DNA of 64,000 nt from Patescibacteria group bacterium (GTDB lineage Bacteria; Patescibacteriota; Patescibacteriia; 2-12-FULL-57-11): the NCBI GenBank assembly GCA_004297205.1, contig SCUL01000002.1:722893-786892 (forward strand), given 5' to 3'. Under the pieces are notes generated by a model. That model saw nothing but the letters and a program-made list of their open reading frames with translations. It was not told the DNA's origin and did no database searches. The translations under genes and the position numbers were made by a program. Shown here piece by piece: positions 1-64,000 of the stretch. The stretch's first letter is position 1; each line of letters opens with the position of its first letter.

Positions 1-285
1 GCCGCTGAGAAAGCCGAAGCGACGTTCGTCTCTGTCTTCCAGAAACGCGAAACTCCCGCGGACGTCGTTGAGATGCGCGCGAAGAACAATCAGTCCCTTG
101 TCGATCTCCTCATCGTCGCCAAACTCGCCGCCTCGAAGTCCGAGGCGCGTCGGCTGGTGGAACAGAACGGCGTGAAACTCGACGGTGCCGTCGCCGCAGA
201 CCCCACCGCCGTGATCACTCTGCCCAAGTCGGGCGTTCTGCTTCAGAAGGGCAAGCGTCACTTCGTCCGCGTCATCCCCTCGTAA
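1..285 (+). CDS. tyrS: tyrosyl-tRNA synthetase, C-terminal fragment; the 5' end lies outside the window
   Basis: The window opens inside an ORF in frame 1. The C-terminal residues (LVDLLIVAKLAASKSEARRLVEQNGVKLDG) fit the S4-like RNA-binding tail of bacterial TyrRS. Stop is at 283-285. Confidence 0.65.
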   Translation, partial: AAEKAEATFVSVFQKRETPADVVEMRAKNNQSLVDLLIVAKLAASKSEARRLVEQNGVKLDGAVAADPTAVITLPKSGVLLQKGKRHFVRVIPS

Positions 286-286
286 C

Positions 287-2035
287 ATGCTGCCGCCGCT
301 GCTCGTCACGGAGGCGCTCGCGCTCCTGCGCGGGACGCTGTCCCACGACATCGACCTGACCCCGGAACTGTTTTCCGCGCCGCCGGATCCCAAACTGGGC
401 GATCTGGCGTTCGGCTGTTTCCCCGTGGCCAAGGCCAGCGGCAAAAATCCGGTCCTCGTCGCCAAAGACCTGGTCGACGACCTGACGCCGCGCCTCGTGG
501 AGACCAAGGGGCTCATCGCGCGCGTCGCCGCCAGCGGTCCGTACCTGAATTTTTTCGTCGACGGGGAGAAGCTCGTCGCCGCGGCGCTGTCCGCCAAGGC
601 CAAGCCGCTCCCCGCGCCGTTGCCGAAAGGCGAGCGGCGGAAGATGCTCATCGAATACGCCAATCCCAACACGCACAAGGACGTCCACGTCGGGCATCTG
701 CGCAACTTCGTGCTCGGCGCGGCGGTCATCCGGCTGGAGCGAACCCTCGGCCACGAAGTCATCGGCGTGTCCTACATCAACGACCTCGGCAACAACGTCG
801 CCAAGTGTTTGTGGGCGGTGGTGCGCACGGCCGGCTGGGAGAAAACGCCGGCGCCGGAGCGCGTCCGCTTTTTGGACAAGGCCTACGTCGAAGCCACGGC
901 CGCGGCGGAAGCCGACACGGCGGTGCGCGCCGAGATTTCGCACATTCAGAAGACGCTCGAGCGCTTCCATGCCGAAGGACTCACGGCGATTCCGCCCAAA
1001 GACCGCGTCTGGATCAAAGTCTGGAAGACGACGCATGCCTGGTCCAAGGCCGCCTTGAACGCCGTCATCAAAGAACTTGGCTGGGAAATCGACAAGCAGT
1101 GGTTCGAGAGCGAACTGATCGCCGAGACGGTCAAGATCGTGGCCGATCTCGAGGCCAAAGGCATCGCCCGCGCTTCCGAAGGCGCGCTGATCGTGGATCT
1201 CGCCGACGAAAAGCTCGGCGTGAATTTGCTGCGTAAGACCGACGGCACGCTGCTCTATAATGCCAAGGACATCGCGCTCGCCTTGCGCAAGGAAGCGGCC
1301 TATCATCCCGACGAATCGGTCTACGTCATCGATGCGCGCCAGTCGCTGGCCATGAAACAGCTTTTCGCCACGCTGCGGCGCATGGGCCACGACTTGGCGC
1401 TGCGCCATTTGGCGTATGAATTCGTGACGCTGCCCGAGGGTGCCATGAGTTCGCGCAAAGGCAACGTCATCTACTACGCCGATTTTCGGAACGACGTCAT
1501 CACGCGCGCCAAAGAGGAGGTCGTGCAGCGCCACGAGGATTGGAGCGCTGCCAAGGCACAAAGCGCGGCGCGCGCCATGGCTATGGGCGGCATCGTCTTT
1601 GCGCTCTTGAAACAGGATCCGGACAAGCAGATCGTCTTTGATGTGGACGAGGCCGTCTCCTTCGACGGCTACACCGGTCCGTACATCCAGTACACGGCGG
1701 CGCGCATTTCGAGCCTGGCCCGCAAAGCCGGCGCGCAGAAGGCTTCCCGATCAAAAGGCACCGCGCCGGTCGTCGATGCCGAGCTGCGCCTGGCCTTCGC
1801 GCTCCTACAATTCCCGGCCGCGGTGCGCGCCGCGGCGGAGGGGTATCGGCCGAGCGTGCTCTGCCAGGAACTCTTCGAGCTTTGCAAAACGTTCGCCGTG
1901 TTTTACGAACAGGCGCCGATCCTCACGTCCGAACCGGCGGTCCGCTCGCGCCGGCTCGCGCTTTCCAAGAAAGTGCGCGAGACGCTCGTCGCGGGCTGTG
2001 CGCTCATCGGCCTGCCGCTCGTCGAGGAGATGTAG
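287..2035 (+). CDS. argS: arginyl-tRNA synthetase
   Basis: 582 aa with a class I HVGH motif (HVGHLRNFVLG), a KMSKS-like MSSRKG and a DALR-type anticodon-binding C-terminus. The ATG follows the tyrS stop by 1 nt. Confidence 0.9.
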   Translation: MLPPLLVTEALALLRGTLSHDIDLTPELFSAPPDPKLGDLAFGCFPVAKASGKNPVLVAKDLVDDLTPRLVETKGLIARVAASGPYLNFFVDGEKLVAAALSAKAKPLPAPLPKGERRKMLIEYANPNTHKDVHVGHLRNFVLGAAVIRLERTLGHEVIGVSYINDLGNNVAKCLWAVVRTAGWEKTPAPERVRFLDKAYVEATAAAEADTAVRAEISHIQKTLERFHAEGLTAIPPKDRVWIKVWKTTHAWSKAALNAVIKELGWEIDKQWFESELIAETVKIVADLEAKGIARASEGALIVDLADEKLGVNLLRKTDGTLLYNAKDIALALRKEAAYHPDESVYVIDARQSLAMKQLFATLRRMGHDLALRHLAYEFVTLPEGAMSSRKGNVIYYADFRNDVITRAKEEVVQRHEDWSAAKAQSAARAMAMGGIVFALLKQDPDKQIVFDVDEAVSFDGYTGPYIQYTAARISSLARKAGAQKASRSKGTAPVVDAELRLAFALLQFPAAVRAAAEGYRPSVLCQELFELCKTFAVFYEQAPILTSEPAVRSRRLALSKKVRETLVAGCALIGLPLVEEM

Positions 2036-2077
2036 TAGCATGTCGGCGGCGCTGACGGTCACGCGCCGGAGGAAACC

Positions 2078-2722
2078 ATGGAGAATCTCACGTACCGGCA
2101 CGCCACGCAGGCGGACGCCGAAGCCCTGGCCGCGCTCGACGCGCGCGTCTGGGGAGAGATGGCCGCACCGATCGACTGGATCCGCGCGCGCTTGCAGCGC
2201 TTCGCGGACGGCACGATCGTCGCCGAGCGGGACGGCGCGATCGTCGGTTCGGCCGTCACGGTCTGCATCAAGGGGTTCGACCCGGACGCGCCGGGCCTTA
2301 CCTGGATGCACTGCACGGGCAACGGCACGCTCGAGAACCACGATCCGGAGGGGGAGACCGTCTACGGCGTGAACTTCTCGGTGCCGGAGGACGAACCGCC
2401 GGGCGTCGGTTCGGAGATGCTGCGGATCATCCTGCGCGACCTGATCGTCGGCGGGAAGAAGCGCCGCGGCATGGTCGGCTGCCGGCTGCCGGGATTCGCC
2501 GCCGCGAAGTCGGCCAACCCCGAGCTCACGGCCGAGCAGTACTTCTTCGCGGACCGTGAGGACGGCAAGCCGCGCGATCCGCACGTCCGCCTCTTTCACG
2601 AGGTGACGTACGACGACGTGCGCTTCGAGCGCGTGCGGCCGCTGCCCGGGTACTTTGAGGATCCGGAGTCCCTCGACCACGGCGGACTCCTGATCTGGAA
2701 GAACCCGCACTGGCAGGAGTGA
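2078..2722 (+). CDS. GNAT-family N-acetyltransferase-like protein
   Basis: 214 aa with a GGAGG RBS upstream and an acetyl-CoA binding-like motif (VGSEMLRIIL). The overall fold assignment is inferred. Confidence 0.45.
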   Translation: MENLTYRHATQADAEALAALDARVWGEMAAPIDWIRARLQRFADGTIVAERDGAIVGSAVTVCIKGFDPDAPGLTWMHCTGNGTLENHDPEGETVYGVNFSVPEDEPPGVGSEMLRIILRDLIVGGKKRRGMVGCRLPGFAAAKSANPELTAEQYFFADREDGKPRDPHVRLFHEVTYDDVRFERVRPLPGYFEDPESLDHGGLLIWKNPHWQE

Positions 2723-2744
2723 GTCGGACGCGGCAGGTCGCCGC

Positions 2745-2805
2745 GGGACGCCACACGGCGTCCGCTTTTTTAAAAAAAGACGCCGCGTGGTGCGGCGCGG
2801 CGTGC
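2745..2805. terminator. bidirectional rho-independent terminator between convergent genes
   Basis: GGGACGCC-ACAC-GGCGTCC hairpin is followed by TTTTTT/AAAAAAA and then a second hairpin ACGCCGCG..CGCGGCGT. Confidence 0.5.
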
Positions 2806-2829
2806 ATACCGGCGATGTCCTCCGGCAAC

Positions 2830-4041
2830 CTACGCCATGCGGGAGTCCGGGGGGCGGCTGCGGTCAGCCGTCTCCCGTTCCCACGCCGTCCGGCATGCGC
2901 AGGAGGGGAGGGTCTCCGGCGCGAAGGCCGCGGGATCCAGGGTCGTGCGCCACCGGCCGATGCGCGCGAGGAGCTCCGCGCGGCATACCGGACAGTTCCG
3001 ATCGCTCGGGCTGCGCATGGGCGGCGGGATCTCCGTCTCCCAGGCGCCGAGCATCACCGGACCGAGCGGCGCGGTGTCGCGCAGGATCTCCGCGATGCTC
3101 CAGAGCGACGGCGGTTCGAAGCCCCGGTCGCGGTGCCATTCGTACATCAGGTTCTTGTCCCCCTTGGTGCCATCGGGGTCCGCGTTCACGATGTAGGTGG
3201 CCTGGAGCTGGATTTCGTCCGCGCCGGCGGCGAAGGCAAAGCGGATGGAGGCCTCGGCTTCCTCGATCCCCCAGCCCTCGGTGACGACGTGGTGCGGCTT
3301 GATCATCAGGTAGATCGAGACGCGTGCGCCGAGACGCTTGAGCAGGGTGATTTTCTCCTCCAGCCCGCGCTTGGACATGCCCTTGCGCAGCATCCGGCGG
3401 AGCTGATCGTCCTGGGTCTCGAATCCGATGACGACATCGAGCGTCTTGCCGCCGAGCGCGGCGATGACCGGCGCGACCGCCGTTTCTTCGATGTATTCGA
3501 GCCGCGATTCCACCCGCAGGATGCGGATGTTGTCTTGGGCTGCGACCGCCTTCGCGATGCCGCGCTGCGTCTCCTCCGGGATTTCCCCGGCGTTGAAGAA
3601 GCTGCCCGCCGTGAAGACGTTCAGCATCGTCACGCGGTCGCGGATCGTCTGGAAGCTGGCCCCGAACAGGCGGAGGAACTCGGCCGCGTCGAGCGGCAGG
3701 TTCCCCACGTACCGGTCCACGGCCCTCTGGAACGGACAGAAGGTGCAGCCCTCATGCTCTTCGAGCGCCCAGGCGCAGCCGCCGGGCAGGATCACGAAGC
3801 CGTAAGTGCCTACCCGTCCAAGCTGCGGGACGAGTCGGTCCTCGTGGAAGCAGAGCTGCTCGCCGGCCAGGCCGTTGAGCGTCTGCCGCGCACCCTCACT
3901 GCCGCGCAGGAGGCGAACCGCGGGGACGACCACGAGGTCGGCCGCGAGATTCACCAACCGCCGGTTCCAGAATTCCCCAAAGAACGCTGCGGACTTCTCG
4001 GGCACCGGGGCCCGCACCCCACGCTTGGACTGCTTGCTCAT
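2830..4041 (-). CDS. radical SAM protein, TIGR01212/YhcC-like family
   Basis: Cys motif GGCAWALEEHEGCTFCPF resembles the YhcC GGCTFC cluster. A second YhcC-like block is TQDDQLRRMLRKGMSKRG. Start chosen at MSKQSKRG (GGAGGA RBS) rather than the upstream M of the ORF track. Confidence 0.65.
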   Translation of the reverse strand: MSKQSKRGVRAPVPEKSAAFFGEFWNRRLVNLAADLVVVPAVRLLRGSEGARQTLNGLAGEQLCFHEDRLVPQLGRVGTYGFVILPGGCAWALEEHEGCTFCPFQRAVDRYVGNLPLDAAEFLRLFGASFQTIRDRVTMLNVFTAGSFFNAGEIPEETQRGIAKAVAAQDNIRILRVESRLEYIEETAVAPVIAALGGKTLDVVIGFETQDDQLRRMLRKGMSKRGLEEKITLLKRLGARVSIYLMIKPHHVVTEGWGIEEAEASIRFAFAAGADEIQLQATYIVNADPDGTKGDKNLMYEWHRDRGFEPPSLWSIAEILRDTAPLGPVMLGAWETEIPPPMRSPSDRNCPVCRAELLARIGRWRTTLDPAAFAPETLPSCACRTAWERETADRSRPPDSRMA

Positions 4042-4121
4042 CTGTTCCTCCGTGTTTCCTCCGTGTCCGCAGGCCACTGTAGCACGTTTGGGCGGAGGTC
4101 AAGATATGCTACCCTTGTGCC

Positions 4122-5741
4122 ATGAACATAGGGGGATACGTCAGTTTCGGCGCGCTCTGTTTTTTGATCGCCTGCCTCGGTGTCGTGATTTTGTTGCGGG
4201 GCAGGCACAGCAAGGTGCACCGGACGTTCTTTTTTTTCACGGCGGCGATCCTGACGTGGATGTTCAGCAACTTCTTCGAGAACGACCCCGTCGTTCCCGA
4301 ACCTCTGCGCATCTTCCTTCTGGAAGTCGACTTCGCCGCCGCACTCGTGTCCGGTTTTTTCTTCTGGGTGTTCAGCCGGAATTTTCCGCGGAAGCATCCG
4401 AACCAGCGGACGGAGCTCTACGCGTTTTTGCCCGTCATCGTCTTCGCCATCCTGGCCTTCACGCCGCTCGTCGCGTCACGCGTCACCTTTCCGAACGACG
4501 TCCTGAACTTCGAACTCGGCGCCGCGTTTCCGCTTTATGGCGCCGCGCTTTTTGGCTACTACGCGGCCGGTCTCTGGAACCTGTTGAAAAAATTCCGCCG
4601 CGCGGACGGGGTGGAACGACGGCAGCTCGCGTTCGTGCTCGGGGGGTTCAGCGTTTCCGTGGCGATCGGACTCACGATGAACTTGCTGCTGCAGAACGTC
4701 GTTCCCCTCGAAGTCTTCCGTCTGGGCGTGTACGGCATCATCTTCATCGTCCTGGGGATGGGATACGCCGTCGTCAAACATCACCTGTTCGACATCAAGA
4801 TCATCGCCGCCGAGGTCACGGCGTTCCTGATCACCGCCATCCTGTTCGGCCAGATCTTCTTCTCGACCGGGTTGTCGGAGGCGATCAACCGGACGGCGTT
4901 GTTCCTCGCGGTCTATGTCTTGATGGTCGCCTTCGTCCGCAGCGTCATTCTGGAAGTCCACCGCCGTGAAGACGTTCAGCGCCTGGCCGAAGACCTGCGG
5001 CTCGCCAACACCAAGCTCCAGGAGCTGACCGAGATGAAAACGAACTTCATCTCGGTCGCCAGCCATCAGCTGCGGGCGCCGATCGGCGGCGTGCGCGGCT
5101 ACCTCTCCATGCTGCGCGACGGCGACTTTGGCGAGCTGGGCAAGAAGATCGACGACCTGCTTGACCTGAACATCGACACGTTGAACCACCTGTTGCATGT
5201 CATTGAGACGTTCCTGAACGTCACCCGCATCGAAGCCGGAAAGATGGACCTGAACAAGGAGCCGGTTGATATGTGCGCCATGACCCGGGGCATCTACAAA
5301 GAGCTGGCGCTGACCGCGTCGCGCAAGAAGATCCGTCTCGTCTTGTCCTGCCCGCTGAAGAGCGCCACGGTCCGCGCCGACAAGGAGAAACTGCGCAACG
5401 TCATTTTCAACCTGGTGGAGAACGCCCTGAAGTACACCGAGCACGGCACCATCAAGACGATCATCGACGTCGGACCGAAACGCGTCGAGATGCGCGTCAC
5501 GGACACCGGCATCGGCATCGCGCCGAAGGAGGCGCCTCAGTTGTTCGCCAAGTTCGTCCGCGCCGGCGGCGGCCTCAAGATTTCTCACGGTTCCGGCCTC
5601 GGCCTCTATATTGTGAAGATGCTGATCGAAGCCCACGGCGGCGACGTGTTCGTGGAAAGTCCGGGTGCGGGCCTGGGTTCGACCTTCGGATTCCGGATGC
5701 CGGTCGGCAAAGCGCGCAGGGGGGATGGCGCGGCGTTTTGA
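4122..5741 (+). CDS. membrane sensor histidine kinase
   Basis: Multi-TM N-terminus, H-box SHQLRAPIGGVRGYL and HATPase_c motifs (NLVENALKYT, DTGIGI, GSGLGLYIV). No response regulator adjacent. Confidence 0.85.
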   Translation: MNIGGYVSFGALCFLIACLGVVILLRGRHSKVHRTFFFFTAAILTWMFSNFFENDPVVPEPLRIFLLEVDFAAALVSGFFFWVFSRNFPRKHPNQRTELYAFLPVIVFAILAFTPLVASRVTFPNDVLNFELGAAFPLYGAALFGYYAAGLWNLLKKFRRADGVERRQLAFVLGGFSVSVAIGLTMNLLLQNVVPLEVFRLGVYGIIFIVLGMGYAVVKHHLFDIKIIAAEVTAFLITAILFGQIFFSTGLSEAINRTALFLAVYVLMVAFVRSVILEVHRREDVQRLAEDLRLANTKLQELTEMKTNFISVASHQLRAPIGGVRGYLSMLRDGDFGELGKKIDDLLDLNIDTLNHLLHVIETFLNVTRIEAGKMDLNKEPVDMCAMTRGIYKELALTASRKKIRLVLSCPLKSATVRADKEKLRNVIFNLVENALKYTEHGTIKTIIDVGPKRVEMRVTDTGIGIAPKEAPQLFAKFVRAGGGLKISHGSGLGLYIVKMLIEAHGGDVFVESPGAGLGSTFGFRMPVGKARRGDGAAF

Positions 5742-5796
5742 CGCTGATTTTCCGGGACTGTTATACTGCGGGCGTATCCTTCGCGCCCGACCCCGT

Positions 5797-6207
5797 ATGT
5801 TCAAGCCTGCTGCACGCCCTGAATCCGCCAACAACGACACGGTTATTGCCGCCGGCGTCAAAGTCGAGGGTGATTTCACGTCGGCCGGCAACATCATCAT
5901 CGACGGCGAAGTCTCCGGTACGCTGCGCACCGACATGGATCTCGTGGTCGGCCCCGAAGCCAAGATCACGGCGAACGTCACGGCCCGCAATGCCCGCATC
6001 GCCGGCGAAGTCCACGGAAACCTGTCGGTCAGCGAGCGCGCCGAACTTTCGGCCACGGCCAAGATCTCCGGCGACATCCAGGCGCGCATCCTCGTGATGG
6101 AGGCGGGCGCGGTGTTGAACGGCCGCTGCGCCATGGGCGCCGAGGCGGCCCCGGTCCATATCCCGACCCCCGTTCTGCGCAATCGTCCCGTGAAAGCGGA
6201 ATCTTGA
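5797..6207 (+). CDS. bactofilin family cytoskeletal protein
   Basis: Repetitive beta-helical signature (IIIDGEVSGTL, ITANVTARNARIAGEVHGNLSV) typical of DUF583/bactofilin. Start moved to internal ATG 5797 because the longer ORF overlaps the kinase gene. Confidence 0.7.
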   Translation: MFKPAARPESANNDTVIAAGVKVEGDFTSAGNIIIDGEVSGTLRTDMDLVVGPEAKITANVTARNARIAGEVHGNLSVSERAELSATAKISGDIQARILVMEAGAVLNGRCAMGAEAAPVHIPTPVLRNRPVKAES

Positions 6208-6980
6208 TGTACCAATACGTCTACGACGCCGCACTCTCCGACAAGCGGCATCATCTGGCGCTGACGGCCATCGAGAACCGGCTCACCGACCTGGGCATCC
6301 AGGGAAGGATCGACCGGCTCTCCTTGTTTAAGAATGTCGCCGAGTCCATCGAGGAAGGCGTCCGGCGCGGCGTGACCACGGTCGTGGCGGTCGGCAACGA
6401 CGACACCGTGAAAAAGGTCATGGACGCCGTGCCGCAGTTCGCCGTGACGATGGGCGTGATTCCGATCGGCAAACCCAGCAAGATCGCCCGGCTCTTGGGC
6501 GTGCCCGAGGGCATCGCCGCCTGCGACGTGCTCAGCGCCCGGCTCACCCAGACGCTTGACATCGGGCGCGTGAACGGCCATCATTTCCTCGCCGCGCTGA
6601 GCGTGCCGGCCGGGGCGGTGACCTTGGACTGCGAAGGGCAGTACCGCGTCACGGCGCCGCCGCGCGGACCGGTGCACGTCTGCAACATGACGCCGCTCGA
6701 GACCCTGCTCGACGAAGACGCCGCGCCGATCCACCAGGCGGACCCCTCCGACGGCCTGCTGGAGGCGGTCATCCCGGCACGCCGGGGCATCTTCCGGAGT
6801 GGCGAGGGCGGCAGCAAGACCGTGCTCAACCTGCGGCGCCTCACGATCCGCGCCGAGCGGCCGTTCACCTACGTCGTGGACGGACGCAGTCACTCGGCAC
6901 AGCGCGCCGAAGTAGATGTCCTGCCGGGACGGCTGAAAGTCATCGTCGGGCGGAATCGATTGTTTCGAGTTCCTACGTAA
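6204..6980 (+). CDS. diacylglycerol-kinase-catalytic-domain family lipid kinase (YegS-like), possibly degenerate
   Basis: DAGK_cat-like N-terminus with VVAVGNDDTVKKVMDAV in place of the canonical GGDGT loop. Has an ATGA overlap with the bactofilin stop. Confidence 0.5.
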   Translation: MMYQYVYDAALSDKRHHLALTAIENRLTDLGIQGRIDRLSLFKNVAESIEEGVRRGVTTVVAVGNDDTVKKVMDAVPQFAVTMGVIPIGKPSKIARLLGVPEGIAACDVLSARLTQTLDIGRVNGHHFLAALSVPAGAVTLDCEGQYRVTAPPRGPVHVCNMTPLETLLDEDAAPIHQADPSDGLLEAVIPARRGIFRSGEGGSKTVLNLRRLTIRAERPFTYVVDGRSHSAQRAEVDVLPGRLKVIVGRNRLFRVPT

Positions 6981-6984
6981 ATAC

Positions 6985-7043
6985 GGGCCGGTGGCGGAAC
7001 TGGTATACCTGCCTGCCGGCAGGCAGGCGCGCACGTTTGAGGG
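6985..7043 (+). repeat. duplicated 5' half (nt 1 to about 38) of the downstream tRNA-Leu(GAG), interrupted by a 20-nt perfect palindrome
   Basis: GGGCCGGTGGCGGAACTGGTATAC + CCTGCCTGCCGGCAGGCAGG + CGCGCACGTTTGAGGG matches tRNA positions 1-24 and 25-38 of the intact gene at 7279-7363. The copy ends in the anticodon loop, 3 nt before the GIY-YIG ATG. Confidence 0.8.
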
Positions 7044-7046
7044 AAC

Positions 7047-7277
7047 ATGCCTTACTTCGTCTACGCCCTGCAAAGTGAGAAGGACGGCCGTCTCTATATC
7101 GGCATGACGAGAGACGTGCAGAAACGTTTGTCGCAGCACAATGCGGGTAAGACCCAATCGACTCGCTTCTATCGTCCCTACGTCCTTCTGCGTTTTGCCG
7201 AGGTTCCGAATCGCCTAGCGGCGCGGGCACTCGAAAAAGAGTGGAAGTCGGGGTCTGGGAGAGCGTCCATCAAATAA
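7047..7277 (+). CDS. small GIY-YIG nuclease family protein (YhbQ/COG2827-like)
   Basis: 76 aa with FVYAL...GRLYIGMTRDVQKRLSQHN matching the GIY...YIG...R...H(N) catalytic core. The stop codon is 1 nt before tRNA-Leu. Confidence 0.8.
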   Translation: MPYFVYALQSEKDGRLYIGMTRDVQKRLSQHNAGKTQSTRFYRPYVLLRFAEVPNRLAARALEKEWKSGSGRASIK

Positions 7278-7278
7278 T

Positions 7279-7363
7279 GGGCCGGTGGCGGAACTGGTAT
7301 ACGCGCACGTTTGAGGGGCGTGTGCCGCAAGGCTTGAGGGTTCGAGTCCCTCTCGGCCCACCA
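7279..7363 (+). tRNA. tRNA-Leu(GAG), type II with long variable arm, CCA encoded
   Basis: Manual fold: acceptor GGGCCGG/TCGGCCC, anticodon stem CACGT/GCGTG, loop TTGAGGG (anticodon GAG), variable arm GCC-GCAA-GGC, T-arm GAGGG-TTCGAGT-CCCTC. Length 85 nt. Confidence 0.85.
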
Positions 7364-7372
7364 GAAAAGGCG

Positions 7373-7402
7373 TCTCATGCGAGGCGTCTTTTCTTTTTGC
7401 GG
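7373..7402 (+). terminator. putative terminator after tRNA-Leu
   Basis: CGTCTC-ATGC-GAGGCG hairpin (one G:U pair) followed by TCTTTTCTTTTT. Confidence 0.35.
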
Positions 7403-7462
7403 CGTCCGGACGTTGCCTGAGGTGCGCCGCGGGAGTATCCTGAACGTGGAGGACGCGGGCCT

Positions 7463-7538
7463 GGGCTCGTAGCTCAGCGGTTAGAGCGTCTCGTTTACAC
7501 CGAGAAGGTCCTCCGTTCGAATCGGAGCGGGCCCACCA
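7463..7538 (+). tRNA. tRNA-Val(TAC), CCA encoded
   Basis: Manual fold: acceptor GGGCTCG/CGGGCCC, D-arm GCTC..GAGC, anticodon stem TCTCG/CGAGA, loop TTTACAC (anticodon TAC), T-arm CTCCG-TTCGAAT-CGGAG. Length 76 nt. Confidence 0.85.
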
Positions 7539-7553
7539 GAAACATTTCCTTTC

Positions 7554-7793
7554 ATGCGCTATCTCTTCGGCATCCTCGGCATCGTGCTCGGCATGATCCT
7601 CGTCATCAAGTCGGAGTGGTTCTTCACCTTCTTCGGCCGCATCGATTTCGCCGACAAATATCTCGGCACCGAGGGCGGGACGCGCCTCATGTATAAGCTG
7701 ATCGGCATCCTGTTCGTCCTCCTGTCGCTGCTCTACATGACCGGCGGCATCGAAAGTTTCCTGAAAGCGGTCTTCATCCCGGGCGGCGTGTGA
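7554..7793 (+). CDS. small hypothetical membrane protein (2 TM)
   Basis: 79 aa with two hydrophobic helices; no recognisable family. Confidence 0.4.
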   Translation: MRYLFGILGIVLGMILVIKSEWFFTFFGRIDFADKYLGTEGGTRLMYKLIGILFVLLSLLYMTGGIESFLKAVFIPGGV

Positions 7794-8335
7794 CGCCTAT
7801 GTACATCCCATCGGGCAGCGAGCTGCTGAATCCCGTCACCATCCTCACCGAGGCCGGCGTGCGCGAAGGCATGCACGTCGCGGATTTGGGCTGCGGCGCC
7901 ACGGGACACATCGTCTTTCCGGCATCGCACATGGTCGGCAAGAACGGCATCGTCTACGGCGTCGACATCCTGAAGTCGGCGCTCTCCGGCGTGGAGTCGC
8001 GCGCAAAACTTGAGGGCGTCGCCAACGTCCAGACCGTCTGGAGCGACATTGAAGTCTACGGCGCAACAAAGGTGCCGGAGGCCTCGCTCGACTTGGCCAC
8101 GCTCGTCAACAACCGCCCCAGCCCGGCGATGATGCGCGAGACGGTCCGTCTCATCAAACCCGGCGGCACGCTGGTGGTCGTCGACTGGGTCGTGACCGCC
8201 ACCCCGTTCGGTCCTGCCAGCAAGGAACGCATCGATACCGAGACGGTGAAGCGGATGGCTGCCGATTTGCGCCTGACGCTGACCAAGGAATTCCAGGCGG
8301 GGCAGTATCACTACGGGGTCATCTTTAAGAAATAG
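7790..8335 (+). CDS. class I SAM-dependent methyltransferase
   Basis: Motif I VADLGCGATG and a post-I acidic residue pattern. 181 aa; start overlaps the preceding stop. Confidence 0.7.
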   Translation: MTPMYIPSGSELLNPVTILTEAGVREGMHVADLGCGATGHIVFPASHMVGKNGIVYGVDILKSALSGVESRAKLEGVANVQTVWSDIEVYGATKVPEASLDLATLVNNRPSPAMMRETVRLIKPGGTLVVVDWVVTATPFGPASKERIDTETVKRMAADLRLTLTKEFQAGQYHYGVIFKK

Positions 8336-8420
8336 CGCCCCCTCGCGCTGCGTCGAAAATACGGGGCGTTGTGTGCCGTATTGACGGAAGTTCCCGATTT
8401 CCGGCACACTGCCCGTCGTT

Positions 8421-8840
8421 ATGTTCGATCTGGCACTCCTGCTCTCCCCGGCGTTCTGGTTCTCGATCCGCTGGAACCCCCTGCAACCGAACACGGCGAT
8501 CCTGATGGCCGTGGCCTTTGGCCTGCTCGCGGCCGTCGGCGCGCTGTTGCCCCGCATCGTGGCCCGCGGCCGGCAGATACCGAAGTTCGAGCGCAAGGCC
8601 TGGGCCGGCGTCGGCCGCCCGGCCGTGGCTGCCGGCGTCATGGGGATGTTCTTCACCTTCTGCGCGTACCAGCAGGTGGCGATCCTCTCGGCGCGGTTCT
8701 GGTTCCTGCTCGTCGCCGTCGCCTTCATCGCCGCCGAAGCGCGGGCCATCCGGACGCTGGTGCAGGAAACGCCGCGTCTCAAGGACGATGCCGCCACGCG
8801 CGCCGCGGCCGCCAAATATTTGCCGGGAAAAAACGCCTGA
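8421..8840 (+). CDS. hypothetical membrane protein
   Basis: 139 aa with about 4 hydrophobic helices; no family recognised. Confidence 0.4.
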   Translation: MFDLALLLSPAFWFSIRWNPLQPNTAILMAVAFGLLAAVGALLPRIVARGRQIPKFERKAWAGVGRPAVAAGVMGMFFTFCAYQQVAILSARFWFLLVAVAFIAAEARAIRTLVQETPRLKDDAATRAAAAKYLPGKNA

Positions 8841-8850
8841 CGCTTTGCCC

Positions 8851-9222
8851 ATGGAAGACGCGCGCCGCGCACGAGGCTCCTTTGGGGAATCGGTCGCGGC
8901 GCGTTTGTTTTTGGAGAAAGGCTTCACCATTCTTGAGCGCGGCTGGCGGACCCGCTACGGCGAGGTCGACCTGATCGTGCAGGACGCGCGGGGTGTGCGT
9001 TTCGTGGAAGTGAAGACGCGCGGGAGCGACACCTTCGGTCCGCCGGAGGAAGCGGTGACGCGCCTGAAACTCCGGAAGATCGCCCGCGTCGCCGAGGTGT
9101 ACCTGGAGAAGCGCGGCTGGCAGCACCTGGCGCGCCAGATCGACGTGGTGGCCATCCGCACGGACGCACCCGGAGCGCCGGAGGTCCGGCACATCGAGGA
9201 CGTGGGCGAGGGGTTCGGATAA
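8851..9222 (+). CDS. YraN/UPF0102 family endonuclease-like protein
   Basis: RLFLEKGFTILERGWRTRYGEVDLIV...FVEVKTR pattern is typical of YraN. Start set at the internal ATG 8851 (MEDARRAR) after the upstream membrane gene. Confidence 0.65.
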   Translation: MEDARRARGSFGESVAARLFLEKGFTILERGWRTRYGEVDLIVQDARGVRFVEVKTRGSDTFGPPEEAVTRLKLRKIARVAEVYLEKRGWQHLARQIDVVAIRTDAPGAPEVRHIEDVGEGFG

Positions 9223-9234
9223 AAAAGGAACCGC

Positions 9235-9603
9235 CTAGGGCGGGTCCTTCGACGCGGGAGATGAACCGATCTCCCGGTCGAGGTACTGGCGGATTTCCTC
9301 CTGCAGGCGGAAGAGGTCGGCCGTGATGTCCATGAACGCGTAGGTCGTCACGAAGGCGTAGGCGAAGTCCGAGAAGAAATCGCCGCGCGGCGGCCCCAGG
9401 GACGGCAACGCCATGAAGACGAGCGGCAGCGTCACCATCATCCCCACGCAGTAGGGGATGATGAACAGGCGCAGCCGGAACTCCCGTCGCATGCGGTGCT
9501 TCACGACCGGCATGATGATCTTGTAGGAAAGAGCGGCGATGAGGCCGAACAGGTAGGCCCAGCTGGTGTAAAACGGTCCGTCCACGACTACCTCCATGAC
9601 CAC
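9235..9603 (-). CDS. hypothetical membrane protein
   Basis: 122 aa with 3 hydrophobic helices. Confidence 0.4.
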   Translation of the reverse strand: MVMEVVVDGPFYTSWAYLFGLIAALSYKIIMPVVKHRMRREFRLRLFIIPYCVGMMVTLPLVFMALPSLGPPRGDFFSDFAYAFVTTYAFMDITADLFRLQEEIRQYLDREIGSSPASKDPP

Positions 9604-9666
9604 CTGAACACGCCGGAGGCACGATTGTCAATGCGCGCCCGCTTCGGTACGCTGGTCACGTTTTCT

Positions 9667-11094
9667 ATGCCGTTGCGCCTCCACAACACCGCCTCCGGGA
9701 AGAAAGAGGAGTACCGCTCCGCCAAGGCACGGGAGGTGACGATGTACACCTGCGGTCCGACGGTCTACAACGTCGCCCACATCGGCAACTTGTCGTCGTT
9801 TTTGGCCGCCGACGTGCTGCGCCGCTGGCTTGCCGCCTCCGGATACGCGGTGCGTCACGTCATGAACATCACGGACGTGGACGACAAGACGATCCGCGGC
9901 GCGCGGGAAGCCGGCAAGTCGCTCGGCGAATTCACCGCCCGGTACGAAGCGCTGTTTCGCACCGACCTGGAGCGGCTGAACGTGCTGGAGCCCGTCTTCG
10001 TGCACGCCACGAAGAATATCGAAGCCATGGTGGCGGATGTGCAGGCGCTGCTCAAAAAGGGCTTGGCGTATGAGAAGGACGGCTCCGTGTATTTCGCCAT
10101 CGAGAAGTTTCCCGGCTACGGCGCGCTCGCCGGCCTTGAGAAGCGGAACGCCGCTCCGGCCAAGCATCGTGTCGATGCGGACGACTACGACAAGGATGCG
10201 GCCGAAGACTTCGTGCTTTGGAAGGGCTGGAAGGAAGAGGACGGCGAGGTCTATTGGGAGACGCCGCTCGGCAAAGGCCGTCCCGGCTGGCACATCGAGT
10301 GCTCGGCCATGATCCGCCGGCACCTCGGCGACCAGATCGACGTCCACACCGGCGCCGCGGACCTGGTGTTCCCGCACCACACCAACGAGATCGCCCAGGC
10401 CGAAGGCGTCACGGGGAAGCGCCCCTTCGTCCGCTTCTGGTTCCATCGCGGCTTCCTGACGGTCGACAACGAAAAGATGGCCAAACGCATCGGCAACGTG
10501 CTCGCACTTTCAGACGTCGCGAAGAACGAGCTCGAAGCGCTGGCCTTCCGCTGGGCCATCGTCTCCTCGCACTACCGCACGCCGCTGAACTTCACCGATC
10601 AGTCGATGCCGGCCGCCAAGGCCGCGCTCGGCCGTCTGCTTGCCGCCGCCGACCGGCTGGAGGCGTGGGAAACGAAGAGCGCGGCTGCCGACAGCGCTGC
10701 CGTCGCGGTTGCCATCGACGCGGCGCGGAAAGATTTTTCCGCTGCCATGGACGACGACCTGAACACGCCCGCGGCCGCGGCCGCCATCTTCGACGCCGTG
10801 AAGCTGGCCGAACGGCCGGAACTTTCCAAAGGCGACGCGCTGCTCGTGTCCGAGTTTTTGGAGGAGGCGGACGCCGTGTTCGGCGTCGTTGCCGCGGGCC
10901 TGCCGTATTGGCGCGCTGCGGTGAAACGGCCGCTGTCCGCCGAGGAAGCGGCAACGCTCGAGAAATGGGAAGAAGCGCGCACCGCAAAAAGATATGAAGA
11001 AGCCGATGCCTTGCGCGTCGAATTGAAGGCGCAGGGAATCGACGTGCGCAACACGCCGGGCGGGACCGTCTGGCAGCGCGACCCCTGGGCTTGA
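9667..11094 (+). CDS. cysS: cysteinyl-tRNA synthetase
   Basis: MPLRLHNTASGKKEEY...MYTCGPTVYNVAHIGN (HIGH motif) and KMAKRIGN (KMSKS). Start chosen at ATG 9667 by alignment to the canonical CysRS N-terminus; ATG 9631 is the alternative. Confidence 0.9.
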   Translation: MPLRLHNTASGKKEEYRSAKAREVTMYTCGPTVYNVAHIGNLSSFLAADVLRRWLAASGYAVRHVMNITDVDDKTIRGAREAGKSLGEFTARYEALFRTDLERLNVLEPVFVHATKNIEAMVADVQALLKKGLAYEKDGSVYFAIEKFPGYGALAGLEKRNAAPAKHRVDADDYDKDAAEDFVLWKGWKEEDGEVYWETPLGKGRPGWHIECSAMIRRHLGDQIDVHTGAADLVFPHHTNEIAQAEGVTGKRPFVRFWFHRGFLTVDNEKMAKRIGNVLALSDVAKNELEALAFRWAIVSSHYRTPLNFTDQSMPAAKAALGRLLAAADRLEAWETKSAAADSAAVAVAIDAARKDFSAAMDDDLNTPAAAAAIFDAVKLAERPELSKGDALLVSEFLEEADAVFGVVAAGLPYWRAAVKRPLSAEEAATLEKWEEARTAKRYEEADALRVELKAQGIDVRNTPGGTVWQRDPWA

Positions 11095-11130
11095 CGCCGT
11101 CTTTTTCTCTTGATACCTTGCATGCGTACT

Positions 11131-11160
11131 GACTCGAGCTTTTAGGCTCGAGTCATTTTC
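11131..11160 (+). terminator. hairpin/terminator or attenuator between cysS and nusA
   Basis: Perfect 9-bp stem GACTCGAGC-TTTTAG-GCTCGAGTC followed by ATTTTC, 14 nt before the nusA ATG. Confidence 0.45.
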
Positions 11161-11173
11161 ATGAGACGCACGC

Positions 11174-12436
11174 ATGTCCAGCCCCATTGTCCAAGCCATC
11201 CAGCAGATCTGCGACGAAAAAGGCATCTCCTACGATGCCGTGATCGAGACGATCGAGGCCGCGCTCGCCGCCGCCTACCGCAAGGATTTCGGCCAAAAGA
11301 ATCAGAACATCAAAGTGACCTTCGAGCCCGAGATGGGCGGGTCGCGCGTCTTCGACGTGAAGACCGTGGTCTCCGACGAGTTCGTCGAGAAGGCGCTGAA
11401 GGAAATGGAAGAGAAGGCCGCTGCCGCCGCCGCGGCGCTGGCTGCGGGAGAACCGCTGCCGCTCGTCGAGCCGGAAATGGCAAAGGTGCCGGTCGGCGAA
11501 GTGGTCGCTTCCGGCGAGCCGACCGAGGAAGAGAAGTACAACCCCAAGCTGCATCTTTCGCTGACCGAAGCGCGGGCCATCAAGCCCGACGCCCAGATCG
11601 GCGACACGCTGACGATCGAGCTTGAGGTGCCGGCCGCCTACGGCCGCATGGCCGCCCAGACCGCCAAGCAGGTCATCACCCAGCGGCTGCGCGAAGCCGA
11701 GCGCTTCAAGCTGTTTGAAGAGTTCAAAGGCAAGGAAGGGGAGATGCTGGTCGGCGTCGTGCAGCGGCGCGAAGGCCGCGTCATGCTCGTCGACCTCGGC
11801 CGCGTCACCGGCGTCATGCTCTCCGAGGACCAGATGCCGACCGAACGCTACAACCCCGGCGACCGCGTGAAGGTGTTCGTGACCGCCGTGGCCATGACGA
11901 GCAAGGGCCCGGAGATCCGGCTGACCCGTACGCATCCGGAAATGGTCCGTAAGCTGTTCATGTTGGAAATTCCGGAAGTCGCCTCCGGCGCCGTGCTCAT
12001 CCACGCCATCGCCCGCGAACCGGGCAGCCGCACCAAGGTGGCCGTTTCTTCGACGCAGGAAAACGTCGATCCGATCGGCTCCTGCATCGGCCAGCGCGGC
12101 AGCCGCATCCAGACCATCATCTCGGAAATCGGCGGCGAAAAGATCGACATCATCGAGTGGAACGCCGACGCCGCGCCGTTCATCAAGAACGCCTTGTCGC
12201 CGGCGCGGGTGGAACGCGTCGAGCTCGACGAGCCGACGAAGACCGCCAAAGTCCTCGTGGCGCGCGACCAGCTGTCGCTTGCCATCGGCCGCGGCGGACA
12301 GAACGTGCGGCTTGCCGCGCGCCTGACCGGTTGGAAGATCAACGTCGTCGAAGCCGAAGCCCCGGCGGCGGAAGAAGCCGTCGCTGAAGCGCCCGCTGCA
12401 GAGGCACCGGCCGAAGAGGCTCCGAAAGCCGAGTAA
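11174..12436 (+). CDS. nusA: transcription termination/antitermination factor NusA
   Basis: N-terminal NusA domain, S1 and two KH motifs (IGQRGSRIQTI, IGRGGQNVRLA), acidic Ala/Glu-rich tail. 420 aa. Confidence 0.9.
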   Translation: MSSPIVQAIQQICDEKGISYDAVIETIEAALAAAYRKDFGQKNQNIKVTFEPEMGGSRVFDVKTVVSDEFVEKALKEMEEKAAAAAAALAAGEPLPLVEPEMAKVPVGEVVASGEPTEEEKYNPKLHLSLTEARAIKPDAQIGDTLTIELEVPAAYGRMAAQTAKQVITQRLREAERFKLFEEFKGKEGEMLVGVVQRREGRVMLVDLGRVTGVMLSEDQMPTERYNPGDRVKVFVTAVAMTSKGPEIRLTRTHPEMVRKLFMLEIPEVASGAVLIHAIAREPGSRTKVAVSSTQENVDPIGSCIGQRGSRIQTIISEIGGEKIDIIEWNADAAPFIKNALSPARVERVELDEPTKTAKVLVARDQLSLAIGRGGQNVRLAARLTGWKINVVEAEAPAAEEAVAEAPAAEAPAEEAPKAE

Positions 12437-12447
12437 CCGCATCTCCC

Positions 12448-13239
12448 ATGATCGCGCAGATCTACAACGCCGTCTTCTACCAGCCGATTTTCAACCTGCT
12501 GGTCTGGCTGTACGAGGTCGTGCCCGGTCAGGACATCGGTATCGCCATCATCCTGATCACGATCATCCTGAAGGTCGTACTCTTCCCGTTCTCGCTCCAG
12601 TCGCTCAAGAGCCAGCGCGCCATGAACGCGCTGCAACCGAGGTTGAAGGCGCTGCAGGACCAGTACAAGGACGACAAGGAGAAACAGGCCAAGGCCGTGA
12701 TGGAGCTGTACGCGTCCGAGAAGGTCAGTCCGTTCTCGTCCTGCTTGCCGCTCATCATCCAGCTGCCGTTCCTGTTCGCGCTCTATCATGCGCTCCAAAA
12801 GGGGCTCACAAACGGCGGTTTCGAGCAGCTCTATCCGTTCGTGGCCCATCCGGGGACGATCGACGCCATGTTCCTGGGCGTCGTCGACCTGGCCGCGCGT
12901 TCTTGGCCCCTGGCCCTGCTCGCCGGTCTGACCCAGCTCTGGCAGACGTTGATGCTCTCTCCGAAGCCCAACCCCGCCGCCAAAGTTCCGGGCTCCAAGG
13001 ACGAAGACACCATGGCCGCGGTCAACCGGCAGATGACCTATCTCATGCCGGTCATGACCTTCATCATCGGCCTGCAGTTCCCCGGCGGCCTCGCCCTGTA
13101 CTGGCTGGTCATGAACCTGCTGACCGTCGGCCAGCAGTGGCTGTTCTTCCAGAAGGAACCCAAGAAGCCGGATGCGCCGTCCCTGCCCACGCCGCCGACG
13201 CCGCCCTCCGGGCACGCCGCAGTGGGGCCGGTCGTGTAG
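12448..13239 (+). CDS. yidC: membrane protein insertase YidC (short form)
   Basis: 263 aa, 5 TM, with conserved YidC/Oxa1 stretches (LKSQRAMNALQPRLKALQDQYKDDKEKQ, LPLIIQLPFLFALY). Confidence 0.85.
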   Translation: MIAQIYNAVFYQPIFNLLVWLYEVVPGQDIGIAIILITIILKVVLFPFSLQSLKSQRAMNALQPRLKALQDQYKDDKEKQAKAVMELYASEKVSPFSSCLPLIIQLPFLFALYHALQKGLTNGGFEQLYPFVAHPGTIDAMFLGVVDLAARSWPLALLAGLTQLWQTLMLSPKPNPAAKVPGSKDEDTMAAVNRQMTYLMPVMTFIIGLQFPGGLALYWLVMNLLTVGQQWLFFQKEPKKPDAPSLPTPPTPPSGHAAVGPVV

Positions 13240-13281
13240 GAGGGTGTGGGGGGTCGGGCGTAGGGTGTAGGATGTTGCGGT

Positions 13282-14217
13282 ATGGATCCCGTTGCGCGCG
13301 CAGTTCTCGCCACCGTCGCCTACTTCGACCTGTTCCAGGTTCCGCTCACGGCTCTTGAAGTCTGGCGGAACCTGTTTTGGTCTGCGGGTGCCCCGCCCGG
13401 ACTCGGCGACGTCGAAGCGGCCATCGCCCGGCTCGTCGCCGAAGGAAAACTGACGTCGCAGGAAGGCTACGTCTCGCTGCCCGGCGGCGCGCCGGCGTCG
13501 CTGCGTTTGATGCGCGAGGCCGACGCGCTGCGCAAATGGCGTCGCCTGCGTTTCGGCGCGCGATTGCTTTCCGCCGTGCCGTTCCTGCAGGGGATCGCCG
13601 CCGTGAACACGTTGCCGATCGGCGCGTCGCGGCGGGAGTCCGACATCGACGTGCTGCTCGTGGCGCGCGCCGGCCGCCTGTATACGATGCGTTTCATCGC
13701 GGTGGTGGCGGCAACGCTCTTCGGCCTGTATCGCAGCGGGGAACACGTCGCCGATCAATTGTGCCTGTCGTTTTCCGTGAGCGAACGCGCCCTCGACGTC
13801 ATGCCGCTCGCCAAATCCGGCGGCGATCCGTATCTGCAGTTCTGGGTGGCCAACGTCCATGTCGTCGCCGAGCGGGACGGCGTGTTCGACGCCTTCTGGC
13901 GGACCAACGCGCCCCTCTTGGTGCAGCTGCCGAACGCCCGCTTGCGCCGCCTGCCGAAACTCGTCCGCGCGCCGCGTCTTCTTTCCGCGCTGCGCGATGC
14001 GTCCGAGCGTCTCCTTGTCGGCTCCTTCGGTGACCGTGTCGAAGCCTGGGCCAAGCGTTTCCAGATGCGCCGTTTCGCGGCAAACACGCAAAGCCGGGCG
14101 CGGCGCGGCGGCACCGACGTCGTCATCGCGGACGACATCCTGAAATTCCACGAGCGCGACCGACGCGAAGAAATCCGGACGCGTTGGGCAGAGCGGCGCG
14201 GCACGCTTGGCGTATGA
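13282..14217 (+). CDS. hypothetical protein with possible nucleotidyltransferase-fold motif
   Basis: 311 aa with GASRRESDIDVLLV resembling the GS...DxD motif of Pol-beta-type NTases. Otherwise unassigned. Confidence 0.4.
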   Translation: MDPVARAVLATVAYFDLFQVPLTALEVWRNLFWSAGAPPGLGDVEAAIARLVAEGKLTSQEGYVSLPGGAPASLRLMREADALRKWRRLRFGARLLSAVPFLQGIAAVNTLPIGASRRESDIDVLLVARAGRLYTMRFIAVVAATLFGLYRSGEHVADQLCLSFSVSERALDVMPLAKSGGDPYLQFWVANVHVVAERDGVFDAFWRTNAPLLVQLPNARLRRLPKLVRAPRLLSALRDASERLLVGSFGDRVEAWAKRFQMRRFAANTQSRARRGGTDVVIADDILKFHERDRREEIRTRWAERRGTLGV

Positions 14218-15443
14218 AAATGATCCGCGTTGTTCACACCTGGGCGCTGCCGGCCGTTGTCTTCCTGATCCCCTGGGGCGCGCGGGTGATCTTCCTCCAG
14301 CCGCAGGTGGACGGCGTGACGGTCGAAGCGTTGACGCTGTCGCTGTTCGCGGTCGAGCTGCTCGTCTATGTTGCCGCGGCAGTGAGCGTGCGCACGGTCC
14401 GACGACGGCCGTCGTCCGCGCCCCGCCGCGCCGAGTTCGTGCTGTTCGTGCTCGTGCTCTGGGCGCTGGCCTCCGCGCTGTGGTCGCCGGTCCCGGCGTT
14501 GGCCATGCAGGCCGCGGTACGCCTGCTTGCCGCCGCGCTCCTGTTGTATCTGCTGGCGCGCCAGGAAGACCTCGGCCGCGTCCGAGATGCGTTCCTGCTG
14601 TCTGCCGCGCTCCAGGCCGGGCTGGGACTGTGGCAGCTGTTCGCCCATGAGATCGGCGCATCGACCCTCTTGGGCGTGGCCGCCCAGCACGCCGCCGGTC
14701 CCTCGGCGGTGATCGAGAGCGCGGCCGGCCGTCTGCTGCGCGCCTACGGCACCTTCCCGCATCCCAACGTGCTCGGTGGGTTCCTGGCCGCCGCCCTCGT
14801 CGTCGCGCTCGCCGACTGGCGGCAGGGGAGGGCGGGGATCGTAGTGTCCGGGGCCGTGCCGCTCATCGCCGCCGGACTGCTGGCCTCGTTTTCCCGGAGT
14901 GCCTGGATCGCCGCCGCCGCGGGCGCGTTCGTCCTTGTGGCGTATCTGCGCCTCGATCATCGGCTGTGGCTGCGGCTGGTCGCAGTCGGCGTGGTCGGCA
15001 TCCTCTTTGCTATCCTGGTCCAGCCGTATCTCGTGGCCCGCGTCACCGCGGACGGCCGCCTCGAAGAACGCTCCATCAATGAACGTAAACTCGCCCTCAT
15101 CCAAGCGCGCGGCATCTTCCTCGCCGCGCCGCTGACCGGCGTGGGCATCGGGCAAACGGTGCCCGCGCTCATCCGCGCCGGGGAGCCGCTGCTCGAGCCG
15201 CCGCACCTGGTGCCGGCCGTGGTCATCACCGAACTCGGACCGGTCGGTTTGCTGCTTGCTGCCGCGTTTCTCCTGACGTTGTTTCCCCGCGGCCGTCGCG
15301 TCTCACCGGAGGCGGCGGCGCTGGCCGCCTGCGCGGCCGTCCTTTCCCTGTTTGATCACTATCTGTGGACCGCGGTGCCGGGCCTGCTGCTCGGTGCATT
15401 GATCTTTGCTTTGCTGCTTGACCATCCGCGTCAGACCCCGTAA
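14214..15443 (+). CDS. O-antigen ligase (Wzy_C) family membrane protein
   Basis: About 10 TM plus an LASFSRSAWIAAAAG segment typical of O-antigen ligase / WaaL-like proteins. ATGA overlap with the upstream gene. Confidence 0.6.
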   Translation: MKMIRVVHTWALPAVVFLIPWGARVIFLQPQVDGVTVEALTLSLFAVELLVYVAAAVSVRTVRRRPSSAPRRAEFVLFVLVLWALASALWSPVPALAMQAAVRLLAAALLLYLLARQEDLGRVRDAFLLSAALQAGLGLWQLFAHEIGASTLLGVAAQHAAGPSAVIESAAGRLLRAYGTFPHPNVLGGFLAAALVVALADWRQGRAGIVVSGAVPLIAAGLLASFSRSAWIAAAAGAFVLVAYLRLDHRLWLRLVAVGVVGILFAILVQPYLVARVTADGRLEERSINERKLALIQARGIFLAAPLTGVGIGQTVPALIRAGEPLLEPPHLVPAVVITELGPVGLLLAAAFLLTLFPRGRRVSPEAAALAACAAVLSLFDHYLWTAVPGLLLGALIFALLLDHPRQTP

Positions 15444-15465
15444 GAGAGGGGGAGGAGGACAGAAG

Positions 15466-16197
15466 ATGGACGTTGCAATCGACGACGCGCCGCAATCGGC
15501 GCCGACACACCCGCGCATCCTGCCGATCCTGCGTCGACTGGTGTCCGACCCGTGCCGCGAGTGGATCGACTCGCCGGACAGCAGCAGCGTTTTCGACTGG
15601 GGGGATTTCCGCTACTGCCGGCAACGCCGCGAGGACGGGCTGACCGTCTTCATCGGTCTGACGAGTCGGGAGATGCCGGACCGCTTCGCCGTCGAGAAGA
15701 TCGAGTGGTCGCCGGTCTGGCCGGCGGACGAGAGCAGGCCGACCACGGGGCGGAAGTTCGAACTGTGGTGCGCGGAGCTCCTCGCCCGCGGTCAGGCGCT
15801 TCCGTCGATCGACGGGCGCATTCCCGCGGTCGGCATCGATTCCTGGCGCGGTTGCAGCGGCGGTGGCGGGTCGCGGCCGTACCACATCCTCGTGGAGCGC
15901 GCCCAGGTGCTCGCCCATCTCGAGGAGCTGGACGGGCGACAAGGCGGATTACGGCACAAGCGCTGCGGCATCTCGCGCGGCAACGTCGTCTTGCTGTTCC
16001 CGCAGATCGACGAGAACGACTTCTCGCGCAGGCACGGTTTCAAGTTCCTGGTGGAGAACCGGGACGCCGCCGACGAGCTCTCGCGTCGCTGGACCGGGAT
16101 GAAGCCCGCCGACGCGCGTACGTTTGCCGCCGACATTCAGGCAATCAGCGCGCTGCTCGAGGATCCGGAGATCGCCGCCCTGGAGTGGCCCAAGTAA
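15466..16197 (+). CDS. hypothetical protein
   Basis: 243 aa. Start at ATG 15466 preceded by a GGAGGAGGA RBS. No family recognised. Confidence 0.4.
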   Translation: MDVAIDDAPQSAPTHPRILPILRRLVSDPCREWIDSPDSSSVFDWGDFRYCRQRREDGLTVFIGLTSREMPDRFAVEKIEWSPVWPADESRPTTGRKFELWCAELLARGQALPSIDGRIPAVGIDSWRGCSGGGGSRPYHILVERAQVLAHLEELDGRQGGLRHKRCGISRGNVVLLFPQIDENDFSRRHGFKFLVENRDAADELSRRWTGMKPADARTFAADIQAISALLEDPEIAALEWPK

Positions 16198-16214
16198 GGA
16201 GTAGCGTCTTCGGA

Positions 16215-16250
16215 CGCGGTCGCGAAAGCGGCCTTTTCTTTTTCCACCGC
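16215..16250 (+). terminator. weak terminator after the preceding operon
   Basis: Imperfect hairpin (GGTCGC-GAAA-GCGGCC) followed by TTTTCTTTTT. Confidence 0.3.
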
Positions 16251-16258
16251 GCGGGTTC

Positions 16259-16287
16259 TTGACGTTTTACCGGCTTTTTTCTACACT
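16259..16287 (+). promoter_or_regulatory. sigma70-like promoter of groESL
   Basis: TTGACG at 16259, an exact 17-nt spacer, then TACACT at 16282-16287. Confidence 0.6.
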
Positions 16288-16298
16288 ACCGCCCGAAA

Positions 16299-16324
16299 TA
16301 GCACTCTCCCGTTTTGAGTGCTAA
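16299..16324 (+). promoter_or_regulatory. CIRCE operator (HrcA binding site)
   Basis: TAGCACTC-N9-GAGTGCTAA is a near-perfect match to the CIRCE consensus TTAGCACTC-N9-GAGTGCTAA. It sits between the promoter and the groES ATG. Confidence 0.8.
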
Positions 16325-16354
16325 TCGGGAATTTTTAACCATTTCGGCACACCT

Positions 16355-18275
<1,921 letters not shown>

Positions 18276-18287
18276 AGGAGACGCACG

Positions 18288-18317
18288 CACCCCCGCCATT
18301 GGCGGGGGTGTTTCGTT
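18288..18317 (+). terminator. rho-independent terminator after groEL
   Basis: CACCCCCGCC-ATT-GGCGGGGGTG then TTTCGTT. Confidence 0.6.
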
Positions 18318-18354
18318 ATAAAAAAGAGGACCGCGGCGCGCCGGGGCGCAGCGG

Positions 18355-18726
18355 TCAGCGGGAGACGCAGATGTCGATCGCGTCGGCCCGGTCGGTCGGG
18401 TGCATGCCGAGCTGCAGATGGGGTTCCGCGTGCAGCTCGAGCGCGGCCTTGAGGTAGTGCGTCACGGCGGCCATGATCTGACCGAGCTCTTCGGTGACGA
18501 GCAGCCGTTCCTCATCCGTGACCGTGAGCGGCAGCGGTTTGCCCTCCTTGTGGGCGCGGAACGCCAGCGTCGCCAACCGGGAGACGAGGGTCTGGTAGCC
18601 GACGTCGTCGGGGGCGCGTTGCGCCGGCGGATTGGCTGCGAGCGCTGCTTCCATCAGCTCCGCCGCGGTCGGCGGACACTTGTGCTTTCCCGTGATGTGC
18701 CGGAAGACCGAGCCGATGCTGGGCAT
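18355..18726 (-). CDS. hypothetical protein
   Basis: Start at MPSIGSVFRH (ATG rc at 18726) with a GGAG RBS. 123 aa. No family. Confidence 0.4.
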   Translation of the reverse strand: MPSIGSVFRHITGKHKCPPTAAELMEAALAANPPAQRAPDDVGYQTLVSRLATLAFRAHKEGKPLPLTVTDEERLLVTEELGQIMAAVTHYLKAALELHAEPHLQLGMHPTDRADAIDICVSR

Positions 18727-18911
18727 CGAGCGTTTTCTCCTTGGATTCCGGGGGTCCCGGAGTCCGCAGCACAAGCTACTCCTGGTCCGGGCGGACGTCA
18801 AAGCGGCGTAGGGGATGGAAGGGGCCCGTCAACGGCCTGATTGCCGCACGGTACCGGGCGTGCTATCCTTTTCGTGCCTATTATACCTATTTCCTTTCGG
18901 GAAACGGACCT

Positions 18912-19256
18912 ATGGAAGAGATGCAGAAACCGATGCCGCAGGGCGGCGACAAAGACGTCGAAGAAAACAAGTTGATCGCGGCGATCAGCTACATTTCCGT
19001 GCTCTGCCTCGTGGGCTTGCTCGGGAAAAAGGACAGTCCGTACGTGCAGTATCACGCCAAACAGGGCTTTGTCCTGTTCATCGCCGCCATCGCCTTTATG
19101 GTCATCGGCATCGTGCCGATCCTGGGCTGGATCATCAGCTTCTTCGGTTCGATCGCGGTCCTCGTGCTGTCCATCATGGGCATCATCAACGCCATCGGCG
19201 GAAAGAAGACGGATCTGCCGCTCGTCGGCGAGTGGGCGAAGAAGGTCAACCTGTAA
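18912..19256 (+). CDS. DUF4870-like small membrane protein
   Basis: 114 aa: LIAAISYISVLCLVGLL...YVQYHAKQGFVLF with two further TM helices, a pattern typical of DUF4870. Start set at MEEMQK. Confidence 0.5.
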   Translation: MEEMQKPMPQGGDKDVEENKLIAAISYISVLCLVGLLGKKDSPYVQYHAKQGFVLFIAAIAFMVIGIVPILGWIISFFGSIAVLVLSIMGIINAIGGKKTDLPLVGEWAKKVNL

Positions 19257-19260
19257 AGTC

Positions 19261-20383
19261 ATGAAGGACTTGGTCGAACGCGCTGCTGCTCTTCAGGCGA
19301 AGATCGCCTCCGCATGGAGGTTACTTTGACCTGGAGAAACGAAAAACCGACATCGCCGCCCTCGAGGCGGACATGAACGCCCCCGGGTTCTGGCAGGACT
19401 CGGAACAGGCCCAGCGCGTTTCGGCCAAACACGCCGCGCTCGCCAAAGAGCTCGGCGCTTGGGATGCCTTGCGCCGCGAGACCGATGATCTCGCGGCGCT
19501 TGCCGTTGACGGGGATGAGTCGCTGCGCGAGGAGATCACGGCATCGCTTGCCGACGCCGAGAAGCGTTATGGGAAACTGGAATTCACGGTGTTGTTTTCC
19601 GGAAGCCACGATAGCGCCAACGTCATCATGGCCTTCCACGCCGGGACCGGCGGCACGGAGGCCATGGACTGGAGCGCCATGCTGCTGCGCATGGTCCTGC
19701 GTTATTGCGAGCGGAAAGGTTTCCGCGCCCGTATCATCGACGAGCACCGCGGCGCCGAAGCCGGCATCAAAAGCGCCACGGTCAGCATCGAAGGGCCCTA
19801 CGCCTACGGCACTCTCAAGAGCGAACATGGCGTGCACCGGCTGGTCCGCATTTCCCCGTTCGACGCCGAAAAGATGCGCCACACCTCCTTCGCGCTGATC
19901 GAAGTCATGCCCGAACTCGGCGACGTCGAGGAAGTGCCGATCGAGTCCAAGGACATCCGCGTCGATACCTACCTTTCGTCCGGCCATGGCGGCCAGAGCG
20001 TGCAGACGACGTATTCGGCGGTCCGCATCACCCATCTCCCGACCGGCATCGTCGTGACCTGCCAGAACGAGCGCAGCCAGCAGCAGAACCGGGAGACGGC
20101 CATGAAGATTCTGCGCGCCAAACTCGCGGCCCTGGCCGACCTGGAGCGCGAAAAGGAAAAGCAGGAGCTGCGCGGCGCCTACACGAGCGCCGAGTGGGGC
20201 AACCAGATCCGCTCCTACGTGCTGCAACCGTATCAGATGGTGAAAGACCACCGGACGGGCCATCAGACGTCGGATACCGACGGCGTGCTCGACGGCGATA
20301 TCGACGCCTTCATCGAGGCCTATCTGCGCTGGATCAAAGAAGGGCGGCCGAACCGGAAAACCGCAGCCAAAGACGAGTTGTAG
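19261..20383 (+). CDS. prfB: peptide chain release factor 2, requires programmed +1 frameshift at 19324-19330
   Basis: ORF1 (22 codons) ends at CTT TGA C (19324-19330) preceded by an SD-like GGAGG. The +1 frame continues DLEKRKTD...SPF...GGQ for 336 aa. Coding is join(19261..19326,19328..20383). Confidence 0.9.
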
Positions 20384-20424
20384 GGGCGCGGTTTTCGCGC
20401 CCTTCGTGATAGAATGCATCCGCT

Positions 20425-21354
20425 ATGAAGATTCTGGTCACCGGCGGCGCGGGATTCATCGGGTCGCATCTGGTGGACGCGCTCGTGGCACGCGGCCATC
20501 GCGTCACCGTGCTCGACAATTTGTCGACGGGTAACCGCGGCAACGTCCATTCCAAGGCGCGGTTCGTGCGTGCCGACGTGGCGAGCCCGGCAGCCGAACG
20601 GCTCGTGAAACGCCTGAAGCCGGACGTCATTTACCATCTCGCGGCCCAGAAGGACGTGCGGCTCTCCGTGAACGATCCGCTGGCCGACGCCCGCGTCAAC
20701 GTGCTCGGTCTGCTGACGCTGGTGCGCGGCGCCCTCGCCGCGGGCGGCGTGAAGCGCTTCATTTTCACCTCAACGGGCGGCGCCATTTACGGCGGTGCGG
20801 ACGTGCTGCCGACGCCCGAGGAATATCCGGCGCGGCCATTGTCGCCCTACGGCGCCTCGAAACTCGCCTCGGAACTCTACTTGTCTTCGTACCGGCTGAC
20901 GGGCCTGCTGCCGTTCGTCTCTTTGCGGCTCAGCAACGTCTACGGTCCGCGCCAGAGCCCGCAGTCCGAGGCCGGCGTCGTGGCCATCTGGACCGGCGCG
21001 CTCGCCGCGGGCAAGCGTCCCATCGTCTACGGTGACGGCAAGCAGACGCGGGATTTCGTCTACGTGTCCGACGTGGTGCGGGCGCTCCTGGCCGCATTGC
21101 GCAAAGGCGCCTACGGGACGTTCAATGTCGGCACCGGCGAGGAGACGTCCGTGAACACCCTGCTGCGCATGCTGCGCGCCGTGATGGGCAGCGATGTGAA
21201 ACCGGTGTACGCGCCGATGCGTTCCGGTGAGGAACGCCGCAGCGTGCTTGCCGTCGGTCGCGCCCGCCGCATGCTCGGTTGGAAGCCGCAGGTCTCGCTG
21301 GAGCGGGGGATCGCCAAGACGGTTGCCTGGCATGCGCGTGCTTCCGCTCGATAA
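20425..21354 (+). CDS. NAD-dependent epimerase/dehydratase (UDP-glucose 4-epimerase-like)
   Basis: MKILVTGGAGFIGSHLV Rossmann motif plus a YxxxK-type catalytic region. 309 aa. Confidence 0.85.
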   Translation: MKILVTGGAGFIGSHLVDALVARGHRVTVLDNLSTGNRGNVHSKARFVRADVASPAAERLVKRLKPDVIYHLAAQKDVRLSVNDPLADARVNVLGLLTLVRGALAAGGVKRFIFTSTGGAIYGGADVLPTPEEYPARPLSPYGASKLASELYLSSYRLTGLLPFVSLRLSNVYGPRQSPQSEAGVVAIWTGALAAGKRPIVYGDGKQTRDFVYVSDVVRALLAALRKGAYGTFNVGTGEETSVNTLLRMLRAVMGSDVKPVYAPMRSGEERRSVLAVGRARRMLGWKPQVSLERGIAKTVAWHARASAR

Positions 21355-21943
21355 GGCGCGGCGCGGCGCCTCGCTTGCCGCGGCCGTCCGCATCCTGAAG
21401 CGCGGCGGCGTGGTGGTCGTGCCCACCGAAACCTCCTACGGCCTGGCCGCCGACGCTCTTAACCCGCGCGCCGTGGCCCGGGTGCGCCGCCTCAAAGGCC
21501 GCGGCGACAAACCGATGGCGTTGATGGCTTCCTCCGCATCCATGGTCCGCTCTTTTTTCCACGTGGAAGCCCTTGCCGGGCGTCTGATGCGCCGTCACTG
21601 GCCGGGCCCGCTCACTCTGGTCCTCCCGGTCCGCAACCGACTGCTGTCCCGCGCCAAGTTGTCCCGCGACGGCGCCGTCGGCGTGCGGGTGCCGTCCGCC
21701 GCGCTGCCGCGCCTGCTGTCCCGCGCGTTGGGACGGCCCATCGTCGCCACGTCGGCGAACCGCTCCGGCGCGCCGGCCGCGCCCGGGCTTGCTGCATTCC
21801 TTCTGCAATTCCGTAACAAACGGCTGCCCGACGCGTTCCTCGATGCCGGCCGCCTCCCGGTCCGGCTGCCCTCGACGGTCGCCCGCATCATCGACGGCGG
21901 CATCCGCATCGTGCGTTCAGGATCCGTCATGCCCCGCGCCTAG
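21332..21943 (+). CDS. tsaC: L-threonylcarbamoyladenylate synthase TsaC/YrdC
   Basis: GGVVVVPTETSYGLAADALN and RLKGRGDKP are YrdC/Sua5 signatures. Start at ATG 21332 overlaps the epimerase stop by 23 nt; GTG 21338 is the alternative. Confidence 0.75.
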   Translation: MRVLPLDKARRGASLAAAVRILKRGGVVVVPTETSYGLAADALNPRAVARVRRLKGRGDKPMALMASSASMVRSFFHVEALAGRLMRRHWPGPLTLVLPVRNRLLSRAKLSRDGAVGVRVPSAALPRLLSRALGRPIVATSANRSGAPAAPGLAAFLLQFRNKRLPDAFLDAGRLPVRLPSTVARIIDGGIRIVRSGSVMPRA

Positions 21944-21945
21944 CT

Positions 21946-23121
21946 ATGCTCGACCGCTTCCGCCAATTCGCGGTGTCGCTGCTGGGCCTCGGCCGCAGCC
22001 AGCAGATGCGCGAACTGTACCTGTCCACGATCATCCTCCAGTTCGCCGCCTCGGCGATCGTGATTTTCGAGCCGATCTACCTGTGGTCGGCCGGCTTCTC
22101 CCTTCAGCGGATCATCCTGTTTTACGGGGCGATTTACGCCGTTTACTTCGCCATCCTGCCGCTCGGCGGCAAATTCGTGCGGGCCCGCGGCTACGAACAC
22201 GGCATCATGTATTCGACGCCGTTCTTGATCCTGTACTACCTTTCGCTGTTCGCCATCCCGTATTCTCCGGTTTTCATCGGCACGGCCGTCGTCTCGTACG
22301 CGCTCCAAAAAATGTTCTACTGGCCGGGCTACCACGCCGACTTCGCGCGTTTCGGCATTGCCCAGCAGACCGGACGCGAACTCTCGGTCCTGGTGATGCT
22401 CGCCTCGATCGCCGCGATCGCCGGACCCGCCGTCGGCGGCCTCGTGCTCGTGACGCTCGGCTATCCGGCGCTGTTCGTCCTGGTGTCGCTGCTCATCCTT
22501 CTTTCGAACGTACCGCTCTTGCTCACCCCGGAGGTGTTCACGCCGCGCGTGTTCTCTTATGAGGATGCCTGGAAACGTCTGTGGAAGCCGGAGAACCGGC
22601 GGAAACTCGTTTCTTACATGGGCTTCGGCGAGGAGTTCATCGTGATGATCATCTGGCCGCTCTTCATGTACACGGTGGTGAAGGAATACTTCAACCTGGG
22701 CGCGATCGTGTCCGTGGCCACGCTCGCCACTCTGCTCGTGGCCTTGGCCGTGGGCAGGCTGGCCGACACCGCGGGGCGCAAGCGGGTGCTCCGGCTCGGC
22801 GTCGTCTACACCATGCTGTCCTGGCTGATCCGCCTGGTCAGCGGGGGATTGGGCGGCGTCTTTCTGGCCGACACGTTGTACCGCAGCGCACGCACCGCGA
22901 TCGGCATTCCCTTGATCGCGAGCACCTATGACGGCGCCCGACGGTATTCCGTCACCAAAACCGCAGTCTTCCTGGAGGCGTCGGTGGTTGCCGGGAAGCT
23001 GCTGGCCGCGGTGCTCTGCCTGATCATCGTGACGTTTTTTGCGCCGGGCTGGGAGCTGATGTTCCTGCTGGCCGCCGCCTTCACCCTGCTCTACGGCTTC
23101 TATGAACCGGAGCGTGCGTGA
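21946..23121 (+). CDS. MFS transporter
   Basis: 391 aa with about 12 TM and an MFS-like loop GRLADTAGRKRVL between TM pairs. Confidence 0.7.
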   Translation: MLDRFRQFAVSLLGLGRSQQMRELYLSTIILQFAASAIVIFEPIYLWSAGFSLQRIILFYGAIYAVYFAILPLGGKFVRARGYEHGIMYSTPFLILYYLSLFAIPYSPVFIGTAVVSYALQKMFYWPGYHADFARFGIAQQTGRELSVLVMLASIAAIAGPAVGGLVLVTLGYPALFVLVSLLILLSNVPLLLTPEVFTPRVFSYEDAWKRLWKPENRRKLVSYMGFGEEFIVMIIWPLFMYTVVKEYFNLGAIVSVATLATLLVALAVGRLADTAGRKRVLRLGVVYTMLSWLIRLVSGGLGGVFLADTLYRSARTAIGIPLIASTYDGARRYSVTKTAVFLEASVVAGKLLAAVLCLIIVTFFAPGWELMFLLAAAFTLLYGFYEPERA

Positions 23122-23923
23122 GGAGACGGCGGCGCTGCTCGCCGCGCACGGCCTGCCGCTTTCGAAGTTGCGCGGACAGCACCTGCTGGTCGACGCGGCG
23201 CATCTTGCGCGCATCGTTGCGGCGGCCCGCCTGGGACGTGCTGACGCGGTGCTCGAGATCGGTCCGGGCACGGGCGTGCTGACGGAGAGGCTGCTCGCGA
23301 CCGGCGCGCGCGTCACGGCCGTCGAACTCGATCAGCGCATGGCGCACCTGCTCGCCGCGCGCTTCAGCGGCGAGCCGCGCTTCACGCTCGTGGTCGGTGA
23401 CGCGTTGCGGGAAGTGCCGCGCTTGTCGCTGCCGGCGGGCTACGCCGTCGTCGCCAACCTGCCGTACCAGATCACGACGCCGCTCCTCTGGGAGCTGGTC
23501 GGTCCGGATCGGCCGGCTGCCGCGCTGCCCACGGCCGTGACCGTGCTCGTACAGAAGGAAGTCGCCGACCGCATGTTGGCCCGGCCGCCGCGTCTGAACC
23601 TGCTGGCGCTGCTCATGCAGACCTATGGGGCAGGGGAGCGCATCGCCGTGGTGCCGCCCGGCGCGTTCCTGCCGCCGCCCAAAGTCACCTCGGCCTCCGT
23701 CCGGTTCGTGGCCGCGCCGGTCAAAGGCCGCGACCGCCTCCTTTCCCTGGCCCGGGCCGGTTTTTCCGCCCCGCGCCGCCTTCTGGCCGGGAATCTGGCC
23801 GCTGCCGGCATCGCCGACCGGGCTGCCGTCGAGGCCGCATTGACTGCGGCCGGACTGCCGGAAGACGTCCGGGCCGAGCGGCTTTCCCTGACCGATTGGC
23901 AAAGGGTCGCCGCCGCTTTATAA
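23102..23923 (+). CDS. rsmA: 16S rRNA (adenine1518/1519-N6)-dimethyltransferase RsmA/KsgA
   Basis: LRGQHLLVD, EIGPGTGVLT (SAM motif) and NLPYQITTP (the NLPY catalytic motif). Confidence 0.85.
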   Translation: MNRSVREETAALLAAHGLPLSKLRGQHLLVDAAHLARIVAAARLGRADAVLEIGPGTGVLTERLLATGARVTAVELDQRMAHLLAARFSGEPRFTLVVGDALREVPRLSLPAGYAVVANLPYQITTPLLWELVGPDRPAAALPTAVTVLVQKEVADRMLARPPRLNLLALLMQTYGAGERIAVVPPGAFLPPPKVTSASVRFVAAPVKGRDRLLSLARAGFSAPRRLLAGNLAAAGIADRAAVEAALTAAGLPEDVRAERLSLTDWQRVAAAL

Positions 23924-23945
23924 TGAAGGCACGTTTGGTGAAACG

Positions 23946-24596
23946 GTGGCTCTTCGTATGCAAACGGACCATGCGCCCTGGGCGGAAGAACATCGGACCG
24001 TGCTCGTGGGCCTCTTGCTCATCACGGTCGTGCTGTTCGTGCTCGGTGCGGCGCAGATCGTCCGTACCATCCGCGCTCCGTTCACCGCGCCGACCGGCGC
24101 CTACAAGACGACCGAACAGCTCCGGCAGGAAGAGGTCGCCGCGCTCAAAGCGCGCGACACGGACGGCGACGGCTTGTCCGACTACGACGAGCTGAACATC
24201 TACCTGACGAGTCCCTACCTTGAGGACACCGACTCGGACGGCGTTTCGGACGGAGACGAAGTGCGCGCCGGCGAGGATCCCAACTGCCCGCGCGGGCAGA
24301 ACTGCGGACCGGGTGCCAGCCAGGTCGGTCCCCGCGGCGCATCGCCGCAGGACCTGACATCGGCGCCGGGCAGCCGTCCGGGCGCGAACTCGCCGCTCTC
24401 CGGCAGCACCTTCGTCGGCCTCACGCCGGAGAACCTGGAGACGCTCGACGCGACGCAAGTCCGTTCGCTCCTGCGCGGCGCCGGCGTCCCGGAAGACGTG
24501 CTGAGCCAGTTCACCGATGAAGAGATCATGGCGCTGTTCCGGGAGACGCTCGCCAAAGAAGATCCGCTCGGCGCCGCCAGTTCGACGCCGCAGTAA
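23946..24596 (+). CDS. membrane-anchored protein with thrombospondin-type-3-like Ca-binding repeats
   Basis: N-terminal TM (VLVGLLLITVVLFVLGAA), then DTDGDGLSDYDE and DTDSDGVSDGDE (DxDxDGxxDxxE). GTG start at 23946 or ATG at 23958. The giant gene follows 15 nt downstream. Confidence 0.5.
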   Translation: MALRMQTDHAPWAEEHRTVLVGLLLITVVLFVLGAAQIVRTIRAPFTAPTGAYKTTEQLRQEEVAALKARDTDGDGLSDYDELNIYLTSPYLEDTDSDGVSDGDEVRAGEDPNCPRGQNCGPGASQVGPRGASPQDLTSAPGSRPGANSPLSGSTFVGLTPENLETLDATQVRSLLRGAGVPEDVLSQFTDEEIMALFRETLAKEDPLGAASSTPQ

Positions 24597-24611
24597 CCCG
24601 CCGCCCAGGCC

Positions 24612-27600
24612 ATGAAAGCGCGCGCGCGAAAAACATCGGCCGCCGTCCTGCTCTCGCTGACGCTCTTCGTCGGCGGGCTTGGCATAGCCGCGCCGCGGCC
24701 GGCGCACGCACAGCTCGCCGTCATCGACCCCGTGACCGGAGCCAACACCACGATCCGCAACTTCGAGGATTTCCTGGACAAGGTGCTCCTCGGCGGCGTG
24801 ACGATGGGCTTCATCAACGCCCTCAACTACTTTGCCCAAAAGATCGCCTACGATGCCGCGGTCTTCATCTCCGCCGGCGGCAAGGGGGAAGGGCCGCTCT
24901 TTCAATACAAGGACTTCGGTTCGTATCTGGGCGACGTGGCGCTCGGCGCCGCGGGCGAGGCCATCGGCACGTTCTCGGAAATCGGTTTTCTGGGTTTCAA
25001 TCTTTGCGAACCGGCCGGTCCGGACGCGCCGCGCATCAGTCTCGCCCTCCAGCTCGGCATCGCCTCGCAGTACGAGGCGCCGGAGCCGCGCTGCGAATGG
25101 AGCCGCATCAGCGAATCCTGGGACCAGTTCACGACGAGTTTCGAAACCGGCGAAGTGCTGCGCAACATCCAGCTGTCCGTCGGTCCGGGTCAGACCGGGC
25201 TGCACGGCCTTTTTCAGGCGCCGCTCAAGGTTGCGGAAAAAGTCAGCTCCGAAAAGCTGACCGGGGAGCTGGAACGCGAGGAGGGCCAAGGGTTCAAGTC
25301 GCTGACCGACGTCGTGACCGGCCGGCAGAAGACGCCGGCGGCGGTGGTCCGTGAAACGGCACTCGAGCAGACCGCCCGTTCGCCCGGCCAGCAGCAACAG
25401 TCCACGGCCTCGGTCATCGGTCCGGTGCTCTCCCAAGGCGTCCTCCAGGTGCTCTCGGTCGCCCTGGGTACCTTCGTGAACACGCTGGCCTCCCAGCTGC
25501 TGAACCGCGCCTTTGAAGAGGGAAGCTTCGACGTCACCGGCTTTGACCTGGCCTGCGCTTTCCGCGACGCCGTGCCGGGCTCGGCCGACGCGCTCTCCGG
25601 CCTGAACTGTCCGCCGGATCCGTCCGATCCCGAAGCGGTCACTCGCGGCGGCAAAGCCGCGGCGCGCGCCGCCTATTCGAGCTTGCTGGCGCCGCGCGTG
25701 CAGGAAGTCAACAGTTTTGACGCCGTGGCCGAGTTCACCGTCTGTCCGGATTCGTTCCGCGGTCCGCAGAACTGCGCCATGGATCCGGGATTCGCCGCCG
25801 GGGTCCGCGTCGCACTCCAGGGCGAGGCCATCACGATCCGCGACGCCCTGCAGCAGGGGTACTTGCATGCCGACTGGCCGCTCGTGCCGCCGACCGGCGA
25901 CGGGGCCTCGCGCAACGCCGATCCGTTCTGCTTCAACAACGGGTACTGCTACTCCAACTTGGTGAAGCTGCGCAAGGCGCGCATCATTCCGATCGGTTTC
26001 GAACTCGCCGCCGAAAAAGCGCTGCCGGACACGACGCTCGGCAAGGTGGTCGACGCATTCGACGATTGCAGCGGCGTGGACGGGCAGTTCTGCAAGCTGA
26101 TCGATCCGGACTGGCTCCTGAAATATCCGCTCACCCAGTGTCGCGCCAAAGTGTTCGGGCCGACGCTTTTGGCCGGCGACTCGGACATCCGCGGCGAAAC
26201 CTGCGTCGATGCGCCGACCTGCATCGCGGAGAACGCGGACGGCACGTGCGGCGCAGGCTTCGGCTACTGCACGCGGGAAAAGAACATCTGGCGGTTGGGC
26301 GGCGATGCCTGTCCCGCGCAATATGCCTCCTGCCAGGCCTACGCGGGGCCGGAGGGCCGCAACCTGTCCGTCCTGAAGAACGCGGTGGACAAGGCCATCT
26401 GCTCGTTCGAGAACGCCGGCTGCAACTGGTACGCCACGGAGCAGGATCCGGCGGACGGCCCGGGCGACTGGACGTATCAGCAGGGGCGCCTCTTCCTCGA
26501 CCGCGACGGCGGCACGTGCGAAGAGGAGCACGCCGGCTGCAGCGAATTCGTCGTCCGCGCCGGGCTGCAGGCCAACCTCGTCCGCAACCCGAGCTTTGAG
26601 TTGAACAATCAGACGGCGACCCGGCCCGACTTCTGGGAAGGCGTGCCGACCAGCTACGTGCGTGACATCGCGGCTGCGGACGGCACCGCGGCGGTCTCCA
26701 GCCTGACCGACGTCGCCCAGAGCATCGGCGTCGATCAGGGCGAAGCCTATGCGCTTTCGGCCACGGCCCGCCGCGCCACCGGCGCCGCAGGCGGCCGCGC
26801 GCTCGTCCGTCTGACCGTGACCGATGCCGCCGGCACTGCGCTTGGATTCGCGGCCGGAGATTCGACCTGCGCCATCAGCGGACCGGGCGGCACCGTGCTG
26901 ACGCTCACCGTCACGGCGGATACCGACGGCGCCTTCAGTCGCGATGCCTGTGCGTTCACCGTGCCATTCGGCGGCCAGGTCGTGCGTCTGACGGCCCGGA
27001 CCGAGGGCGGCGCGCTAGCCGACGCCATCCAGCTGGAATACGGCGCCACGGCGACCACCTTCCGTGGCAATACCTACCAAGGGGAGCAGCGCACCTACCT
27101 CAAACAGCCGCCGTCCTGGCTGGGCTGCACCGGCGAACTCAGCGATCCGCCGGAGTGCGACCAGTACGCCGGCGTCTGCCGGCCGGATGAAGTGGGCTGC
27201 GACGCCTACACGCCCGCTACCGGCGGCCTTTCGGTGCCGGGCATCGTCAGCCAGGAGAACCGCTGCGACGCGGCCTGCGCCGGCTACGCCACCTATAAAG
27301 AAGAAGCGTCGCCGCTGTCCTACGCCCGCTACCCGGTGCACCTCATTCCGACGCGCGGCCAGACCTGCTCCTTGGCCGCCGCGGGCTGCACGGAATTCAC
27401 CAATCTGGATGCCGCCGCCGCGGGCGGGGAAGCGCGCGAGTACTACGCCACGCTCCGAACCTGTGAAAAGCCGCGCCCGGGCGAAGTCGTGCCCGTGTAC
27501 TACACCTGGGAAGGCTCGGACACGACCGGCTTCCAGCTTAAGGAATGGCAGCTCAAGGCCGAAGTCGCTGCCGCGCCCGGCGGCGGACGTCCGCCGGCCT

Positions 27601-30600
27601 TGATCCGCGGCACGGATCCGGCCGGCTGTACGCGCGCCATCTACCTCGCCGGATCGAATCCCGACTGCCGCGAGTTCTTCGACGTCGCCGGCAACATTTC
27701 CTACCGTCTCTACTCCAAGACCATCGTCATTTCGCCGGACTGCCGCCCGCTGCGCATGACGGCGCTGCCGGTCGACGAGTCGGCAACGGCCGTCACCTGC
27801 GGCCTGCTCGGCGGACGGTTCGTGGACGGCTCCTGCAGCATTTGCGAAGGGCTGGGCGGCACCTGGAATGACCCGTCCGGCACGGACCTCGGCTGCACGT
27901 TTAACGCCTTTGCGCCGGAGTCGCGTTCTTGCACCGCCGCGGAATCGGGTTGCCGCCTGTACACCGGCAACGCCGGCGGGAACGTCCGCCGCGAGGGCTT
28001 CTGGGATTTCGAGAGCGGCGACCGCGAGGGTTGGGGGCCGTCGGACGCCACGACCGCCGTCTCCACGGAATCAACCGCCGTCGGCGGCCACTCCATCCGC
28101 GTCAATGCCGGCGGCACCCTGAGCCGCCCGGCGCCGGCCGCTGCCGCGAACAACACCTACTACCTGACGTTCTGGGGCAAGGGCCGCGGCGCCATCACCG
28201 CGCGTTTCTCCGGCGCACCGGCCGACCGCTCCTTCACGACCGGCGGGATCACGCTCGGCGCCACCTGGAACCGTTACTCGCTCGGGCCGGTCGTCGTCGA
28301 CTGGACGCCGGCCGCGGACGAGACGCTCGTCCTGACCGGTTTCAGCGACGTTTCCTTCGTCGACCGCATCGAGCTGACCCGCGTCGCGTCCAACATCGGC
28401 CTGGTCAAAGATTCTTGGACCATCCCCGCCATCTGCGATCAGAACGCCTCCGGCGCCTTCCTGCCGCAGGCCCAGCTCGGCTGCACCCAATACCGCGCAG
28501 CGCGCTCCGGCAACACGGAATATCTGACCGGCTTCTCCTCGCTCTGCCGGGAGAAGGCCGTGGGCTGCACCGCGTATGTCGCCACGCAGCAGTCGCCCTC
28601 GCCGGGCCGCGAAAGCTGGAACGCGCTGTGCGTGCTGCCGACGGCGGCCGCGGCGCCCACCCCCTGCAGCATCGACGGCCGCGAGGTTTGCACGGTCGGC
28701 GTCAACCGCCGTTCCTGCCGCTACCAGGCCGACGATCTGCCGTCGCCCGTGACCTTCGATATGTCCGCGGCCGGTGTCTGCCAGGTGGACGGCATCGTCA
28801 TCGTGGATGGCACCGGCACGCCGGTGCGCCGCGGCACCCCGGGGGAGTGCACCGGCCAGCCGCAGGACCTGGTGGTCGTGCCGGCCGACAAGAGCGTCTA
28901 TCTCGTCGATGACGAGAACAACCGGTGCGAACCGGAATTTGCCGGCTGCGCGCTGGTGGGCCGCTCCGACGGCCGCACCTGCACGCTCGCATCCGCCTGC
29001 ACCCCGGCCGCCGGCCGCGATACCTGCGACTGCTTGCAGGGCGGCGAGCTCCTGTGCCGGGTGAAAGCGGGGGAGACGGCCTGCCGCGCGCCGCTGCCGT
29101 TCCGCGAGCCGTTCGCTTCGACGACGCAGATCAGCTACGCCGAGACCACGGTCCTGAACGACCCCAAGCGCTACGACCAATCGCTTTGCTCGATCGAGGC
29201 GGTGGGCTGCCAGGAGTGGACCGAGATCGGCCCGACCACGGGCAAGGCCTACTTCAAGGATCCGGAAACGCGCACCTGCGAATACCGCGAGGACGTCCCG
29301 GACGGCAGCGGCCGCTCGCTCGACGGTTGGTACCGCACCGGCACGGACATTGCGTGCGACTCTACGCTGCTCGTCTCCGGCGAGACCTTCGGTATCTGGA
29401 AGAACGGCGACGAACAGTATCAGGGTTTCGTCGGCCAGTGCCCGGCCAGCTTCTCGACGTGTTCCGAGTTCCTCGATCCGGCGGACCGCGACACGCGCGC
29501 CCCGCTCGGACGGCCCTACTATTTCCTCAAGAACCAGAAAATCGACACGGCCAGCTGCCGCGGCCAGGTCAACCCGCTGAACGGCTGCGTGCTGTTCAAC
29601 GACACCACCGACCCGAACGTCACGGCCAACACGCTGGTCACGAACTCCGTCAGCGCCGAACGCGGCAACGCCTCGGTTGCGCCGGCGACCTGTCCGGGCC
29701 CGGGCTGCAGCCAGTGCATGTACCGGCGCTATGTCGGCCGCGTCGGTTCCGAGTTTGATGAGCTGTTCGAACGGACGGACGGCCAGGTTTGTGGCACGGT
29801 CAGCGACTGCACCGGCGCCCGCGACGACGAGGAGGCGACCTGCGTCACGGGAACCGGCGGCAACGCGGACTGTCCTGCTGGCGCGGCCTGCGCGGCGTAT
29901 TTCGTCAACGACCCGCGCGTCCATTTCATCGACGCATTCGGTTCCGAACACCCCACGGTCGACTCCTTCCTGGGCACCTTGGGGGTGCGGGGCAACGACG
30001 CCAACGTCGTTCTGAATGTCAGCCGCGACCGCGTCTGCGGCGAGTGGCTGGCCTGCCAGAGCTCGACGCCGGTCTGGGACCCGACGCGCAACCGTTTCAT
30101 CGAAATCTGCGATGCCATCGGCCGGTGCAACGAGTACCAGAAGAACGGCGACAGCACGGTCTGCGTCTCCTGGGTCAACCGTGAGCCGGAAATCCTGACC
30201 GAGGACACGTACACGCAGCGCAACGTGAGCTATGCGGGCCAGGATTACTCCGGTTACTCCATACCGCACCTCTTCGACGTCGAATCGCTGCGCCAGGTTC
30301 CGGTCGGCCGCTTCTGCACCGGAGACACCAGCCGTTCCTGCTCGAGCAACACTGACTGCGAATCGCCGGCCGCCGGCATCTGCAACCCGACGCCGGAGTT
30401 CCGCCTGTCTCGCGTCATCGGCAGCTGCCCCGTCACCGCAGAAGAGGGATCGACCTGCACCAACCCCGACTTCCCGGAGCGTGGCCAGGGCCGCTGCTGG
30501 CAGGGGACCTGCGCCCAGGCGCCGAACGGCAGTCCGGTGGAAACGGAAACGCTGCGTCGCGACGAACCGCAGCCGCTGCAGGCCTTCGGCGAGGCGCAAA

Positions 30601-33600
30601 ACGCCGAATCACCGGCCTGCCGTGCTTACCCGGAGCGCAGCTCGCCGTTCCCGAATGCCGTGGTCAAGGAGTGGAATCCGGCGGAATCAAGCGCCACTGC
30701 GCGCGCCGTGCCCGCCTCCACCCAGCCCGGTTTCAACCGTGCCGCGACCTGCGAGAAGGGGCAGGATTGCGAGTGCACCTATCGCAAGATCGAATACCGC
30801 GGCGGCCAGAACAAGCTCTACACCAGTCTTGACGACGTCGGGGTGCTCGCCCGCGTTCAGGGTCTGTGCTCCAGCGGTCCGCGCGACAAACAGCCTTGTG
30901 ATCCGCTGGCGGCCGCTGCAGCACCAATGGGGTGCGGCCAGGGCGGCACCTGCCAGACCATCGAGCGCAACAACATCGTCCAGGGGCTGAATGGCTACTG
31001 CTTGGAGCGCGACCTCGGATTCGCCATCAACGGCCGGCAGGAACACTCCTTCGCCGATCCGGCCCGCGCCTGCATCACCTGGCTGCCGGTGGACCGGCTG
31101 TCCGGCGCGGTGGACGTCTATAACAACTATCCGAACGCCGGCTTCAACATCGAGAACGCCGCCTTCTGCGCCGTGCCGGAAGCCTATAAGCGCGTGCGCC
31201 CCTTCAGCCGCGGCATCGACACCGGAGACGCCACGGTCACCATCGACGGGGAGGGCTATCCCTTCGGGTGGGGCTGCTTCGAAAGCACGAATTCGCCCGT
31301 GCAGGGGACCTCGTATCCGTTCCGCCGCGCGAGCGGTGGAAGTCCGCAGATCAACATCGCGAACAGCGGCGGCGGCAACATTCCCGAATACGCTTGTCCG
31401 ACGGAAGAAGGGTTCACGGTGATGTCGATGAACGAACATACCGATGCCGGACCGTTCGGGTGTTCGGGCGCCGACTGGGCGTCGGACGACGACTACCAGT
31501 TCCTCTGCGTTCCCCGCAATTCGCGACACATGGCGGATCCTTTGCAGCGACCCTGTCTTCCTCCGACCGGAGGCGTTCGTCTCGAGCGCTATAATCTGGA
31601 TGCCGGTCGCAACATGACCGAAGCCGAGATCCGTTCCCTGAACGGCGGGTACGCCGAGGTGTGGGGCATCCGGGGTTGGTTGAACAGCGCCGACAACAAC
31701 CTGCCGCGCCCTGACGGCATCACGCAAACGGACGGCACGGATCCCGTGCACACGGACAGCGCCATGTTCCACTATGCGGACTGCGTGGCCACGGACACGG
31801 TGGTTCCTGACGGCCCGGGCTCGCCGGGGACGCCGTTCCTGGGTTGCGAGGCGGCGGTCCGCGTCGCCACCTCCGGCCGCCCCGGCGAAAACAAGGTGAT
31901 GACCGGGCGCATCGGCAACGGCCGCGTCGTGCCGCCGGGGTCCCCCTTCACCGTCGCCACGGACGTCGCTTCCTTGCAGTACACATGGGCTGCCGAACCG
32001 GAACCGTTCGGGCGCGTGATTTCCACCGACGTGGACCTTCACACGGCCAGCTCTCCCGACTTTACGCCGGTTGAGATCAACACCTGCGTCAACGGCGGGG
32101 CGGACGGGTACTTCCTGTCAAACGCGTCGAATGCCTGCGAGACGGGCAGCCCGGTCACGAACATCCACAGCGAGACCCGGTCGTACGCCGAAATCAACGC
32201 GAGTCGCTCCGGCGCCGGAACAAGCTGCACGCCGGGCCGGTCCGGCGACCTCGACTGTTCAGAGCGCGCCGTCGCCGGGAGCCTCACCTGCTCCAAGGTG
32301 AGCGGCAGCAACCTCGGCTGCTTCGTCGGGTGCAACGACGCGGACCGCGACGACGCCTTCTGCGCGGACGGCAGCGCCGACGGCAACGGCACGGGCCAAA
32401 ACCTGGGCCGTTGCGACCGGATCGTCGGCGGATCGACTTTCTGCACGAACTCCCTCGCCGGCGATTGGGTTGATAATGAAGGCGCCTGTGAGAGCGATGC
32501 CAACCGTCAGATCGTCGGCACATGCCGTAACGCCGGGCCGAAGGATGGCAGCCAGTGCACGGACCAGTACGATTGCACGCATTTGAGATGTGAATCGCTC
32601 GGGCCGGAGAGCGGCGGAGGTGGATACTGCACCGGCGGAGGCGGCGGCGCCGCGATCTGCGACATCTCGAACCACTACTGCCGGTCGTACGCCTCCGATG
32701 GAGGAACGGTGCCGACGCTGTCGCGCGTCACCGACCGGTTGAAACAACTCTTCGCCCGAGTGTACGGCGCACTCCTCTACTCGCCGCAAAACGTTCAGGC
32801 CGTCTGTGATGCTGCGACCCGGCGCTGCAACAACAATCCGTTGCGCACCTGCACGCCCGGCATCGCCGGAGACGAGGAATGCAAGCTGCCCGATTACACG
32901 CCGGTGCGCGCCGGTCAGACGCTTGCCGGTGCCAACGTCGATGCCGCCGGCGACCTGCAATACAATACCGGTGACCTCGTCTACGACATCAGCAACACGA
33001 TCGGCGCGCCGCCGGTGGTTCGCTCGGTGGGCGACTGCAACACGCAGAACCAGTGTCTGGAGGGTCCCGAGGGGCAGGTGAGCGTGAACGGCGTCGACGA
33101 CGGCCAGGTCAAGGGCGGCAACGGCAACAAGAACATCACGCTGCGCTTCTTCGCCTACGCCCAGAACGACCAGATGCCGCTCCGGAACATCACCGTGGAC
33201 TGGGGCGACGGCACCAATCCGTCCGGCAACAACCCCGGTTCCTCCTACAAGAACCGCCGTGGTTATGAGTACCAGCGCGTGCCCCGTCCCGACGGCACGG
33301 AGGCGCTGGAGCTGACCTCGCTCTGTGACGGTGATACCTTCGGCACGTCGCCCGACGCCTGCGATGCCATCGCGCCGCTCGCCTTCAACCACGCCTACAT
33401 CTGTAACCGCGACGCCACGGCCCGCTGCTTCGATGGCACCAACGACTGCGTGGAGATCGTCGACGGCCGCCCGGCCTGCGTCTACAAGCCTCGCGTCCAG
33501 GCGCTCGACAACTGGGGTTTCTGCAACGGCACCTGCGCCGGCGGTGCGCCGACCACGGACTCGAACTTCTGCTACGACGGATCGACCAACCCGTCGCTCG

Positions 33601-33728
33601 CGCTCAGTGAAGGTCGCAATGAGTGCTTGATCTCAGCCACACCCGCAGCGGTTGAGGCCCTCCGAATCCGTGGCATCGACCCATTCACACCGTTCGCCGG
33701 AGAAGTCGTGGTCTTCCCGCGCGAGTAG
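24612..33728 (+). CDS. giant (3038 aa) secreted cysteine-rich surface protein
   Basis: Uninterrupted 9.1-kb ORF. Signal peptide MKARARKTSAAVLLSLTLFVGGLGIAAPRPAHA. Cys-poor first ~260 aa, then very Cys-rich throughout. No TM or sortase motif at the C-terminus. Confidence 0.8.
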   Translation: MKARARKTSAAVLLSLTLFVGGLGIAAPRPAHAQLAVIDPVTGANTTIRNFEDFLDKVLLGGVTMGFINALNYFAQKIAYDAAVFISAGGKGEGPLFQYKDFGSYLGDVALGAAGEAIGTFSEIGFLGFNLCEPAGPDAPRISLALQLGIASQYEAPEPRCEWSRISESWDQFTTSFETGEVLRNIQLSVGPGQTGLHGLFQAPLKVAEKVSSEKLTGELEREEGQGFKSLTDVVTGRQKTPAAVVRETALEQTARSPGQQQQSTASVIGPVLSQGVLQVLSVALGTFVNTLASQLLNRAFEEGSFDVTGFDLACAFRDAVPGSADALSGLNCPPDPSDPEAVTRGGKAAARAAYSSLLAPRVQEVNSFDAVAEFTVCPDSFRGPQNCAMDPGFAAGVRVALQGEAITIRDALQQGYLHADWPLVPPTGDGASRNADPFCFNNGYCYSNLVKLRKARIIPIGFELAAEKALPDTTLGKVVDAFDDCSGVDGQFCKLIDPDWLLKYPLTQCRAKVFGPTLLAGDSDIRGETCVDAPTCIAENADGTCGAGFGYCTREKNIWRLGGDACPAQYASCQAYAGPEGRNLSVLKNAVDKAICSFENAGCNWYATEQDPADGPGDWTYQQGRLFLDRDGGTCEEEHAGCSEFVVRAGLQANLVRNPSFELNNQTATRPDFWEGVPTSYVRDIAAADGTAAVSSLTDVAQSIGVDQGEAYALSATARRATGAAGGRALVRLTVTDAAGTALGFAAGDSTCAISGPGGTVLTLTVTADTDGAFSRDACAFTVPFGGQVVRLTARTEGGALADAIQLEYGATATTFRGNTYQGEQRTYLKQPPSWLGCTGELSDPPECDQYAGVCRPDEVGCDAYTPATGGLSVPGIVSQENRCDAACAGYATYKEEASPLSYARYPVHLIPTRGQTCSLAAAGCTEFTNLDAAAAGGEAREYYATLRTCEKPRPGEVVPVYYTWEGSDTTGFQLKEWQLKAEVAAAPGGGRPPALIRGTDPAGCTRAIYLAGSNPDCREFFDVAGNISYRLYSKTIVISPDCRPLRMTALPVDESATAVTCGLLGGRFVDGSCSICEGLGGTWNDPSGTDLGCTFNAFAPESRSCTAAESGCRLYTGNAGGNVRREGFWDFESGDREGWGPSDATTAVSTESTAVGGHSIRVNAGGTLSRPAPAAAANNTYYLTFWGKGRGAITARFSGAPADRSFTTGGITLGATWNRYSLGPVVVDWTPAADETLVLTGFSDVSFVDRIELTRVASNIGLVKDSWTIPAICDQNASGAFLPQAQLGCTQYRAARSGNTEYLTGFSSLCREKAVGCTAYVATQQSPSPGRESWNALCVLPTAAAAPTPCSIDGREVCTVGVNRRSCRYQADDLPSPVTFDMSAAGVCQVDGIVIVDGTGTPVRRGTPGECTGQPQDLVVVPADKSVYLVDDENNRCEPEFAGCALVGRSDGRTCTLASACTPAAGRDTCDCLQGGELLCRVKAGETACRAPLPFREPFASTTQISYAETTVLNDPKRYDQSLCSIEAVGCQEWTEIGPTTGKAYFKDPETRTCEYREDVPDGSGRSLDGWYRTGTDIACDSTLLVSGETFGIWKNGDEQYQGFVGQCPASFSTCSEFLDPADRDTRAPLGRPYYFLKNQKIDTASCRGQVNPLNGCVLFNDTTDPNVTANTLVTNSVSAERGNASVAPATCPGPGCSQCMYRRYVGRVGSEFDELFERTDGQVCGTVSDCTGARDDEEATCVTGTGGNADCPAGAACAAYFVNDPRVHFIDAFGSEHPTVDSFLGTLGVRGNDANVVLNVSRDRVCGEWLACQSSTPVWDPTRNRFIEICDAIGRCNEYQKNGDSTVCVSWVNREPEILTEDTYTQRNVSYAGQDYSGYSIPHLFDVESLRQVPVGRFCTGDTSRSCSSNTDCESPAAGICNPTPEFRLSRVIGSCPVTAEEGSTCTNPDFPERGQGRCWQGTCAQAPNGSPVETETLRRDEPQPLQAFGEAQNAESPACRAYPERSSPFPNAVVKEWNPAESSATARAVPASTQPGFNRAATCEKGQDCECTYRKIEYRGGQNKLYTSLDDVGVLARVQGLCSSGPRDKQPCDPLAAAAAPMGCGQGGTCQTIERNNIVQGLNGYCLERDLGFAINGRQEHSFADPARACITWLPVDRLSGAVDVYNNYPNAGFNIENAAFCAVPEAYKRVRPFSRGIDTGDATVTIDGEGYPFGWGCFESTNSPVQGTSYPFRRASGGSPQINIANSGGGNIPEYACPTEEGFTVMSMNEHTDAGPFGCSGADWASDDDYQFLCVPRNSRHMADPLQRPCLPPTGGVRLERYNLDAGRNMTEAEIRSLNGGYAEVWGIRGWLNSADNNLPRPDGITQTDGTDPVHTDSAMFHYADCVATDTVVPDGPGSPGTPFLGCEAAVRVATSGRPGENKVMTGRIGNGRVVPPGSPFTVATDVASLQYTWAAEPEPFGRVISTDVDLHTASSPDFTPVEINTCVNGGADGYFLSNASNACETGSPVTNIHSETRSYAEINASRSGAGTSCTPGRSGDLDCSERAVAGSLTCSKVSGSNLGCFVGCNDADRDDAFCADGSADGNGTGQNLGRCDRIVGGSTFCTNSLAGDWVDNEGACESDANRQIVGTCRNAGPKDGSQCTDQYDCTHLRCESLGPESGGGGYCTGGGGGAAICDISNHYCRSYASDGGTVPTLSRVTDRLKQLFARVYGALLYSPQNVQAVCDAATRRCNNNPLRTCTPGIAGDEECKLPDYTPVRAGQTLAGANVDAAGDLQYNTGDLVYDISNTIGAPPVVRSVGDCNTQNQCLEGPEGQVSVNGVDDGQVKGGNGNKNITLRFFAYAQNDQMPLRNITVDWGDGTNPSGNNPGSSYKNRRGYEYQRVPRPDGTEALELTSLCDGDTFGTSPDACDAIAPLAFNHAYICNRDATARCFDGTNDCVEIVDGRPACVYKPRVQALDNWGFCNGTCAGGAPTTDSNFCYDGSTNPSLALSEGRNECLISATPAAVEALRIRGIDPFTPFAGEVVVFPRE

Positions 33729-33740
33729 TTGAGGGACTGC

Positions 33741-33775
33741 AAAACACCCCCGCTTAGCGGGGGTGTTTTGAATAA
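33741..33775. terminator. bidirectional terminator between the giant gene and a convergent lipoprotein gene
   Basis: AAAA-CACCCCCGC-TTA-GCGGGGGTG-TTTT, then AATAAAAAAA. Confidence 0.65.
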
Positions 33776-33865
33776 AAAAAGAGCTAGTCGGTCTTCCAGC
33801 GGCTGTGGGCGAACCCACCTGCCGCTTTCAGACCTTCCAGCATGCGACGCCGTCTTTCGGCAGCG

Positions 33866-34687
33866 TCAGCGCGTACACCGTTCGGTGTAGGAACCACCGG
33901 GTCCGGTGAACGTGTACTCGAGGCTCTGGCCGTCGGCGCTGATCGTGCCGGAGATCATGCCGTCCGAAGACGACAGTCGATTTCCGTTCACGGCCAGATC
34001 TTCGACGATGTCGAGACCCTGAGCGGCCACGATGTTTCGGAACGTCGCGTCCATCACGACGACTCGGAATCCGCCGATCTCACAGCTCCAGGAGCCGCCG
34101 ATGTCGCGACCGACCGAGATCATGACCGCGGAGGTTTCCCCCCGAACGATCGTGACCTCGTCCCAGCTCGCCACGTGGCCGGGGACGGCCTGCACCTCGA
34201 TGCGGTGCATGCCCTCGGGGAGCATGACCGCCATGGGCATGGTGTCCATGGTGCCGCGCTCCGTGCCATCGACGACGAGCGTGCCGCCGCCGACGTCCGC
34301 GGAGACGTCGAGCGTCCCCATCGCCGAGGCCGTCGGCACGAGCGCCACGTCGTGGGACACGGCCGAACCGGACCGGAGGAGAACGTCCTCCATGTACGGC
34401 TCGTAGCCGTCGAGGGTGGCCTCGACCGTGACGGTGCCGAACGGGCCGCGCCAGTTCAGCGTCTCTCCGGGGAGCGTCGGCGTCGCGCCGAGCGCCATCC
34501 CGTCGACACGGACCGCCACGCCGCCGGGCATGCTCGTGAGCCGAAGCTCGCTGCAGCCCTCCCGGATGCCGTCCGGACCGAGCGTCTCGCAGTCCGCGGG
34601 CGGCGGCGTCATGTTGCCACCGTCGCCGCCGCAGGCCGAGACCAGGAACGCCGCCCCGAGGGCGGCCATCATCAGATGATTCCGCAT
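33866..34687 (-). CDS. lipoprotein with PEGA-like domain
   Basis: MRNHLMMAALGAAFLVSACGG lipobox. The LPEGMHRIEV segment resembles a PEGA domain. GGGAGGAAACG RBS before the ATG at 34687. Confidence 0.55.
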   Translation of the reverse strand: MRNHLMMAALGAAFLVSACGGDGGNMTPPPADCETLGPDGIREGCSELRLTSMPGGVAVRVDGMALGATPTLPGETLNWRGPFGTVTVEATLDGYEPYMEDVLLRSGSAVSHDVALVPTASAMGTLDVSADVGGGTLVVDGTERGTMDTMPMAVMLPEGMHRIEVQAVPGHVASWDEVTIVRGETSAVMISVGRDIGGSWSCEIGGFRVVVMDATFRNIVAAQGLDIVEDLAVNGNRLSSSDGMISGTISADGQSLEYTFTGPGGSYTERCTR

Positions 34688-34910
34688 CGTTTCCTCCCGA
34701 GGCGTGTGCCTCTCTGTTGCGTCTTCGGTAGGTTCCCAGGAGCGGGAACCCTGTCGATGACCTACCCCAGGAATACCTAGAAATTGCTCTTTTGTCAAGT
34801 AAGCGTGTAAAGAATGTCTATACAGTGGAGGATTATATTCGCGGGAAAGGTCCTTTTTTCCGGCGCGAAAAGAGAAAAGACGTCCGCTCGATGGCGGACA
34901 TCATTCAGCA

Positions 34911-34935
34911 TAAAAAAAGACCGGCCGATCTTCGA
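34911..34935 (-). terminator. putative terminator of the Cys-rich lipoprotein gene (minus strand)
   Basis: On the minus strand, a GATCGGCCGGTC near-palindrome is followed by TTTTTTT. Confidence 0.4.
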
Positions 34936-34991
34936 GCGACGCGCGGGCGGACCCACGGACGCTTGAAGACCGGCCGATTGTTCCAGATCGG

Positions 34992-36713
34992 TCAGTGGCA
35001 GTACTGCACCCCGGGCCAGCTCGTCAACCGCCCGGTGCATGCCTCGCCGGCTTCCGGACAGAAGCCATCGCACACCCACCGGCAGGTAGAGGTGGTCGCT
35101 CCGGCGTCGCGTACGCAGATCATGCTGTGGTCGCAGCTACCGCTGCTGCCACCGCAGGTTTCCCCGTGGAGGCGGCTTCCGGCGGGATGGCAGCCGGTGT
35201 AGTGCTCATCCGTCTCCAGGTTTGTCGCGAGCGTGCAGGTGTCGGCAGGATCCGGGCAGTCTTGCGCGTAGATGTCGCAACGCTCTGCCAGCGGACGACA
35301 GGCGCGCACGCAGGCGTCTCCGATGGAGCCGCTGCAGGCATCGCCGACCGCGCAGAAGCCGATCGATCCTTGCGGGCACAGCCGATGACAGCGGTATCCC
35401 ACGCCGTCGCTGAAGTCGAGACACTGCGTTCCGGCTTCGCAGTTGGCGACGGTCGAGCAGGCCCCGCCCTCCCGGACGGGCATTGCGGAGACAGGTCCGC
35501 ACGCGGTTCCCCCAGGCTCGGGCCGGCAAGCCCTCCCAGGTCCGCAGGACGTCGATTCGAACGGATCGCAGGCACCCGTCGCCATGCAGGGCATGGAAAC
35601 CGGACCGGCACCGACGCACATGCTGCCCATGCGGACGAACGCCGGGTCGCAGACAATGTCACATGCTCCCGCCGCGCAGGCCGCTCGACCATGATCAGGC
35701 GTCGGGCATACAGCGCACGAGTCGCCGCACGCCGTCGGATCGTCATCCGCGTAGCAGGCGTCCCCGCACAGGTGCCGGCCCGCGCCGCAGTCGCGTACGC
35801 AGAGACCGCCCTCGGCGATGAATCCGGCGTCGCAGACGATGCCACACGTGCCCGCGTCGCAGACCGCCACACCGTGGTCCGGCGTGGCGCACGACGCGCA
35901 GCTGGTGCCGCAATGCATCACGTCGTCGGTGACGCAGCCGTATCGGTCGCAGTACTGGCTGCCACCCGCACACTCACAGGTTCCTGCGACGCATGTGCCG
36001 AGGTCGCCGCAGTCGTTGCCGCAGCGGCCGCAGTTGGCGTTGTCGGTCATGAGCGTCGAGGGATCCGCGCAGGAGTCGCAGGCGATCTCGCCGGGCGCGC
36101 AGCCCGCGCGGCAACCCCCGAGCGTGGCCGACTCGATCGCACAGGCATTGTGATCGCACGGGTGGTTGGCTTCGCACGCGAAGTACGTGCCGACCTGCAT
36201 CACGCAACGAGTCAAGTCGCCATTGTAGTAGGCGGCGATGCAATTGCAGTCCCGGCGGCCTTCCGGCCCGTGCCCGTAGCCGCAACCTGCGGCGTTCGCG
36301 GCGCGGCAGGCCACGAAGCAGGGGTTCGTACTTCGCTCGAAGATGCATGCGGCGAGCGCGTCCTCTTCCGTCGAACAGCCCCCGCAGGTCCCGTCGAACC
36401 CGCAGGAGAAGTAGGTGTCACGCTCGGCTTCACAGCCCGCGACGAGATCGCTTTGGTAGGTGGCACAGAGCCGCCCGCAGTCGATCTCCGACCCCCCGCA
36501 GCGCATCTGCGTGTCGAGGCAGCGGGCGGTGCAGTCGTCCACCGGCCCGCCCGCATCGGAGCCGCCGTCCGGCCCGACCGGCACGTCGGCGACGGCCACA
36601 CCGGCATCGTTCGTGCGCCCGGCATCCGGCCCAGGGCCGTCCGGCACGCCAGCGTCGGTGCAGCCGGCAAGAAGCACCACCGCGAGGGCGGCCATCCAGA
36701 TCATGTGTTGCAC
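34992..36713 (-). CDS. cysteine-rich repeat lipoprotein (Myxococcus-type Cys-rich repeats)
   Basis: Signal/lipobox MIWMAALAVVLLAGCTD. Repeated units of the form CxxCxTPDHGxAxCxAGxCxIVCDxxF. About 80 Cys in 573 aa. GTG start at 36713 with a GGAGGAG RBS. Confidence 0.65.
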   Translation of the reverse strand: MQHMIWMAALAVVLLAGCTDAGVPDGPGPDAGRTNDAGVAVADVPVGPDGGSDAGGPVDDCTARCLDTQMRCGGSEIDCGRLCATYQSDLVAGCEAERDTYFSCGFDGTCGGCSTEEDALAACIFERSTNPCFVACRAANAAGCGYGHGPEGRRDCNCIAAYYNGDLTRCVMQVGTYFACEANHPCDHNACAIESATLGGCRAGCAPGEIACDSCADPSTLMTDNANCGRCGNDCGDLGTCVAGTCECAGGSQYCDRYGCVTDDVMHCGTSCASCATPDHGVAVCDAGTCGIVCDAGFIAEGGLCVRDCGAGRHLCGDACYADDDPTACGDSCAVCPTPDHGRAACAAGACDIVCDPAFVRMGSMCVGAGPVSMPCMATGACDPFESTSCGPGRACRPEPGGTACGPVSAMPVREGGACSTVANCEAGTQCLDFSDGVGYRCHRLCPQGSIGFCAVGDACSGSIGDACVRACRPLAERCDIYAQDCPDPADTCTLATNLETDEHYTGCHPAGSRLHGETCGGSSGSCDHSMICVRDAGATTSTCRWVCDGFCPEAGEACTGRLTSWPGVQYCH

Positions 36714-36832
36714 GTTTCTCTCCTCCGAGGCACGTATGCCTCACTTTTTCGGTACCCCGCCGATGGCGGAGCGGTTAATGTCTCTATGTGAGGGGTATCG
36801 TAAAAACAAAGAAAAGTCAAGCACACGGACTC

Positions 36833-37288
36833 CTATGACCCGCGGATCTTTTTCGCCAATTCCGCCAACGCCGCGTCGTCTGCGCGTTTGAAATCGTGCG
36901 AGGAGATGTATCCCTCGTACTGTTCAAAGAATTTTTGGATGTTCGATTTGACCGGCCGCCATTCCGGCAGCTTCGTCCCGTGCATCGGGAACAGCTTGAT
37001 ATGGGCGTGGTCGACGCCGAAGCCCTCGGCGATCATGCCGGTGCGGCCGACGTCCTCGAGCCGGGCGTCGATCAGTTTCCCAACCGTCCGCGCTGCCAGA
37101 ACGAGCGGGACCAGGACGTCATCGGGCAGATCGAAGACGTAGCTGGGCTGATGCGTCTTGGTGATGACCACGCTGAAGCCGGGCGTGTTCGGGAAAATCG
37201 ACAAGAAGGCGAGATGCCGCTCGTCTTCCCAGATGCGGTGTGCCGGTGCGTCGCCCGCGGCGATGGCACAGAAGATGCAGGAGGTCAT
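36833..37288 (-). CDS. HIT (histidine triad) family protein
   Basis: MTSCIFCAIAAGD N-terminus and the VDHAHIKLFP histidine triad. 151 aa. Confidence 0.7.
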   Translation of the reverse strand: MTSCIFCAIAAGDAPAHRIWEDERHLAFLSIFPNTPGFSVVITKTHQPSYVFDLPDDVLVPLVLAARTVGKLIDARLEDVGRTGMIAEGFGVDHAHIKLFPMHGTKLPEWRPVKSNIQKFFEQYEGYISSHDFKRADDAALAELAKKIRGS

Positions 37289-37838
37289 GGGGATAACTTT
37301 TTGAAGTGAAGACTCTTTTTCTTGTGGATAAAATAGCACGAAAATGCACACAGGATGTAAACGGTTTCTCGTCTCCGAACGAAAAGTAGGAGTCTTCGTG
37401 TTCACTCATCGTGTACAAACCGCCCTCCATTGACGCTGCATGACGGCACCGTACGCTGGATACAGAAGCAGGAGCGGCGCGCTCGGGTGACAGGTGCGAC
37501 CATCCGAGACCCGCGGCCGGGGAGACCGTCGCTTGCGACGGATAACGAACCGCCCGCGACGCGCCGCTGCCTGTTCGGACGATTCGGACGCGATGCTGTT
37601 CTCCGCGAGCGCTGCTGCCTCGCTCCGCACGTGCGCCTCCACCGCGCTTGCGCCCATGGATGGGCGCCGCGGCCGGCAACCACGGCGGTCGGCGGGACCG
37701 CGCTCGGGCCTTCGGCACGGACCGGCGGCAGTCCTGGGGTGTTTCGCCTGATCTTCTCCCAGTATTGCCGTCGGAGCATTGCGGGATCTTGTCCGATGGC
37801 GACGTCCGTGGTACGTCGAGGAGGAATCTTTTCACTGT

Positions 37839-38462
37839 ATGGATATGCGCAAACACTTCGGAATCGCTTTGGTCGGATTGATGCTGCTCGGCGCCGGCTG
37901 TGCCGCGTCTCAAATTTCTCCTCAAGGGATTGGCAATACGAATGTGCCGCCAGTCGTCGACGAAACAGCGGCTGGTCCTGGGTTGAATGAAATCATTTCG
38001 TGGAAACAGGCCAAGCTGGGCTTTCTCATCCGGCTCCCGGAAACGTGGCGTGTTAGCGAAGTAGATGCTGGTGGAGTGAGTTTGATCCGTATCATTGCTC
38101 CGGAAGGTTCGGAAAAGAACCCTGCTGCGGAGATCTTCGTTCAATTGTCGAAAGACATGGAAGGGAATGCCGTGAGCTCTTTTGAGCAGTGGATCGGTAA
38201 TGGAGGGCGCGTCAATGAACGGCTCATTTCGAAGTCCGTGGCTGGCGGTTCGATCGTCGTCGATGGAGTGACGCTGCAGAAGAGGATCGAAGACGATTCA
38301 ACGATTGCCTATTACGCTCAGCTTGAAACAAACAATGGGGTGTATTTCCGTTGCGCTTACGCTTCGAAGCATCCCCTCAAGAGCGATCTCGAAAGCATCA
38401 TCCGCCAGATGCGCTTCTCTCTTTCCGCAGATGAGTTTGGGCGGGCGCGAGTAATTCCGTAA
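37839..38462 (+). CDS. hypothetical lipoprotein, compositionally atypical (lower GC)
   Basis: MDMRKHFGIALVGLMLLGAGCAAS lipobox; GAGGAGG RBS. Visibly AT-richer codon usage than its neighbours. Confidence 0.5.
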   Translation: MDMRKHFGIALVGLMLLGAGCAASQISPQGIGNTNVPPVVDETAAGPGLNEIISWKQAKLGFLIRLPETWRVSEVDAGGVSLIRIIAPEGSEKNPAAEIFVQLSKDMEGNAVSSFEQWIGNGGRVNERLISKSVAGGSIVVDGVTLQKRIEDDSTIAYYAQLETNNGVYFRCAYASKHPLKSDLESIIRQMRFSLSADEFGRARVIP

Positions 38463-38551
38463 CGTCGGGAACCCAACTATCCCCGGAAGTACTACTGGGG
38501 ATACAGGATTCCAAGACGACAGATCATTGAAAATCTGCAAGGAGTGAGGTC

Positions 38552-40843
38552 ATGCGTGCGATCAGTGTCATTACGTTCTCGTTTGTTGTCGTTGGTTGTG
38601 TCACGGAGGAGGGACGCGGTGGAGCGCTCACCTCGATCACGAGTGACGATGCAGGAGTGTCCGAACACCCGCTGCTCCTCCTGCCGTTCCCGAACCGGAC
38701 CGCGTACCAGTGTGTCCAGGGAGCCGGAGGTTCCTATAGCCACTCTGGTCGGTCGACCCGGTACGATCTCGACTTCGATACTCCCAATGACAGGAACGAG
38801 GTCGTCGTCGCACCGGCAAGCGGGGTTGCCTACATCCACCGTTCCACGGTCGGATTCGGCAATCACGTCAACATCGACATCGGCGGCAACCTGTTCACGG
38901 TCGCGGCCCACCTCCGGAGTTTCCTCGTCGAGGATGGTCAGGAGGTGCTCGTCGGTCAGCCGATCGGGATCGAAGGTACGACCGGCAACTCGATGGGGGA
39001 CCACATCCACTTCGGACTCCACCGCGGTGACCCGAGGGAAGATGCGGCCCTGAGCGATTCGATCCCCGCCGAGAGGATCGTCGCGCGGGATACGTTCGGG
39101 AGCGGCGGGTTCCGCGAATTCCGTTCAGCGGACTTCATCTGTGACCTCGATTGGGGCCACTCGTACGAGTCCAACAACGGAGTGACGCGGCACCCGGTCG
39201 GGACGCTGATCAAGGAGCATGGCCGTCCGGAGATCTATCTCGTCTGCGCGGACGGGGCGATCTGCTGGATCACGAGCGAGGACAACTTCCTCTCGCGGAG
39301 GTTGTACTACTCGCACACCGACCAGTGGGCGCGCGTCGTCGAAGTCAGCCGCGAGGAGATCGACTGCTACGATCGTGGACCGGACTTGGACTACCCTGTG
39401 ACCATGCGGTTCCGGAGGTGCCGGGTTTCCGCATGGTCAAGCGAACGCGCGGTGTACCTCGCCGTCGACGACCGGGGCAACCGCTTCCGCCGGCGCGTTC
39501 CTGTCCCTGAGGGGACCGAGGAGTTCGTTGCCCTCCTTCGATCCTGGGGATTCTCCCCGGTCGAAATCGAAGAGGGGGGAGAGGCCTGCTCCTACGCCGA
39601 GGGAGAGACGCTGTACCTGCGTGACGGGACCGTCGTGCAGGAGGCGTCCGATCCGCGTTTCCGGATCATCTCCAACGACGGTCTGGCATACCGACTCGAT
39701 CCGTTGGATGCCTGGTCGATGCGTTTCCTGCCGCGTCATGTCCTGCAGGCACCGGACGGTGCAACCACTCTGTTGATCCAAGGCGTCGATCCCGACCACC
39801 GCTGGTGGACGAGGGAAGACTCAACGGCATGCCGGACGCCGAGTCCGCCCGGAACCCCGGGCGGCGGCGGAACGGGGGGCGACGGCTCCGATGCCGGCCC
39901 GCTGCCTATGCCCGACGCGGGGGTGCCCTCCGCGCCGGATGCCGGCACCGTCTGCACGCCGCGCGCCGAGACCTGCAACGGCCTCGACGACGACTGCGAC
40001 GGGAGCATCGACGAGGGTGACGCGTGCCGCGTCTGCGTCGCCGGGAGCGAACGCTCCTGCGTGACGTCGTGCGGCTCCGCCAGCGTCCAGGTCTGCTTCT
40101 CGGACGGTTCCGGTTGGAATCCCTGCCGCATCCCGGCGGAGACCTGCGGCAACGGCCGGGATGACAACTGCGACGGATACGTCGACGACGGCTGCTGCAG
40201 GCCCTCCACGGAGACCTGCGACGGCCGCGACAACGACTGCGACGGCGTCATCGACAACGGTGGCGTCTGCGCTCCGCCGCCCGCCTGCGTGGGCGGAAGC
40301 GACCGCGTCTGTACCACGTCCTGCGGATCGACCGGTTCGCAGCGCTGCTACAGCGACGGACACGGCTGGGCGTCGTGCCGGCCGCCGGACGAGATCTGCA
40401 ACGGTCTCGACGACGACTGCGACGGTCTCCGCGACGAAGTCTGCGCTCCGCCGCCGACGCCCGATGCGGGGCCGCCGTCCGTACCGGACGCGGGTCCCGC
40501 CTCGTGCGGACACGCGGTGCGGGTGCGCTTCTCGGCGTACGCCGGATCGTGGAGCTTCGGCTCCGGCTTCGGCACGCCGCACCCCTCCTACGAGGCGGTG
40601 GCGGGTGCCGTCGACCGGCTGTGGAGCTGTGCCGCCCCCGGTTGGCTGCTCCTGAACGGCAGCTTCCCGGGCGGCGCCTGGATGTGCGGCGAGTGGCCGG
40701 CGGGCACCTTCCAGGTGCCGTACGGCCTGCCGGAAGTCACGGTCGACGGGATTCCGGCCACCGTCACGCCCTGGCACAACCCGGAGATCCCGGGCGGGAT
40801 CGGCTGCGACCTGCGCGTCTGCGTGGGCGGCGGCTGCCCCTAG
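38552..40843 (+). CDS. M23 family peptidase lipoprotein with MopE-like Cys-rich repeats
   Basis: Lipobox VVVGCVT. LytM/M23 motifs HVNIDIGG...GTTGNSMGDHIHFGLH. Four CxGxDDDCDGxxDE repeats each followed by CxTSCGSxxxQxCxxDGxGW. AAGGAG RBS. Confidence 0.75.
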   Translation: MRAISVITFSFVVVGCVTEEGRGGALTSITSDDAGVSEHPLLLLPFPNRTAYQCVQGAGGSYSHSGRSTRYDLDFDTPNDRNEVVVAPASGVAYIHRSTVGFGNHVNIDIGGNLFTVAAHLRSFLVEDGQEVLVGQPIGIEGTTGNSMGDHIHFGLHRGDPREDAALSDSIPAERIVARDTFGSGGFREFRSADFICDLDWGHSYESNNGVTRHPVGTLIKEHGRPEIYLVCADGAICWITSEDNFLSRRLYYSHTDQWARVVEVSREEIDCYDRGPDLDYPVTMRFRRCRVSAWSSERAVYLAVDDRGNRFRRRVPVPEGTEEFVALLRSWGFSPVEIEEGGEACSYAEGETLYLRDGTVVQEASDPRFRIISNDGLAYRLDPLDAWSMRFLPRHVLQAPDGATTLLIQGVDPDHRWWTREDSTACRTPSPPGTPGGGGTGGDGSDAGPLPMPDAGVPSAPDAGTVCTPRAETCNGLDDDCDGSIDEGDACRVCVAGSERSCVTSCGSASVQVCFSDGSGWNPCRIPAETCGNGRDDNCDGYVDDGCCRPSTETCDGRDNDCDGVIDNGGVCAPPPACVGGSDRVCTTSCGSTGSQRCYSDGHGWASCRPPDEICNGLDDDCDGLRDEVCAPPPTPDAGPPSVPDAGPASCGHAVRVRFSAYAGSWSFGSGFGTPHPSYEAVAGAVDRLWSCAAPGWLLLNGSFPGGAWMCGEWPAGTFQVPYGLPEVTVDGIPATVTPWHNPEIPGGIGCDLRVCVGGGCP

Positions 40844-40847
40844 GCAA

Positions 40848-40896
40848 GGCCCGTATCACCGCGCTCCGCGCGGCTGGTACGGGCCTCTTTTCTTTT
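40848..40896 (+). terminator. rho-independent terminator
   Basis: GGCCCGTA...TACGGGCC stem followed by TCTTTTCTTTT. Confidence 0.6.
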
Positions 40897-40923
40897 GTAT
40901 ACTGCGAGCGTTGCATAAAGCCC

Positions 40924-43626
40924 ATGCGGAACGCATTTTCCCGTTTCATTGCCGCATTCCCGGGCCGGAGATTGGCGCTGCCAGTCGCGTTGTTGGTATT
41001 CGTCGGCGTGTTCGGACTGGCCGGCCACGTCCATGCGGAAGGGCCGCTCTCCGGGATCGAACTTGCCATCGCCAACATCATCGGCAGCATCGCCGTGTTG
41101 TTCGGCTGGGCGATGACGCAGATCCTCCTGTTCCTGACGGAGTTTTTGGTGGCCGTGGCCGGCTACAACGAGTTCGCCACCGCCGACGCCGTGGACCGCG
41201 GTTGGGTGATCGTGCGCGACCTCACGAACATGTTCTTCATCCTGGTGATGCTGATCATCGCCTTCGGCACGATCCTGGGGGTGGAGGAGTACAGCTACAA
41301 GCGCATGCTGCCCCGGCTCTTGATCATGGCCGTGGTCATCAACTTCTCCAAAGTCATTTGCGGTCTGCTGATCGATTTTTCGCAGGTCGTGATGCTGACC
41401 TTCGTGAACGGATTCTCCGCCATCGCCGGCGGCAACTTCGTCCGGATGTTCCAGGTTTCCGGCGCGTGGAACATGATCAACACGAGCAATGACGCATTGC
41501 TTGCCTCCGAAGCGAGTTTCACATGGGCAACGGTCGGCTCCCTGGTGTTGGGCGGCGTGCTGATGATGGTCGCGGCCGTGGCCGTCTTCATCATGACCCT
41601 GATGCTGGTCGGACGCATCGTCATGTTGTGGCTCCTGATCGTGATGTCGCCGCTGGCATTTTTCCTCTCCGCGTTTCCCAAAGGGAAAGCAGCGGAAATG
41701 TACGGCAAATGGTGGGGGATGTTCGGCAACTACGTGATCATCGGGCCGTTCATCGCCTTCTTTCTGTGGTTATCCCTGGCCGTGGCCGGATCCGGCGAGA
41801 TCGCCAGCTCCATGCAGATCGTCCGCGAAGGCGCGGGTGGCGCGGGGACCTCGTTGTTCGTCTCCGACCTCGGCGGCCAGCAGCAGTTCTACTCTTTCGT
41901 CATTGCTATCGCGCTTTTGATGGGCGGCATGTCCATGTCCGCGCAGTTCGGCGTGATGGGCGGCAGCATGATGTCCGGCGCGGCCAGCTACATCCAGAAC
42001 AAAGGCGTCGGCGCCGTGAAGGGGACGGGACGCCTCATCGGCCGGACGGCGCGGCTCGGTGATTCGTGGGTCGCGACGAAGACCGGAGGCGTCAGCGTCG
42101 CTTCGGTCCTTTCGATTCCGCGCCGTCTTGGTGAAGGCACGGAGGCTCGCATCAAGGACAACTACGAGAAAGGAAAGAAGGAAGCGCTCTTGGGTTTGCG
42201 CGAGGGCGGCATCAAGGGCCGCATCCAGGGCTTCGTAGGCGCCTCCGACGAGGTGGCACGGAAAACGGGCATCATTCAGTTCGCCGGCGGAGCCGTCGCC
42301 GCGACGGCACGCGCCATTCCGCAATGGGTGAAGAGGGAAGGATCGAACCGCAGCACCTATCTTCAAAAAGCGGAGGAGGCGCAAAAAGAGGCAGACACCG
42401 AGAAATCCAACAAGGAGGCGGCGGAGCGGGAGAAGGCGGCTGCGGAGGAAACGCTCAAAACGAAGCGCGCTGAGATGGATCGTCTGGACAGCGTCGATGT
42501 CCGTCCGCGGGATTTTGCCCAGCTTCAGTCGTTGCGTGACAGCGCCGAGAAGGCTGGTATGGCGAACCAAGTCTCGGCGTTGGACACCATCATCAACAAG
42601 GGGCGGACCGGGGCGGCGGTTACAGGTGGAGACATTGAGACCTTGCAGGGGACGGGCGTGGGCGGGCCGCTCATGAACCGTTTGGTCGAACAGGCAGAGA
42701 GCAAGCGTCGCTCGCTCGGCGCCACGTACGACGCAAAACGCGCGGAGATCGCGGCTGCCGCAGGGGCCGTTGCCACTGCGGAAGCGAACTTCAATTCGTC
42801 GTCGAGCGCGGAGGCGGCCGCAAAGGCCCGTGTCGAGAAGTGGACGAAGAGTGCGGACAAGACCGGCGTTTCCGGTTTCGGTCCGGAAGTGCCCAAGCAT
42901 GCCATGGATGCCACGGTCACCTCGGCGATGCTCGACGAGGCGCTCAAGGCCAAGGACTACACCTTGGCGCAGCAGCTCGTGGTTAAACTGGGTGAAGACG
43001 GTGAACTCGCCGAGGCCTTGAAGATGCGCAAGCATGGTGAAGGCCTGGAAGGCGTTAAAGCCTTCGCCAAGGAGCTCCAAGGCAAGGGCATGAGCCACAG
43101 CTCGACTATGACTGCGCTGTCCGAAGTCGACTCCAAGTACAAGGCCAAGGGCAATACGGAATATTCCGGCATGATCAAGGGTGGTCCGGGCGGTCGGCTG
43201 CGCTTCGTCAACAACGACGGCGACAGTCTTGAGTATGGGGCGGGCCGTCTCAAGTCCGGCAGCAAGGGGAGCATGGAAAGCAAGCTCCGGGAGGCCAACA
43301 AAACGTCGTTGTTCCAGGTGTCCGACGCAAAAGGCGGCAAGGTCATCGACGCAGCAGGCGCGGCGCTCATCGCCCAGAGCATCGGTGCCATCGTCAAAAC
43401 GGTGGAGAGCAACCGCATGTCCGGCGACATGATGCGCATGTTCGTCGATAAACAGAAGGAAGTCTTGCAGGCCGTTCAGGATGCCGGCATTGCTGCCAGT
43501 GACAAGCGGTTCGAGCAGCTCAAGGACGCCATCGGCAAGATGACGGAACAGATGAAGAGCGTGCCGCCGGACGTCGGCGACGCCATCCGCAAGGTCTACG
43601 CCGCCAAGAAAGCACGCGGCGCATAA
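40924..43626 (+). CDS. VirB6/TrbL-like multi-TM protein with long Ala/Lys/Glu-rich C-terminal extension
   Basis: Signal peptide, then about 8 TM helices with a TrbL-like organisation (aa 1-350), then a roughly 550-aa hydrophilic coiled-coil-like tail. Start moved to ATG 40924; the upstream extension overlaps the M23 gene and terminator. Confidence 0.65.
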   Translation: MRNAFSRFIAAFPGRRLALPVALLVFVGVFGLAGHVHAEGPLSGIELAIANIIGSIAVLFGWAMTQILLFLTEFLVAVAGYNEFATADAVDRGWVIVRDLTNMFFILVMLIIAFGTILGVEEYSYKRMLPRLLIMAVVINFSKVICGLLIDFSQVVMLTFVNGFSAIAGGNFVRMFQVSGAWNMINTSNDALLASEASFTWATVGSLVLGGVLMMVAAVAVFIMTLMLVGRIVMLWLLIVMSPLAFFLSAFPKGKAAEMYGKWWGMFGNYVIIGPFIAFFLWLSLAVAGSGEIASSMQIVREGAGGAGTSLFVSDLGGQQQFYSFVIAIALLMGGMSMSAQFGVMGGSMMSGAASYIQNKGVGAVKGTGRLIGRTARLGDSWVATKTGGVSVASVLSIPRRLGEGTEARIKDNYEKGKKEALLGLREGGIKGRIQGFVGASDEVARKTGIIQFAGGAVAATARAIPQWVKREGSNRSTYLQKAEEAQKEADTEKSNKEAAEREKAAAEETLKTKRAEMDRLDSVDVRPRDFAQLQSLRDSAEKAGMANQVSALDTIINKGRTGAAVTGGDIETLQGTGVGGPLMNRLVEQAESKRRSLGATYDAKRAEIAAAAGAVATAEANFNSSSSAEAAAKARVEKWTKSADKTGVSGFGPEVPKHAMDATVTSAMLDEALKAKDYTLAQQLVVKLGEDGELAEALKMRKHGEGLEGVKAFAKELQGKGMSHSSTMTALSEVDSKYKAKGNTEYSGMIKGGPGGRLRFVNNDGDSLEYGAGRLKSGSKGSMESKLREANKTSLFQVSDAKGGKVIDAAGAALIAQSIGAIVKTVESNRMSGDMMRMFVDKQKEVLQAVQDAGIAASDKRFEQLKDAIGKMTEQMKSVPPDVGDAIRKVYAAKKARGA

Positions 43627-43632
43627 CGCGAT

Positions 43633-44934
43633 ATGGCTTACACCTTCGACATCGACAACCAGCCGACGCTCAACGAGCTTTCCGCCTCGGTGCGTTATGC
43701 CGTGCAGACCAGGAACCGCAAAGGTGCGGACGAGTTCTGCGCCTTCTACGAGCAGTTCCTGCGCGAGAATCCCAAGTTCCGCACGGAGTCGCCACAATTC
43801 GCCGGTGCCTACGACGTGCTCTACGACCAGGCCCGCTGGGTGGCGCTGCCGCATCTGGCCGAGGAGAACGACGTCGTCCAGCTGTTCGAGCAGAAGGTGA
43901 ATGCGTTGAAATTGCAGCCGGAGGGATACGACCTCAAGGACTTGTTCCGTGAGCGGCTGTTGATCACTCCTCTCGAGCAGCGCAACGCCTTCAAGGCCCG
44001 CATCCGCGACGCCCTGCTGCGCAATAAGGAGCAGCTCACCAAACCGTTCCCGGCCATGGGCAGCACGGTGGAGCGGGCCGGTACGGTGTCGAACTGGGTC
44101 ACGGAGTATCTTTCCGTCGTCCGCGACGCCAAGAACGACGCCTTGCTTCAGGCGCGCTTCTTCAACGAGCATCCCGGTTTCCGCACCCTGCTGCCGGACG
44201 AACAGGCCGTTCTCAAAAACATTTTCGGCGTGTTGGAGATGACGCGGCTCGATTCCACCAAAGTGGAAGGCTTCGAGGGGTCGAAGCTCGTCGAGTTGGA
44301 CGGCAAGCTCATGGAATACGACGGCGGCGGATTCTCCGAAGTCGGGCGCGATCTGATGGAAGAGCTCAACAAGCTGCCCGCCTCCTACCGCCCGCCGACG
44401 CAGAAGGAAAAATTGCGCGACCGTTTCAACGATCCGGAACCCGAGCGCCTCGCGATCGCCGCGTCCATGGAGGCGCTGCGCGCCGAGGCCGGTTCCAATC
44501 CGCAGAAGCTGCGCGAACTGCTGGCGCGGGACCTCACGGTTCGGACGGGACAAGCCAAACCCAACGTGCCGCGCGCCGCCGCGGCGCTCCGGCTCTACGC
44601 CGCCGTCCACGACTTCAAGACGCTGCTCGCCGAACGCGCCCTGAACGACCTAATTCGGGCCTTCCTCGAAAAAGAAAAGCGCACCGTGGACCTCGACAGC
44701 TTCAAGGTGTTTCCGCAGGCGCCGCAGTTCCTGAAACTCTTCCTGCAGGTGGTCTTCGAGGACGCGCTTGGCCTGCCGGAAGCGGAAGCGGCGCGCCAGG
44801 CGCTGCAGGTGGCCAACGTGGCCCGCGAGCGGGGAGACGGCGCGCTCATGGACGTCGCTTTCTACGACGAGGAAGACGATGCCTTCCACTGGACCGTGCC
44901 GCTGCGCAAACCGGCCGCCGTCACTGTCCGATAA
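43633..44934 (+). CDS. hypothetical cytoplasmic protein
   Basis: 433 aa, no TM, no family recognised. Begins 7 nt after the VirB6-like stop. Confidence 0.45.
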   Translation: MAYTFDIDNQPTLNELSASVRYAVQTRNRKGADEFCAFYEQFLRENPKFRTESPQFAGAYDVLYDQARWVALPHLAEENDVVQLFEQKVNALKLQPEGYDLKDLFRERLLITPLEQRNAFKARIRDALLRNKEQLTKPFPAMGSTVERAGTVSNWVTEYLSVVRDAKNDALLQARFFNEHPGFRTLLPDEQAVLKNIFGVLEMTRLDSTKVEGFEGSKLVELDGKLMEYDGGGFSEVGRDLMEELNKLPASYRPPTQKEKLRDRFNDPEPERLAIAASMEALRAEAGSNPQKLRELLARDLTVRTGQAKPNVPRAAAALRLYAAVHDFKTLLAERALNDLIRAFLEKEKRTVDLDSFKVFPQAPQFLKLFLQVVFEDALGLPEAEAARQALQVANVARERGDGALMDVAFYDEEDDAFHWTVPLRKPAAVTVR

Positions 44935-44994
44935 AAAAAGAACGCCGGCAGCCGTGGGATGAAACTCCACGACTGCCGGCTCCGGCCCCTTGAG

Positions 44995-45483
44995 CTACCG
45001 CCGCATCTCCCTGATCGTGGCATTCGCGACGAGGAGGAGGATGACGACGAGCGGGATGGGCAGGATGATCGCCCAGCCGATGACGGGGAACCCGTTGTCG
45101 ATGAACCACTGGCCGAGCATCTCCATGAACGGAAACGTCATGAGGATGCCGGACAGCGTGATGAGGCCGAACGCCAGCATCACGCCGACCATGAAGGTCC
45201 AGACGGCTCCGCCGACGATCCACTTGTTGAACCACTTGCCGAATCCGGCGGTGGCGCACGCGGGGCAGGAGCGCCCCTCGTGCCAGCCGTGGCGGCTGCA
45301 CTTGCGGCAGCCGCGGGCGCACTTGCCGTCCTTGCGCCGGGCCTTGCAGCCCGGGCAGTCCGAGAACTGCGCGTTGTAGCCGTACACGCACCAGCGCTGC
45401 GTCGTCCCCGGGGGGACGAACACCGGCACGGTGCCGTGATTTCCGCCGCAGTTGCAGCGGGCATACTCGACGATGTCAGCCAT
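44995..45483 (-). CDS. zinc-ribbon membrane protein (hypothetical)
   Basis: N-terminal CxxC...CxxC...CxxC clusters, then 2 TM. AAGGAG RBS before the ATG at 45483. Confidence 0.45.
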   Translation of the reverse strand: MADIVEYARCNCGGNHGTVPVFVPPGTTQRWCVYGYNAQFSDCPGCKARRKDGKCARGCRKCSRHGWHEGRSCPACATAGFGKWFNKWIVGGAVWTFMVGVMLAFGLITLSGILMTFPFMEMLGQWFIDNGFPVIGWAIILPIPLVVILLLVANATIREMRR

Positions 45484-45602
45484 CGAAATGCTCCTTGCCG
45501 CGGTGCGGCGTCCAGACACGCTCCTGGCAGAATGAGGCGAATTCCTCCTTCTTCCAAGAACGCGCTACCATACTATAAATACGGGGTTTTGTCAAGGGGG
45601 AT

Positions 45603-47027
45603 ATGGCAGAAAACGGCCAAAAACAAGCCAAAAACGATGATGTCGTGATTCCGGTCAAATCCGGTGATCACGTCAGCCTGGTTTCCTTGGGAAACAAGGC
45701 TTTGGCGAAGTCCGTGCCGGCTGCAGCAGGGGACGTAGACAAGGCCGTCTCCCTGCTCGTCCATCCGGACTGGGATGAGGAAAAACGCGCCCGGCTGAAA
45801 CAGCTCGCGCTGTCCTTTTTTTCCGACGTCCGTGACCGCCTGGAACTGCGGGAGGACCTGCAATCGGCCTGGGAGCGGGGCGGCTTGGGCGTTGATGCCG
45901 ACGAGGCGGGGTATATGGTCGGCGTGCTTGGTGCGGTGCGCGACGGGGGATCTCTTCCGGTGCGCCCGGCATCGAAGGTTTCCATGATGCAGCAGCCTTC
46001 CGTGACGACGGCACCGGCCGCGCCTGCCATTGGAGTGAATATTGCCCCTTCAGCCCCAGCGCAGAAAGCGCCGGCTCCCGCCGCTCCGGCACAGATGGTG
46101 GTTGCCCGCTCCGAATTCGCTGGCAAGCGACGCGAGGAGATTTTTGCGGTGCTGGCCAAAGAGATCGTCGACGAGGTCAAACCGCAGCTGGCCGATCCGG
46201 CATTGCATTCCCGGCTGGAAGCGCTGATCGCCACGCGGTTCCGCGGCGTCCGGGATGCCAATGAGGTGCGCGCCCACATGAAGCGCGACGCGGCGCAGGG
46301 CGGCCTCAGCATGACGCCGGCAGAGATCGAGCGTGTCATGACCGTGGTCGAGGACCGCTTCGCCAAAATTTCGAAGGAGCTCCACGCCCAGGAGAAGGGA
46401 TTGGTGATGGAGGGGCTCAAACAGGAGTCCTCCGCCGGCCGCGCCCAGAAGCAGGGGGCGAGCAGCGATCTTCGGGAGTACGAATCCAATCAATGGTACG
46501 AGAAGCGTTTCGAGCGCCAGCCGCAGACGCCGCCTCCGCCCGCACCCAAAGCGCCGCCGGTGCAGGCACCCCCTCCCGCTCCCCCTTCTGCAAGCCTGCC
46601 TGCCGGCAGGCAGGGGGGAGGGAAGCCGCCTGCGGAAGTCGCGGTCGCCGCGCCGCCGGTGCAGGCACCCCGGCCGACCATGCAGGACGCCGAATACCGT
46701 CCCCGGCTGCTCGGCCCCGTTGAGGAGCTCCGCAGCATGACGCTCGACGACTTCCGACGCCTGGCGCGCGATCCTAAGGAAGCGGCGCGCCGCATCCAGG
46801 ATAAAATCCGGCTGCTCGAGGAGGAGGACTACACCCAGCGCGCTGCGGCCATCGCCGCCTGGCGGGGGTCCGTGCCGGTCAAAACGTATCTGGCCGTCAC
46901 GCGCACCATGTTCGACCAGGGAATCGGTCCGGAACAGGCCGTTGCGGCGCAAGGTACGGGCCCGGACGCGCTGACGCTCGAGGAATACAATGCTATAATG
47001 GAGTTGCAGAATTCCTTGAGATACTAG
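45603..47027 (+). CDS. hypothetical protein with Pro/Ala-rich low-complexity region; contains the 20-nt palindrome in-frame
   Basis: 474 aa. PPPPAPKAPPVQAPPPAPPSASLPAGRQGGGKPPAEVAVAAPPVQAPRP. The CCTGCCTGCCGGCAGGCAGG palindrome at 46595-46614 encodes LPAGRQ. Confidence 0.45.
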   Translation: MAENGQKQAKNDDVVIPVKSGDHVSLVSLGNKALAKSVPAAAGDVDKAVSLLVHPDWDEEKRARLKQLALSFFSDVRDRLELREDLQSAWERGGLGVDADEAGYMVGVLGAVRDGGSLPVRPASKVSMMQQPSVTTAPAAPAIGVNIAPSAPAQKAPAPAAPAQMVVARSEFAGKRREEIFAVLAKEIVDEVKPQLADPALHSRLEALIATRFRGVRDANEVRAHMKRDAAQGGLSMTPAEIERVMTVVEDRFAKISKELHAQEKGLVMEGLKQESSAGRAQKQGASSDLREYESNQWYEKRFERQPQTPPPPAPKAPPVQAPPPAPPSASLPAGRQGGGKPPAEVAVAAPPVQAPRPTMQDAEYRPRLLGPVEELRSMTLDDFRRLARDPKEAARRIQDKIRLLEEEDYTQRAAAIAAWRGSVPVKTYLAVTRTMFDQGIGPEQAVAAQGTGPDALTLEEYNAIMELQNSLRY

Positions 47028-47459
47028 ATGCCAGGACAGTACACGGTGCCGCAATTCATCGACGTCGAGGACAAGATTCTGGGTCCGCTGACGACCCGGC
47101 AGTTCGTGATCATCCTCGGCACCTTCGGCGTCGATTTCCTCCTGTACCGGCTGCTGCAATTCGGTTTCTTCCTGCTGATCGGCCTGCCGGTCTTCCTGGC
47201 GGGGATCACGCTGGCCTTTGCGCGCGTCAACGGGCAGCCGTTCCACTTTTTCCTGCTGAATCTGATTCAGACCTACCGCCGTCCGGACGTCCGCGTTTGG
47301 AACAAAGAGCTCTCCGAGGCGGAATTGCGGATGCTCATCAGCCGCCCGCCGCCGCCCGCGCCGCCCGTCAAAGTCCGCAAAGAAGCCCTTACCACCTCGA
47401 AGCTTTCCGAGCTCTCGCTCGTCGTGAACACGGGCGGCGTCTACCGCCCGGAAGACTAG
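47028..47459 (+). CDS. PrgI/VirB3-like small membrane protein
   Basis: YTVPQFIDVEDKILGPLTTRQFVIILG followed by two TM helices matches the PrgI family N-terminal pattern. The ATG abuts the upstream stop. Confidence 0.55.
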   Translation: MPGQYTVPQFIDVEDKILGPLTTRQFVIILGTFGVDFLLYRLLQFGFFLLIGLPVFLAGITLAFARVNGQPFHFFLLNLIQTYRRPDVRVWNKELSEAELRMLISRPPPPAPPVKVRKEALTTSKLSELSLVVNTGGVYRPED

Positions 47460-47592
47460 AACGTCCGCGTATGGCGCATTTCATCGTTAGCAGCTGCGGT
47501 GCTCCCTCAACGTACGCTTTGGTACGTTTCGGTTCGCTCCTCGCTGCTGCCTCGAACTGCGCGCATACCCGGCCGTTCTAGAATCGACTGAT

Positions 47593-48267
47593 ATGGCCAG
47601 CAAAGCCGCCAGCGCAAAGCGTCCCAGCACCCAGCAGTTTTTGGACATCGCCGAAATCAAGGAGGACGTCGTCATCATGAAGGACGGCACGCTCCGGGCG
47701 GTGCTGTTGTGTTCGTCCGTCAACTTCGCCCTGAAGTCGGAAGAGGAGCAGGAGGCCATCATCTCCGCCTACGTCGGCTTCCTGAACGCGCTCGAATACC
47801 CGCTCCAGATCGTGGTGCAGAGCCGGAAGCTGAACGTCGAGGAATACCTGAACCGTCTGTCCGAGGCGCAGCGTACCCAGACTAACGAACTGTTGAAGGC
47901 GCAGATCGCCGACTACCGGCAGTTCGTGTTCGAGCTGATTTCGCTCGGGCAGATCATGAGCAAGCGTTTCTACGTCGTGATTCCGTACGATCCCATGACC
48001 AACAAGCGCAAGGGGTTCTTCGCCCGGATGCGGGAAACGCTCGTGCCGGCGCTCTCGTTGCGGCTGCGCGAAGAGCAGTTCCGCCAGCGGCGCAAGGATT
48101 TGCTGTTGCGCGTCGACAGCGTCGCCTCGAATCTCGGCTCCATGAGCGTCTCCGCCGCCGTGCTCGACACCCAATCGTTGATCGAACTCTATTACACCGC
48201 CTACAACCCGGACGTCGCCGATTCGGAGAAGCTGACCGACGTCGGCAAAATGCGCATCGAAGCCTGA
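47593..48267 (+). CDS. virB4: VirB4/TraC-type N-terminal domain protein (split VirB4, part 1)
   Basis: QQFLDIAEIKEDVVIMKDGTLRAVLLCSSVNFALKSEEEQE matches the VirB4 N-terminal consensus. Stop TGA is 1 nt before the ATG of the ATPase ORF. Confidence 0.6.
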   Translation: MASKAASAKRPSTQQFLDIAEIKEDVVIMKDGTLRAVLLCSSVNFALKSEEEQEAIISAYVGFLNALEYPLQIVVQSRKLNVEEYLNRLSEAQRTQTNELLKAQIADYRQFVFELISLGQIMSKRFYVVIPYDPMTNKRKGFFARMRETLVPALSLRLREEQFRQRRKDLLLRVDSVASNLGSMSVSAAVLDTQSLIELYYTAYNPDVADSEKLTDVGKMRIEA

Positions 48268-48268
48268 T

Positions 48269-50173
48269 ATGGCCTTCCAACCCTTCAAAGCGCTCCGCGG
48301 CAAGCGCGCCCCGATCGATGTCGGCGGCACGCTGGTGACGGACACCGAAGCCAAGAAGAAGATCGCCGTCGAAAGGGAAGCGCTCGAGGAAGAGCGCGTG
48401 TATCGGCGCGGCACCGTCTCCATCAAGGATCTGATCGCTCCGGCGGCGATGAAGGTCGAACCGTCGCACGTGCTGCTCGGCGACATGTACGTGCGCACCA
48501 TCTTCGTCGTGACCTATCCGCGCTACGTTTCCGTGGGGTGGTTCACGCCGATCCTGAATTTGAACCTGATGCTCGACGTGGGCATGTTCTTCTACCCGGT
48601 GAAGGCCCACATCATCCTCAAACAGCTCAAGAACAAGGTCGGTACCATCGAGGCGCAGATCCTTTCGGACGCGGAAAAGGGCGCGCCGCGCGATCCCTTG
48701 CGCGAAACGGCGCTGCGCGACATCGAAAAGCTCCGCGACGACCTGACCCAGGGGATCGAGCATTTCTTCCAATACGCCCTCTACGTCACGATGTACGCCA
48801 AGAGCAAGGAAGAGCTCGACCGTTACACGCAGGATGTGGAGAACATTTTCGGCGGCAAGCTGATCTACAGCAAGAAAGTCTTCTACCAGGCGGAGCAGGG
48901 CTTCAACTCCACGCTCCCGCTCGGCAACGACGAGCTGCAGATCACCTTCAACATGAACAGCTCGCCGATCGCCTCGAGCTTCCCGTTCACCTCGGCCGAC
49001 CTGACGTCGGACAACGGCATTCTCTACGGCATCAACCGCCACAACAATTCACTGATCCTGTTCGACCGTTTCTCGCTGCAGAATGCCAACGCCGTGGTCT
49101 TCGCCACCTCCGGCGCCGGAAAATCGTACGCCGTGAAGCTCGAAGTGCTCCGCTCGCTGATGCTCGGCACCGACGTGCTGATCATCGACCCGGAAATGGA
49201 GTACAAGCATCTCTCGGACGCCGTCGGCGGCGCCTACATCAACATTTCGCTGGCTTCCGATTCCAAGATCAATCCGTTCGAGCTGCCGCGCCCGGTCGGG
49301 GAGCAGGTTTCGGTCGAGGACATCATCCGGAGCGCCGTCATTACATTGAAAGGCCTGATCCGCCTCATGCTCGGCGGCAAAATAACGACGGCCGAAGACT
49401 CGATCATCGACCGCGCGCTTCTTGAAACGTACGCCAAAAAAGACATCGTGCCGGGCGCGGACCTGTCGCGCGTCGAGCCGCCGATCTTCCAGGATTTCCA
49501 GGAAGTACTCCAGGGTATGGAAGGCGCGGGCGACCTGGTGGAGCGGCTCAAGAAATACACGGAAGGCACCTTCGCCGGTCTCATCAACTCGCCGACCACG
49601 GTCGACATCCGGAATTCCCTCGTCATCTTCTCGGTCCGCGACCTGGAAGACGAACTGCGGCCGATGGCCATCTACACCATCGTCAACTTCATCTGGAACG
49701 TGGTGCGCTCCGAGCGCAAGCGGCGCATCCTCGTCATCGACGAAGCCTGGTGGCTCATGCAGCATGAGGATTCGGCCAAGTTCATCTTCGCGCTGGTGAA
49801 GCGCTGCCGCAAATACTACCTGGGCGTCACCACCATCACCCAGGACGTCAACGACTTCCTGACGTCCCCCTACGGCCAGGCCATCGTCACCAACTCCTCG
49901 CTGCAGATGCTTTTGAAGCAGTCGCCGGCCTCGATCGAGCTGATCGCCAAAACCTTCCTGCTGACGCAAGGGGAGAAATATCTGCTGCTCGAGAGCGGGG
50001 TCGGTGAAGGCATTTTCTTCGCCGGACAGAAACACGCCGCCATCAAGATCGTGGCCTCGTACGCCGAAGACCAGGTCATCACCTCCGACCCGCGGCAGCT
50101 GCTCGAAATCGAGCAGGCCAAGAAGGAATTCCAACAGCAGTCCGCCGCCGCGGAAGGCGCTCCCGCCGTATGA
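48269..50173 (+). CDS. virB4: VirB4/TrbE-family type IV secretion ATPase (part 2, ATPase domain)
   Basis: Walker A VVFATSGAGKSYAV and Walker B RRILVIDEAWWLM. 634 aa. Confidence 0.85.
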   Translation: MAFQPFKALRGKRAPIDVGGTLVTDTEAKKKIAVEREALEEERVYRRGTVSIKDLIAPAAMKVEPSHVLLGDMYVRTIFVVTYPRYVSVGWFTPILNLNLMLDVGMFFYPVKAHIILKQLKNKVGTIEAQILSDAEKGAPRDPLRETALRDIEKLRDDLTQGIEHFFQYALYVTMYAKSKEELDRYTQDVENIFGGKLIYSKKVFYQAEQGFNSTLPLGNDELQITFNMNSSPIASSFPFTSADLTSDNGILYGINRHNNSLILFDRFSLQNANAVVFATSGAGKSYAVKLEVLRSLMLGTDVLIIDPEMEYKHLSDAVGGAYINISLASDSKINPFELPRPVGEQVSVEDIIRSAVITLKGLIRLMLGGKITTAEDSIIDRALLETYAKKDIVPGADLSRVEPPIFQDFQEVLQGMEGAGDLVERLKKYTEGTFAGLINSPTTVDIRNSLVIFSVRDLEDELRPMAIYTIVNFIWNVVRSERKRRILVIDEAWWLMQHEDSAKFIFALVKRCRKYYLGVTTITQDVNDFLTSPYGQAIVTNSSLQMLLKQSPASIELIAKTFLLTQGEKYLLLESGVGEGIFFAGQKHAAIKIVASYAEDQVITSDPRQLLEIEQAKKEFQQQSAAAEGAPAV

Positions 50174-50793
50174 CCCGCCGTCAGCGTCTGATCATCATCG
50201 GCGTGCTCGTCAGCCTCGTCGCGCTCGGTATCGCGGCGTTTCTGGTGCTGCGTCCCGCGCCTGCCGTGAACACGCCGGCCGAGCAGCCGGAAACGCCGGG
50301 CCTGCCGCTCGCGCCTTCCACGAACCAGCCCGTCAACGCGCCGGCTTCACCCGCGACGTCGACCCCTGCTCCGACGCCGACCTTCAGCCGCGCCTCGGCC
50401 CGGGAAATCCTCGAACAGCAACTGAAAACGAGCGGCGCGCAGTTCGCCGAACGCTTCGGCACCTACTCCAACCAAGGCGATTTTCAGAACCTGATCGACC
50501 TGTTTCCGCTCATGACGGAGCGCATGCAGCAGCAGACCCAGCGCACCATCGACGCCGCCAGCGCCGCAACATCGACCCCGAGCACGTACGTCGGCGTCAC
50601 GACGCGTCCGGTGACGACGACGGTCGTTTCCGTGGATGAGACAGGCGGCCGCGCCACGATCCGGGTCTCCGCCCAGCGAGCCACCCAGACCGGCGACGCC
50701 CAGCCCGTGACGCGCTACGAAACCCTGACCATCGAGTTCCGGAACCAGCAGAACGTATGGAAGGTCGACAGCGCCCGGTGGTCGACGCCCTGA
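50170..50793 (+). CDS. hypothetical membrane-anchored protein
   Basis: N-terminal TM (LIIIGVLVSLVALGIAAFLVL), a Pro/Thr-rich linker and a C-terminal globular domain. ATGA overlap with the VirB4 stop. Confidence 0.4.
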   Translation: MTRRQRLIIIGVLVSLVALGIAAFLVLRPAPAVNTPAEQPETPGLPLAPSTNQPVNAPASPATSTPAPTPTFSRASAREILEQQLKTSGAQFAERFGTYSNQGDFQNLIDLFPLMTERMQQQTQRTIDAASAATSTPSTYVGVTTRPVTTTVVSVDETGGRATIRVSAQRATQTGDAQPVTRYETLTIEFRNQQNVWKVDSARWSTP

Positions 50794-51419
50794 GGCGGCC
50801 GGTCCGGTGGTTGCTCGACGCCCTCTTTCCCGACGCCTGCGCCGGCTGCGGAGCCGAGCGGACGATCGTCTGCGACGCTTGCTGGGCCGCCATGCCGTTC
50901 ATGAGCGAACCGCAGCGGCTCGCCGAGCTCGACGTCTGGAGCGTGACTCGTTTCCAGGCACCGGTGGTCCGCGGCGTGGTCCATGCGCTCAAATACGGAC
51001 GACGTCCCGAGGCGGCGGCGCGCATCGCGGAAGCGCTGGCACGGCATCCGGCCGCGGACCTGCTGCGTGCGACACCCTGGCGCATCGTCCCCGTTCCGAT
51101 GCATGCGGCGCGCGAACGGCGGCGCGGCGCCAACCAGGCCCGCACCCTGGCGTGGCTGCTGGCAGAGGCCGGGTGCGGGACGGTCGACGATGTGCTGTTG
51201 CGCGTGCGGCGCACCGGGACGCAGACCGCGCTAGACCGCGCGCAGCGCGAGCGCAACGTCAAAGATGCCTTCCGTAGCCGCACTTTCGCGGATCCGCAGG
51301 CGGCATATCTGCTCGTCGACGACGTGGTGACGACCGGCGCGACCCTCACATCCGCAGCCCGCGCGCTCACGGATGCGGGCGCCACGCGGGTCGCGGCCTG
51401 GACGTTCGCCGCGGATTGA
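50757..51419 (+). CDS. comF: ComF-family protein (competence, phosphoribosyltransferase domain)
   Basis: N-terminal CxxC...CxxC zinc finger (CAGCG...CDAC). PRTase motif LLVDDVVTTGATL. Start at ATG 50757 or GTG 50778, overlapping the upstream gene. Confidence 0.75.
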   Translation: MEGRQRPVVDALRRPVRWLLDALFPDACAGCGAERTIVCDACWAAMPFMSEPQRLAELDVWSVTRFQAPVVRGVVHALKYGRRPEAAARIAEALARHPAADLLRATPWRIVPVPMHAARERRRGANQARTLAWLLAEAGCGTVDDVLLRVRRTGTQTALDRAQRERNVKDAFRSRTFADPQAAYLLVDDVVTTGATLTSAARALTDAGATRVAAWTFAAD

Positions 51420-51454
51420 CACCCTTCTTCCGTGCCGCTACAGTGGCACCGCCT

Positions 51455-51548
51455 GGAGAGGTACCCAAGTGGTTGAAGGGGGGAGATTGCTAATCTCCTA
51501 GGTCGGGGTCTTCCCGGCGCGAGGGTTCGAATCCCTCCCTCTCCGCCA
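51455..51548 (+). tRNA. tRNA-Ser(GCT), type II, CCA encoded
   Basis: Acceptor GGAGAGG/CCTCTCC, anticodon stem GGAGA/TCTCC, loop TTGCTAA (anticodon GCT), long variable arm, T-arm GAGGG-TTCGAAT-CCCTC. Confidence 0.85.
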
Positions 51549-51549
51549 C

Positions 51550-51639
51550 GGAGAGGTGCCCGAGTGGTTGAAGGGAACGGTCTTGAAAACCGTAAGGCCA
51601 GCAATGGCCTCGTGGGTTCGAATCCTACCCTCTCCGCCA
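51550..51639 (+). tRNA. tRNA-Ser(TGA), type II, CCA encoded
   Basis: Acceptor GGAGAGG/CCTCTCC, anticodon stem ACGGT/ACCGT, loop CTTGAAA (anticodon TGA), variable arm GGCCAGCAATGGCC. Separated from the previous tRNA by 1 nt. Confidence 0.85.
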
Positions 51640-51655
51640 AAGGTAATTCCATTCT

Positions 51656-52159
51656 ATGGAGGACACGCAGAACACGTTCCGCGGCCCGCACGGCGAGGTG
51701 CATTTCGCCTGGATGGTCGACGAGTATCCCGTCTACCGTCGCGGCTGGGCCTGGTACCTTGTCGCCGACATCATCGGCGCGGGCATGGTGCTGTACGCGT
51801 TGGTGACGCTGAACTTCCTGTTCGCGCTCATCGTCGTCATCTTCGGCATCGTGCTGACGCTGTCCGCCGCGCGCCGTCCGGTGCGGCTCCGGTTCGCGGT
51901 CACGGAGGACGGCCTTGAAATGGGACACCGGTTCGTTCCTTGGAAGGACCTGTCGCGGTTCTCCGTGGTGTACGATCCGCCGGCCGTGAAGACGTTGTAC
52001 TTCGACTTCAAGAGCGCGATGGTGCCAGATTTGGCCGTGCCGCTCGAACAGATGAATCCGAACGTCGTGCGCAAAGCGTTGCTCACCTACATCGACGAAG
52101 ACCTGACGCGCGACTCCGAGCCAGTCACCGACTACCTGGCACGCGTGCTGAAGTTTTAA
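51656..52159 (+). CDS. hypothetical membrane protein
   Basis: 167 aa with two TM helices. No family. Confidence 0.4.
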   Translation: MEDTQNTFRGPHGEVHFAWMVDEYPVYRRGWAWYLVADIIGAGMVLYALVTLNFLFALIVVIFGIVLTLSAARRPVRLRFAVTEDGLEMGHRFVPWKDLSRFSVVYDPPAVKTLYFDFKSAMVPDLAVPLEQMNPNVVRKALLTYIDEDLTRDSEPVTDYLARVLKF

Positions 52160-52170
52160 GAAGAAGGAAC

Positions 52171-52247
52171 GCAGCCATAGCTCAGCTGGATAGAGCGTCA
52201 GCTTGCGGAGCTGAAGGTCGTTGGTTCGACTCCAACTGGCTGCACCA
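52171..52247 (+). tRNA. tRNA-Arg(GCG), CCA encoded
   Basis: Acceptor GCAGCCA/TGGCTGC, D-arm GCTC..GAGC, anticodon stem TCAGC/GCTGA, loop TTGCGGA (anticodon GCG), T-arm GTTGG-TTCGACT-CCAAC. Confidence 0.75.
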
Positions 52248-52251
52248 GAAA

Positions 52252-52283
52252 AAGCGTCCCGTCTCCGGGGCGCTTTTTCTTTG
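52252..52283 (+). terminator. terminator after tRNA-Arg
   Basis: AGCGTCCCG-TCTC-CGGGGCGCT followed by TTTTCTTTG. Confidence 0.6.
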
Positions 52284-52284
52284 C

Positions 52285-52325
52285 ATAAAAAAAGAGGCCT
52301 CGGTCCGCGCACGGGCGAACCGAGG
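52285..52325 (-). terminator. terminator of the convergent minus-strand gene
   Basis: On the minus strand, a CCTCGGT...ACCGAGG hairpin is followed by CTTTTTTT. Confidence 0.5.
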
Positions 52326-52331
52326 GTGCCG

Positions 52332-53267
52332 CTAGAAGCGGCCGGAGAGCGAGAGCGAGGCGCGGTCGGGGCCGAGGGAGGGCGTGATGCTCACCGCCGG
52401 ATGTTCCGTGCCGGGCTCCAACAGCAGGAACGCCGTGCCGAGGCCGGCGAAGGCGGCCGCTGCGCCCAGGAAGACGAACTGCAGGACTTCGAGGGTCGCG
52501 GCTTCGTCGCAGAGCGACCGGACCGCGGCTTCGTCGTACGTCCAGCCGTTCCCTTCACCCGCCTCCGTGCAGATGTTGGTCGTTCCCGGCGGGACGCGCT
52601 CCCGGTACGTGGCGTACGCCGGATCGTGCTGGATGTCGTTGATGCGGACGGCCGAAGCGACCGTGGCGACGAGCCAGGCTGCTCCGATCGCGAACGAGCC
52701 GATCCCCAGTCCGATGTACAGGCCGCGGTCGGGCGCGGCGTGCACGACCGGCTGCTGCGCTTCGGCAGCGGGCCGCGGCATGCGGGTCCGGATGTCCAGG
52801 TCCTCTGCCCCGAGCAGCGTCTGGAGCCGGGCGGTGAGCTCGGCCTCGCTGCCGTCAGTTCGGATGGACCGGTAGGCGCTCCCCGCGTATCTGCCCGCAG
52901 CCACGTCGTAATGCTGCAGGGCGATGGTGAACGGGTTGGACTCGACCGCATTGTGCTCCCGGAGCGTTCCGAACACGATGTGGCCGACGCCGGTCGCCTG
53001 GGCGATGCGCGGCAGGCACTCGCGGTCCGACTGCTGCTCGTCGCATCCGTGCGCGACGCGCGCCGCGGGGAACGTCAACCGCGCCGGGTTGACCTCCCAT
53101 CCCTGCACGGCCGCGATCTCCGCCCGCAGCCGCTCGGTCAGGAGCGCCGCCGTGTCGCGGTGCGCCTCGCTCGACGCCAGCTCGAGCACGAGTACCGATT
53201 CCTGCGCCAGCGCGGCGCCGGGGAACGCGGCGAGGGCCGCGAGAAGGACGGAAAAGAACACTCTCAT
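52332..53267 (-). CDS. hypothetical secreted protein
   Basis: Signal peptide MRVFFSVLLAALAAFPGAALAQE and a C-terminal hydrophobic segment. 311 aa. Confidence 0.45.
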   Translation of the reverse strand: MRVFFSVLLAALAAFPGAALAQESVLVLELASSEAHRDTAALLTERLRAEIAAVQGWEVNPARLTFPAARVAHGCDEQQSDRECLPRIAQATGVGHIVFGTLREHNAVESNPFTIALQHYDVAAGRYAGSAYRSIRTDGSEAELTARLQTLLGAEDLDIRTRMPRPAAEAQQPVVHAAPDRGLYIGLGIGSFAIGAAWLVATVASAVRINDIQHDPAYATYRERVPPGTTNICTEAGEGNGWTYDEAAVRSLCDEAATLEVLQFVFLGAAAAFAGLGTAFLLLEPGTEHPAVSITPSLGPDRASLSLSGRF

Positions 53268-53354
53268 GTGACTTCCTCCGCAGGCACCCTAGTCAAAAAA
53301 TGGCCGAATGTCAAGGATCTTCCCTTGATTCGTACCGGCCGTTACAATCCGCCC

Positions 53355-55397
53355 ATGCCGCTTGAGACGCCCATCATTGCCGCCGTCCCGCTGTTGAAGC
53401 GCCACGCCAAAGCGTTCGAGGCGCTGGGGCTTGCCACGCTCGGAGACATGCTCGGCCACTACCCGTTCCGCTACGAGGACTACTCGCGGACGGTGCCGTT
53501 GTCCTCCGTCGTGCCGGGGGAGGACGTCACGGTGCGGGTCCGGCTGGAGCAGATCCGCAACCGCCGGAGTTTCTTCGGTCCGCGTCGGATCATCACCGAG
53601 GGGCTCGTTGCCGACGGGAGCGGCAAGGCACGGGTCCTGTGGTTCGGCCAGTTTTATCTGACGAAGACGCATCTCCCGGGCAGCGAGGTGTTTCTGGCCG
53701 GCCGGGCGCGACGCACTGCAGCGGGGCTCCAGTTCATCTCGCCGACCATCGAAGCCGTGCGCGCCGAGCAGATGCACACCGGGCGCATCGTGCCGGTCTA
53801 CCCGACCTCCGGCACGCTGTCCGTGAAACATTTGCGTCTGGCAGCCAAGGCGGCGCTCCCTGCCTGCGAGGAGCTGCGTGAGTGGCTGCCGACGGGCGTC
53901 CGGCATCGCCTGCATCTGACCGACCTGCGGCGCGCGACGCGCGCCGCGCATTTCCCGCCGGACCAGCCGACGCTCGACGCCGCGCAGGAGCGCATTGCCG
54001 CGGGGGAGTTGTTCCTGCGGGTGCTTGTCGCCGAACGGGCGCGGGCAGAACTGGCGCAAACCCGTGCCGTGCCGGTGCCGTTTCCGGAAGCCGTGATCAA
54101 AGCGTTCGTAGCCGGTCTGCCGTTTGCGATCACCGACGGCCAACGCCGTGCCGCGTGGGACGCGCTTCGGGATATGGCGAAGGAGCGCCCGATGCACCGG
54201 CTTTTGAACGGCGATGTCGGTTCCGGAAAAACCGCGGTCGCCGCCATCGCCGCCCGGGCCGTGGCCGCGTCCGGCGGCCAGACCGCCGTGCTCGTGCCGA
54301 CCGAGGTCCTGGCTGTGCAGCACGGGCGCACGTTTTCCGCATGGTTCGCTCCGGCGGGGGTCTCCGTGATGACGCTTACCGCCGGGATGCGCGCGGCGGA
54401 AAAAGAAGCGGCGAAGTCCGCCATCGCTTCCGGCGCCGCGCAAGTGGTGATCGGCACGCAGGCGTTGCTCGAAGACGCCGTGGCCTTCCGTGACCTGCGC
54501 CTGGCCGTGGTCGACGAACAGCATCGCTTCGGCGTGCGCCAGCGCCAGGCGCTGCACCGCAAGCGCGCGGACGGTGCCCTGCCGCACCTGCTCTCGCTTA
54601 CCGCAACGCCCATTCCGCGGACGCTGTCGCTCGCCGTGTTCGGCGACCTCGACGTGTCCGTCATTCCGACCCGTCCCGCCGGGCGCACAGCGATCGCGAC
54701 CGAGATTGTCGGTGCGGGAACGGCACCGGCCGATCGGGGTATTGCCGCCGCCATTGCCGCAGGGGAGCAGGTCTTCGTCATTTGCCCGGCCATCGACGAG
54801 CGGCCGGAAAGCGGCCGCGAGGCGGTCGTTGCCGAACATCGCCGTTTGCAAAAACTCCTTCCGGACGCCCACGTCGCACTGATGCACGGCAAACTCACGT
54901 CCGCCCGGAAACGAGAGATCATGGAGCGGTTCGCTTCCGGCGCGCCGGGCGTCCTGGTGTCGACGACGGTCATCGAAGTCGGTATCGATCTGCCGCGCGC
55001 GACCCTCATGGTGGTCCGCTCCGCCGAACGCTTCGGCCTGGCCCAGCTCCACCAGCTTCGCGGCCGGGTCGGACGCGGCGTGCTGCCGGGCCGCTGTTTG
55101 CTCCTCACCGAATCCGAGGCGCCCGCGGCCATGGCCAGGTTGAACGCACTGGTCTCATCCGCGGATGGCTTCGCCTTGGCGGAAGAGGACCTTCGTTTGC
55201 GGGGACCGGGGGATCTGCTCGGCACCATGCAGTCCGGCATGCAGGCGGCCTGGCAACCCGCCCTGCTGGACCCGAAAAAGATCGCCGTTCTTCAAGAAGA
55301 GTCCCGGGCGCTGCTCGCCGAGGACCCCGAGTTTGCCGCGCATGAGGAGCTCGCGGCCGTGTTTTCCCGCTTCGAGCGGACCATCCACCGCGAATAG
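53355..55397 (+). CDS. recG: ATP-dependent DNA helicase RecG
   Basis: Wedge-domain N-terminus, Walker A GDVGSGKT, a DEQH box, and helicase C motifs. Start set at ATG 53355 (MPLETPII); the ORF-track extension to 52221 overlaps other genes. Confidence 0.9.
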   Translation: MPLETPIIAAVPLLKRHAKAFEALGLATLGDMLGHYPFRYEDYSRTVPLSSVVPGEDVTVRVRLEQIRNRRSFFGPRRIITEGLVADGSGKARVLWFGQFYLTKTHLPGSEVFLAGRARRTAAGLQFISPTIEAVRAEQMHTGRIVPVYPTSGTLSVKHLRLAAKAALPACEELREWLPTGVRHRLHLTDLRRATRAAHFPPDQPTLDAAQERIAAGELFLRVLVAERARAELAQTRAVPVPFPEAVIKAFVAGLPFAITDGQRRAAWDALRDMAKERPMHRLLNGDVGSGKTAVAAIAARAVAASGGQTAVLVPTEVLAVQHGRTFSAWFAPAGVSVMTLTAGMRAAEKEAAKSAIASGAAQVVIGTQALLEDAVAFRDLRLAVVDEQHRFGVRQRQALHRKRADGALPHLLSLTATPIPRTLSLAVFGDLDVSVIPTRPAGRTAIATEIVGAGTAPADRGIAAAIAAGEQVFVICPAIDERPESGREAVVAEHRRLQKLLPDAHVALMHGKLTSARKREIMERFASGAPGVLVSTTVIEVGIDLPRATLMVVRSAERFGLAQLHQLRGRVGRGVLPGRCLLLTESEAPAAMARLNALVSSADGFALAEEDLRLRGPGDLLGTMQSGMQAAWQPALLDPKKIAVLQEESRALLAEDPEFAAHEELAAVFSRFERTIHRE

Positions 55398-55473
55398 GCT
55401 TGACGGCAGCCATTTTTTCCTATAAGGTCCTGGCCTCCTTGCCGGGCTCGCCGTCAGGAGAGAAGGAGAATTC

Positions 55474-55971
55474 GTGAGGAACGGACGAATGCAGCCGATC
55501 GCCTGCGCACAATGCGCCGGCGTGGAACGCGAAGACCCGGACGAGGAGATGATTCTCCTGCTGCATCCGGTGCACGGCCTGATTTGGGCCGTGCACGGTG
55601 GCAGCTGCGCGCGGGACTTCTTCCGCATTCAGCGGGGACGGCTGACGCCGATGCTCGAGAAGATGCAGGCCTACGACGCTGCGACCTGGATCAAGCTCCA
55701 GGTCCGCATCGGGTCCGCGGCTTGGTTCGACCCGGCAACGGTCAATCCGCACCGCTTCGTGTGCGCGGTCCAGGACGCGCTCCAGACGCTCGGGCTCACC
55801 CCGATGCGAGCGGCCTGCAACGCAGCGGACGTGAGCAGCGATACGTGCTTCCTCTGGTACGAGGATCTGGCCGACGTGCTGCGGGCGTTCAACATGACGC
55901 CGCCGGAGCCGGTAAGCGATCCTGTCGGTCCGCAGCTGCGGCTCATCTCGAGCACGCCGCCGCCGGCCTGA
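55474..55971 (+). CDS. hypothetical protein
   Basis: GTG start with an AAGGAGA RBS. 165 aa. No family. Confidence 0.4.
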   Translation: MRNGRMQPIACAQCAGVEREDPDEEMILLLHPVHGLIWAVHGGSCARDFFRIQRGRLTPMLEKMQAYDAATWIKLQVRIGSAAWFDPATVNPHRFVCAVQDALQTLGLTPMRAACNAADVSSDTCFLWYEDLADVLRAFNMTPPEPVSDPVGPQLRLISSTPPPA

Positions 55972-55981
55972 TCCGCGCGTC

Positions 55982-57343
55982 TCACGACGCCGCGGAACGC
56001 TGCTCACGCGGCGTTTCTTTTTTTACCTGAAGGAGGGAAAGGGCGGCGCGCACGTCGGACACGGCCCTGAGCTGCGCGTGTTTTCCGGTCGGCCCGATCA
56101 GTTCCTTGGTGCCGAGACGGACGGCATCGCTGATGCGGGTTTGCGCGTCGGGCGCGGCACGGACTTCGCCGGTGAGCCCCAGTTCCCCGAATACCGCGCT
56201 TTTGGCGGGCAGGGGAGCACCGGAGAGCGCCGAGGCTACGGCCAGGACGACGGCGAGGTCCGCGGCGGGTTCGTCGAGGGTGATACCGCCGGCCACGCTC
56301 ACATAGACGTCGTGGTTGGCGAGCGACACGCCGCCGCGGCGTTCCAGGACGGCCAGCAAAACGTTCAGCCGATTGGTGTCGAAACCGGTGGCACGCCGTA
56401 CCGGGTAGCCGAAGACCGTTTTGTTGGTGAGCGCCTGGACTTCGACGAGCAGCGTCCGGCTGCCTTCGCGGATGACGGCAACCGCGGTGCCGGGGAGGGG
56501 AACGGCCCGCTCGGAAAAGAGTGCGGCCTGCGCGGCCGAGGCGTCCGTCAGCCCTTTTTCCGTCATTTCCAGAAGGCCGACTTCCCGGCTTGAACCGAAG
56601 CGGTTTTTGGTCGCGCGCAAGATACGCACCGGCCGCGACTCGTCGCCTTCGAGCGACAGGACGACGTCGACGAGGTGTTCGAGCGTCTTGGGACCGGCCA
56701 CGCCGCCGTCTTTCGTCACTTGGCCGATCACGACCGTGGTGATGCCGTCTTTCTTGGCGACGCCGGCCAGTGTCGCGATGGCCGCGCGCATTTCGCCGAT
56801 GCCACCGGACTCGGATCCGGAAGCGGCCGCGCGCAGCGTTTGCACTGAGTCGACGATCAGGAGCGCCGGCCGGGCGGCGCGCGCCGCGGCGACCACGGCG
56901 TCGGCATCCGTATCGCTTGAAAACGAGAGCTGCGCGCCGGCGCAACCCAGCCGGCGCATGCGCAGGGCAATCTGTTCGGGTGATTCTTCGCCGCAGACGT
57001 AAAGCACGGGACCGCCGATGCGTTCGGCAAGGGAGAGGATGAGCGTCGATTTGCCGACGCCCGGTTCGCCGGCCAGCAGGATGAGCGAGCCGGGAACAAA
57101 GCCGCCGCCCAAAACGCGGTCGACCTCCGCCGAGCCGGTCGTGGTGCGCGCAGGCAGGGCGTCGCGCACATCGGCGGCGCGGACGGTCTTGGCGGGCGCG
57201 ACGGCCGCCGCCTGCGTTGCGGGCGCGCTGCCGCCCTCGATTTCAAGGACCGTGCCCCAGCGACCGCAGTCAAAACAACGCCCGCTCCACTTGGGAAACT
57301 GGGCGTCGCAATTCGAGCAACGGTACAGAGGGCCGCTCTTCAT
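55982..57343 (-). CDS. radA: DNA repair protein RadA/Sms
   Basis: N-terminal zinc finger CSNCDAQFPKWSGRCFDCGRWGT, Walker A GEPGVGKST, the KNRFG motif, and a Lon-like C-terminal domain. Confidence 0.9.
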   Translation of the reverse strand: MKSGPLYRCSNCDAQFPKWSGRCFDCGRWGTVLEIEGGSAPATQAAAVAPAKTVRAADVRDALPARTTTGSAEVDRVLGGGFVPGSLILLAGEPGVGKSTLILSLAERIGGPVLYVCGEESPEQIALRMRRLGCAGAQLSFSSDTDADAVVAAARAARPALLIVDSVQTLRAAASGSESGGIGEMRAAIATLAGVAKKDGITTVVIGQVTKDGGVAGPKTLEHLVDVVLSLEGDESRPVRILRATKNRFGSSREVGLLEMTEKGLTDASAAQAALFSERAVPLPGTAVAVIREGSRTLLVEVQALTNKTVFGYPVRRATGFDTNRLNVLLAVLERRGGVSLANHDVYVSVAGGITLDEPAADLAVVLAVASALSGAPLPAKSAVFGELGLTGEVRAAPDAQTRISDAVRLGTKELIGPTGKHAQLRAVSDVRAALSLLQVKKETPREQRSAAS

Positions 57344-57359
57344 GCCCTGAGCCTATCAC

Positions 57360-58586
57360 CTAATACACGCTGACGTGAATATGGTCGTAATGGCCGCACA
57401 TGGTGCGGGCGCCGATGGTGGCGTTGAAGCGGCCCTCGTTCATGAGCAGCGGTCCCGTGGCCGTGCCGGTACGGGTCGAGCCCTCGCAGATAACCTCGTC
57501 GCGGCTCAGTTCGTAGTGGCCGAAGACGTCCTTGATGCGCACGAGTCCCGGACGCGCGATCGTCTCCACGATGTAGCGTTGCAGCGCGGCGTTGTTGGCG
57601 AAGTCGATGCCGCGACCGTCCCAGTGGTTGGACTCTCCCTCATGGCCGCCCGATCGCGCGCTTTCCATGCATGCCGCGCAGCGCACGCGGCCTTCCGCGG
57701 TGTCGGCGCGGCCGGACGCGCAGCGGCTGTGGTTGCCGATCAAGGTCGCAACGCGCAGCGGGCCGCTCAGATCGCCGCGCGCCTTGGCCTCGCCCAGCAG
57801 GACGAGGAAGCGGCAGGTGTTCGGGGAGAGTTGGACCCCGGCGGCGTCGCCTTCGTCGAAACAGGCACCGCTCGAACTGCGGTCATTGCTGCCGTTATAG
57901 CACCAGATGCAGGCGTTGCGGGTGATGGTTCCTCCCGCGAGAATGCCGGCCCGGTCGTTTGGGCGCGAGATGCCGATGGTGCCGTCGGTCACCAGTTCCG
58001 CGAGACGCGTGCAATCGGCGCTCGTCGCTTCCGCGCCCCCTCCCGCACCTCCGGCGGGCGGCGTATACGTTCCCGGATCGATGTCCGCTTCCGATGCCGC
58101 GGGGTCTTCCACCCGCCGCACCAGGTCGACGCGGATGCTGCGGAAATTCACGAGCTCGGGGTTGATCAGGTAGAGGATGGTGTAGCTCCCGAGCGCGAGC
58201 AGGAGCCCCATGATCGCGCGGATGATGGTGTCCCTGGCGGCGCCGATCGTCGAAGCGTTCCCGGCCGCCGTGACCCAGCGGATGCCGCCGATCACGATCA
58301 TGACCATGGCGAACGTCACGATGACGCCGATCGAGAAGCGGTAGATGGCGAGGATGTATTCGGCGACGAAGGGGATGTCCACGTACCGGTTGCCGCCTTC
58401 GCCCTGCACCACGAGCGTGGAAAAGGAAGGGAGCGTCGGGATGGGCAGCTGGAGGGTGGGTACCGCCGGCGTGAACGGGAGATTGGCGTTCTCGTTCACG
58501 GTCGCGGCCTGCGCCAAGGACGGAAAAAGCAGGCAGGTGAGCGCGGCAACCAGGACGCGTTTGGTGAGCTCGTGCATAGCCGTCAT
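57360..58586 (-). CDS. membrane-anchored cell-wall hydrolase-like protein (paralog A; M15-like C-terminal domain)
   Basis: Signal peptide MTAMHELTKRVLVAALTCLLFPSLAQA. Conserved N-terminal module with two hydrophobic helices shared with paralog B. C-terminus SNHWDGRGIDF...GHYDHIHVSV resembles the zinc D,D-peptidase (M15/VanY-like) HxxxxxxD...HxH arrangement. ATGA overlap with paralog B. Confidence 0.55.
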   Translation of the reverse strand: MTAMHELTKRVLVAALTCLLFPSLAQAATVNENANLPFTPAVPTLQLPIPTLPSFSTLVVQGEGGNRYVDIPFVAEYILAIYRFSIGVIVTFAMVMIVIGGIRWVTAAGNASTIGAARDTIIRAIMGLLLALGSYTILYLINPELVNFRSIRVDLVRRVEDPAASEADIDPGTYTPPAGGAGGGAEATSADCTRLAELVTDGTIGISRPNDRAGILAGGTITRNACIWCYNGSNDRSSSGACFDEGDAAGVQLSPNTCRFLVLLGEAKARGDLSGPLRVATLIGNHSRCASGRADTAEGRVRCAACMESARSGGHEGESNHWDGRGIDFANNAALQRYIVETIARPGLVRIKDVFGHYELSRDEVICEGSTRTGTATGPLLMNEGRFNATIGARTMCGHYDHIHVSVY

Positions 58587-59776
58587 TCCACCTGGATTAT
58601 TCTGGTCAGCAGCCCGCCGCAGCTGCTCCTGATGCAGATCGTACCAGCGCTGACGAAGTTCCCATAGCCGCCGTTCACGACGTTGGCGCGCCCGCCGCCG
58701 GCAGGGCTCACGAAGATCGCGGAATGCTGGCCGGCCACACTGCCACTCGTGAGTCCGTTGGCGTTGTAGATCCAAAAGACGTCTCCCGGCCGGAGCGTGT
58801 CCGCCCAGGTATCGGGCCAGACGCTTTCGCCGAAGTGGCTGCGCAGCGCGACATACGCCGCCTCCTGGGAGGTTCTCGCGCATTCGGACACGCTTTTTCC
58901 CGAGGAAACGCAGGCACGCCCGGCTTCTTGATGGGGCCGGAGCAGGGAAGAGTTCGTTTCCATGCCGGACGGATAGACGAGGCGCGCATGCGCGATGTCC
59001 CGGACGATGGTTTCCCAGGTGTTCCCGCAGGAGCCCATGTGGACGCCGCACTTCACGGCGGCGTCGGCGATGTGCAGCACGCGCGTCCGTGCCGGTTCCG
59101 ACGCATACCGCGCCGAGGCGGCCTCGATGAACTGGCGCGTCCGTTCTTCCCTGTCGGGTGCACCGCATCTCACGGCCGCGCTGAGCGTGAACGGGCATTC
59201 CGGAAACGAGGGAAGCGGTTCTTCGTCGCACGCCCGCAGCCCGAGGCTGCCGCGTTCCCCCGGCGCCCAGGTCGGCTCGCGCGTGGTACGCATCTCGCTG
59301 GCGACATCCACCGTTCGCACCAGGTCGACGCGCAGCGCCCGAAAGTTCACGAGTTCGGGATTGATGATGAAGAGAATGGTGTAGCTGCCGAAGGCGAGCA
59401 GGAGTCCCATCACGGCGTTGGTGATGCGCGTCTTGGCCGTCTGGATGGTTCCGGCGTTGCCGGCGGCCGTCATCCATTGGATGCCCGCGACGACGATCAT
59501 GACCATGGCGAGCGTCACCATGATGCCGAGCGCGTAGCGGAAGATGAGGACGACGTACTCGGCAATGAAGGGGACGTCGACGTAGCGGTTTCCTCCTTCG
59601 CCCTGCACCTGGAGCTTCGAGAATCCCGTATAGCCCGGGATGTAGACCGCCGGCTCCGGCACGGCCGGCGTGAACGGCACATTTTCATTGACCTCCGCGG
59701 CCGCCGCCGGAGAGGCGGCCAACGCACAAAAAAACACGACAAGAACCAACAGGGACGCGCGCGTCGGGAACCGCAT
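58583..59776 (-). CDS. membrane-anchored cell-wall hydrolase-like protein (paralog B; Cys/His amidase-like C-terminal domain)
   Basis: Signal peptide MRFPTRASLLVLVVFFCALAASPAAAA. N-terminal ~160 aa closely similar to paralog A (QGEGGNRYVD, LINPELVNFR). The C-terminal domain has Cys/His residues suggestive of a CHAP/NlpC-P60-type fold. Confidence 0.5.
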   Translation of the reverse strand: MRFPTRASLLVLVVFFCALAASPAAAAEVNENVPFTPAVPEPAVYIPGYTGFSKLQVQGEGGNRYVDVPFIAEYVVLIFRYALGIMVTLAMVMIVVAGIQWMTAAGNAGTIQTAKTRITNAVMGLLLAFGSYTILFIINPELVNFRALRVDLVRTVDVASEMRTTREPTWAPGERGSLGLRACDEEPLPSFPECPFTLSAAVRCGAPDREERTRQFIEAASARYASEPARTRVLHIADAAVKCGVHMGSCGNTWETIVRDIAHARLVYPSGMETNSSLLRPHQEAGRACVSSGKSVSECARTSQEAAYVALRSHFGESVWPDTWADTLRPGDVFWIYNANGLTSGSVAGQHSAIFVSPAGGGRANVVNGGYGNFVSAGTICIRSSCGGLLTRIIQVE

Positions 59777-59826
59777 ACGGCCCCATGATATCAGAAAACC
59801 GGCCTGTGGGGGCCGGTCTTCGGCGT

Positions 59827-60456
59827 TCAGGGCAAGGCGTTCAGGATCTCATTCGCGGAGACGAAGCCGGAGAAACGGCGGTCACCGACGAAGAGAGAGG
59901 GGACGCCGTCGAGGCCGAGCGCGAGGGCCTCATCCACCGTGCGGTCGACGAGCGGCTTCATCGCGCCGGAGTCGATGCAGGCGAGCAAGGTGTCGGCGTC
60001 CACGCCCGCCTCGTCGGCGAGCGGACCGTAGAGCGAGACGTCGGCCGGGGGGCCCGAACGCATCAGCACGTCGTGCATCTCGAAGTAGCGTCCCTGCCGG
60101 CCGGCGCACAGCGCCGCTTCGGCCGCGGTCTGGGCGAACGGATGCTGGTTTCGGAAGGGCAGGTTCTTCCAGACGAGGCGCACCTCCGGCCGGGCGGCCA
60201 TGACCGCCGCAAGTTCGGGCTCGAGCGCGCGGCAGTAGGAGCATTGGTAGTCGCCGAAGACGACGATCGTCGGGCCGGTGCCGCCGCGCATCGGGTCGGC
60301 GATGGTGACCTCCGGCGCCGTGCGCGCCGCCGGCAGGTTCCGGTTGCCGTTGGTCGTGCCGCGTGAGGTGTTTTCCAGGACGAGCGTGCCGAAGATGACG
60401 AGGAGCAGCGCCGACAGGGCGAAGAGAAAGATGACCGGAAGCGGCGGGCGCTGCAT
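59827..60456 (-). CDS. DsbA-family thiol:disulfide oxidoreductase
   Basis: N-terminal TM anchor and a CSYC active site inside a thioredoxin-like fold (IVVFGDYQCSYCRALEP). Confidence 0.7.
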   Translation of the reverse strand: MQRPPLPVIFLFALSALLLVIFGTLVLENTSRGTTNGNRNLPAARTAPEVTIADPMRGGTGPTIVVFGDYQCSYCRALEPELAAVMAARPEVRLVWKNLPFRNQHPFAQTAAEAALCAGRQGRYFEMHDVLMRSGPPADVSLYGPLADEAGVDADTLLACIDSGAMKPLVDRTVDEALALGLDGVPSLFVGDRRFSGFVSANEILNALP

Positions 60457-60460
60457 AGCC

Positions 60461-61690
60461 CTAGGGCGCCAACCGGATCTGGCGCAGCAAGTTGCTGCCG
60501 GACTCCACGAAGGTCAGGTTTCTGCCGTCCTCGGACAGGATCAGGTTTTTCATGGTGGAGTTCGAGTCCGGCCGGGCCACGAGTTTGCGGGCGCCGGTCG
60601 AGATGTCGACGCTGTAGAGGTCGTCCGGCACGTTGTCGGCGAGGCGCCGCTCCAGCCCGACGCCGCGCTCCAGCGTCCGCGGTACGGCGCAGTACACCGT
60701 GGTGCCGCTGCCGAAGGCGCATTTGTCGGCCCAGGTGTTCAGGTTCAGTTTCCGCCGGCCGGCGCCGATGCTGTCTCCGTAGCCCTCGACGATCCAGAGC
60801 ATCGGACGGTAGTCGTCGTTCGGTGAGACGGCGCTGTAGAGGAGCCGCTTGCCGTCCGGCGTCCACTTCGACGTGAAGTTCAAGCCTTCGACGATCAACC
60901 CCTTGAAGTTTTCCTTGTTCTGGCCGATGGGGATGATTTCCTGGCGGCCGAATCCCTGCGCGTCGCCGGTGCGCGACAGCGCGATGACCTGGCCGGTCGG
61001 CGAAACGTTCACCGCGACCTTGGATTCGTTGTTGCCGAGTTCCTGCACCGGCCGCGCGCTCGAGCCGTCGGCGTTCGAGACGACCAGCCAGCGGTTCGAG
61101 GGGTCGATGCCGAGACTCTTGCTCACCAGCTGGCTGGAGTCGCTGGTGAATTCAAACTCCTCCCAGTGGCGGGGGAGCGTGACCTGCCGCTGGCTGCCGA
61201 AGTCGAACAGGATGTTGGAACCGTCCGGGAATTCCAGCACGGCCTTGTCTTCGGTCGGCGCCCAGGCCACGGTGTCGACGTTGGCGAAGCGTTTGTCGGA
61301 CAGGGCGATCTTTTCGCCGGTCTCCGGGTCGATGCGGTAGAACTTGCCGTCATCCTGGTCGTAGTAGCGCACGGCGTCGCCCTCGGGGCTGGCCGAGGCG
61401 GCGGACACGGAGACGGGCGTCAGCGACGGGGTTGCCGTCAGCCCGCCGTTGGCGATCGGCGCGGCACGTTCGGCCGGAGCGATGCCGCCCGCCGGCGCGT
61501 TCGTGGGGGGAACGAAGCCGCCGCCGGCACCGGCAGGCGCGAGCCCGCCGCCGGCACCCGGCGCATTCGCGTTCGTCACGACCGCGGGCGGGGGAGCGGT
61601 CGGCGGACGGAAGAAGAAAAACCAGAGCGCGAAGCCGACGCCGAAGGTCACGGCGAGGAACGCGATGACGGGCAACATCCTCCTGAGCAT
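60461..61690 (-). CDS. membrane-anchored beta-propeller protein (TolB-like)
   Basis: N-terminal TM, a Gly/Pro/Ala-rich linker, then repetitive propeller-like blades (LSRTGDAQGFGRQ, LYSAVSPNDDYRPMLWIVEG). Confidence 0.45.
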   Translation of the reverse strand: MLRRMLPVIAFLAVTFGVGFALWFFFFRPPTAPPPAVVTNANAPGAGGGLAPAGAGGGFVPPTNAPAGGIAPAERAAPIANGGLTATPSLTPVSVSAASASPEGDAVRYYDQDDGKFYRIDPETGEKIALSDKRFANVDTVAWAPTEDKAVLEFPDGSNILFDFGSQRQVTLPRHWEEFEFTSDSSQLVSKSLGIDPSNRWLVVSNADGSSARPVQELGNNESKVAVNVSPTGQVIALSRTGDAQGFGRQEIIPIGQNKENFKGLIVEGLNFTSKWTPDGKRLLYSAVSPNDDYRPMLWIVEGYGDSIGAGRRKLNLNTWADKCAFGSGTTVYCAVPRTLERGVGLERRLADNVPDDLYSVDISTGARKLVARPDSNSTMKNLILSEDGRNLTFVESGSNLLRQIRLAP

Positions 61691-61693
61691 ACG

Positions 61694-62560
61694 TTAACTG
61701 GTGAAATAGGTGACGAGGGCCTCAAGGCTGCTGCCGACCGAGGAACAGACGTCCGGGTAGGTGAGACAGAAGCCGACGAGGGTGCCGCCGATAGCCGCCG
61801 CGATGATCAGCGGCACGGCGATCATGATAAGGAAGTTTACCATGACGACGAGCGCCAGCAGAATATCGACCACGACGAGGACGAAGATCTGCCAAATCGC
61901 CAGCTTTTTGACCTCGAACGGGTCGCCGCCGGAGGAGGCTTGGGACGGTCCGGACTCGGTGCGCGGAGCCTGCGTCCGGGTTCCCGCGCCGCCGCCAAAG
62001 TCGCCGCCGCCGAACGATCCGACGCTTTTCCCGCCCGCGCCTGCGGCGGACGACCCGGCGGATTTTGCGGTGGCGGAACCGGCGGCTTTGCCTGCGGTTT
62101 TGGCGCCGGCACCCGCCACCTCCATGCACTTGTCGAGGAACAGGGAGAGCGGACCGCCTGCCTCGGGAAGGACACCGATGTTTCCGCTCAGGAACCGGAC
62201 GTGGTAGTTGGCGAGCAGGATGAGCGGCACGATGATCGTTTCGATCTCGATGGCCGCGGTCAGCAGGTCCATGATCTCTCCGGCCGTGTCCGTGACGAGC
62301 GCAATGTCGTTTCCTCCGCCGCCCTCGCCTTTGCCGCGCGCGGCGCTGCGTTGGCTGGCGGAGAGGGCGCGGGCGGCCTGCGCCTCTTCTTCCTGGGATT
62401 CCAGTTCGGCGATTTCTTCTTCCTCGGCTTGGATCACGGCGGCCTGCACCTGTTGTCGACGCGCCGCCTCGCGTTGGGCCGCAGCCAATTCGCGCGCGGC
62501 ATTCGCCTCGGCGAATCCGCCGTATGAGCCGCCGCTGGGAAACTGCAGTGCCTCCGCCAT
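61694..62560 (-). CDS. hypothetical membrane protein
   Basis: Acidic coiled-coil N-terminus, a Gly/Ala/Ser-rich middle, and a C-terminal pair of TM helices. 288 aa. Confidence 0.4.
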   Translation of the reverse strand: MAEALQFPSGGSYGGFAEANAARELAAAQREAARRQQVQAAVIQAEEEEIAELESQEEEAQAARALSASQRSAARGKGEGGGGNDIALVTDTAGEIMDLLTAAIEIETIIVPLILLANYHVRFLSGNIGVLPEAGGPLSLFLDKCMEVAGAGAKTAGKAAGSATAKSAGSSAAGAGGKSVGSFGGGDFGGGAGTRTQAPRTESGPSQASSGGDPFEVKKLAIWQIFVLVVVDILLALVVMVNFLIMIAVPLIIAAAIGGTLVGFCLTYPDVCSSVGSSLEALVTYFTS

Positions 62561-62564
62561 ACGG

Positions 62565-64000
62565 TCAGGCGCGGCGCGACGTGAGGCGCGGCGCGCGGGT
62601 GACGAGCGCGAGCCCGTCGCCGCGCTTCTCCAGGATCAGGTTGCGGACGCGGGTTCCTCCGGCGGCGATGAGCGCGCGGGCGGCCGGACCTTCGACGTGT
62701 TCCTGGACGAGCGCACGCACGGCGCGGGCGCCCTTCTCCGGCGCGTCGGCCAACCCCGCCAGGTGCCGCACGGCTTCCGGGGTGGCATGGAGCGCCACGC
62801 GTTTCGCTTCGAGGCGCGCGGCGAGCGTGCGGATTTCCTTGTCGGCGATGGCCGTGAGGTGTTCGGAGGAGAGCGGACGGAAGACGAAGACGCGGTCGAT
62901 GCGGTTCACGAGCTCCGGCCGGAAATGGGTCAACGCTTCACGGCGCAGGTCGTCTTCGATCTGGGCCCCGCCAACGGCGGGGTCGCCGAAACCGAACGGG
63001 CCGCGGAGCCAGCGCTCATGTCCGACGTTCGAGGTCAGCACCACGATGGTCTGGCGGAAGGAAACGGTCTTACCGGCGGCATCCGTGACCTGCCCTTCGT
63101 CGAGAATTTGCAGGAGCAGGTTCAGGACGTCGGGGTGCGCCTTCTCGACCTCGTCGAACAAGACGACGCTGTAGGGGCGGCGCTTCACGGCGTCGGTCAG
63201 CTTGTTGCCTTCACGGTAGCCGACGTAGCCGGCCGGCGCGCCCAGGAGTTTTGAGACCGTGAACGACTCGCCGAATTCCGACATGTCGAGGCGGATCAGG
63301 GCCTTCGGATCGTGGAAGACCGTTTCCGCGAGCGCCTTGGCGAGCTCCGTTTTTCCGACGCCGGAGGGGCCCATGAACAGGAACGAGGCCAGCGGCCGGC
63401 CGGGATGGGCGAGTCCGGCGCGGGCGCGACGGATCGCTTCCGCCACGCCGGCGAGCACCGGCGCCTGGCCGACGACGCGTTGGCCGAGATCGTCTTCGAG
63501 CGTCAGCAACCCCGCGGCATCCGCGAGCGTCAGATCCGGAACGGGGATGCCGGTGATGCGGGAGACGACGGCCACGATGTCGGCGCGGGTGACGGTGCCG
63601 ACCGGCGTGCGGTTGCGGCGCGCGTGGTGTTCCTGCGCGTCGGCGAGCTTCGCCCGCAGGCGGTTCTCGCGCTCCTTCCACTCCAGCGCCTCGACGTACT
63701 TTTCGGCGGCGACGGCATCCTGCTTGCGCTTGCTGGCCTGGTCGATGGCCGCCTCGAGCGCGCGCAGCTCCTGCTGCTGCGGTTCGCTTCCCGCGCGCAC
63801 TTTGACGGCGGCCGCGGCTTCGTCGAGCAGGTCGAGCGCCTTGTCCGGGAAATGCCGCTCCGGCAGGTAGCGCTCGGCGAGCATCACGGCGTCGGCGCAG
63901 GCCGCCTCCTGGATTTTCACGTTGTGGAACTTTTCGTAGTTGCCCTTCACGCCGGCCAGGATGGCGCGCGTCTCCTCGGGCGACGGTTCGCGCACGTCGA
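62565..64000 (-). CDS. clpC: Clp/Hsp100 AAA+ ATPase (ClpC-like), C-terminal part; the 5' end lies outside the window
   Basis: D2 AAA+ module: Walker A FMGPSGVGKTELAKALA, Walker B VVLFDEVEKAH, sensor/arginine-finger regions, and a short UVR-like linker (ClpC-type rather than the long ClpB M-domain). The ORF runs to the window edge. Confidence 0.85.
   Translation of the reverse strand, partial: DVREPSPEETRAILAGVKGNYEKFHNVKIQEAACADAVMLAERYLPERHFPDKALDLLDEAAAAVKVRAGSEPQQQELRALEAAIDQASKRKQDAVAAEKYVEALEWKERENRLRAKLADAQEHHARRNRTPVGTVTRADIVAVVSRITGIPVPDLTLADAAGLLTLEDDLGQRVVGQAPVLAGVAEAIRRARAGLAHPGRPLASFLFMGPSGVGKTELAKALAETVFHDPKALIRLDMSEFGESFTVSKLLGAPAGYVGYREGNKLTDAVKRRPYSVVLFDEVEKAHPDVLNLLLQILDEGQVTDAAGKTVSFRQTIVVLTSNVGHERWLRGPFGFGDPAVGGAQIEDDLRREALTHFRPELVNRIDRVFVFRPLSSEHLTAIADKEIRTLAARLEAKRVALHATPEAVRHLAGLADAPEKGARAVRALVQEHVEGPAARALIAAGGTRVRNLILEKRGDGLALVTRAPRLTSRRA

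Follow-up and report, generated by a model that had tools for sequence, protein, structure and literature searches.

The occurrence of type IV secretion system (T4SS) genes immediately before comF on a patescibacterial chromosome raises the question of what kind of machine is encoded there: a conjugation apparatus, the decaying remnant of one, or a system proper to CPR bacteria in which the link to comF may or may not carry functional meaning. The DNA analysed here, referred to as the window, comprises 64,000 nucleotides, and the cluster occupies positions 40924-51419, from the start of the VirB6-like ORF to the end of comF. On re-analysis, the coordinates given by the first-pass annotation proved exact and its genes real. 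The public annotation of an identical 11.3-kb contig lists these nine genes as well, with products of 900, 433, 162 (minus strand), 474, 143, 224, 634, 207 and 220 aa, and GC3 of the cluster ORFs in the called frames is 0.75-0.93. The spacers along the cluster measure 6, 60, 83, 0, 133, 1, -4 and -37 nt, the last becoming +17 nt if ComF starts at the TTG at 50811. The initial description was of eight tightly packed genes with 0-7 nt spacers or ATGA overlaps; three of the eight junctions (60-133 nt) are not tight.

The first gene (40924..43626, plus strand) encodes a VirB6-like polytopic membrane protein of 900 aa, with a signal peptide and approximately six transmembrane helices within aa 1-345, followed by a hydrophilic, fast-evolving tail rich in A, G, K and E. 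The tail had been taken for a coiled coil of about 550 aa; it is indeed long, but closer to 510 aa, and coiled-coil-prone in patches only. A Pfam scan of the window's own protein gave no match, whereas its homologues match TrbL, and a Foldseek comparison of the predicted structure with VirB6 returned E=0.04 only, with TM-scores of 0.32-0.44. The TrbL/VirB6 identity, which the first-pass annotation had put forward as refutable, was not overturned, and is supported by the TrbL matches of the homologues together with the predicted fold. The PrgI/VirB3 identity, put forward on the same terms, stands on the protein itself: the 143-aa product of 47028..47459 (plus strand), with two predicted transmembrane segments, matches PF12666 with E=3.1e-11 and 44.1 bits (cutoff 27). 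The spacer between prgI and the TrsD-like gene is filled by a long imperfect hairpin (47457..47582, plus strand), for which RNA folding gives a minimum free energy of -61.1 kcal/mol (z=-5.8), a stability that none of 200 shuffles reached. It is present as a single copy and is missing in related loci, where the median gap is ~23 nt, and is hence a lineage-specific insert.

The two ORFs that come next had been described as a split VirB4 ATPase. Two ORFs are indeed present, but they constitute a known and stable TrsD and VirB4 pair. The TrsD-like protein (224 aa; 47593..48267, plus strand) corresponds to the N-terminal domain of a full-length VirB4 and matches NCBIfam TrsD NF041427 (4.2e-7), positions 99-233 of the VirB4_plasma model (2.7e-8) and positions 2-92 of CD1110; PF26593 TraC-like is found on products identical or orthologous to it. 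The 634-aa partner (48269..50173, plus strand) is a VirB4-family ATPase of the MPF_FATA type in which both Walker motifs, A (ATSGAGKS) and B (ILVIDEA), are intact. It matches PF19044 (9.8e-27, 94 bits), AAA_10 and DUF87 in Pfam and exceeds the NCBIfam conju_CD1110 cutoff (5e-106, 355.6 bits vs 325, model positions 180-730). It has more than 8,000 homologues; the top 120 share 75-96% identity with it, and almost all of these measure 600-680 aa. The named nearest relatives, at 76-96% identity, belong to Candidatus Uhrbacteria, Magasanikbacteria and Patescibacteria, which strongly suggests that this VirB4 falls within the monophyletic Patescibacteria clade; together with the titles of related genome records they point to a CPR origin of the cluster. 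The TrsD-VirB4 junction reads TGAtATG, with the ORFs in different frames and one nucleotide apart, as would be expected had a frameshift or assembly error broken a single gene in a pseudogenised system. Such decay is exceedingly improbable. TrsD and VirB4 are separate ORFs in 81/81 related loci, lying 5-8 kb apart in four of these with other genes in between, and this separation rules out a frameshift or pseudogene origin of the pair. Likewise, the near-uniform length of the listed homologues of the C-terminal ORF, the recognition of TrsD as a family of its own (by NCBIfam and in PMC12102498) and the 72-96% identity of VirB4 across species with its Walker motifs intact all argue against it.

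The cluster had further been considered minimal and orphan, a view that did not hold. The gene after virB4, here tm207 (50170..50793, plus strand; 207 aa), overlaps virB4 by ATGA and encodes an N-terminal membrane anchor, a Pro-rich linker and an alpha+beta domain of ~125 aa. It matches Pfam SnoaL_4, a family with an NTF2-like fold, at 4.8e-5. Profiles of the tm207 family gave PrgL (7aed_A) as the best PDB match at E=0.02 only; with the domain alone, PrgL was the sole notable match (E=0.017, the next at 0.35), and one homologue matches TcpC. These weak similarities suggest that tm207, present in 69/84 loci, is probably a VirB8/PrgL-like T4SS scaffold. The earlier call of a membrane-anchored protein was correct, with one transmembrane segment predicted, and VirB7, VirB9 and VirB10 were indeed not found in the window, but the claimed lack of VirB8 probably does not apply. 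In addition, the minus strand carries two genes for VirB2-like pilin fusions ~6 kb downstream, making the system less minimal than claimed. Pilin-domain protein A (57360..58592; ~410 aa, its start inferred from a rise in GC3 and the signal peptide) has a two-helix membrane-spanning pilin domain and a soluble C-terminal domain of ~250 aa, and matches PF18895 T4SS_pilin at 3e-3, under the Pfam threshold. Its paralogue B (58583..59776; 397 aa), with a different C-terminal domain, reaches 2e-5 and 25.0 bits against a gathering threshold of 26.6, and matches the NCBIfam Mbov_0395 pilin-like family at 0.015. Orthologues of these genes in loci L001-L003 carry PF18895, one of them together with Peptidase_M23. 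Upstream of the cluster lies a further gene (38552..40843, plus strand; Peptidase_M23 1.2e-15, Cu-binding_MopE 9e-14), whose product is a secreted peptidase of the M23 family that carries MopE-type Cys-rich repeats. It is possible that this is a VirB1-like cell-wall hydrolase of the T4SS; the association is uncertain, with a terminator-like hairpin separating it from the VirB6-like gene and an M23 gene at this position only in loci L001, L005, L006 and L075.

The hypothetical genes embedded in the cluster had been proposed as candidate novel components, which applies to one of them. The 474-aa cytoplasmic protein encoded upstream of prgI (hyp474; 45603..47027, plus strand) belongs to the conserved core of the ABY1 cluster and is near-universal among related loci. 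A ~65-aa helical module (RLRDVR...GGLG...A) occurs twice in it, together with a long helix and a Pro-rich linker, and its C-terminal helical domain is conserved. Its family comprises ~2,500 clusters, and comparisons with Pfam, NCBIfam, PDB sequences and known folds all came back without a match. The other two genes are variable. The soluble 433-aa protein (hyp433; 43633..44934, plus strand), an accessory found in 21/84 loci by iterative HMM search, gave no Pfam, NCBIfam or PDB-sequence match and no transmembrane segment was predicted; a relationship with hyp474 was not demonstrable (hhalign E=0.16). The zinc-ribbon membrane protein (44995..45519), Cys-rich with two C-terminal transmembrane helices, is present as first described, but its placement in line with the other genes was wrong. 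It is encoded on the minus strand, with GC3 of 0.93, a promoter-like site upstream on that strand (45595-45567), and overlapping plus-strand ORFs that translate to non-protein-like sequence. The gene is lineage-specific: no family matches were obtained in Pfam, NCBIfam or an HMM search over the loci, and positional analogues are weak (E=0.034 in locus L001, 4e-4 in locus L006).

The identity of the terminal gene as comF was confirmed. The 220-aa product (50757..51419, plus strand) is of the ComFC/GntX type, combining an N-terminal double zinc ribbon with a type-I phosphoribosyltransferase fold and its PRPP loop, and both the CxxC...CxxC zinc finger and VDDVVTTGAT are present in the sequence. 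It matches DZR_2 (29.4 bits vs a cutoff of 27), Pribosyltran (1e-5), GntX (7e-26) and TIGR00201 comF (4e-25, below the equivalog-style cutoff). Beyond comF follow two tRNA-Ser genes, then recG (53289..55397, plus strand, start approximate; RecG_wedge, DEAD, Helicase_C and RecG_dom3_C) and radA/sms (55982..57343, minus strand; Zn ribbon, KaiC-type ATPase/AAA_25, Lon_C and ChlI). Both are conserved neighbours of the ABY1 T4SS, recG at the equivalent position in loci L001-L003 and L086 and radA in L001-L003.

The reading of the cluster as CPR-type machinery linked to ComF, rather than a conjugative system, has to be weighed against an ordinary integrative conjugative element (ICE) or plasmid-derived system with its relaxase and coupling protein (T4CP) just outside the window. 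VirB4 is a member of the MPF_FATA conjugation lineage (the CD1110 family of NCBIfam), and the cluster is closely followed by tRNA genes, at which ICEs commonly integrate. Against this, Pfam scans of the plausible ORFs of the 64-kb window revealed no relaxase, T4CP or integrase, as first reported for the relaxase and coupling protein, and no integration or replication functions were seen among the ORFs scanned. The GC content of the cluster lies inside the range of the whole window, and its flanks are housekeeping genes (ArgRS, CysRS, NusA, YidC, GroEL, RF, KsgA, RecG, RadA and ClpB). Moreover, the gene order VirB6L-hyp474-PrgI-TrsD-VirB4-tm207-ComF, whose co-occurrence in relatives had been proposed as a check, recurs in 80 species-level genomes of Uhrbacteria, Magasanikbacteria and Falkowbacteria, including the neighbours of the tRNAs and with VirB4 72-91% identical. 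Relaxases are also rare in CPR: PMC12102498 reports them from only 103 of ~3,000 genomes, and just 15 have one close to virB4. A conjugative element is thus very unlikely, and the locus is in all likelihood a chromosomal, non-conjugative T4SS cluster typical of CPR, class ABY1, and Uhrbacteria-like.

This type of T4SS and its ABY1 neighbourhood are already published: Quiñonero-Coronel et al. 2025 (PMC12102498) describe the system, including its common linkage to comF, recG and radA in ABY1. As here, the Patescibacteria-clade T4SS described there combines a MPF_FATA-lineage VirB4 and a separate TrsD ORF with PrgI/VirB3, VirB6 and VirB2-like PF18895 pilins (the last scoring just below threshold in the window), in a chromosomal setting with no relaxase or T4CP nearby. 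VirB8 is given as rare and mostly confined to ABY1, and the present locus has the probable VirB8-like tm207. Nothing essential differs; the minus-strand zinc-ribbon gene, hyp433 and the prgI-trsD hairpin are additions. The residual novelty of the locus is hyp474, member of a large unnamed protein family that is apparently not named in that study. Saccharibacteria loci differ in carrying pilin arrays and hydrolases beside virB4, whereas the pilin-fusion genes here lie beyond radA.

Comparison with the MPF_FATA conjugation systems of pGO1 (TrsC-TrsD-TrsE) and pCF10 (PrgH-PrgI-PrgJ-PrgK-PrgL) reveals a shared order VirB6-...-VirB3-(TrsD)-VirB4-VirB8-like, and the likeness extends to VirB4 above the CD1110 cutoff and to the TrsD, PrgI and PrgL similarities. 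Unlike those systems, the present locus is chromosomal and vertically conserved, with no nearby relaxase, coupling protein or adhesin and no VirB1-type hydrolase between VirB4 and VirB8; it also has VirB2-like pilin-domain proteins, in contrast to Gram-positive systems without them (PMC12857230). The ComB system of Helicobacter pylori similarly lacks VirD4, VirB11 and a relaxase, uses VirB4 as sole ATPase and is proposed to cooperate with competence proteins (PMC12857230). However, ComB operates in a diderm, includes VirB7, VirB9 and VirB10, and has demonstrated DNA uptake, whereas the locus studied here has no outer-membrane core; VirB7, VirB9, VirB10, ComEC and ComEA were not found in the 64-kb window. 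The archaeal Ced system (CedA/CedB) also employs a VirB4/HerA-type ATPase, for import rather than export. Membership in Ced was rejected, the similarity of VirB4 to CedB being weak (4e-12, 45 bits vs a cutoff of 700) and CedA-type partners being absent.

What the machine transports is a matter of more even weighing. In ABY1, comF comes directly or almost directly after the cluster in the same orientation, and recG and radA are conserved neighbours. On this basis we tentatively favour uptake of nucleic acid from the host or the environment, which ComF and the recombination helicases may then receive. The main alternative, about as likely, is that the T4SS is purely a host-contact machine serving as a pilus, in adhesion or in effector delivery, with the comF-recG-radA order being inherited ABY1 synteny free of functional coupling. 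ComF, RecG and RadA are ordinary housekeeping proteins, so shared inheritance could by itself explain their proximity, and the two tRNA-Ser genes part comF from recG. PMC12102498 reports the comF linkage for ABY1 only, with dnaA/dnaN and ribosome-related neighbours in most other classes. A few of the ABY1 loci compared here (L059, L083 and L084) have dsbA-radA directly after tm207 and no comF. According to PMC12857230, which summarises Wang et al. 2023, the T4SS of Southlakia epibionticum ML1 is essential for epibiotic growth and comEC is not; neither ComEC nor ComEA was found in the present window. Mere synteny does not readily account for the arrangement of comF itself, which is co-oriented with the cluster in 73/73 loci, lies ≤900 nt from the virB4 stop in 66, and directly follows tm207 in 66, often overlapping it or a few nucleotides off. 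This spacing, tighter than mere neighbourhood, suggests co-transcription.

The system very probably descends from monoderm (MPF_FATA) conjugation machinery and no longer serves as a conjugation apparatus. From established T4SS biology, VirB4 hexamers at the cytoplasmic membrane would be docked onto PrgI and VirB6, with the VirB8-like protein acting as a scaffold for passage through the wall, while the VirB2-like proteins could assemble into a pilus or a conduit that reaches the host cell. By analogy with work on Saccharibacteria, these bacteria are likely to depend on such a machine for living with their hosts.

At the ~65% GC of the window, raw ORF lists are crowded with antisense artefacts; the gene set of the T4SS cluster was fixed by a codon-position GC filter together with HMM matches and the genes publicly annotated on L085, an 11.3-kb contig of identical sequence. 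By all of these, nine genes occupy 40924-51419, encoding in order a VirB6-like protein, hyp433, a Cys-rich (zinc-ribbon) membrane protein, hyp474, PrgI, a TrsD-like protein, VirB4, tm207 and ComF, and ORFs and gene calls alike place the cluster ends exactly where the first-pass annotation had set them. However, the interior as described there had to be revised. The zinc-ribbon gene (44995-45519, 162-174 aa), placed in series with the others, is found on the minus strand behind a promoter-like site, the plus-strand ORFs at this position translating to junk. Likewise, the supposedly uniform 0-7 nt spacing gives way to measured spacers of 6, 60, 83, 0, 133, 1, −4 and −37 nt, the last becoming +17 nt if an alternative ComF start is used. 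The 133-nt spacer between PrgI (47028-47459, + strand, 143 aa) and TrsD (47593-48267, +, 224 aa) is unusually long, the median for this gap in related loci being ~23 nt, and forms one long imperfect hairpin (window 47457-47582) with the ends CTAGAACG...CGTTCTAG. Its RNA minimum free energy is -61 kcal/mol (z=-5.8; equally stable shuffles 0/200), and the hairpin is present as a single copy in the window and was not found in 84 related loci. It could represent either a small palindromic insertion or an intra-operon element for mRNA processing or stability.

The 634-aa VirB4 ORF (48269-50173, +) matches PF19044, AAA_10 and DUF87 in Pfam, scores 355.6 bits with the NCBIfam model of CD1110-type VirB4 from monoderm conjugative elements (cutoff 325; model positions 180-730) and has both Walker motifs intact (A, ATSGAGKS; B, ILVIDEA). 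The 224-aa ORF aligns with the TrsD family and also with the N-terminal part of models built on full-length VirB4. Thus, the two ORFs tile one VirB4. The split VirB4 of the first reading is real in so far as there are two ORFs, but a frameshift is not its cause, as this is the known TrsD plus VirB4 pair and the two are distinct ORFs in 81 of 81 related loci; the same count excludes a pseudogene, in which decay or a frameshift would have produced the split. Of the 120 top-scoring homologues of the large ORF, nearly all measure 600-680 aa. Moreover, four loci (L043, L056, L065 and L066) hold 5-8 kb of other genes, several per locus, between trsD and virB4, and the halves consequently work as independent genes. 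In the ABY1 lineage, on this comparison, the TrsD/VirB4 split is both ancient and universal. The assignment of the neighbouring PrgI/VirB3-like protein holds, with a score above the Pfam threshold (44.1 bits vs 27), and ComF (50757-51419, +, 220 aa) carries a double zinc ribbon and a PRTase domain.

The VirB6-like protein (40924-43626, +, 900 aa) has itself no Pfam or NCBIfam match. Hydropathy places a signal peptide and about six transmembrane (TM) helices within the first ~345 residues, and TrbL/VirB6 is the top Pfam family among 53 homologues (4 matches, best 1e-5), one close homologue clearing the gathering threshold. A profile of the membrane domain matched nothing among PDB sequences, fold comparison alone giving a result. 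The original VirB6-like claim is borne out by the homologue matches, the TM layout and the fold comparison, and this divergent polytopic protein is accepted as VirB6-like by its modelled fold and the Pfam matches of its homologues. The long tail, described as a coiled coil of ~550 aa, is indeed present, but it comprises ~510 hydrophilic, A/G/K/E-rich residues and is coiled-coil-prone in patches only; it evolves fast, so that an iterated HMM recovers it in four loci only. A PF19590 annotation, precomputed on several of the homologues, was discarded since Pfam search did not recover it at E≤0.01. The start of tm207 (50170-50793, +, 207 aa) overlaps the virB4 stop codon (ATGA). The protein has a single N-terminal TM helix and a C-terminal domain matching SnoaL_4 in Pfam, an NTF2-like fold. 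Family profiles run against PDB sequences had their best match in PrgL, the VirB8-like protein of pCF10 (E=0.02), and with a domain-only profile it was the sole notable one (E=0.017; next best 0.35). Position and architecture are as expected for VirB8, and judged from its sequence tm207 is a probable VirB8-like component.

The nearest named relatives of the VirB4 ATPase come from Candidatus Uhrbacteria, Magasanikbacteria and 'Patescibacteria group', and the properly named genomes among 80 comparison loci, drawn from species-representative genomes, all belong to class ABY1 (Uhr-, Magasanik- and Falkowbacteria). Many GTDB records of the closest relatives are titled 'uncultured Gammaproteobacteria', evidently a placeholder mislabel, and the ~65% GC is unusually high for a CPR genome, related Uhrbacteria bins being named with 57-61% GC. 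Gene order was found to co-occur across the 80 loci, in which the string VirB6L-hyp474-PrgI-TrsD-VirB4-tm207-ComF recurs. Counted over loci with enough sequence, and as lower bounds given the crude ORF calling, hyp474 lies upstream in at least 63 of 67, tm207 adjoins VirB4 in at least 58 of 71 and ComF lies within three genes in at least 61 of 71. The proposed linkage to ComF was corroborated by tblastn, with ComF co-oriented in 73 of 73 loci and ≤900 nt from the virB4 stop in 66. The cluster matches the system described by Quiñonero-Coronel et al. 2025 (PMC12102498) in a survey of 3,035 CPR genomes, where a monophyletic Patescibacteria clade of 2,425 VirB4 proteins sits inside the monoderm conjugation class MPF_FATA. 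TrsD, PrgI/VirB3, VirB6 and VirB2-like pilins occur widely in these genomes, VirB8 homologues are seldom found and nearly restricted to ABY1, relaxases are almost absent and homologues of the type IV coupling protein are distant from virB4. For ABY1, comF, recG and radA are described there as common in the T4SS loci; the authors hypothesise import of DNA or other macromolecules. The first-pass annotation was hence a correct rediscovery of a published system, and the cluster is already known and not a new kind of system.

The suggestion that the embedded hypothetical genes are candidates for novel components stands for hyp474, which is near-universal and unnamed, but not for the other two. The product of hyp474 (45603-47027, +, 474 aa), which directly precedes prgI with zero spacer, has no TM segment and no signal peptide. 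A ~65-aa helical module occurs twice in it (E=1e-4), as in 52 of 76 homologues, and is accompanied by a conserved C-terminal domain; AF2 predicts three confident helical modules with disordered Pro/Ala-rich linkers between them. An exhaustive profile search returned 2,499 representative clusters at 50% identity in public data, 1,435 with E≤1e-30, and a divergent member occupies the same VirB6-X-PrgI context. The protein belongs to a large unnamed family linked to T4SS. No Pfam or NCBIfam model exists for these ~2,500 clusters, an apparent omission from the protein-family databases. Conversely, hyp433 (43633-44934, +, 433 aa) occurs in about a quarter of related loci; a paralogous relation to hyp474 was not supported (hhalign E=0.16, probability <1%). 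The zinc-ribbon gene is limited to the closest relatives, and as an iterative HMM over related loci yielded no family and its positional analogues are weak, it was dismissed as a conserved component and taken as lineage-specific.

Elsewhere in the window the genes are housekeeping ones (ArgRS, histidine kinase, bactofilin, CysRS, NusA, YidC, GroES/EL, release factor, Sua5, KsgA, HIT, RecG, RadA, DsbA and ClpB) with five tRNAs, and an Rfam scan of the window returned tRNAs and nothing else. Beyond RadA lie two tandem VirB2-like pilin-domain paralogues (57360-58592 and 58583-59776, both −), making the system less minimal than originally held. Each combines a signal peptide, a two-TM VirB2-like domain and a distinct ~250-aa C-terminal soluble domain. 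They score just below the PF18895 threshold; their orthologues give clear PF18895 matches. One of the two paralogues terminates in HYDHIHVSVY, and it is the Uhrbacteria orthologue of this one that carries Peptidase_M23. Pilin-hydrolase fusions of this type would be unusual for T4SS pilins. On the other side of the cluster, a secreted protein of 3,038 aa (24612-33728, +; signal peptide, G/A/T-rich, without Pfam domain) is separated from the VirB6-like gene by five genes. In at least a dozen ABY1 loci (L011, L016, L023, L026, L035, L036, L039, L052, L057, L060, L071, L073, L077 and L086 are listed) homologues of it stop immediately before the VirB6-like gene, and it is a candidate adhesin or substrate tied to the T4SS. 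The gene directly upstream (23946-24596, +) encodes a small protein carrying bacterial thrombospondin type-3 (TSP3) repeats, which may belong with the giant protein. Just ahead of the cluster, and set off from it by a terminator-like hairpin, a secreted M23 peptidase with four MopE-type Cys-rich 'CNGxDDDCDG' repeats (38552-40843, +) occupies a position shared only with the closest relatives L001, L005, L006 and L075. In many Uhrbacteria the VirB6-like gene is preceded by two minus-strand genes of ~480 aa, which were set aside as housekeeping (Der GTPase and an LCP-family protein). Coding signal is weak in 34800-38500, where a 573-aa minus-strand ORF (34992-36713, GC3 0.82) has no family match and no ORF with convincing codon bias lies from HIT (36833-37405, minus) to the M23 gene.

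By analogy with canonical T4SS biology, VirB4 with TrsD would dock at the membrane on PrgI/VirB3 and VirB6, the wall would be crossed by a scaffold of VirB8 type, and VirB2-like proteins would build a pilus or conduit. That the cluster is an integrative conjugative element is highly improbable. Its relatives are ABY1, its flanks are housekeeping, and Pfam scans of plausible ORFs across the 64-kb window returned neither relaxase, coupling protein or integrase nor ComEC or ComEA, in agreement with the initial view of a CPR-type rather than conjugative T4SS devoid of relaxase and coupling protein. Recent horizontal transfer was also rejected, the cluster GC of 0.60-0.64 being slightly under that of the flanks and inside the window's range.

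Nucleic-acid import by the ABY1 T4SS is plausible, if at somewhat less than an even chance, because comF is tightly linked and co-oriented and recG/radA are conserved. A pilus, contact or effector role is at least as likely: the comF/recG/radA linkage is confined to one class, the window holds no ComEC, and a similar indication comes from Southlakia epibionticum, the subject of the only experiments, as summarised in a 2025 FEMS review (PMC12857230), in which on-host growth depends on the T4SS and on type IV pili, both essential, and comEC is needed for transformation and dispensable for viability. A further reading, unlikely as a whole on present evidence, is that hyp474 could be a new core T4SS subunit, e.g. 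a cytoplasmic adaptor or receptor taking the place of the absent coupling protein, and with ComF would link the VirB4 motor to nucleic-acid import and RecG/RadA hand-off.

CPR/Patescibacteria, which rely on host cells, account for a large part of bacterial diversity, and to our knowledge no T4SS other than their chromosomal one is known to be essential to the growth of its own bearer. The present locus is a clean, well-resolved case of the ABY1 arrangement. Still of interest in it are the hyp474 family and the probable VirB8-like protein, along with the fusions of pilin-hydrolase type and the giant secreted protein often found directly before virB6 in relatives; of these, the hyp474 family and the giant protein are the most promising unexplored parts for the working of the machine. 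If the readings of hyp474 as an adaptor and of import were both true, the ABY1 system would be a monoderm T4SS run in the import direction.

Follow-up and report, generated by a model that had tools for sequence, protein, structure and literature searches.

Background

Patescibacteria account for a large part of all bacterial diversity, and their cultured members are attached to other cells. VirB2-like pilin arrays are common in the phylum (PMC12102498, PMC10633639), and in Southlakia epibionticum, the sole species tested genetically, the pilin array and the T4SS-like system are essential (PMC10633639). In the survey of PMC12102498, most genomes with VirB2-like pilins were without a recognisable VirB1 hydrolase. 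The described arrays have been treated as small pilins.

A second class of related proteins comprises PrgK (pCF10), TraG (pIP501), TcpG, and CwlT (ICEBs1), which are extracytoplasmic peptidoglycan hydrolases with an N-terminal hydrophobic tether and a link to a monoderm-type T4SS. In these proteins, both activities are carried on one polypeptide with a simple transmembrane anchor, encoded inside the T4SS operon. A globular functional module grafted onto a filament subunit is known from modular type IV pilins (Streptococcus sanguinis PilB/PilC) and from flagellinolysin. To our knowledge, enzyme modules have not been described on any conjugative (VirB2-type) pilin. The literature search found no description of pilin-module/enzyme-head fusions, and the supplementary tables of PMC12102498 hold no entry for this genome or these domain combinations.

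Two adjacent genes, A and B, from a 64-kb stretch of Patescibacteria DNA (the window) are described here. They resemble the VirB2-like arrays in phylum, in pilin family by HMM at the level of the family, in being tandem divergent paralogues, and in being tied to a VirB3/VirB4/VirB6-like system without relaxase and coupling protein. Unlike the described arrays, modules of the A/B type carry catalytic-type C-terminal heads of 220-400 aa, the heads vary too, and a DsbA gene is a constant neighbour. Judged from sequence comparison, A and B are probably modular T4SS pilins, of a class specific to Patescibacteria, with interchangeable, disulfide-rich, putative peptidoglycan hydrolase heads. The full explanation, in which such modular pilins would cut walls for a nearby T4SS-like machine and exchange their heads as cassettes, is held with moderate confidence.

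Gene pair and shared pilin module

Gene A (58583..59776, minus strand; NCBI EPO33_05260) encodes a protein of 397 aa with a signal peptide, a VirB2-like pilin module, and a Cys/His C-terminal domain, identical to P0007. It is directly followed by gene B (57360..58586, minus strand; NCBI EPO33_05255), which encodes a signal peptide, a pilin module, and a rare Cys-rich C-terminal domain. The two minus-strand ORFs coincide exactly with the interval 57360-59776 that an earlier sequence-only reading of the window had singled out. The ATGA overlap given in that reading is present at 58583-58586, and the start of B is ambiguous. The overlapping ATG (MTAMHELT), which gives a protein of 408 aa, has a GGTGGA hexamer directly adjacent, and the second ATG (58577), used in the NCBI annotation with 405 aa, has this Shine-Dalgarno-like hexamer 9 nt upstream. 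The A-B spacing is at most 5 nt whichever start of B holds.

In the pairwise BLASTP alignment, A (aa 10-172) and B (aa 11-176) shared 94/166 identities (57%) with E = 3e-59, which is far above chance, and there was no significant similarity outside this N-terminal region of ~165 aa. Hydropathy showed long hydrophobic segments in both proteins at the two helices that had been read as common to A and B. Together with the module identities and the comparison of L018 with P0002 given below, the BLASTP result bears out a duplication with swapped C-terminal domains, the C-termini of A and B being unrelated.

Both proteins begin with a hydrophobic, signal-like segment ending in AAA/AQA. In A, a Sec-type signal peptide, MRFPTRASLLVLVVFFCALAASPAAAA, was assigned to aa 1-27 (59696..59776, minus strand) from the hydrophobic segment 1-30 and an AxA-type end read from the sequence, and is likely to be cleaved. 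The following T4SS_pilin (VirB2-like) module spans aa 34-156 of A (59309..59677, minus strand; PF18895, 25.0 bits, E = 2e-5, cut-off 26.6) and aa 37-159 of B (58110..58478, minus strand; PF18895, 18 bits, E = 0.003; local module HMM, E = 4e-44). Several relatives scored above the cut-off of 26.6 (P0018, 35.0; P0013, 31.7; two L009 proteins, 32.9 and 33.8). Among 104 members of the A-type family, PF18895 matched 82 at E ≤ 0.05 (best 2.1e-11), NCBIfam NF045849 (pilin-like conjugal transfer protein) matched 33 (best 1.7e-8), and TrbC/VirB2 matched six. A-type heads almost always stand behind this module, which was also present in 119 of the 146 A-type representatives examined; these were the listed A-type matches minus those found before. 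The module of B is 66% identical to that of A and 88% identical to that of the A-type protein P0004.

In A, the module has a conserved beta-hairpin (PFTPAVP...QGEGGNRYVD), then a helix (70-103), a loop, a second helix (108-138), and finally the junction NPELVNFRxLRVDLVR. AF2 modelled A with a mean pLDDT of 90.2, with values >90 in the helical hairpin of 34 + 31 residues, and the loop between the helices, TAAGNAGTIQTAKTR, includes K and R. By hydropathy and the model of A, the layout is of the pilin type, with a putatively cleavable leader and a pair of long hydrophobic helices that have a short polar/basic loop between them. By the profile matches at the level of the family, A and B themselves scoring just below the PF18895 cut-off, the shared region is a VirB2-like T4SS pilin module (PF18895, NF045849) and not a generic anchor. 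The "two-helix membrane module" of the earlier reading was thus right as to the helices and had overlooked the pilin identity, which is a more direct link to T4SS than the one it proposed. A broad module HMM applied to the window identified no pilin-module gene other than A and B, and no stand-alone pilin.

Each protein would be exported by its Sec signal peptide and either held in the membrane by the VirB2-like two-helix hairpin or extracted from it. In the predicted topology, the N-terminus and the C-terminal domain are both extracytoplasmic and the short basic loop faces the cell interior. The likeness to S. sanguinis PilB/PilC and flagellinolysin is that a filament-type scaffold with an attached module could display an adhesive or enzymatic activity; those proteins are type IV pilus or flagellar subunits, whereas A and B are VirB2-type, with a putative polymerisation.

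C-terminal domain of A

The C-terminal domain of A (aa 183-397; 58586..59230, minus strand), termed the "A-type" head, is an unannotated Cys/His domain. Its family comprised 195 cluster representatives at 50% identity in a library of 1.84e9 proteins, making it a widespread unannotated domain family. From conservation and the model, C250 (codon 59027-59029) and H351 (codon 58724-58726) are the candidate catalytic residues. An alignment of 147 A-type domains showed H351 in all of them (100%), C250 in 93%, and G331-D332 in ~100%, with a PGD motif preceding the His strand. In the AF2 model, helix 250-261 begins with C250, and H351 stands at the start of strand 350-360; the conserved Cys thus leads a helix and the His lies on a beta-strand, as in the papain fold.

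The top PDB fold matches of A in Foldseek were PlyC, 5t1q, Cg1735, and PlyPy (E = 0.02-1.4), and CHAP/NlpC wall hydrolases made up four of the five best-ranked distinct PDB entries, each with a weak E value. At E ≤ 1e-3, there was no fold match in PDB or BFVD, the best CHAP-type match having E = 0.023. CHAP and NlpC/P60 Pfam models (PF05257, PF00877, and related) gave no match to A at E ≤ 1, and among the 104 A-type members, matches of this kind were limited to one weak match to DUF1175 and one to Amidase_6. In hhalign comparisons of head A with Spr and LysK, the one short alignment covered the catalytic-His strand of Spr and aligned H351 with its catalytic His (P = 0.007), which is a lead and not a test. 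The number of Cys in the mature head of A, 9, is consistent with 4 disulfides plus a single free catalytic Cys.

For head A, the most likely function is that of a peptidoglycan peptidase or amidase of the papain fold (Cys/His, CHAP/NlpC-P60-like), with C250 and H351 as putative catalytic residues. The Cys/His amidase-like domain previously read in A accordingly agrees with the conserved C250/H351 and the sub-significant CHAP-type fold matches but not with the HMM searches. Head A resembles NlpC/P60 and CHAP domains (PlyC CHAP, Spr/MepS) in the helix-N-terminal Cys, the PGD strand followed by the His strand, and the alpha + beta order. It differs from them in having no HMM match, ~100 residues from Cys to His with two inserted helices, 8 additional cysteines, and a family of its own of the size given above.

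C-terminal domain of B

The "B-type" head (aa 187-408 of B; 57363..58028, minus strand) is a rare orphan domain. The orthologues of B are P0002 (75% identity) and P0003 (55%). Two motifs are invariant in the 3 orthologues, S319-N-H-W-D-G-R-G-I-D328 (57603-57632, minus strand) and D401-H-I-H404 (57375-57386, minus strand), and the head has 10 invariant Cys, including two CxxC. The first motif fits SxHxxGxAxD with Gly replacing Ala, with DxxH downstream, and the zinc-ligand pattern H321-x6-D328 followed by D401-x-x-H404 is present as a pattern match only.

At E ≤ 10, the isolated B head and its two orthologues had no Pfam match, the M15-type models (PF01427, PF02557, PF13539, PF08291) included, and the B head had no NCBIfam, PHROGs, or PDB sequence match. 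HMM searches for M15, CHAP, and NlpC/P60 in Pfam, NCBIfam, and PHROGs, by which the hydrolase assignments were to be checked, identified none of these, nor any other enzyme family, in A, B, or the isolated heads, and PDB sequence searches with the head profiles of A and B gave chance matches only. Relatives of the B head were found in one genome in the GTDB genome scan and as two fragments in the metagenome scan, so the head is too rare to yield a useful alignment; a B-head profile search recovered nothing, the query's own proteins included. The AF2 model of B, built from a 3-sequence alignment, had a mean pLDDT of 38.9, too low for the model to be used. In hhalign, the B head scored a weak 25.6 against the head of P0013 (shuffle maximum, 17.6), and scores against sister heads, T5 endolysin, and VanX were weak and only slightly higher than shuffles, which again is a lead and not a test.

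From its motifs, head B is possibly an LAS/M15-type zinc peptidase with the putative ligands H321, D328, and H404. Of the M15/VanY-like domain in the earlier reading, both motifs, SNHWDGRGID (319-328) and DHIH (401-404), exist, but HMM and PDB sequence searches did not support the family. The likeness to LAS/M15 enzymes (VanY, VanX, phage T5 endolysin type) lies in S-x-H-x-x-G-x-[AG]-x-D and the C-terminal D-x-x-H; in contrast to those enzymes, B is without HMM, profile-profile, or PDB-sequence support and has a large Cys-rich insertion containing the two CxxC.

One or both heads, especially that of B, could instead be non-catalytic modules on the pilin for wall or host-surface binding or adhesion, by analogy with the S. 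sanguinis modular type IV pilins. B is without detectable homology to any enzyme family, its Cys-rich part with two CxxC is possibly purely structural, and the heads of P0019, P0020, and the 566-aa protein of L009 have no recognisable enzyme domain. Such a role is nevertheless very unlikely, given that H-x6-D ... D-x-x-H is invariant in B orthologues 52-75% identical, that the AF2 model of A sets the invariant His and the Cys conserved in 93% in a catalytic-like geometry, and that real enzyme domains are present on many sister fusions.

Heads and genes in related genomes

Directly upstream of A is the gene for a membrane-anchored DsbA-like thiol-disulfide oxidoreductase (59827..60456, minus strand; PF01323 DSBA, 68 bits; TM aa 2-31). 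A DsbA gene likewise stands immediately before the fusion genes in L001, L002, L003, L006, L009, L014, L016, and L018, and DsbA is a conserved partner of the fusion genes; it probably would oxidise the disulfide-rich, putatively catalytic heads. In relatives, the slot between DsbA and RadA contained one to three pilin-module fusions. The fusion partners of the same module were SLT, GDSL + SLT, Amidase_2 + M15_4, VanY-like, and VanX-like domains. Matches above the Pfam gathering cut-offs were obtained for SLT (8e-10), Amidase_2 (2.3e-16), and Peptidase_M15_4 (2.9e-14), and matches just below for VanY (4e-4; 20.6 vs 25 bits) and Peptidase_M15 (9e-6; 26 vs 27 bits).

An A-type head is paired with SLT in the L006 locus and with GDSL-SLT in the L003 locus, so the combination of glycosidase (SLT) and Cys/His peptidase of the PrgK/TraG class recurs there. 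The proposed likeness to PrgK, TcpG, and VirB1 holds to the extent that the L006 pair parallels SLT + CHAP of PrgK and TraG. It does not extend to the layout: in contrast to the PrgK class, every activity has a VirB2-like module to itself, with one head per protein, a pilin hairpin as anchor, and, in the window, genes outside the VirB4 operon, and neither the A head nor the B head was detected by SLT, CHAP, or NlpC HMMs.

The A-type protein of L018 and the B-type protein P0002 are ~90% identical for 240 aa, up to the RVDLxR junction, and ~20% identical thereafter. The matrix of module identities is incongruent with head type, modules within the L009 array are 89-98% identical, and the content of the slot differs between genomes with RadA 86-91% identical. 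Judged by these identities, related genomes swap heads like cassettes. Recombination of heads between lineages would occur just after the NPELVNFRxxRVxLxR junction, with the result that close relatives carry different enzyme sets. Cassette exchange at a fixed junction would be a natural system for host-range adaptation in uncultured epibionts.

This pattern is also seen in polymorphic toxin systems, and the fusions could be polymorphic antibacterial effectors, in which the pilin-like N-terminus would serve for trafficking and the C-termini, which vary, would be toxins delivered to a competitor or host. The abrupt C-terminal replacement behind a conserved N-terminal region of ~240 aa (L018 A-type vs P0002), the arrays of 1-3 genes with modules homogenised within a genome (L009), and the rapid turnover of head content would all fit. 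Against it, the locus has no candidate for the downstream cognate immunity gene of such systems, since A runs into B with an overlap or a gap of at most 5 nt, and the 3' end of B is followed by radA after 16 nt with no ORF between. The recognisable heads are all wall hydrolases and not the typical nucleases, deaminases, or pore-formers, and a membrane-embedded hairpin is no known T4SS effector signal. This makes an effector role quite unlikely.

An origin of the fusions from mobile elements was rejected because no relatives of A and B were found in IMG/VR viral contigs, INPHARED phages, or PLSDB plasmids.

T4SS neighbourhood

On the plus strand of the window are genes for a PrgI/VirB3-like protein (47028-47459; PF12666, 44 bits), a TraC-like protein of 224 aa (47593-48267; orthologues in L006 and L013 annotated PF26593 TraC-like), and a VirB4-like ATPase (48269-50173; P-loop_TraG PF19044, 94 bits). 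The VirB4/VirB6 module that had been placed 7 kb from A and B is confirmed for the VirB4-like and PrgI/VirB3-like genes, which are ~7 kb off, while its VirB6-like part is an architectural candidate. The lytic function that A and B were thought to supply is not obviously missing from this module, because an M23 peptidase gene (38552-40843) is present in the neighbourhood, nearer to the T4SS genes than A and B are.

A and B are outside the VirB4 operon here, on the opposite strand and beyond three tRNA genes, recG, and radA. VirB4 was ≤10 kb from the fusions in every long contig examined (the window, L003, and L006). Because A and B lie among housekeeping genes on the opposite strand with tRNAs between, this proximity could be plain synteny among close relatives. 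The genes could be housekeeping autolysins that remodel the cell's own wall in growth and division with no T4SS role, the hairpin being a mere anchor of pilin ancestry. The opposite orientation of A and B relative to VirB4 in the window speaks for this, as does the neighbourhood clpB ... dsbA - fusions - radA - recG, which is kept even in the distant L014 (RadA 47% identical). In addition, L001, L003, and L006 carry murI and glmM close by, so these reduced genomes still make peptidoglycan and need autolysins. Autolysins are nonetheless considered unlikely: turnover among Cys peptidase, metallopeptidase, lytic transglycosylase, and amidase would be unexpected between genomes with RadA 86-91% identical, the anchor is specific to a conjugative-pilin family, and in L013, a distant relative, a fusion lies inside the VirB4 cluster on the same strand as the T4SS genes, an arrangement that had been proposed as a check.

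Under the favoured explanation of modular pilins serving a T4SS-like machine, A and B would supply a VirB1/PrgK-like wall-cutting activity to the nearby VirB3/VirB4/VirB6-like machine. The wall cut may be the producer's own, to make way for the apparatus, but is more probably that of the cell to which the epibiont attaches. Hydrolase-carrying pilin modules would explain the scarcity of VirB1 and are concrete candidates for biochemistry, and a pilin stem with swapped heads suggests how ultrasmall Patescibacteria/CPR cells may breach walls. A further step, which is decidedly doubtful, is that the T4SS-like machine builds or caps a VirB2-type pilus with active peptidoglycan-cutting heads that drills the host wall, with heads swapped to match hosts. 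If true, this would be the first enzyme-bearing T4SS pilin, an "enzymatic conjugative-type pilus", and would explain both why VirB2-bearing Patescibacteria are mostly without VirB1 and how an epibiont gains access to the host membrane.

Two genes upstream of virB4 were considered for VirB6. The ORF directly upstream of prgI (45603-47027) was rejected because it has no transmembrane segment by hydropathy. The gene at 40924..43626 (plus strand), without a Pfam match, encodes at least 6 hydrophobic segments and a long hydrophilic tail, an architecture by which it is a candidate extended VirB6-like polytopic protein.

Gene pair and shared pilin module

In the best-supported reading, genes A and B encode modular VirB2-like pilins with exported, disulfide-stabilized, probably peptidoglycan-cleaving C-terminal domains (heads). 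Gene A (58583-59776, minus strand) encodes 397 aa and corresponds to EPO33_05260 (397 aa), and gene B (57360-58586, minus strand) encodes 408 aa when read from MTAMHELT and corresponds to EPO33_05255 (405 aa); in the NCBI annotation both are on an 855,898-bp contig of "Patescibacteria group bacterium." BLASTP aligned the two proteins with 57% identity across 166 aa (E = 3e-59) and gave no significant similarity between the C-terminal halves, in agreement with the sequence-only reading of tandem paralogs with a common N-terminal region and divergent C-termini. The ATGA overlap reported there is present at 58583-58586 as the stop codon of gene A plus the first ATG of gene B, and its use as a start is uncertain. 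Gene B has two in-frame ATGs 9 nt apart (58575-58586, minus strand), and the overlap is possibly unused because the second ATG, downstream of the overlap, is the annotated NCBI start and lies 9 nt downstream of a GGTGGA hexamer. The hexamer abuts the first ATG, the Shine-Dalgarno spacing is better for the downstream one, and the gap between the genes is at most 5 nt with either start.

PF18895 (T4SS_pilin) matched residues 78 to 129 of A (25.0 bits) and 81 to 137 of B (18 bits), both below the Pfam cut-off of 26.6 bits, which several relatives exceeded. PF18895 was matched by 82 of the 104 proteins having the C-terminal domain of A (best, 2.1e-11), NCBIfam NF045849 ("Mbov_0395 family pilin-like conjugal transfer protein") by 33 (best, 1.7e-8), and TrbC/VirB2 by 6. 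Because of these matches among relatives, the shared N-terminal part of A and B is identified, at the level of sequence profiles, as a conjugation-type (VirB2-like) pilin module. The two hydrophobic helices of the "membrane module" described earlier were recovered by hydropathy and, in A, by AF2, and at the family level it corresponds to a VirB2-like T4SS pilin domain (PF18895, NF045849). In the AF2 model of A (mean pLDDT, 90.2), the module consists of a small beta-hairpin (56-68) and two long helices (70-103 and 108-138) with a short connecting loop, followed by a short strand in the conserved NPELVNFRxLRVDLVR segment. The N-terminal signal-like segment, which with the two hydrophobic helices is seen in the hydropathy profile, ends in AAA in A and AQA in B. 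From these helices and the profile, the predicted topology is a removed leader, the N-terminus outside, the loop inside, and the C-terminal domain outside. A broad module HMM run across the 64-kb window found no module genes besides A and B. In some orthologues (L018:4509-5951, P0002, P0006, P0015, and P0016), an additional Cys-rich stretch of ~100 aa separates the signal peptide from the pilin module; A and B both lack this stretch.

Head exchange among relatives

The gene order conserved in relatives is clpB, a gene of ~270 aa, a PD40-like gene of ~405 aa, dsbA, the fusion genes, radA, a small gene, and recG, with VirB4 at most 10 kb beyond it in long contigs (L003, L006, and the window); dsbA directly precedes the fusions even where no other synteny remains (L016). 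The dsbA-radA interval holds A-type plus B-type fusions (heads like those of A and B, respectively) in the window, B-type only in L001, A-type only in L018, B-type, A-type, and a third fusion in L002 and L008 (VanX-like M15 in L008), A-type plus GDSL-pilin-SLT in L003, A-type plus pilin-SLT in L006, three fusions in L009, and M15_4-pilin-Amidase_2 in L014 (GC, 46%; RadA, 47% identical). RadA of L018, L008, and L001 is 86 to 91% identical to that of the window, and therefore head content differs between close relatives.

The gene-caller version of the L018 A-type protein (P0004) is truncated, the true start being at L018:4509; a spurious 33-aa gene was called in the gap. The full-length protein matches the B-type protein P0002 at ~90% identity over the signal peptide, Cys-rich extension, and pilin module up to RVDLxR and is unrelated to it past that point. 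Module identities do not follow head type: the window A module shares 86% identity with that of the VanX-like fusion versus 66% with the window B module, which in turn shares 88% with the P0004 module. The three tandem fusions at L009:6770-11519 have mutually 89 to 98% identical modules and differing heads, which suggests recent duplication or gene conversion restricted to the module. Taken together, the pair that is ~90% identical and then unrelated, the module identities across head types, and the L009 array indicate, from sequence comparison, junction recombination and gene conversion within arrays. Polymorphic toxins were weighed as another explanation of the exchangeable heads, and the absence of an immunity gene speaks against them. 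Under the pilin-hydrolase reading, A and B would provide the wall-opening component for the T4SS-like machine, and since the enzyme type is exchanged rapidly among close relatives, their target would be variable, i.e., the wall of a partner cell rather than the cell's own.

C-terminal heads

Among 1.84 billion proteins, a profile of the C-terminal 215 aa of A retrieved the representatives of 195 clusters (50% identity), with the domain C-terminal in nearly all of them. A local HMM placed the pilin module upstream in 119 of the 146 examined among the matches listed; representatives without the module were for the most part fragments. The domain matched no model in Pfam (including CHAP and NlpC/P60), NCBIfam, or PHROG and no PDB sequence; head A constitutes a new domain family. 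In the 147 domains compared, H351 never varies, G331-D332 is nearly invariant, C250 is kept in 93%, and six further cysteines are kept in 86 to 97%. In the AF2 model, helix 250-261 begins at C250, the PGD motif runs into strand 333-337, and H351 opens strand 350-360; papain-fold NlpC/P60 and CHAP enzymes have this layout of a Cys at a helix start, a PGD strand, and a His strand. Foldseek against the PDB returned nothing at E ≤ 1e-3, and each match was weak; CHAP/NlpC peptidoglycan hydrolases made up 8 of the 10 best rows, led by PlyC (E = 0.023; probability, 0.84) and including the S. aureus amidase 5t1q, C. glutamicum Cg1735, and PlyPy. Since CHAP/NlpC structures make up very little of the PDB, this enrichment is read as meaningful. 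Local hhalign against E. coli Spr placed PGD...H351 on the catalytic-His strand (P = 0.007; score, 22.6 versus ≤16.2 for shuffles) and serves as a lead only. The nine cysteines of the mature head would allow four disulfides and a free catalytic thiol. The Cys/His amidase-like assignment stands in its conserved residues and layout, with weak fold matches, and head A is quite probably a papain-like hydrolase.

Head B is an orphan domain. A search of 5.8 billion clusters with its 220 aa gave only two full-length orthologues, P0002 (75% identity) and P0003 (55%), and the head also occurs in one GTDB genome and two metagenome fragments. It has ten invariant cysteines, including two CxxC, and the motifs S319-N-H-W-D-G-R-G-I-D328 and D401-H-I-H404. 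We take the first to fit the VanY/M15 motif SxHxxGxAxD, with Gly replacing Ala, and the second to fit D/ExxH. The isolated head had no Pfam match even at E ≤ 10 and none in NCBIfam, PHROG, or PDB sequences. hhalign scores were only slightly above shuffles for the heads of sister fusions (P0013, 25.6 versus 17.6) and for the T5 endolysin (18.0 versus 15.4), and the AF2 model, built from three sequences, was unusable (pLDDT, 38.9). Because every homology test failed, the M15/VanY-like assignment is kept at the motif level, where it is slightly favored. For one or both heads, especially that of B, a rival to hydrolase activity is a role as a non-catalytic display module.

T4SS-like neighborhood and other features

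The plus strand of the window encodes a PrgI/VirB3-like protein (47028-47459), a TraC-like protein of 224 aa (47593-48267), a VirB4-like protein (48269-50173), and a polytopic VirB6-like candidate (~40924-43626) with at least six hydrophobic segments and a hydrophilic tail of ~550 aa, which had no Pfam match and resembles "extended VirB6" proteins. The product of 45603-47027 (plus strand, 474 aa), directly upstream of prgI, was rejected as VirB6 for want of a TM segment; this soluble, Pro/Ala-rich protein has counterparts in relatives (465 aa in L006). The lytic function had been called missing from this module, and a gene just upstream of the VirB6-like candidate (38552-40843, plus strand) encodes a 763-aa Peptidase_M23 protein (58 bits) with MopE-type metal-binding repeats, which could itself be a T4SS-associated wall hydrolase. 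The module and genes A and B are on opposite strands with three tRNA genes, recG, and radA between them, and a rival reading makes A and B plain autolysins whose anchor is incidentally of pilin origin. The proposed check on whether relatives place such genes inside a VirB4 cluster was positive for one low-GC distant relative, in which PrgI, TraC-like, and VirB4 genes, three further genes, and the P0013 fusion lie on the same strand. Two other distant fusions adjoin the dnaA origin region, where some Patescibacteria are reported to have T4SS genes (PMC12102498). VirB2-like pilin arrays have been described in Patescibacteria and are essential in one species, and VirB1 is absent from most genomes with such arrays (PMC12102498, PMC10633639, PMC12857230). 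The searchable literature yielded no description of pilin-hydrolase fusions. No relatives of A or B were found in viral contigs, phage records, or plasmids.

Several minor features were recorded. Distant pilin-fusion genes in L019 and L021 lie beside rpmH-rnpA-yidC and dnaA-dnaN, i.e., the replication origin, and in L021 a small gene with a faint NlpC_P60 match is flanked by two pilin-module genes. An 11-bp GC-rich hairpin with a U-run (59790-59822, minus strand; -21.5 kcal/mol; z = -2.1) between the dsbA stop and the gene A start may be a terminator or attenuator; it was not called by the consensus scanner, and the dsbA-fusion gap is shorter in relatives. Two genes at 60461-62560 (minus strand), always between clpB and dsbA in relatives, encode proteins that lack a Pfam assignment and may share an envelope module with the fusions. 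One (409 aa) combines a TM anchor with a PD40/TolB-like region, and the other (288 aa) is acidic in its N-terminal half and has very hydrophobic segments toward the C-terminus. The interval from the VirB4 module to recG contains, at 51455-52247 (plus strand), tRNA-Ser(GCT), tRNA-Ser(TGA), and tRNA-Arg(GCG), with a gene for a 167-aa membrane protein between them. A single 3,038-aa ORF (24612-33728, plus strand), some 7 kb upstream of the T4SS neighborhood, has a coding-type GC3 (0.85) and begins with a hydrophobic, signal-like segment, as would suit a giant protein that is secreted or displayed at the surface.
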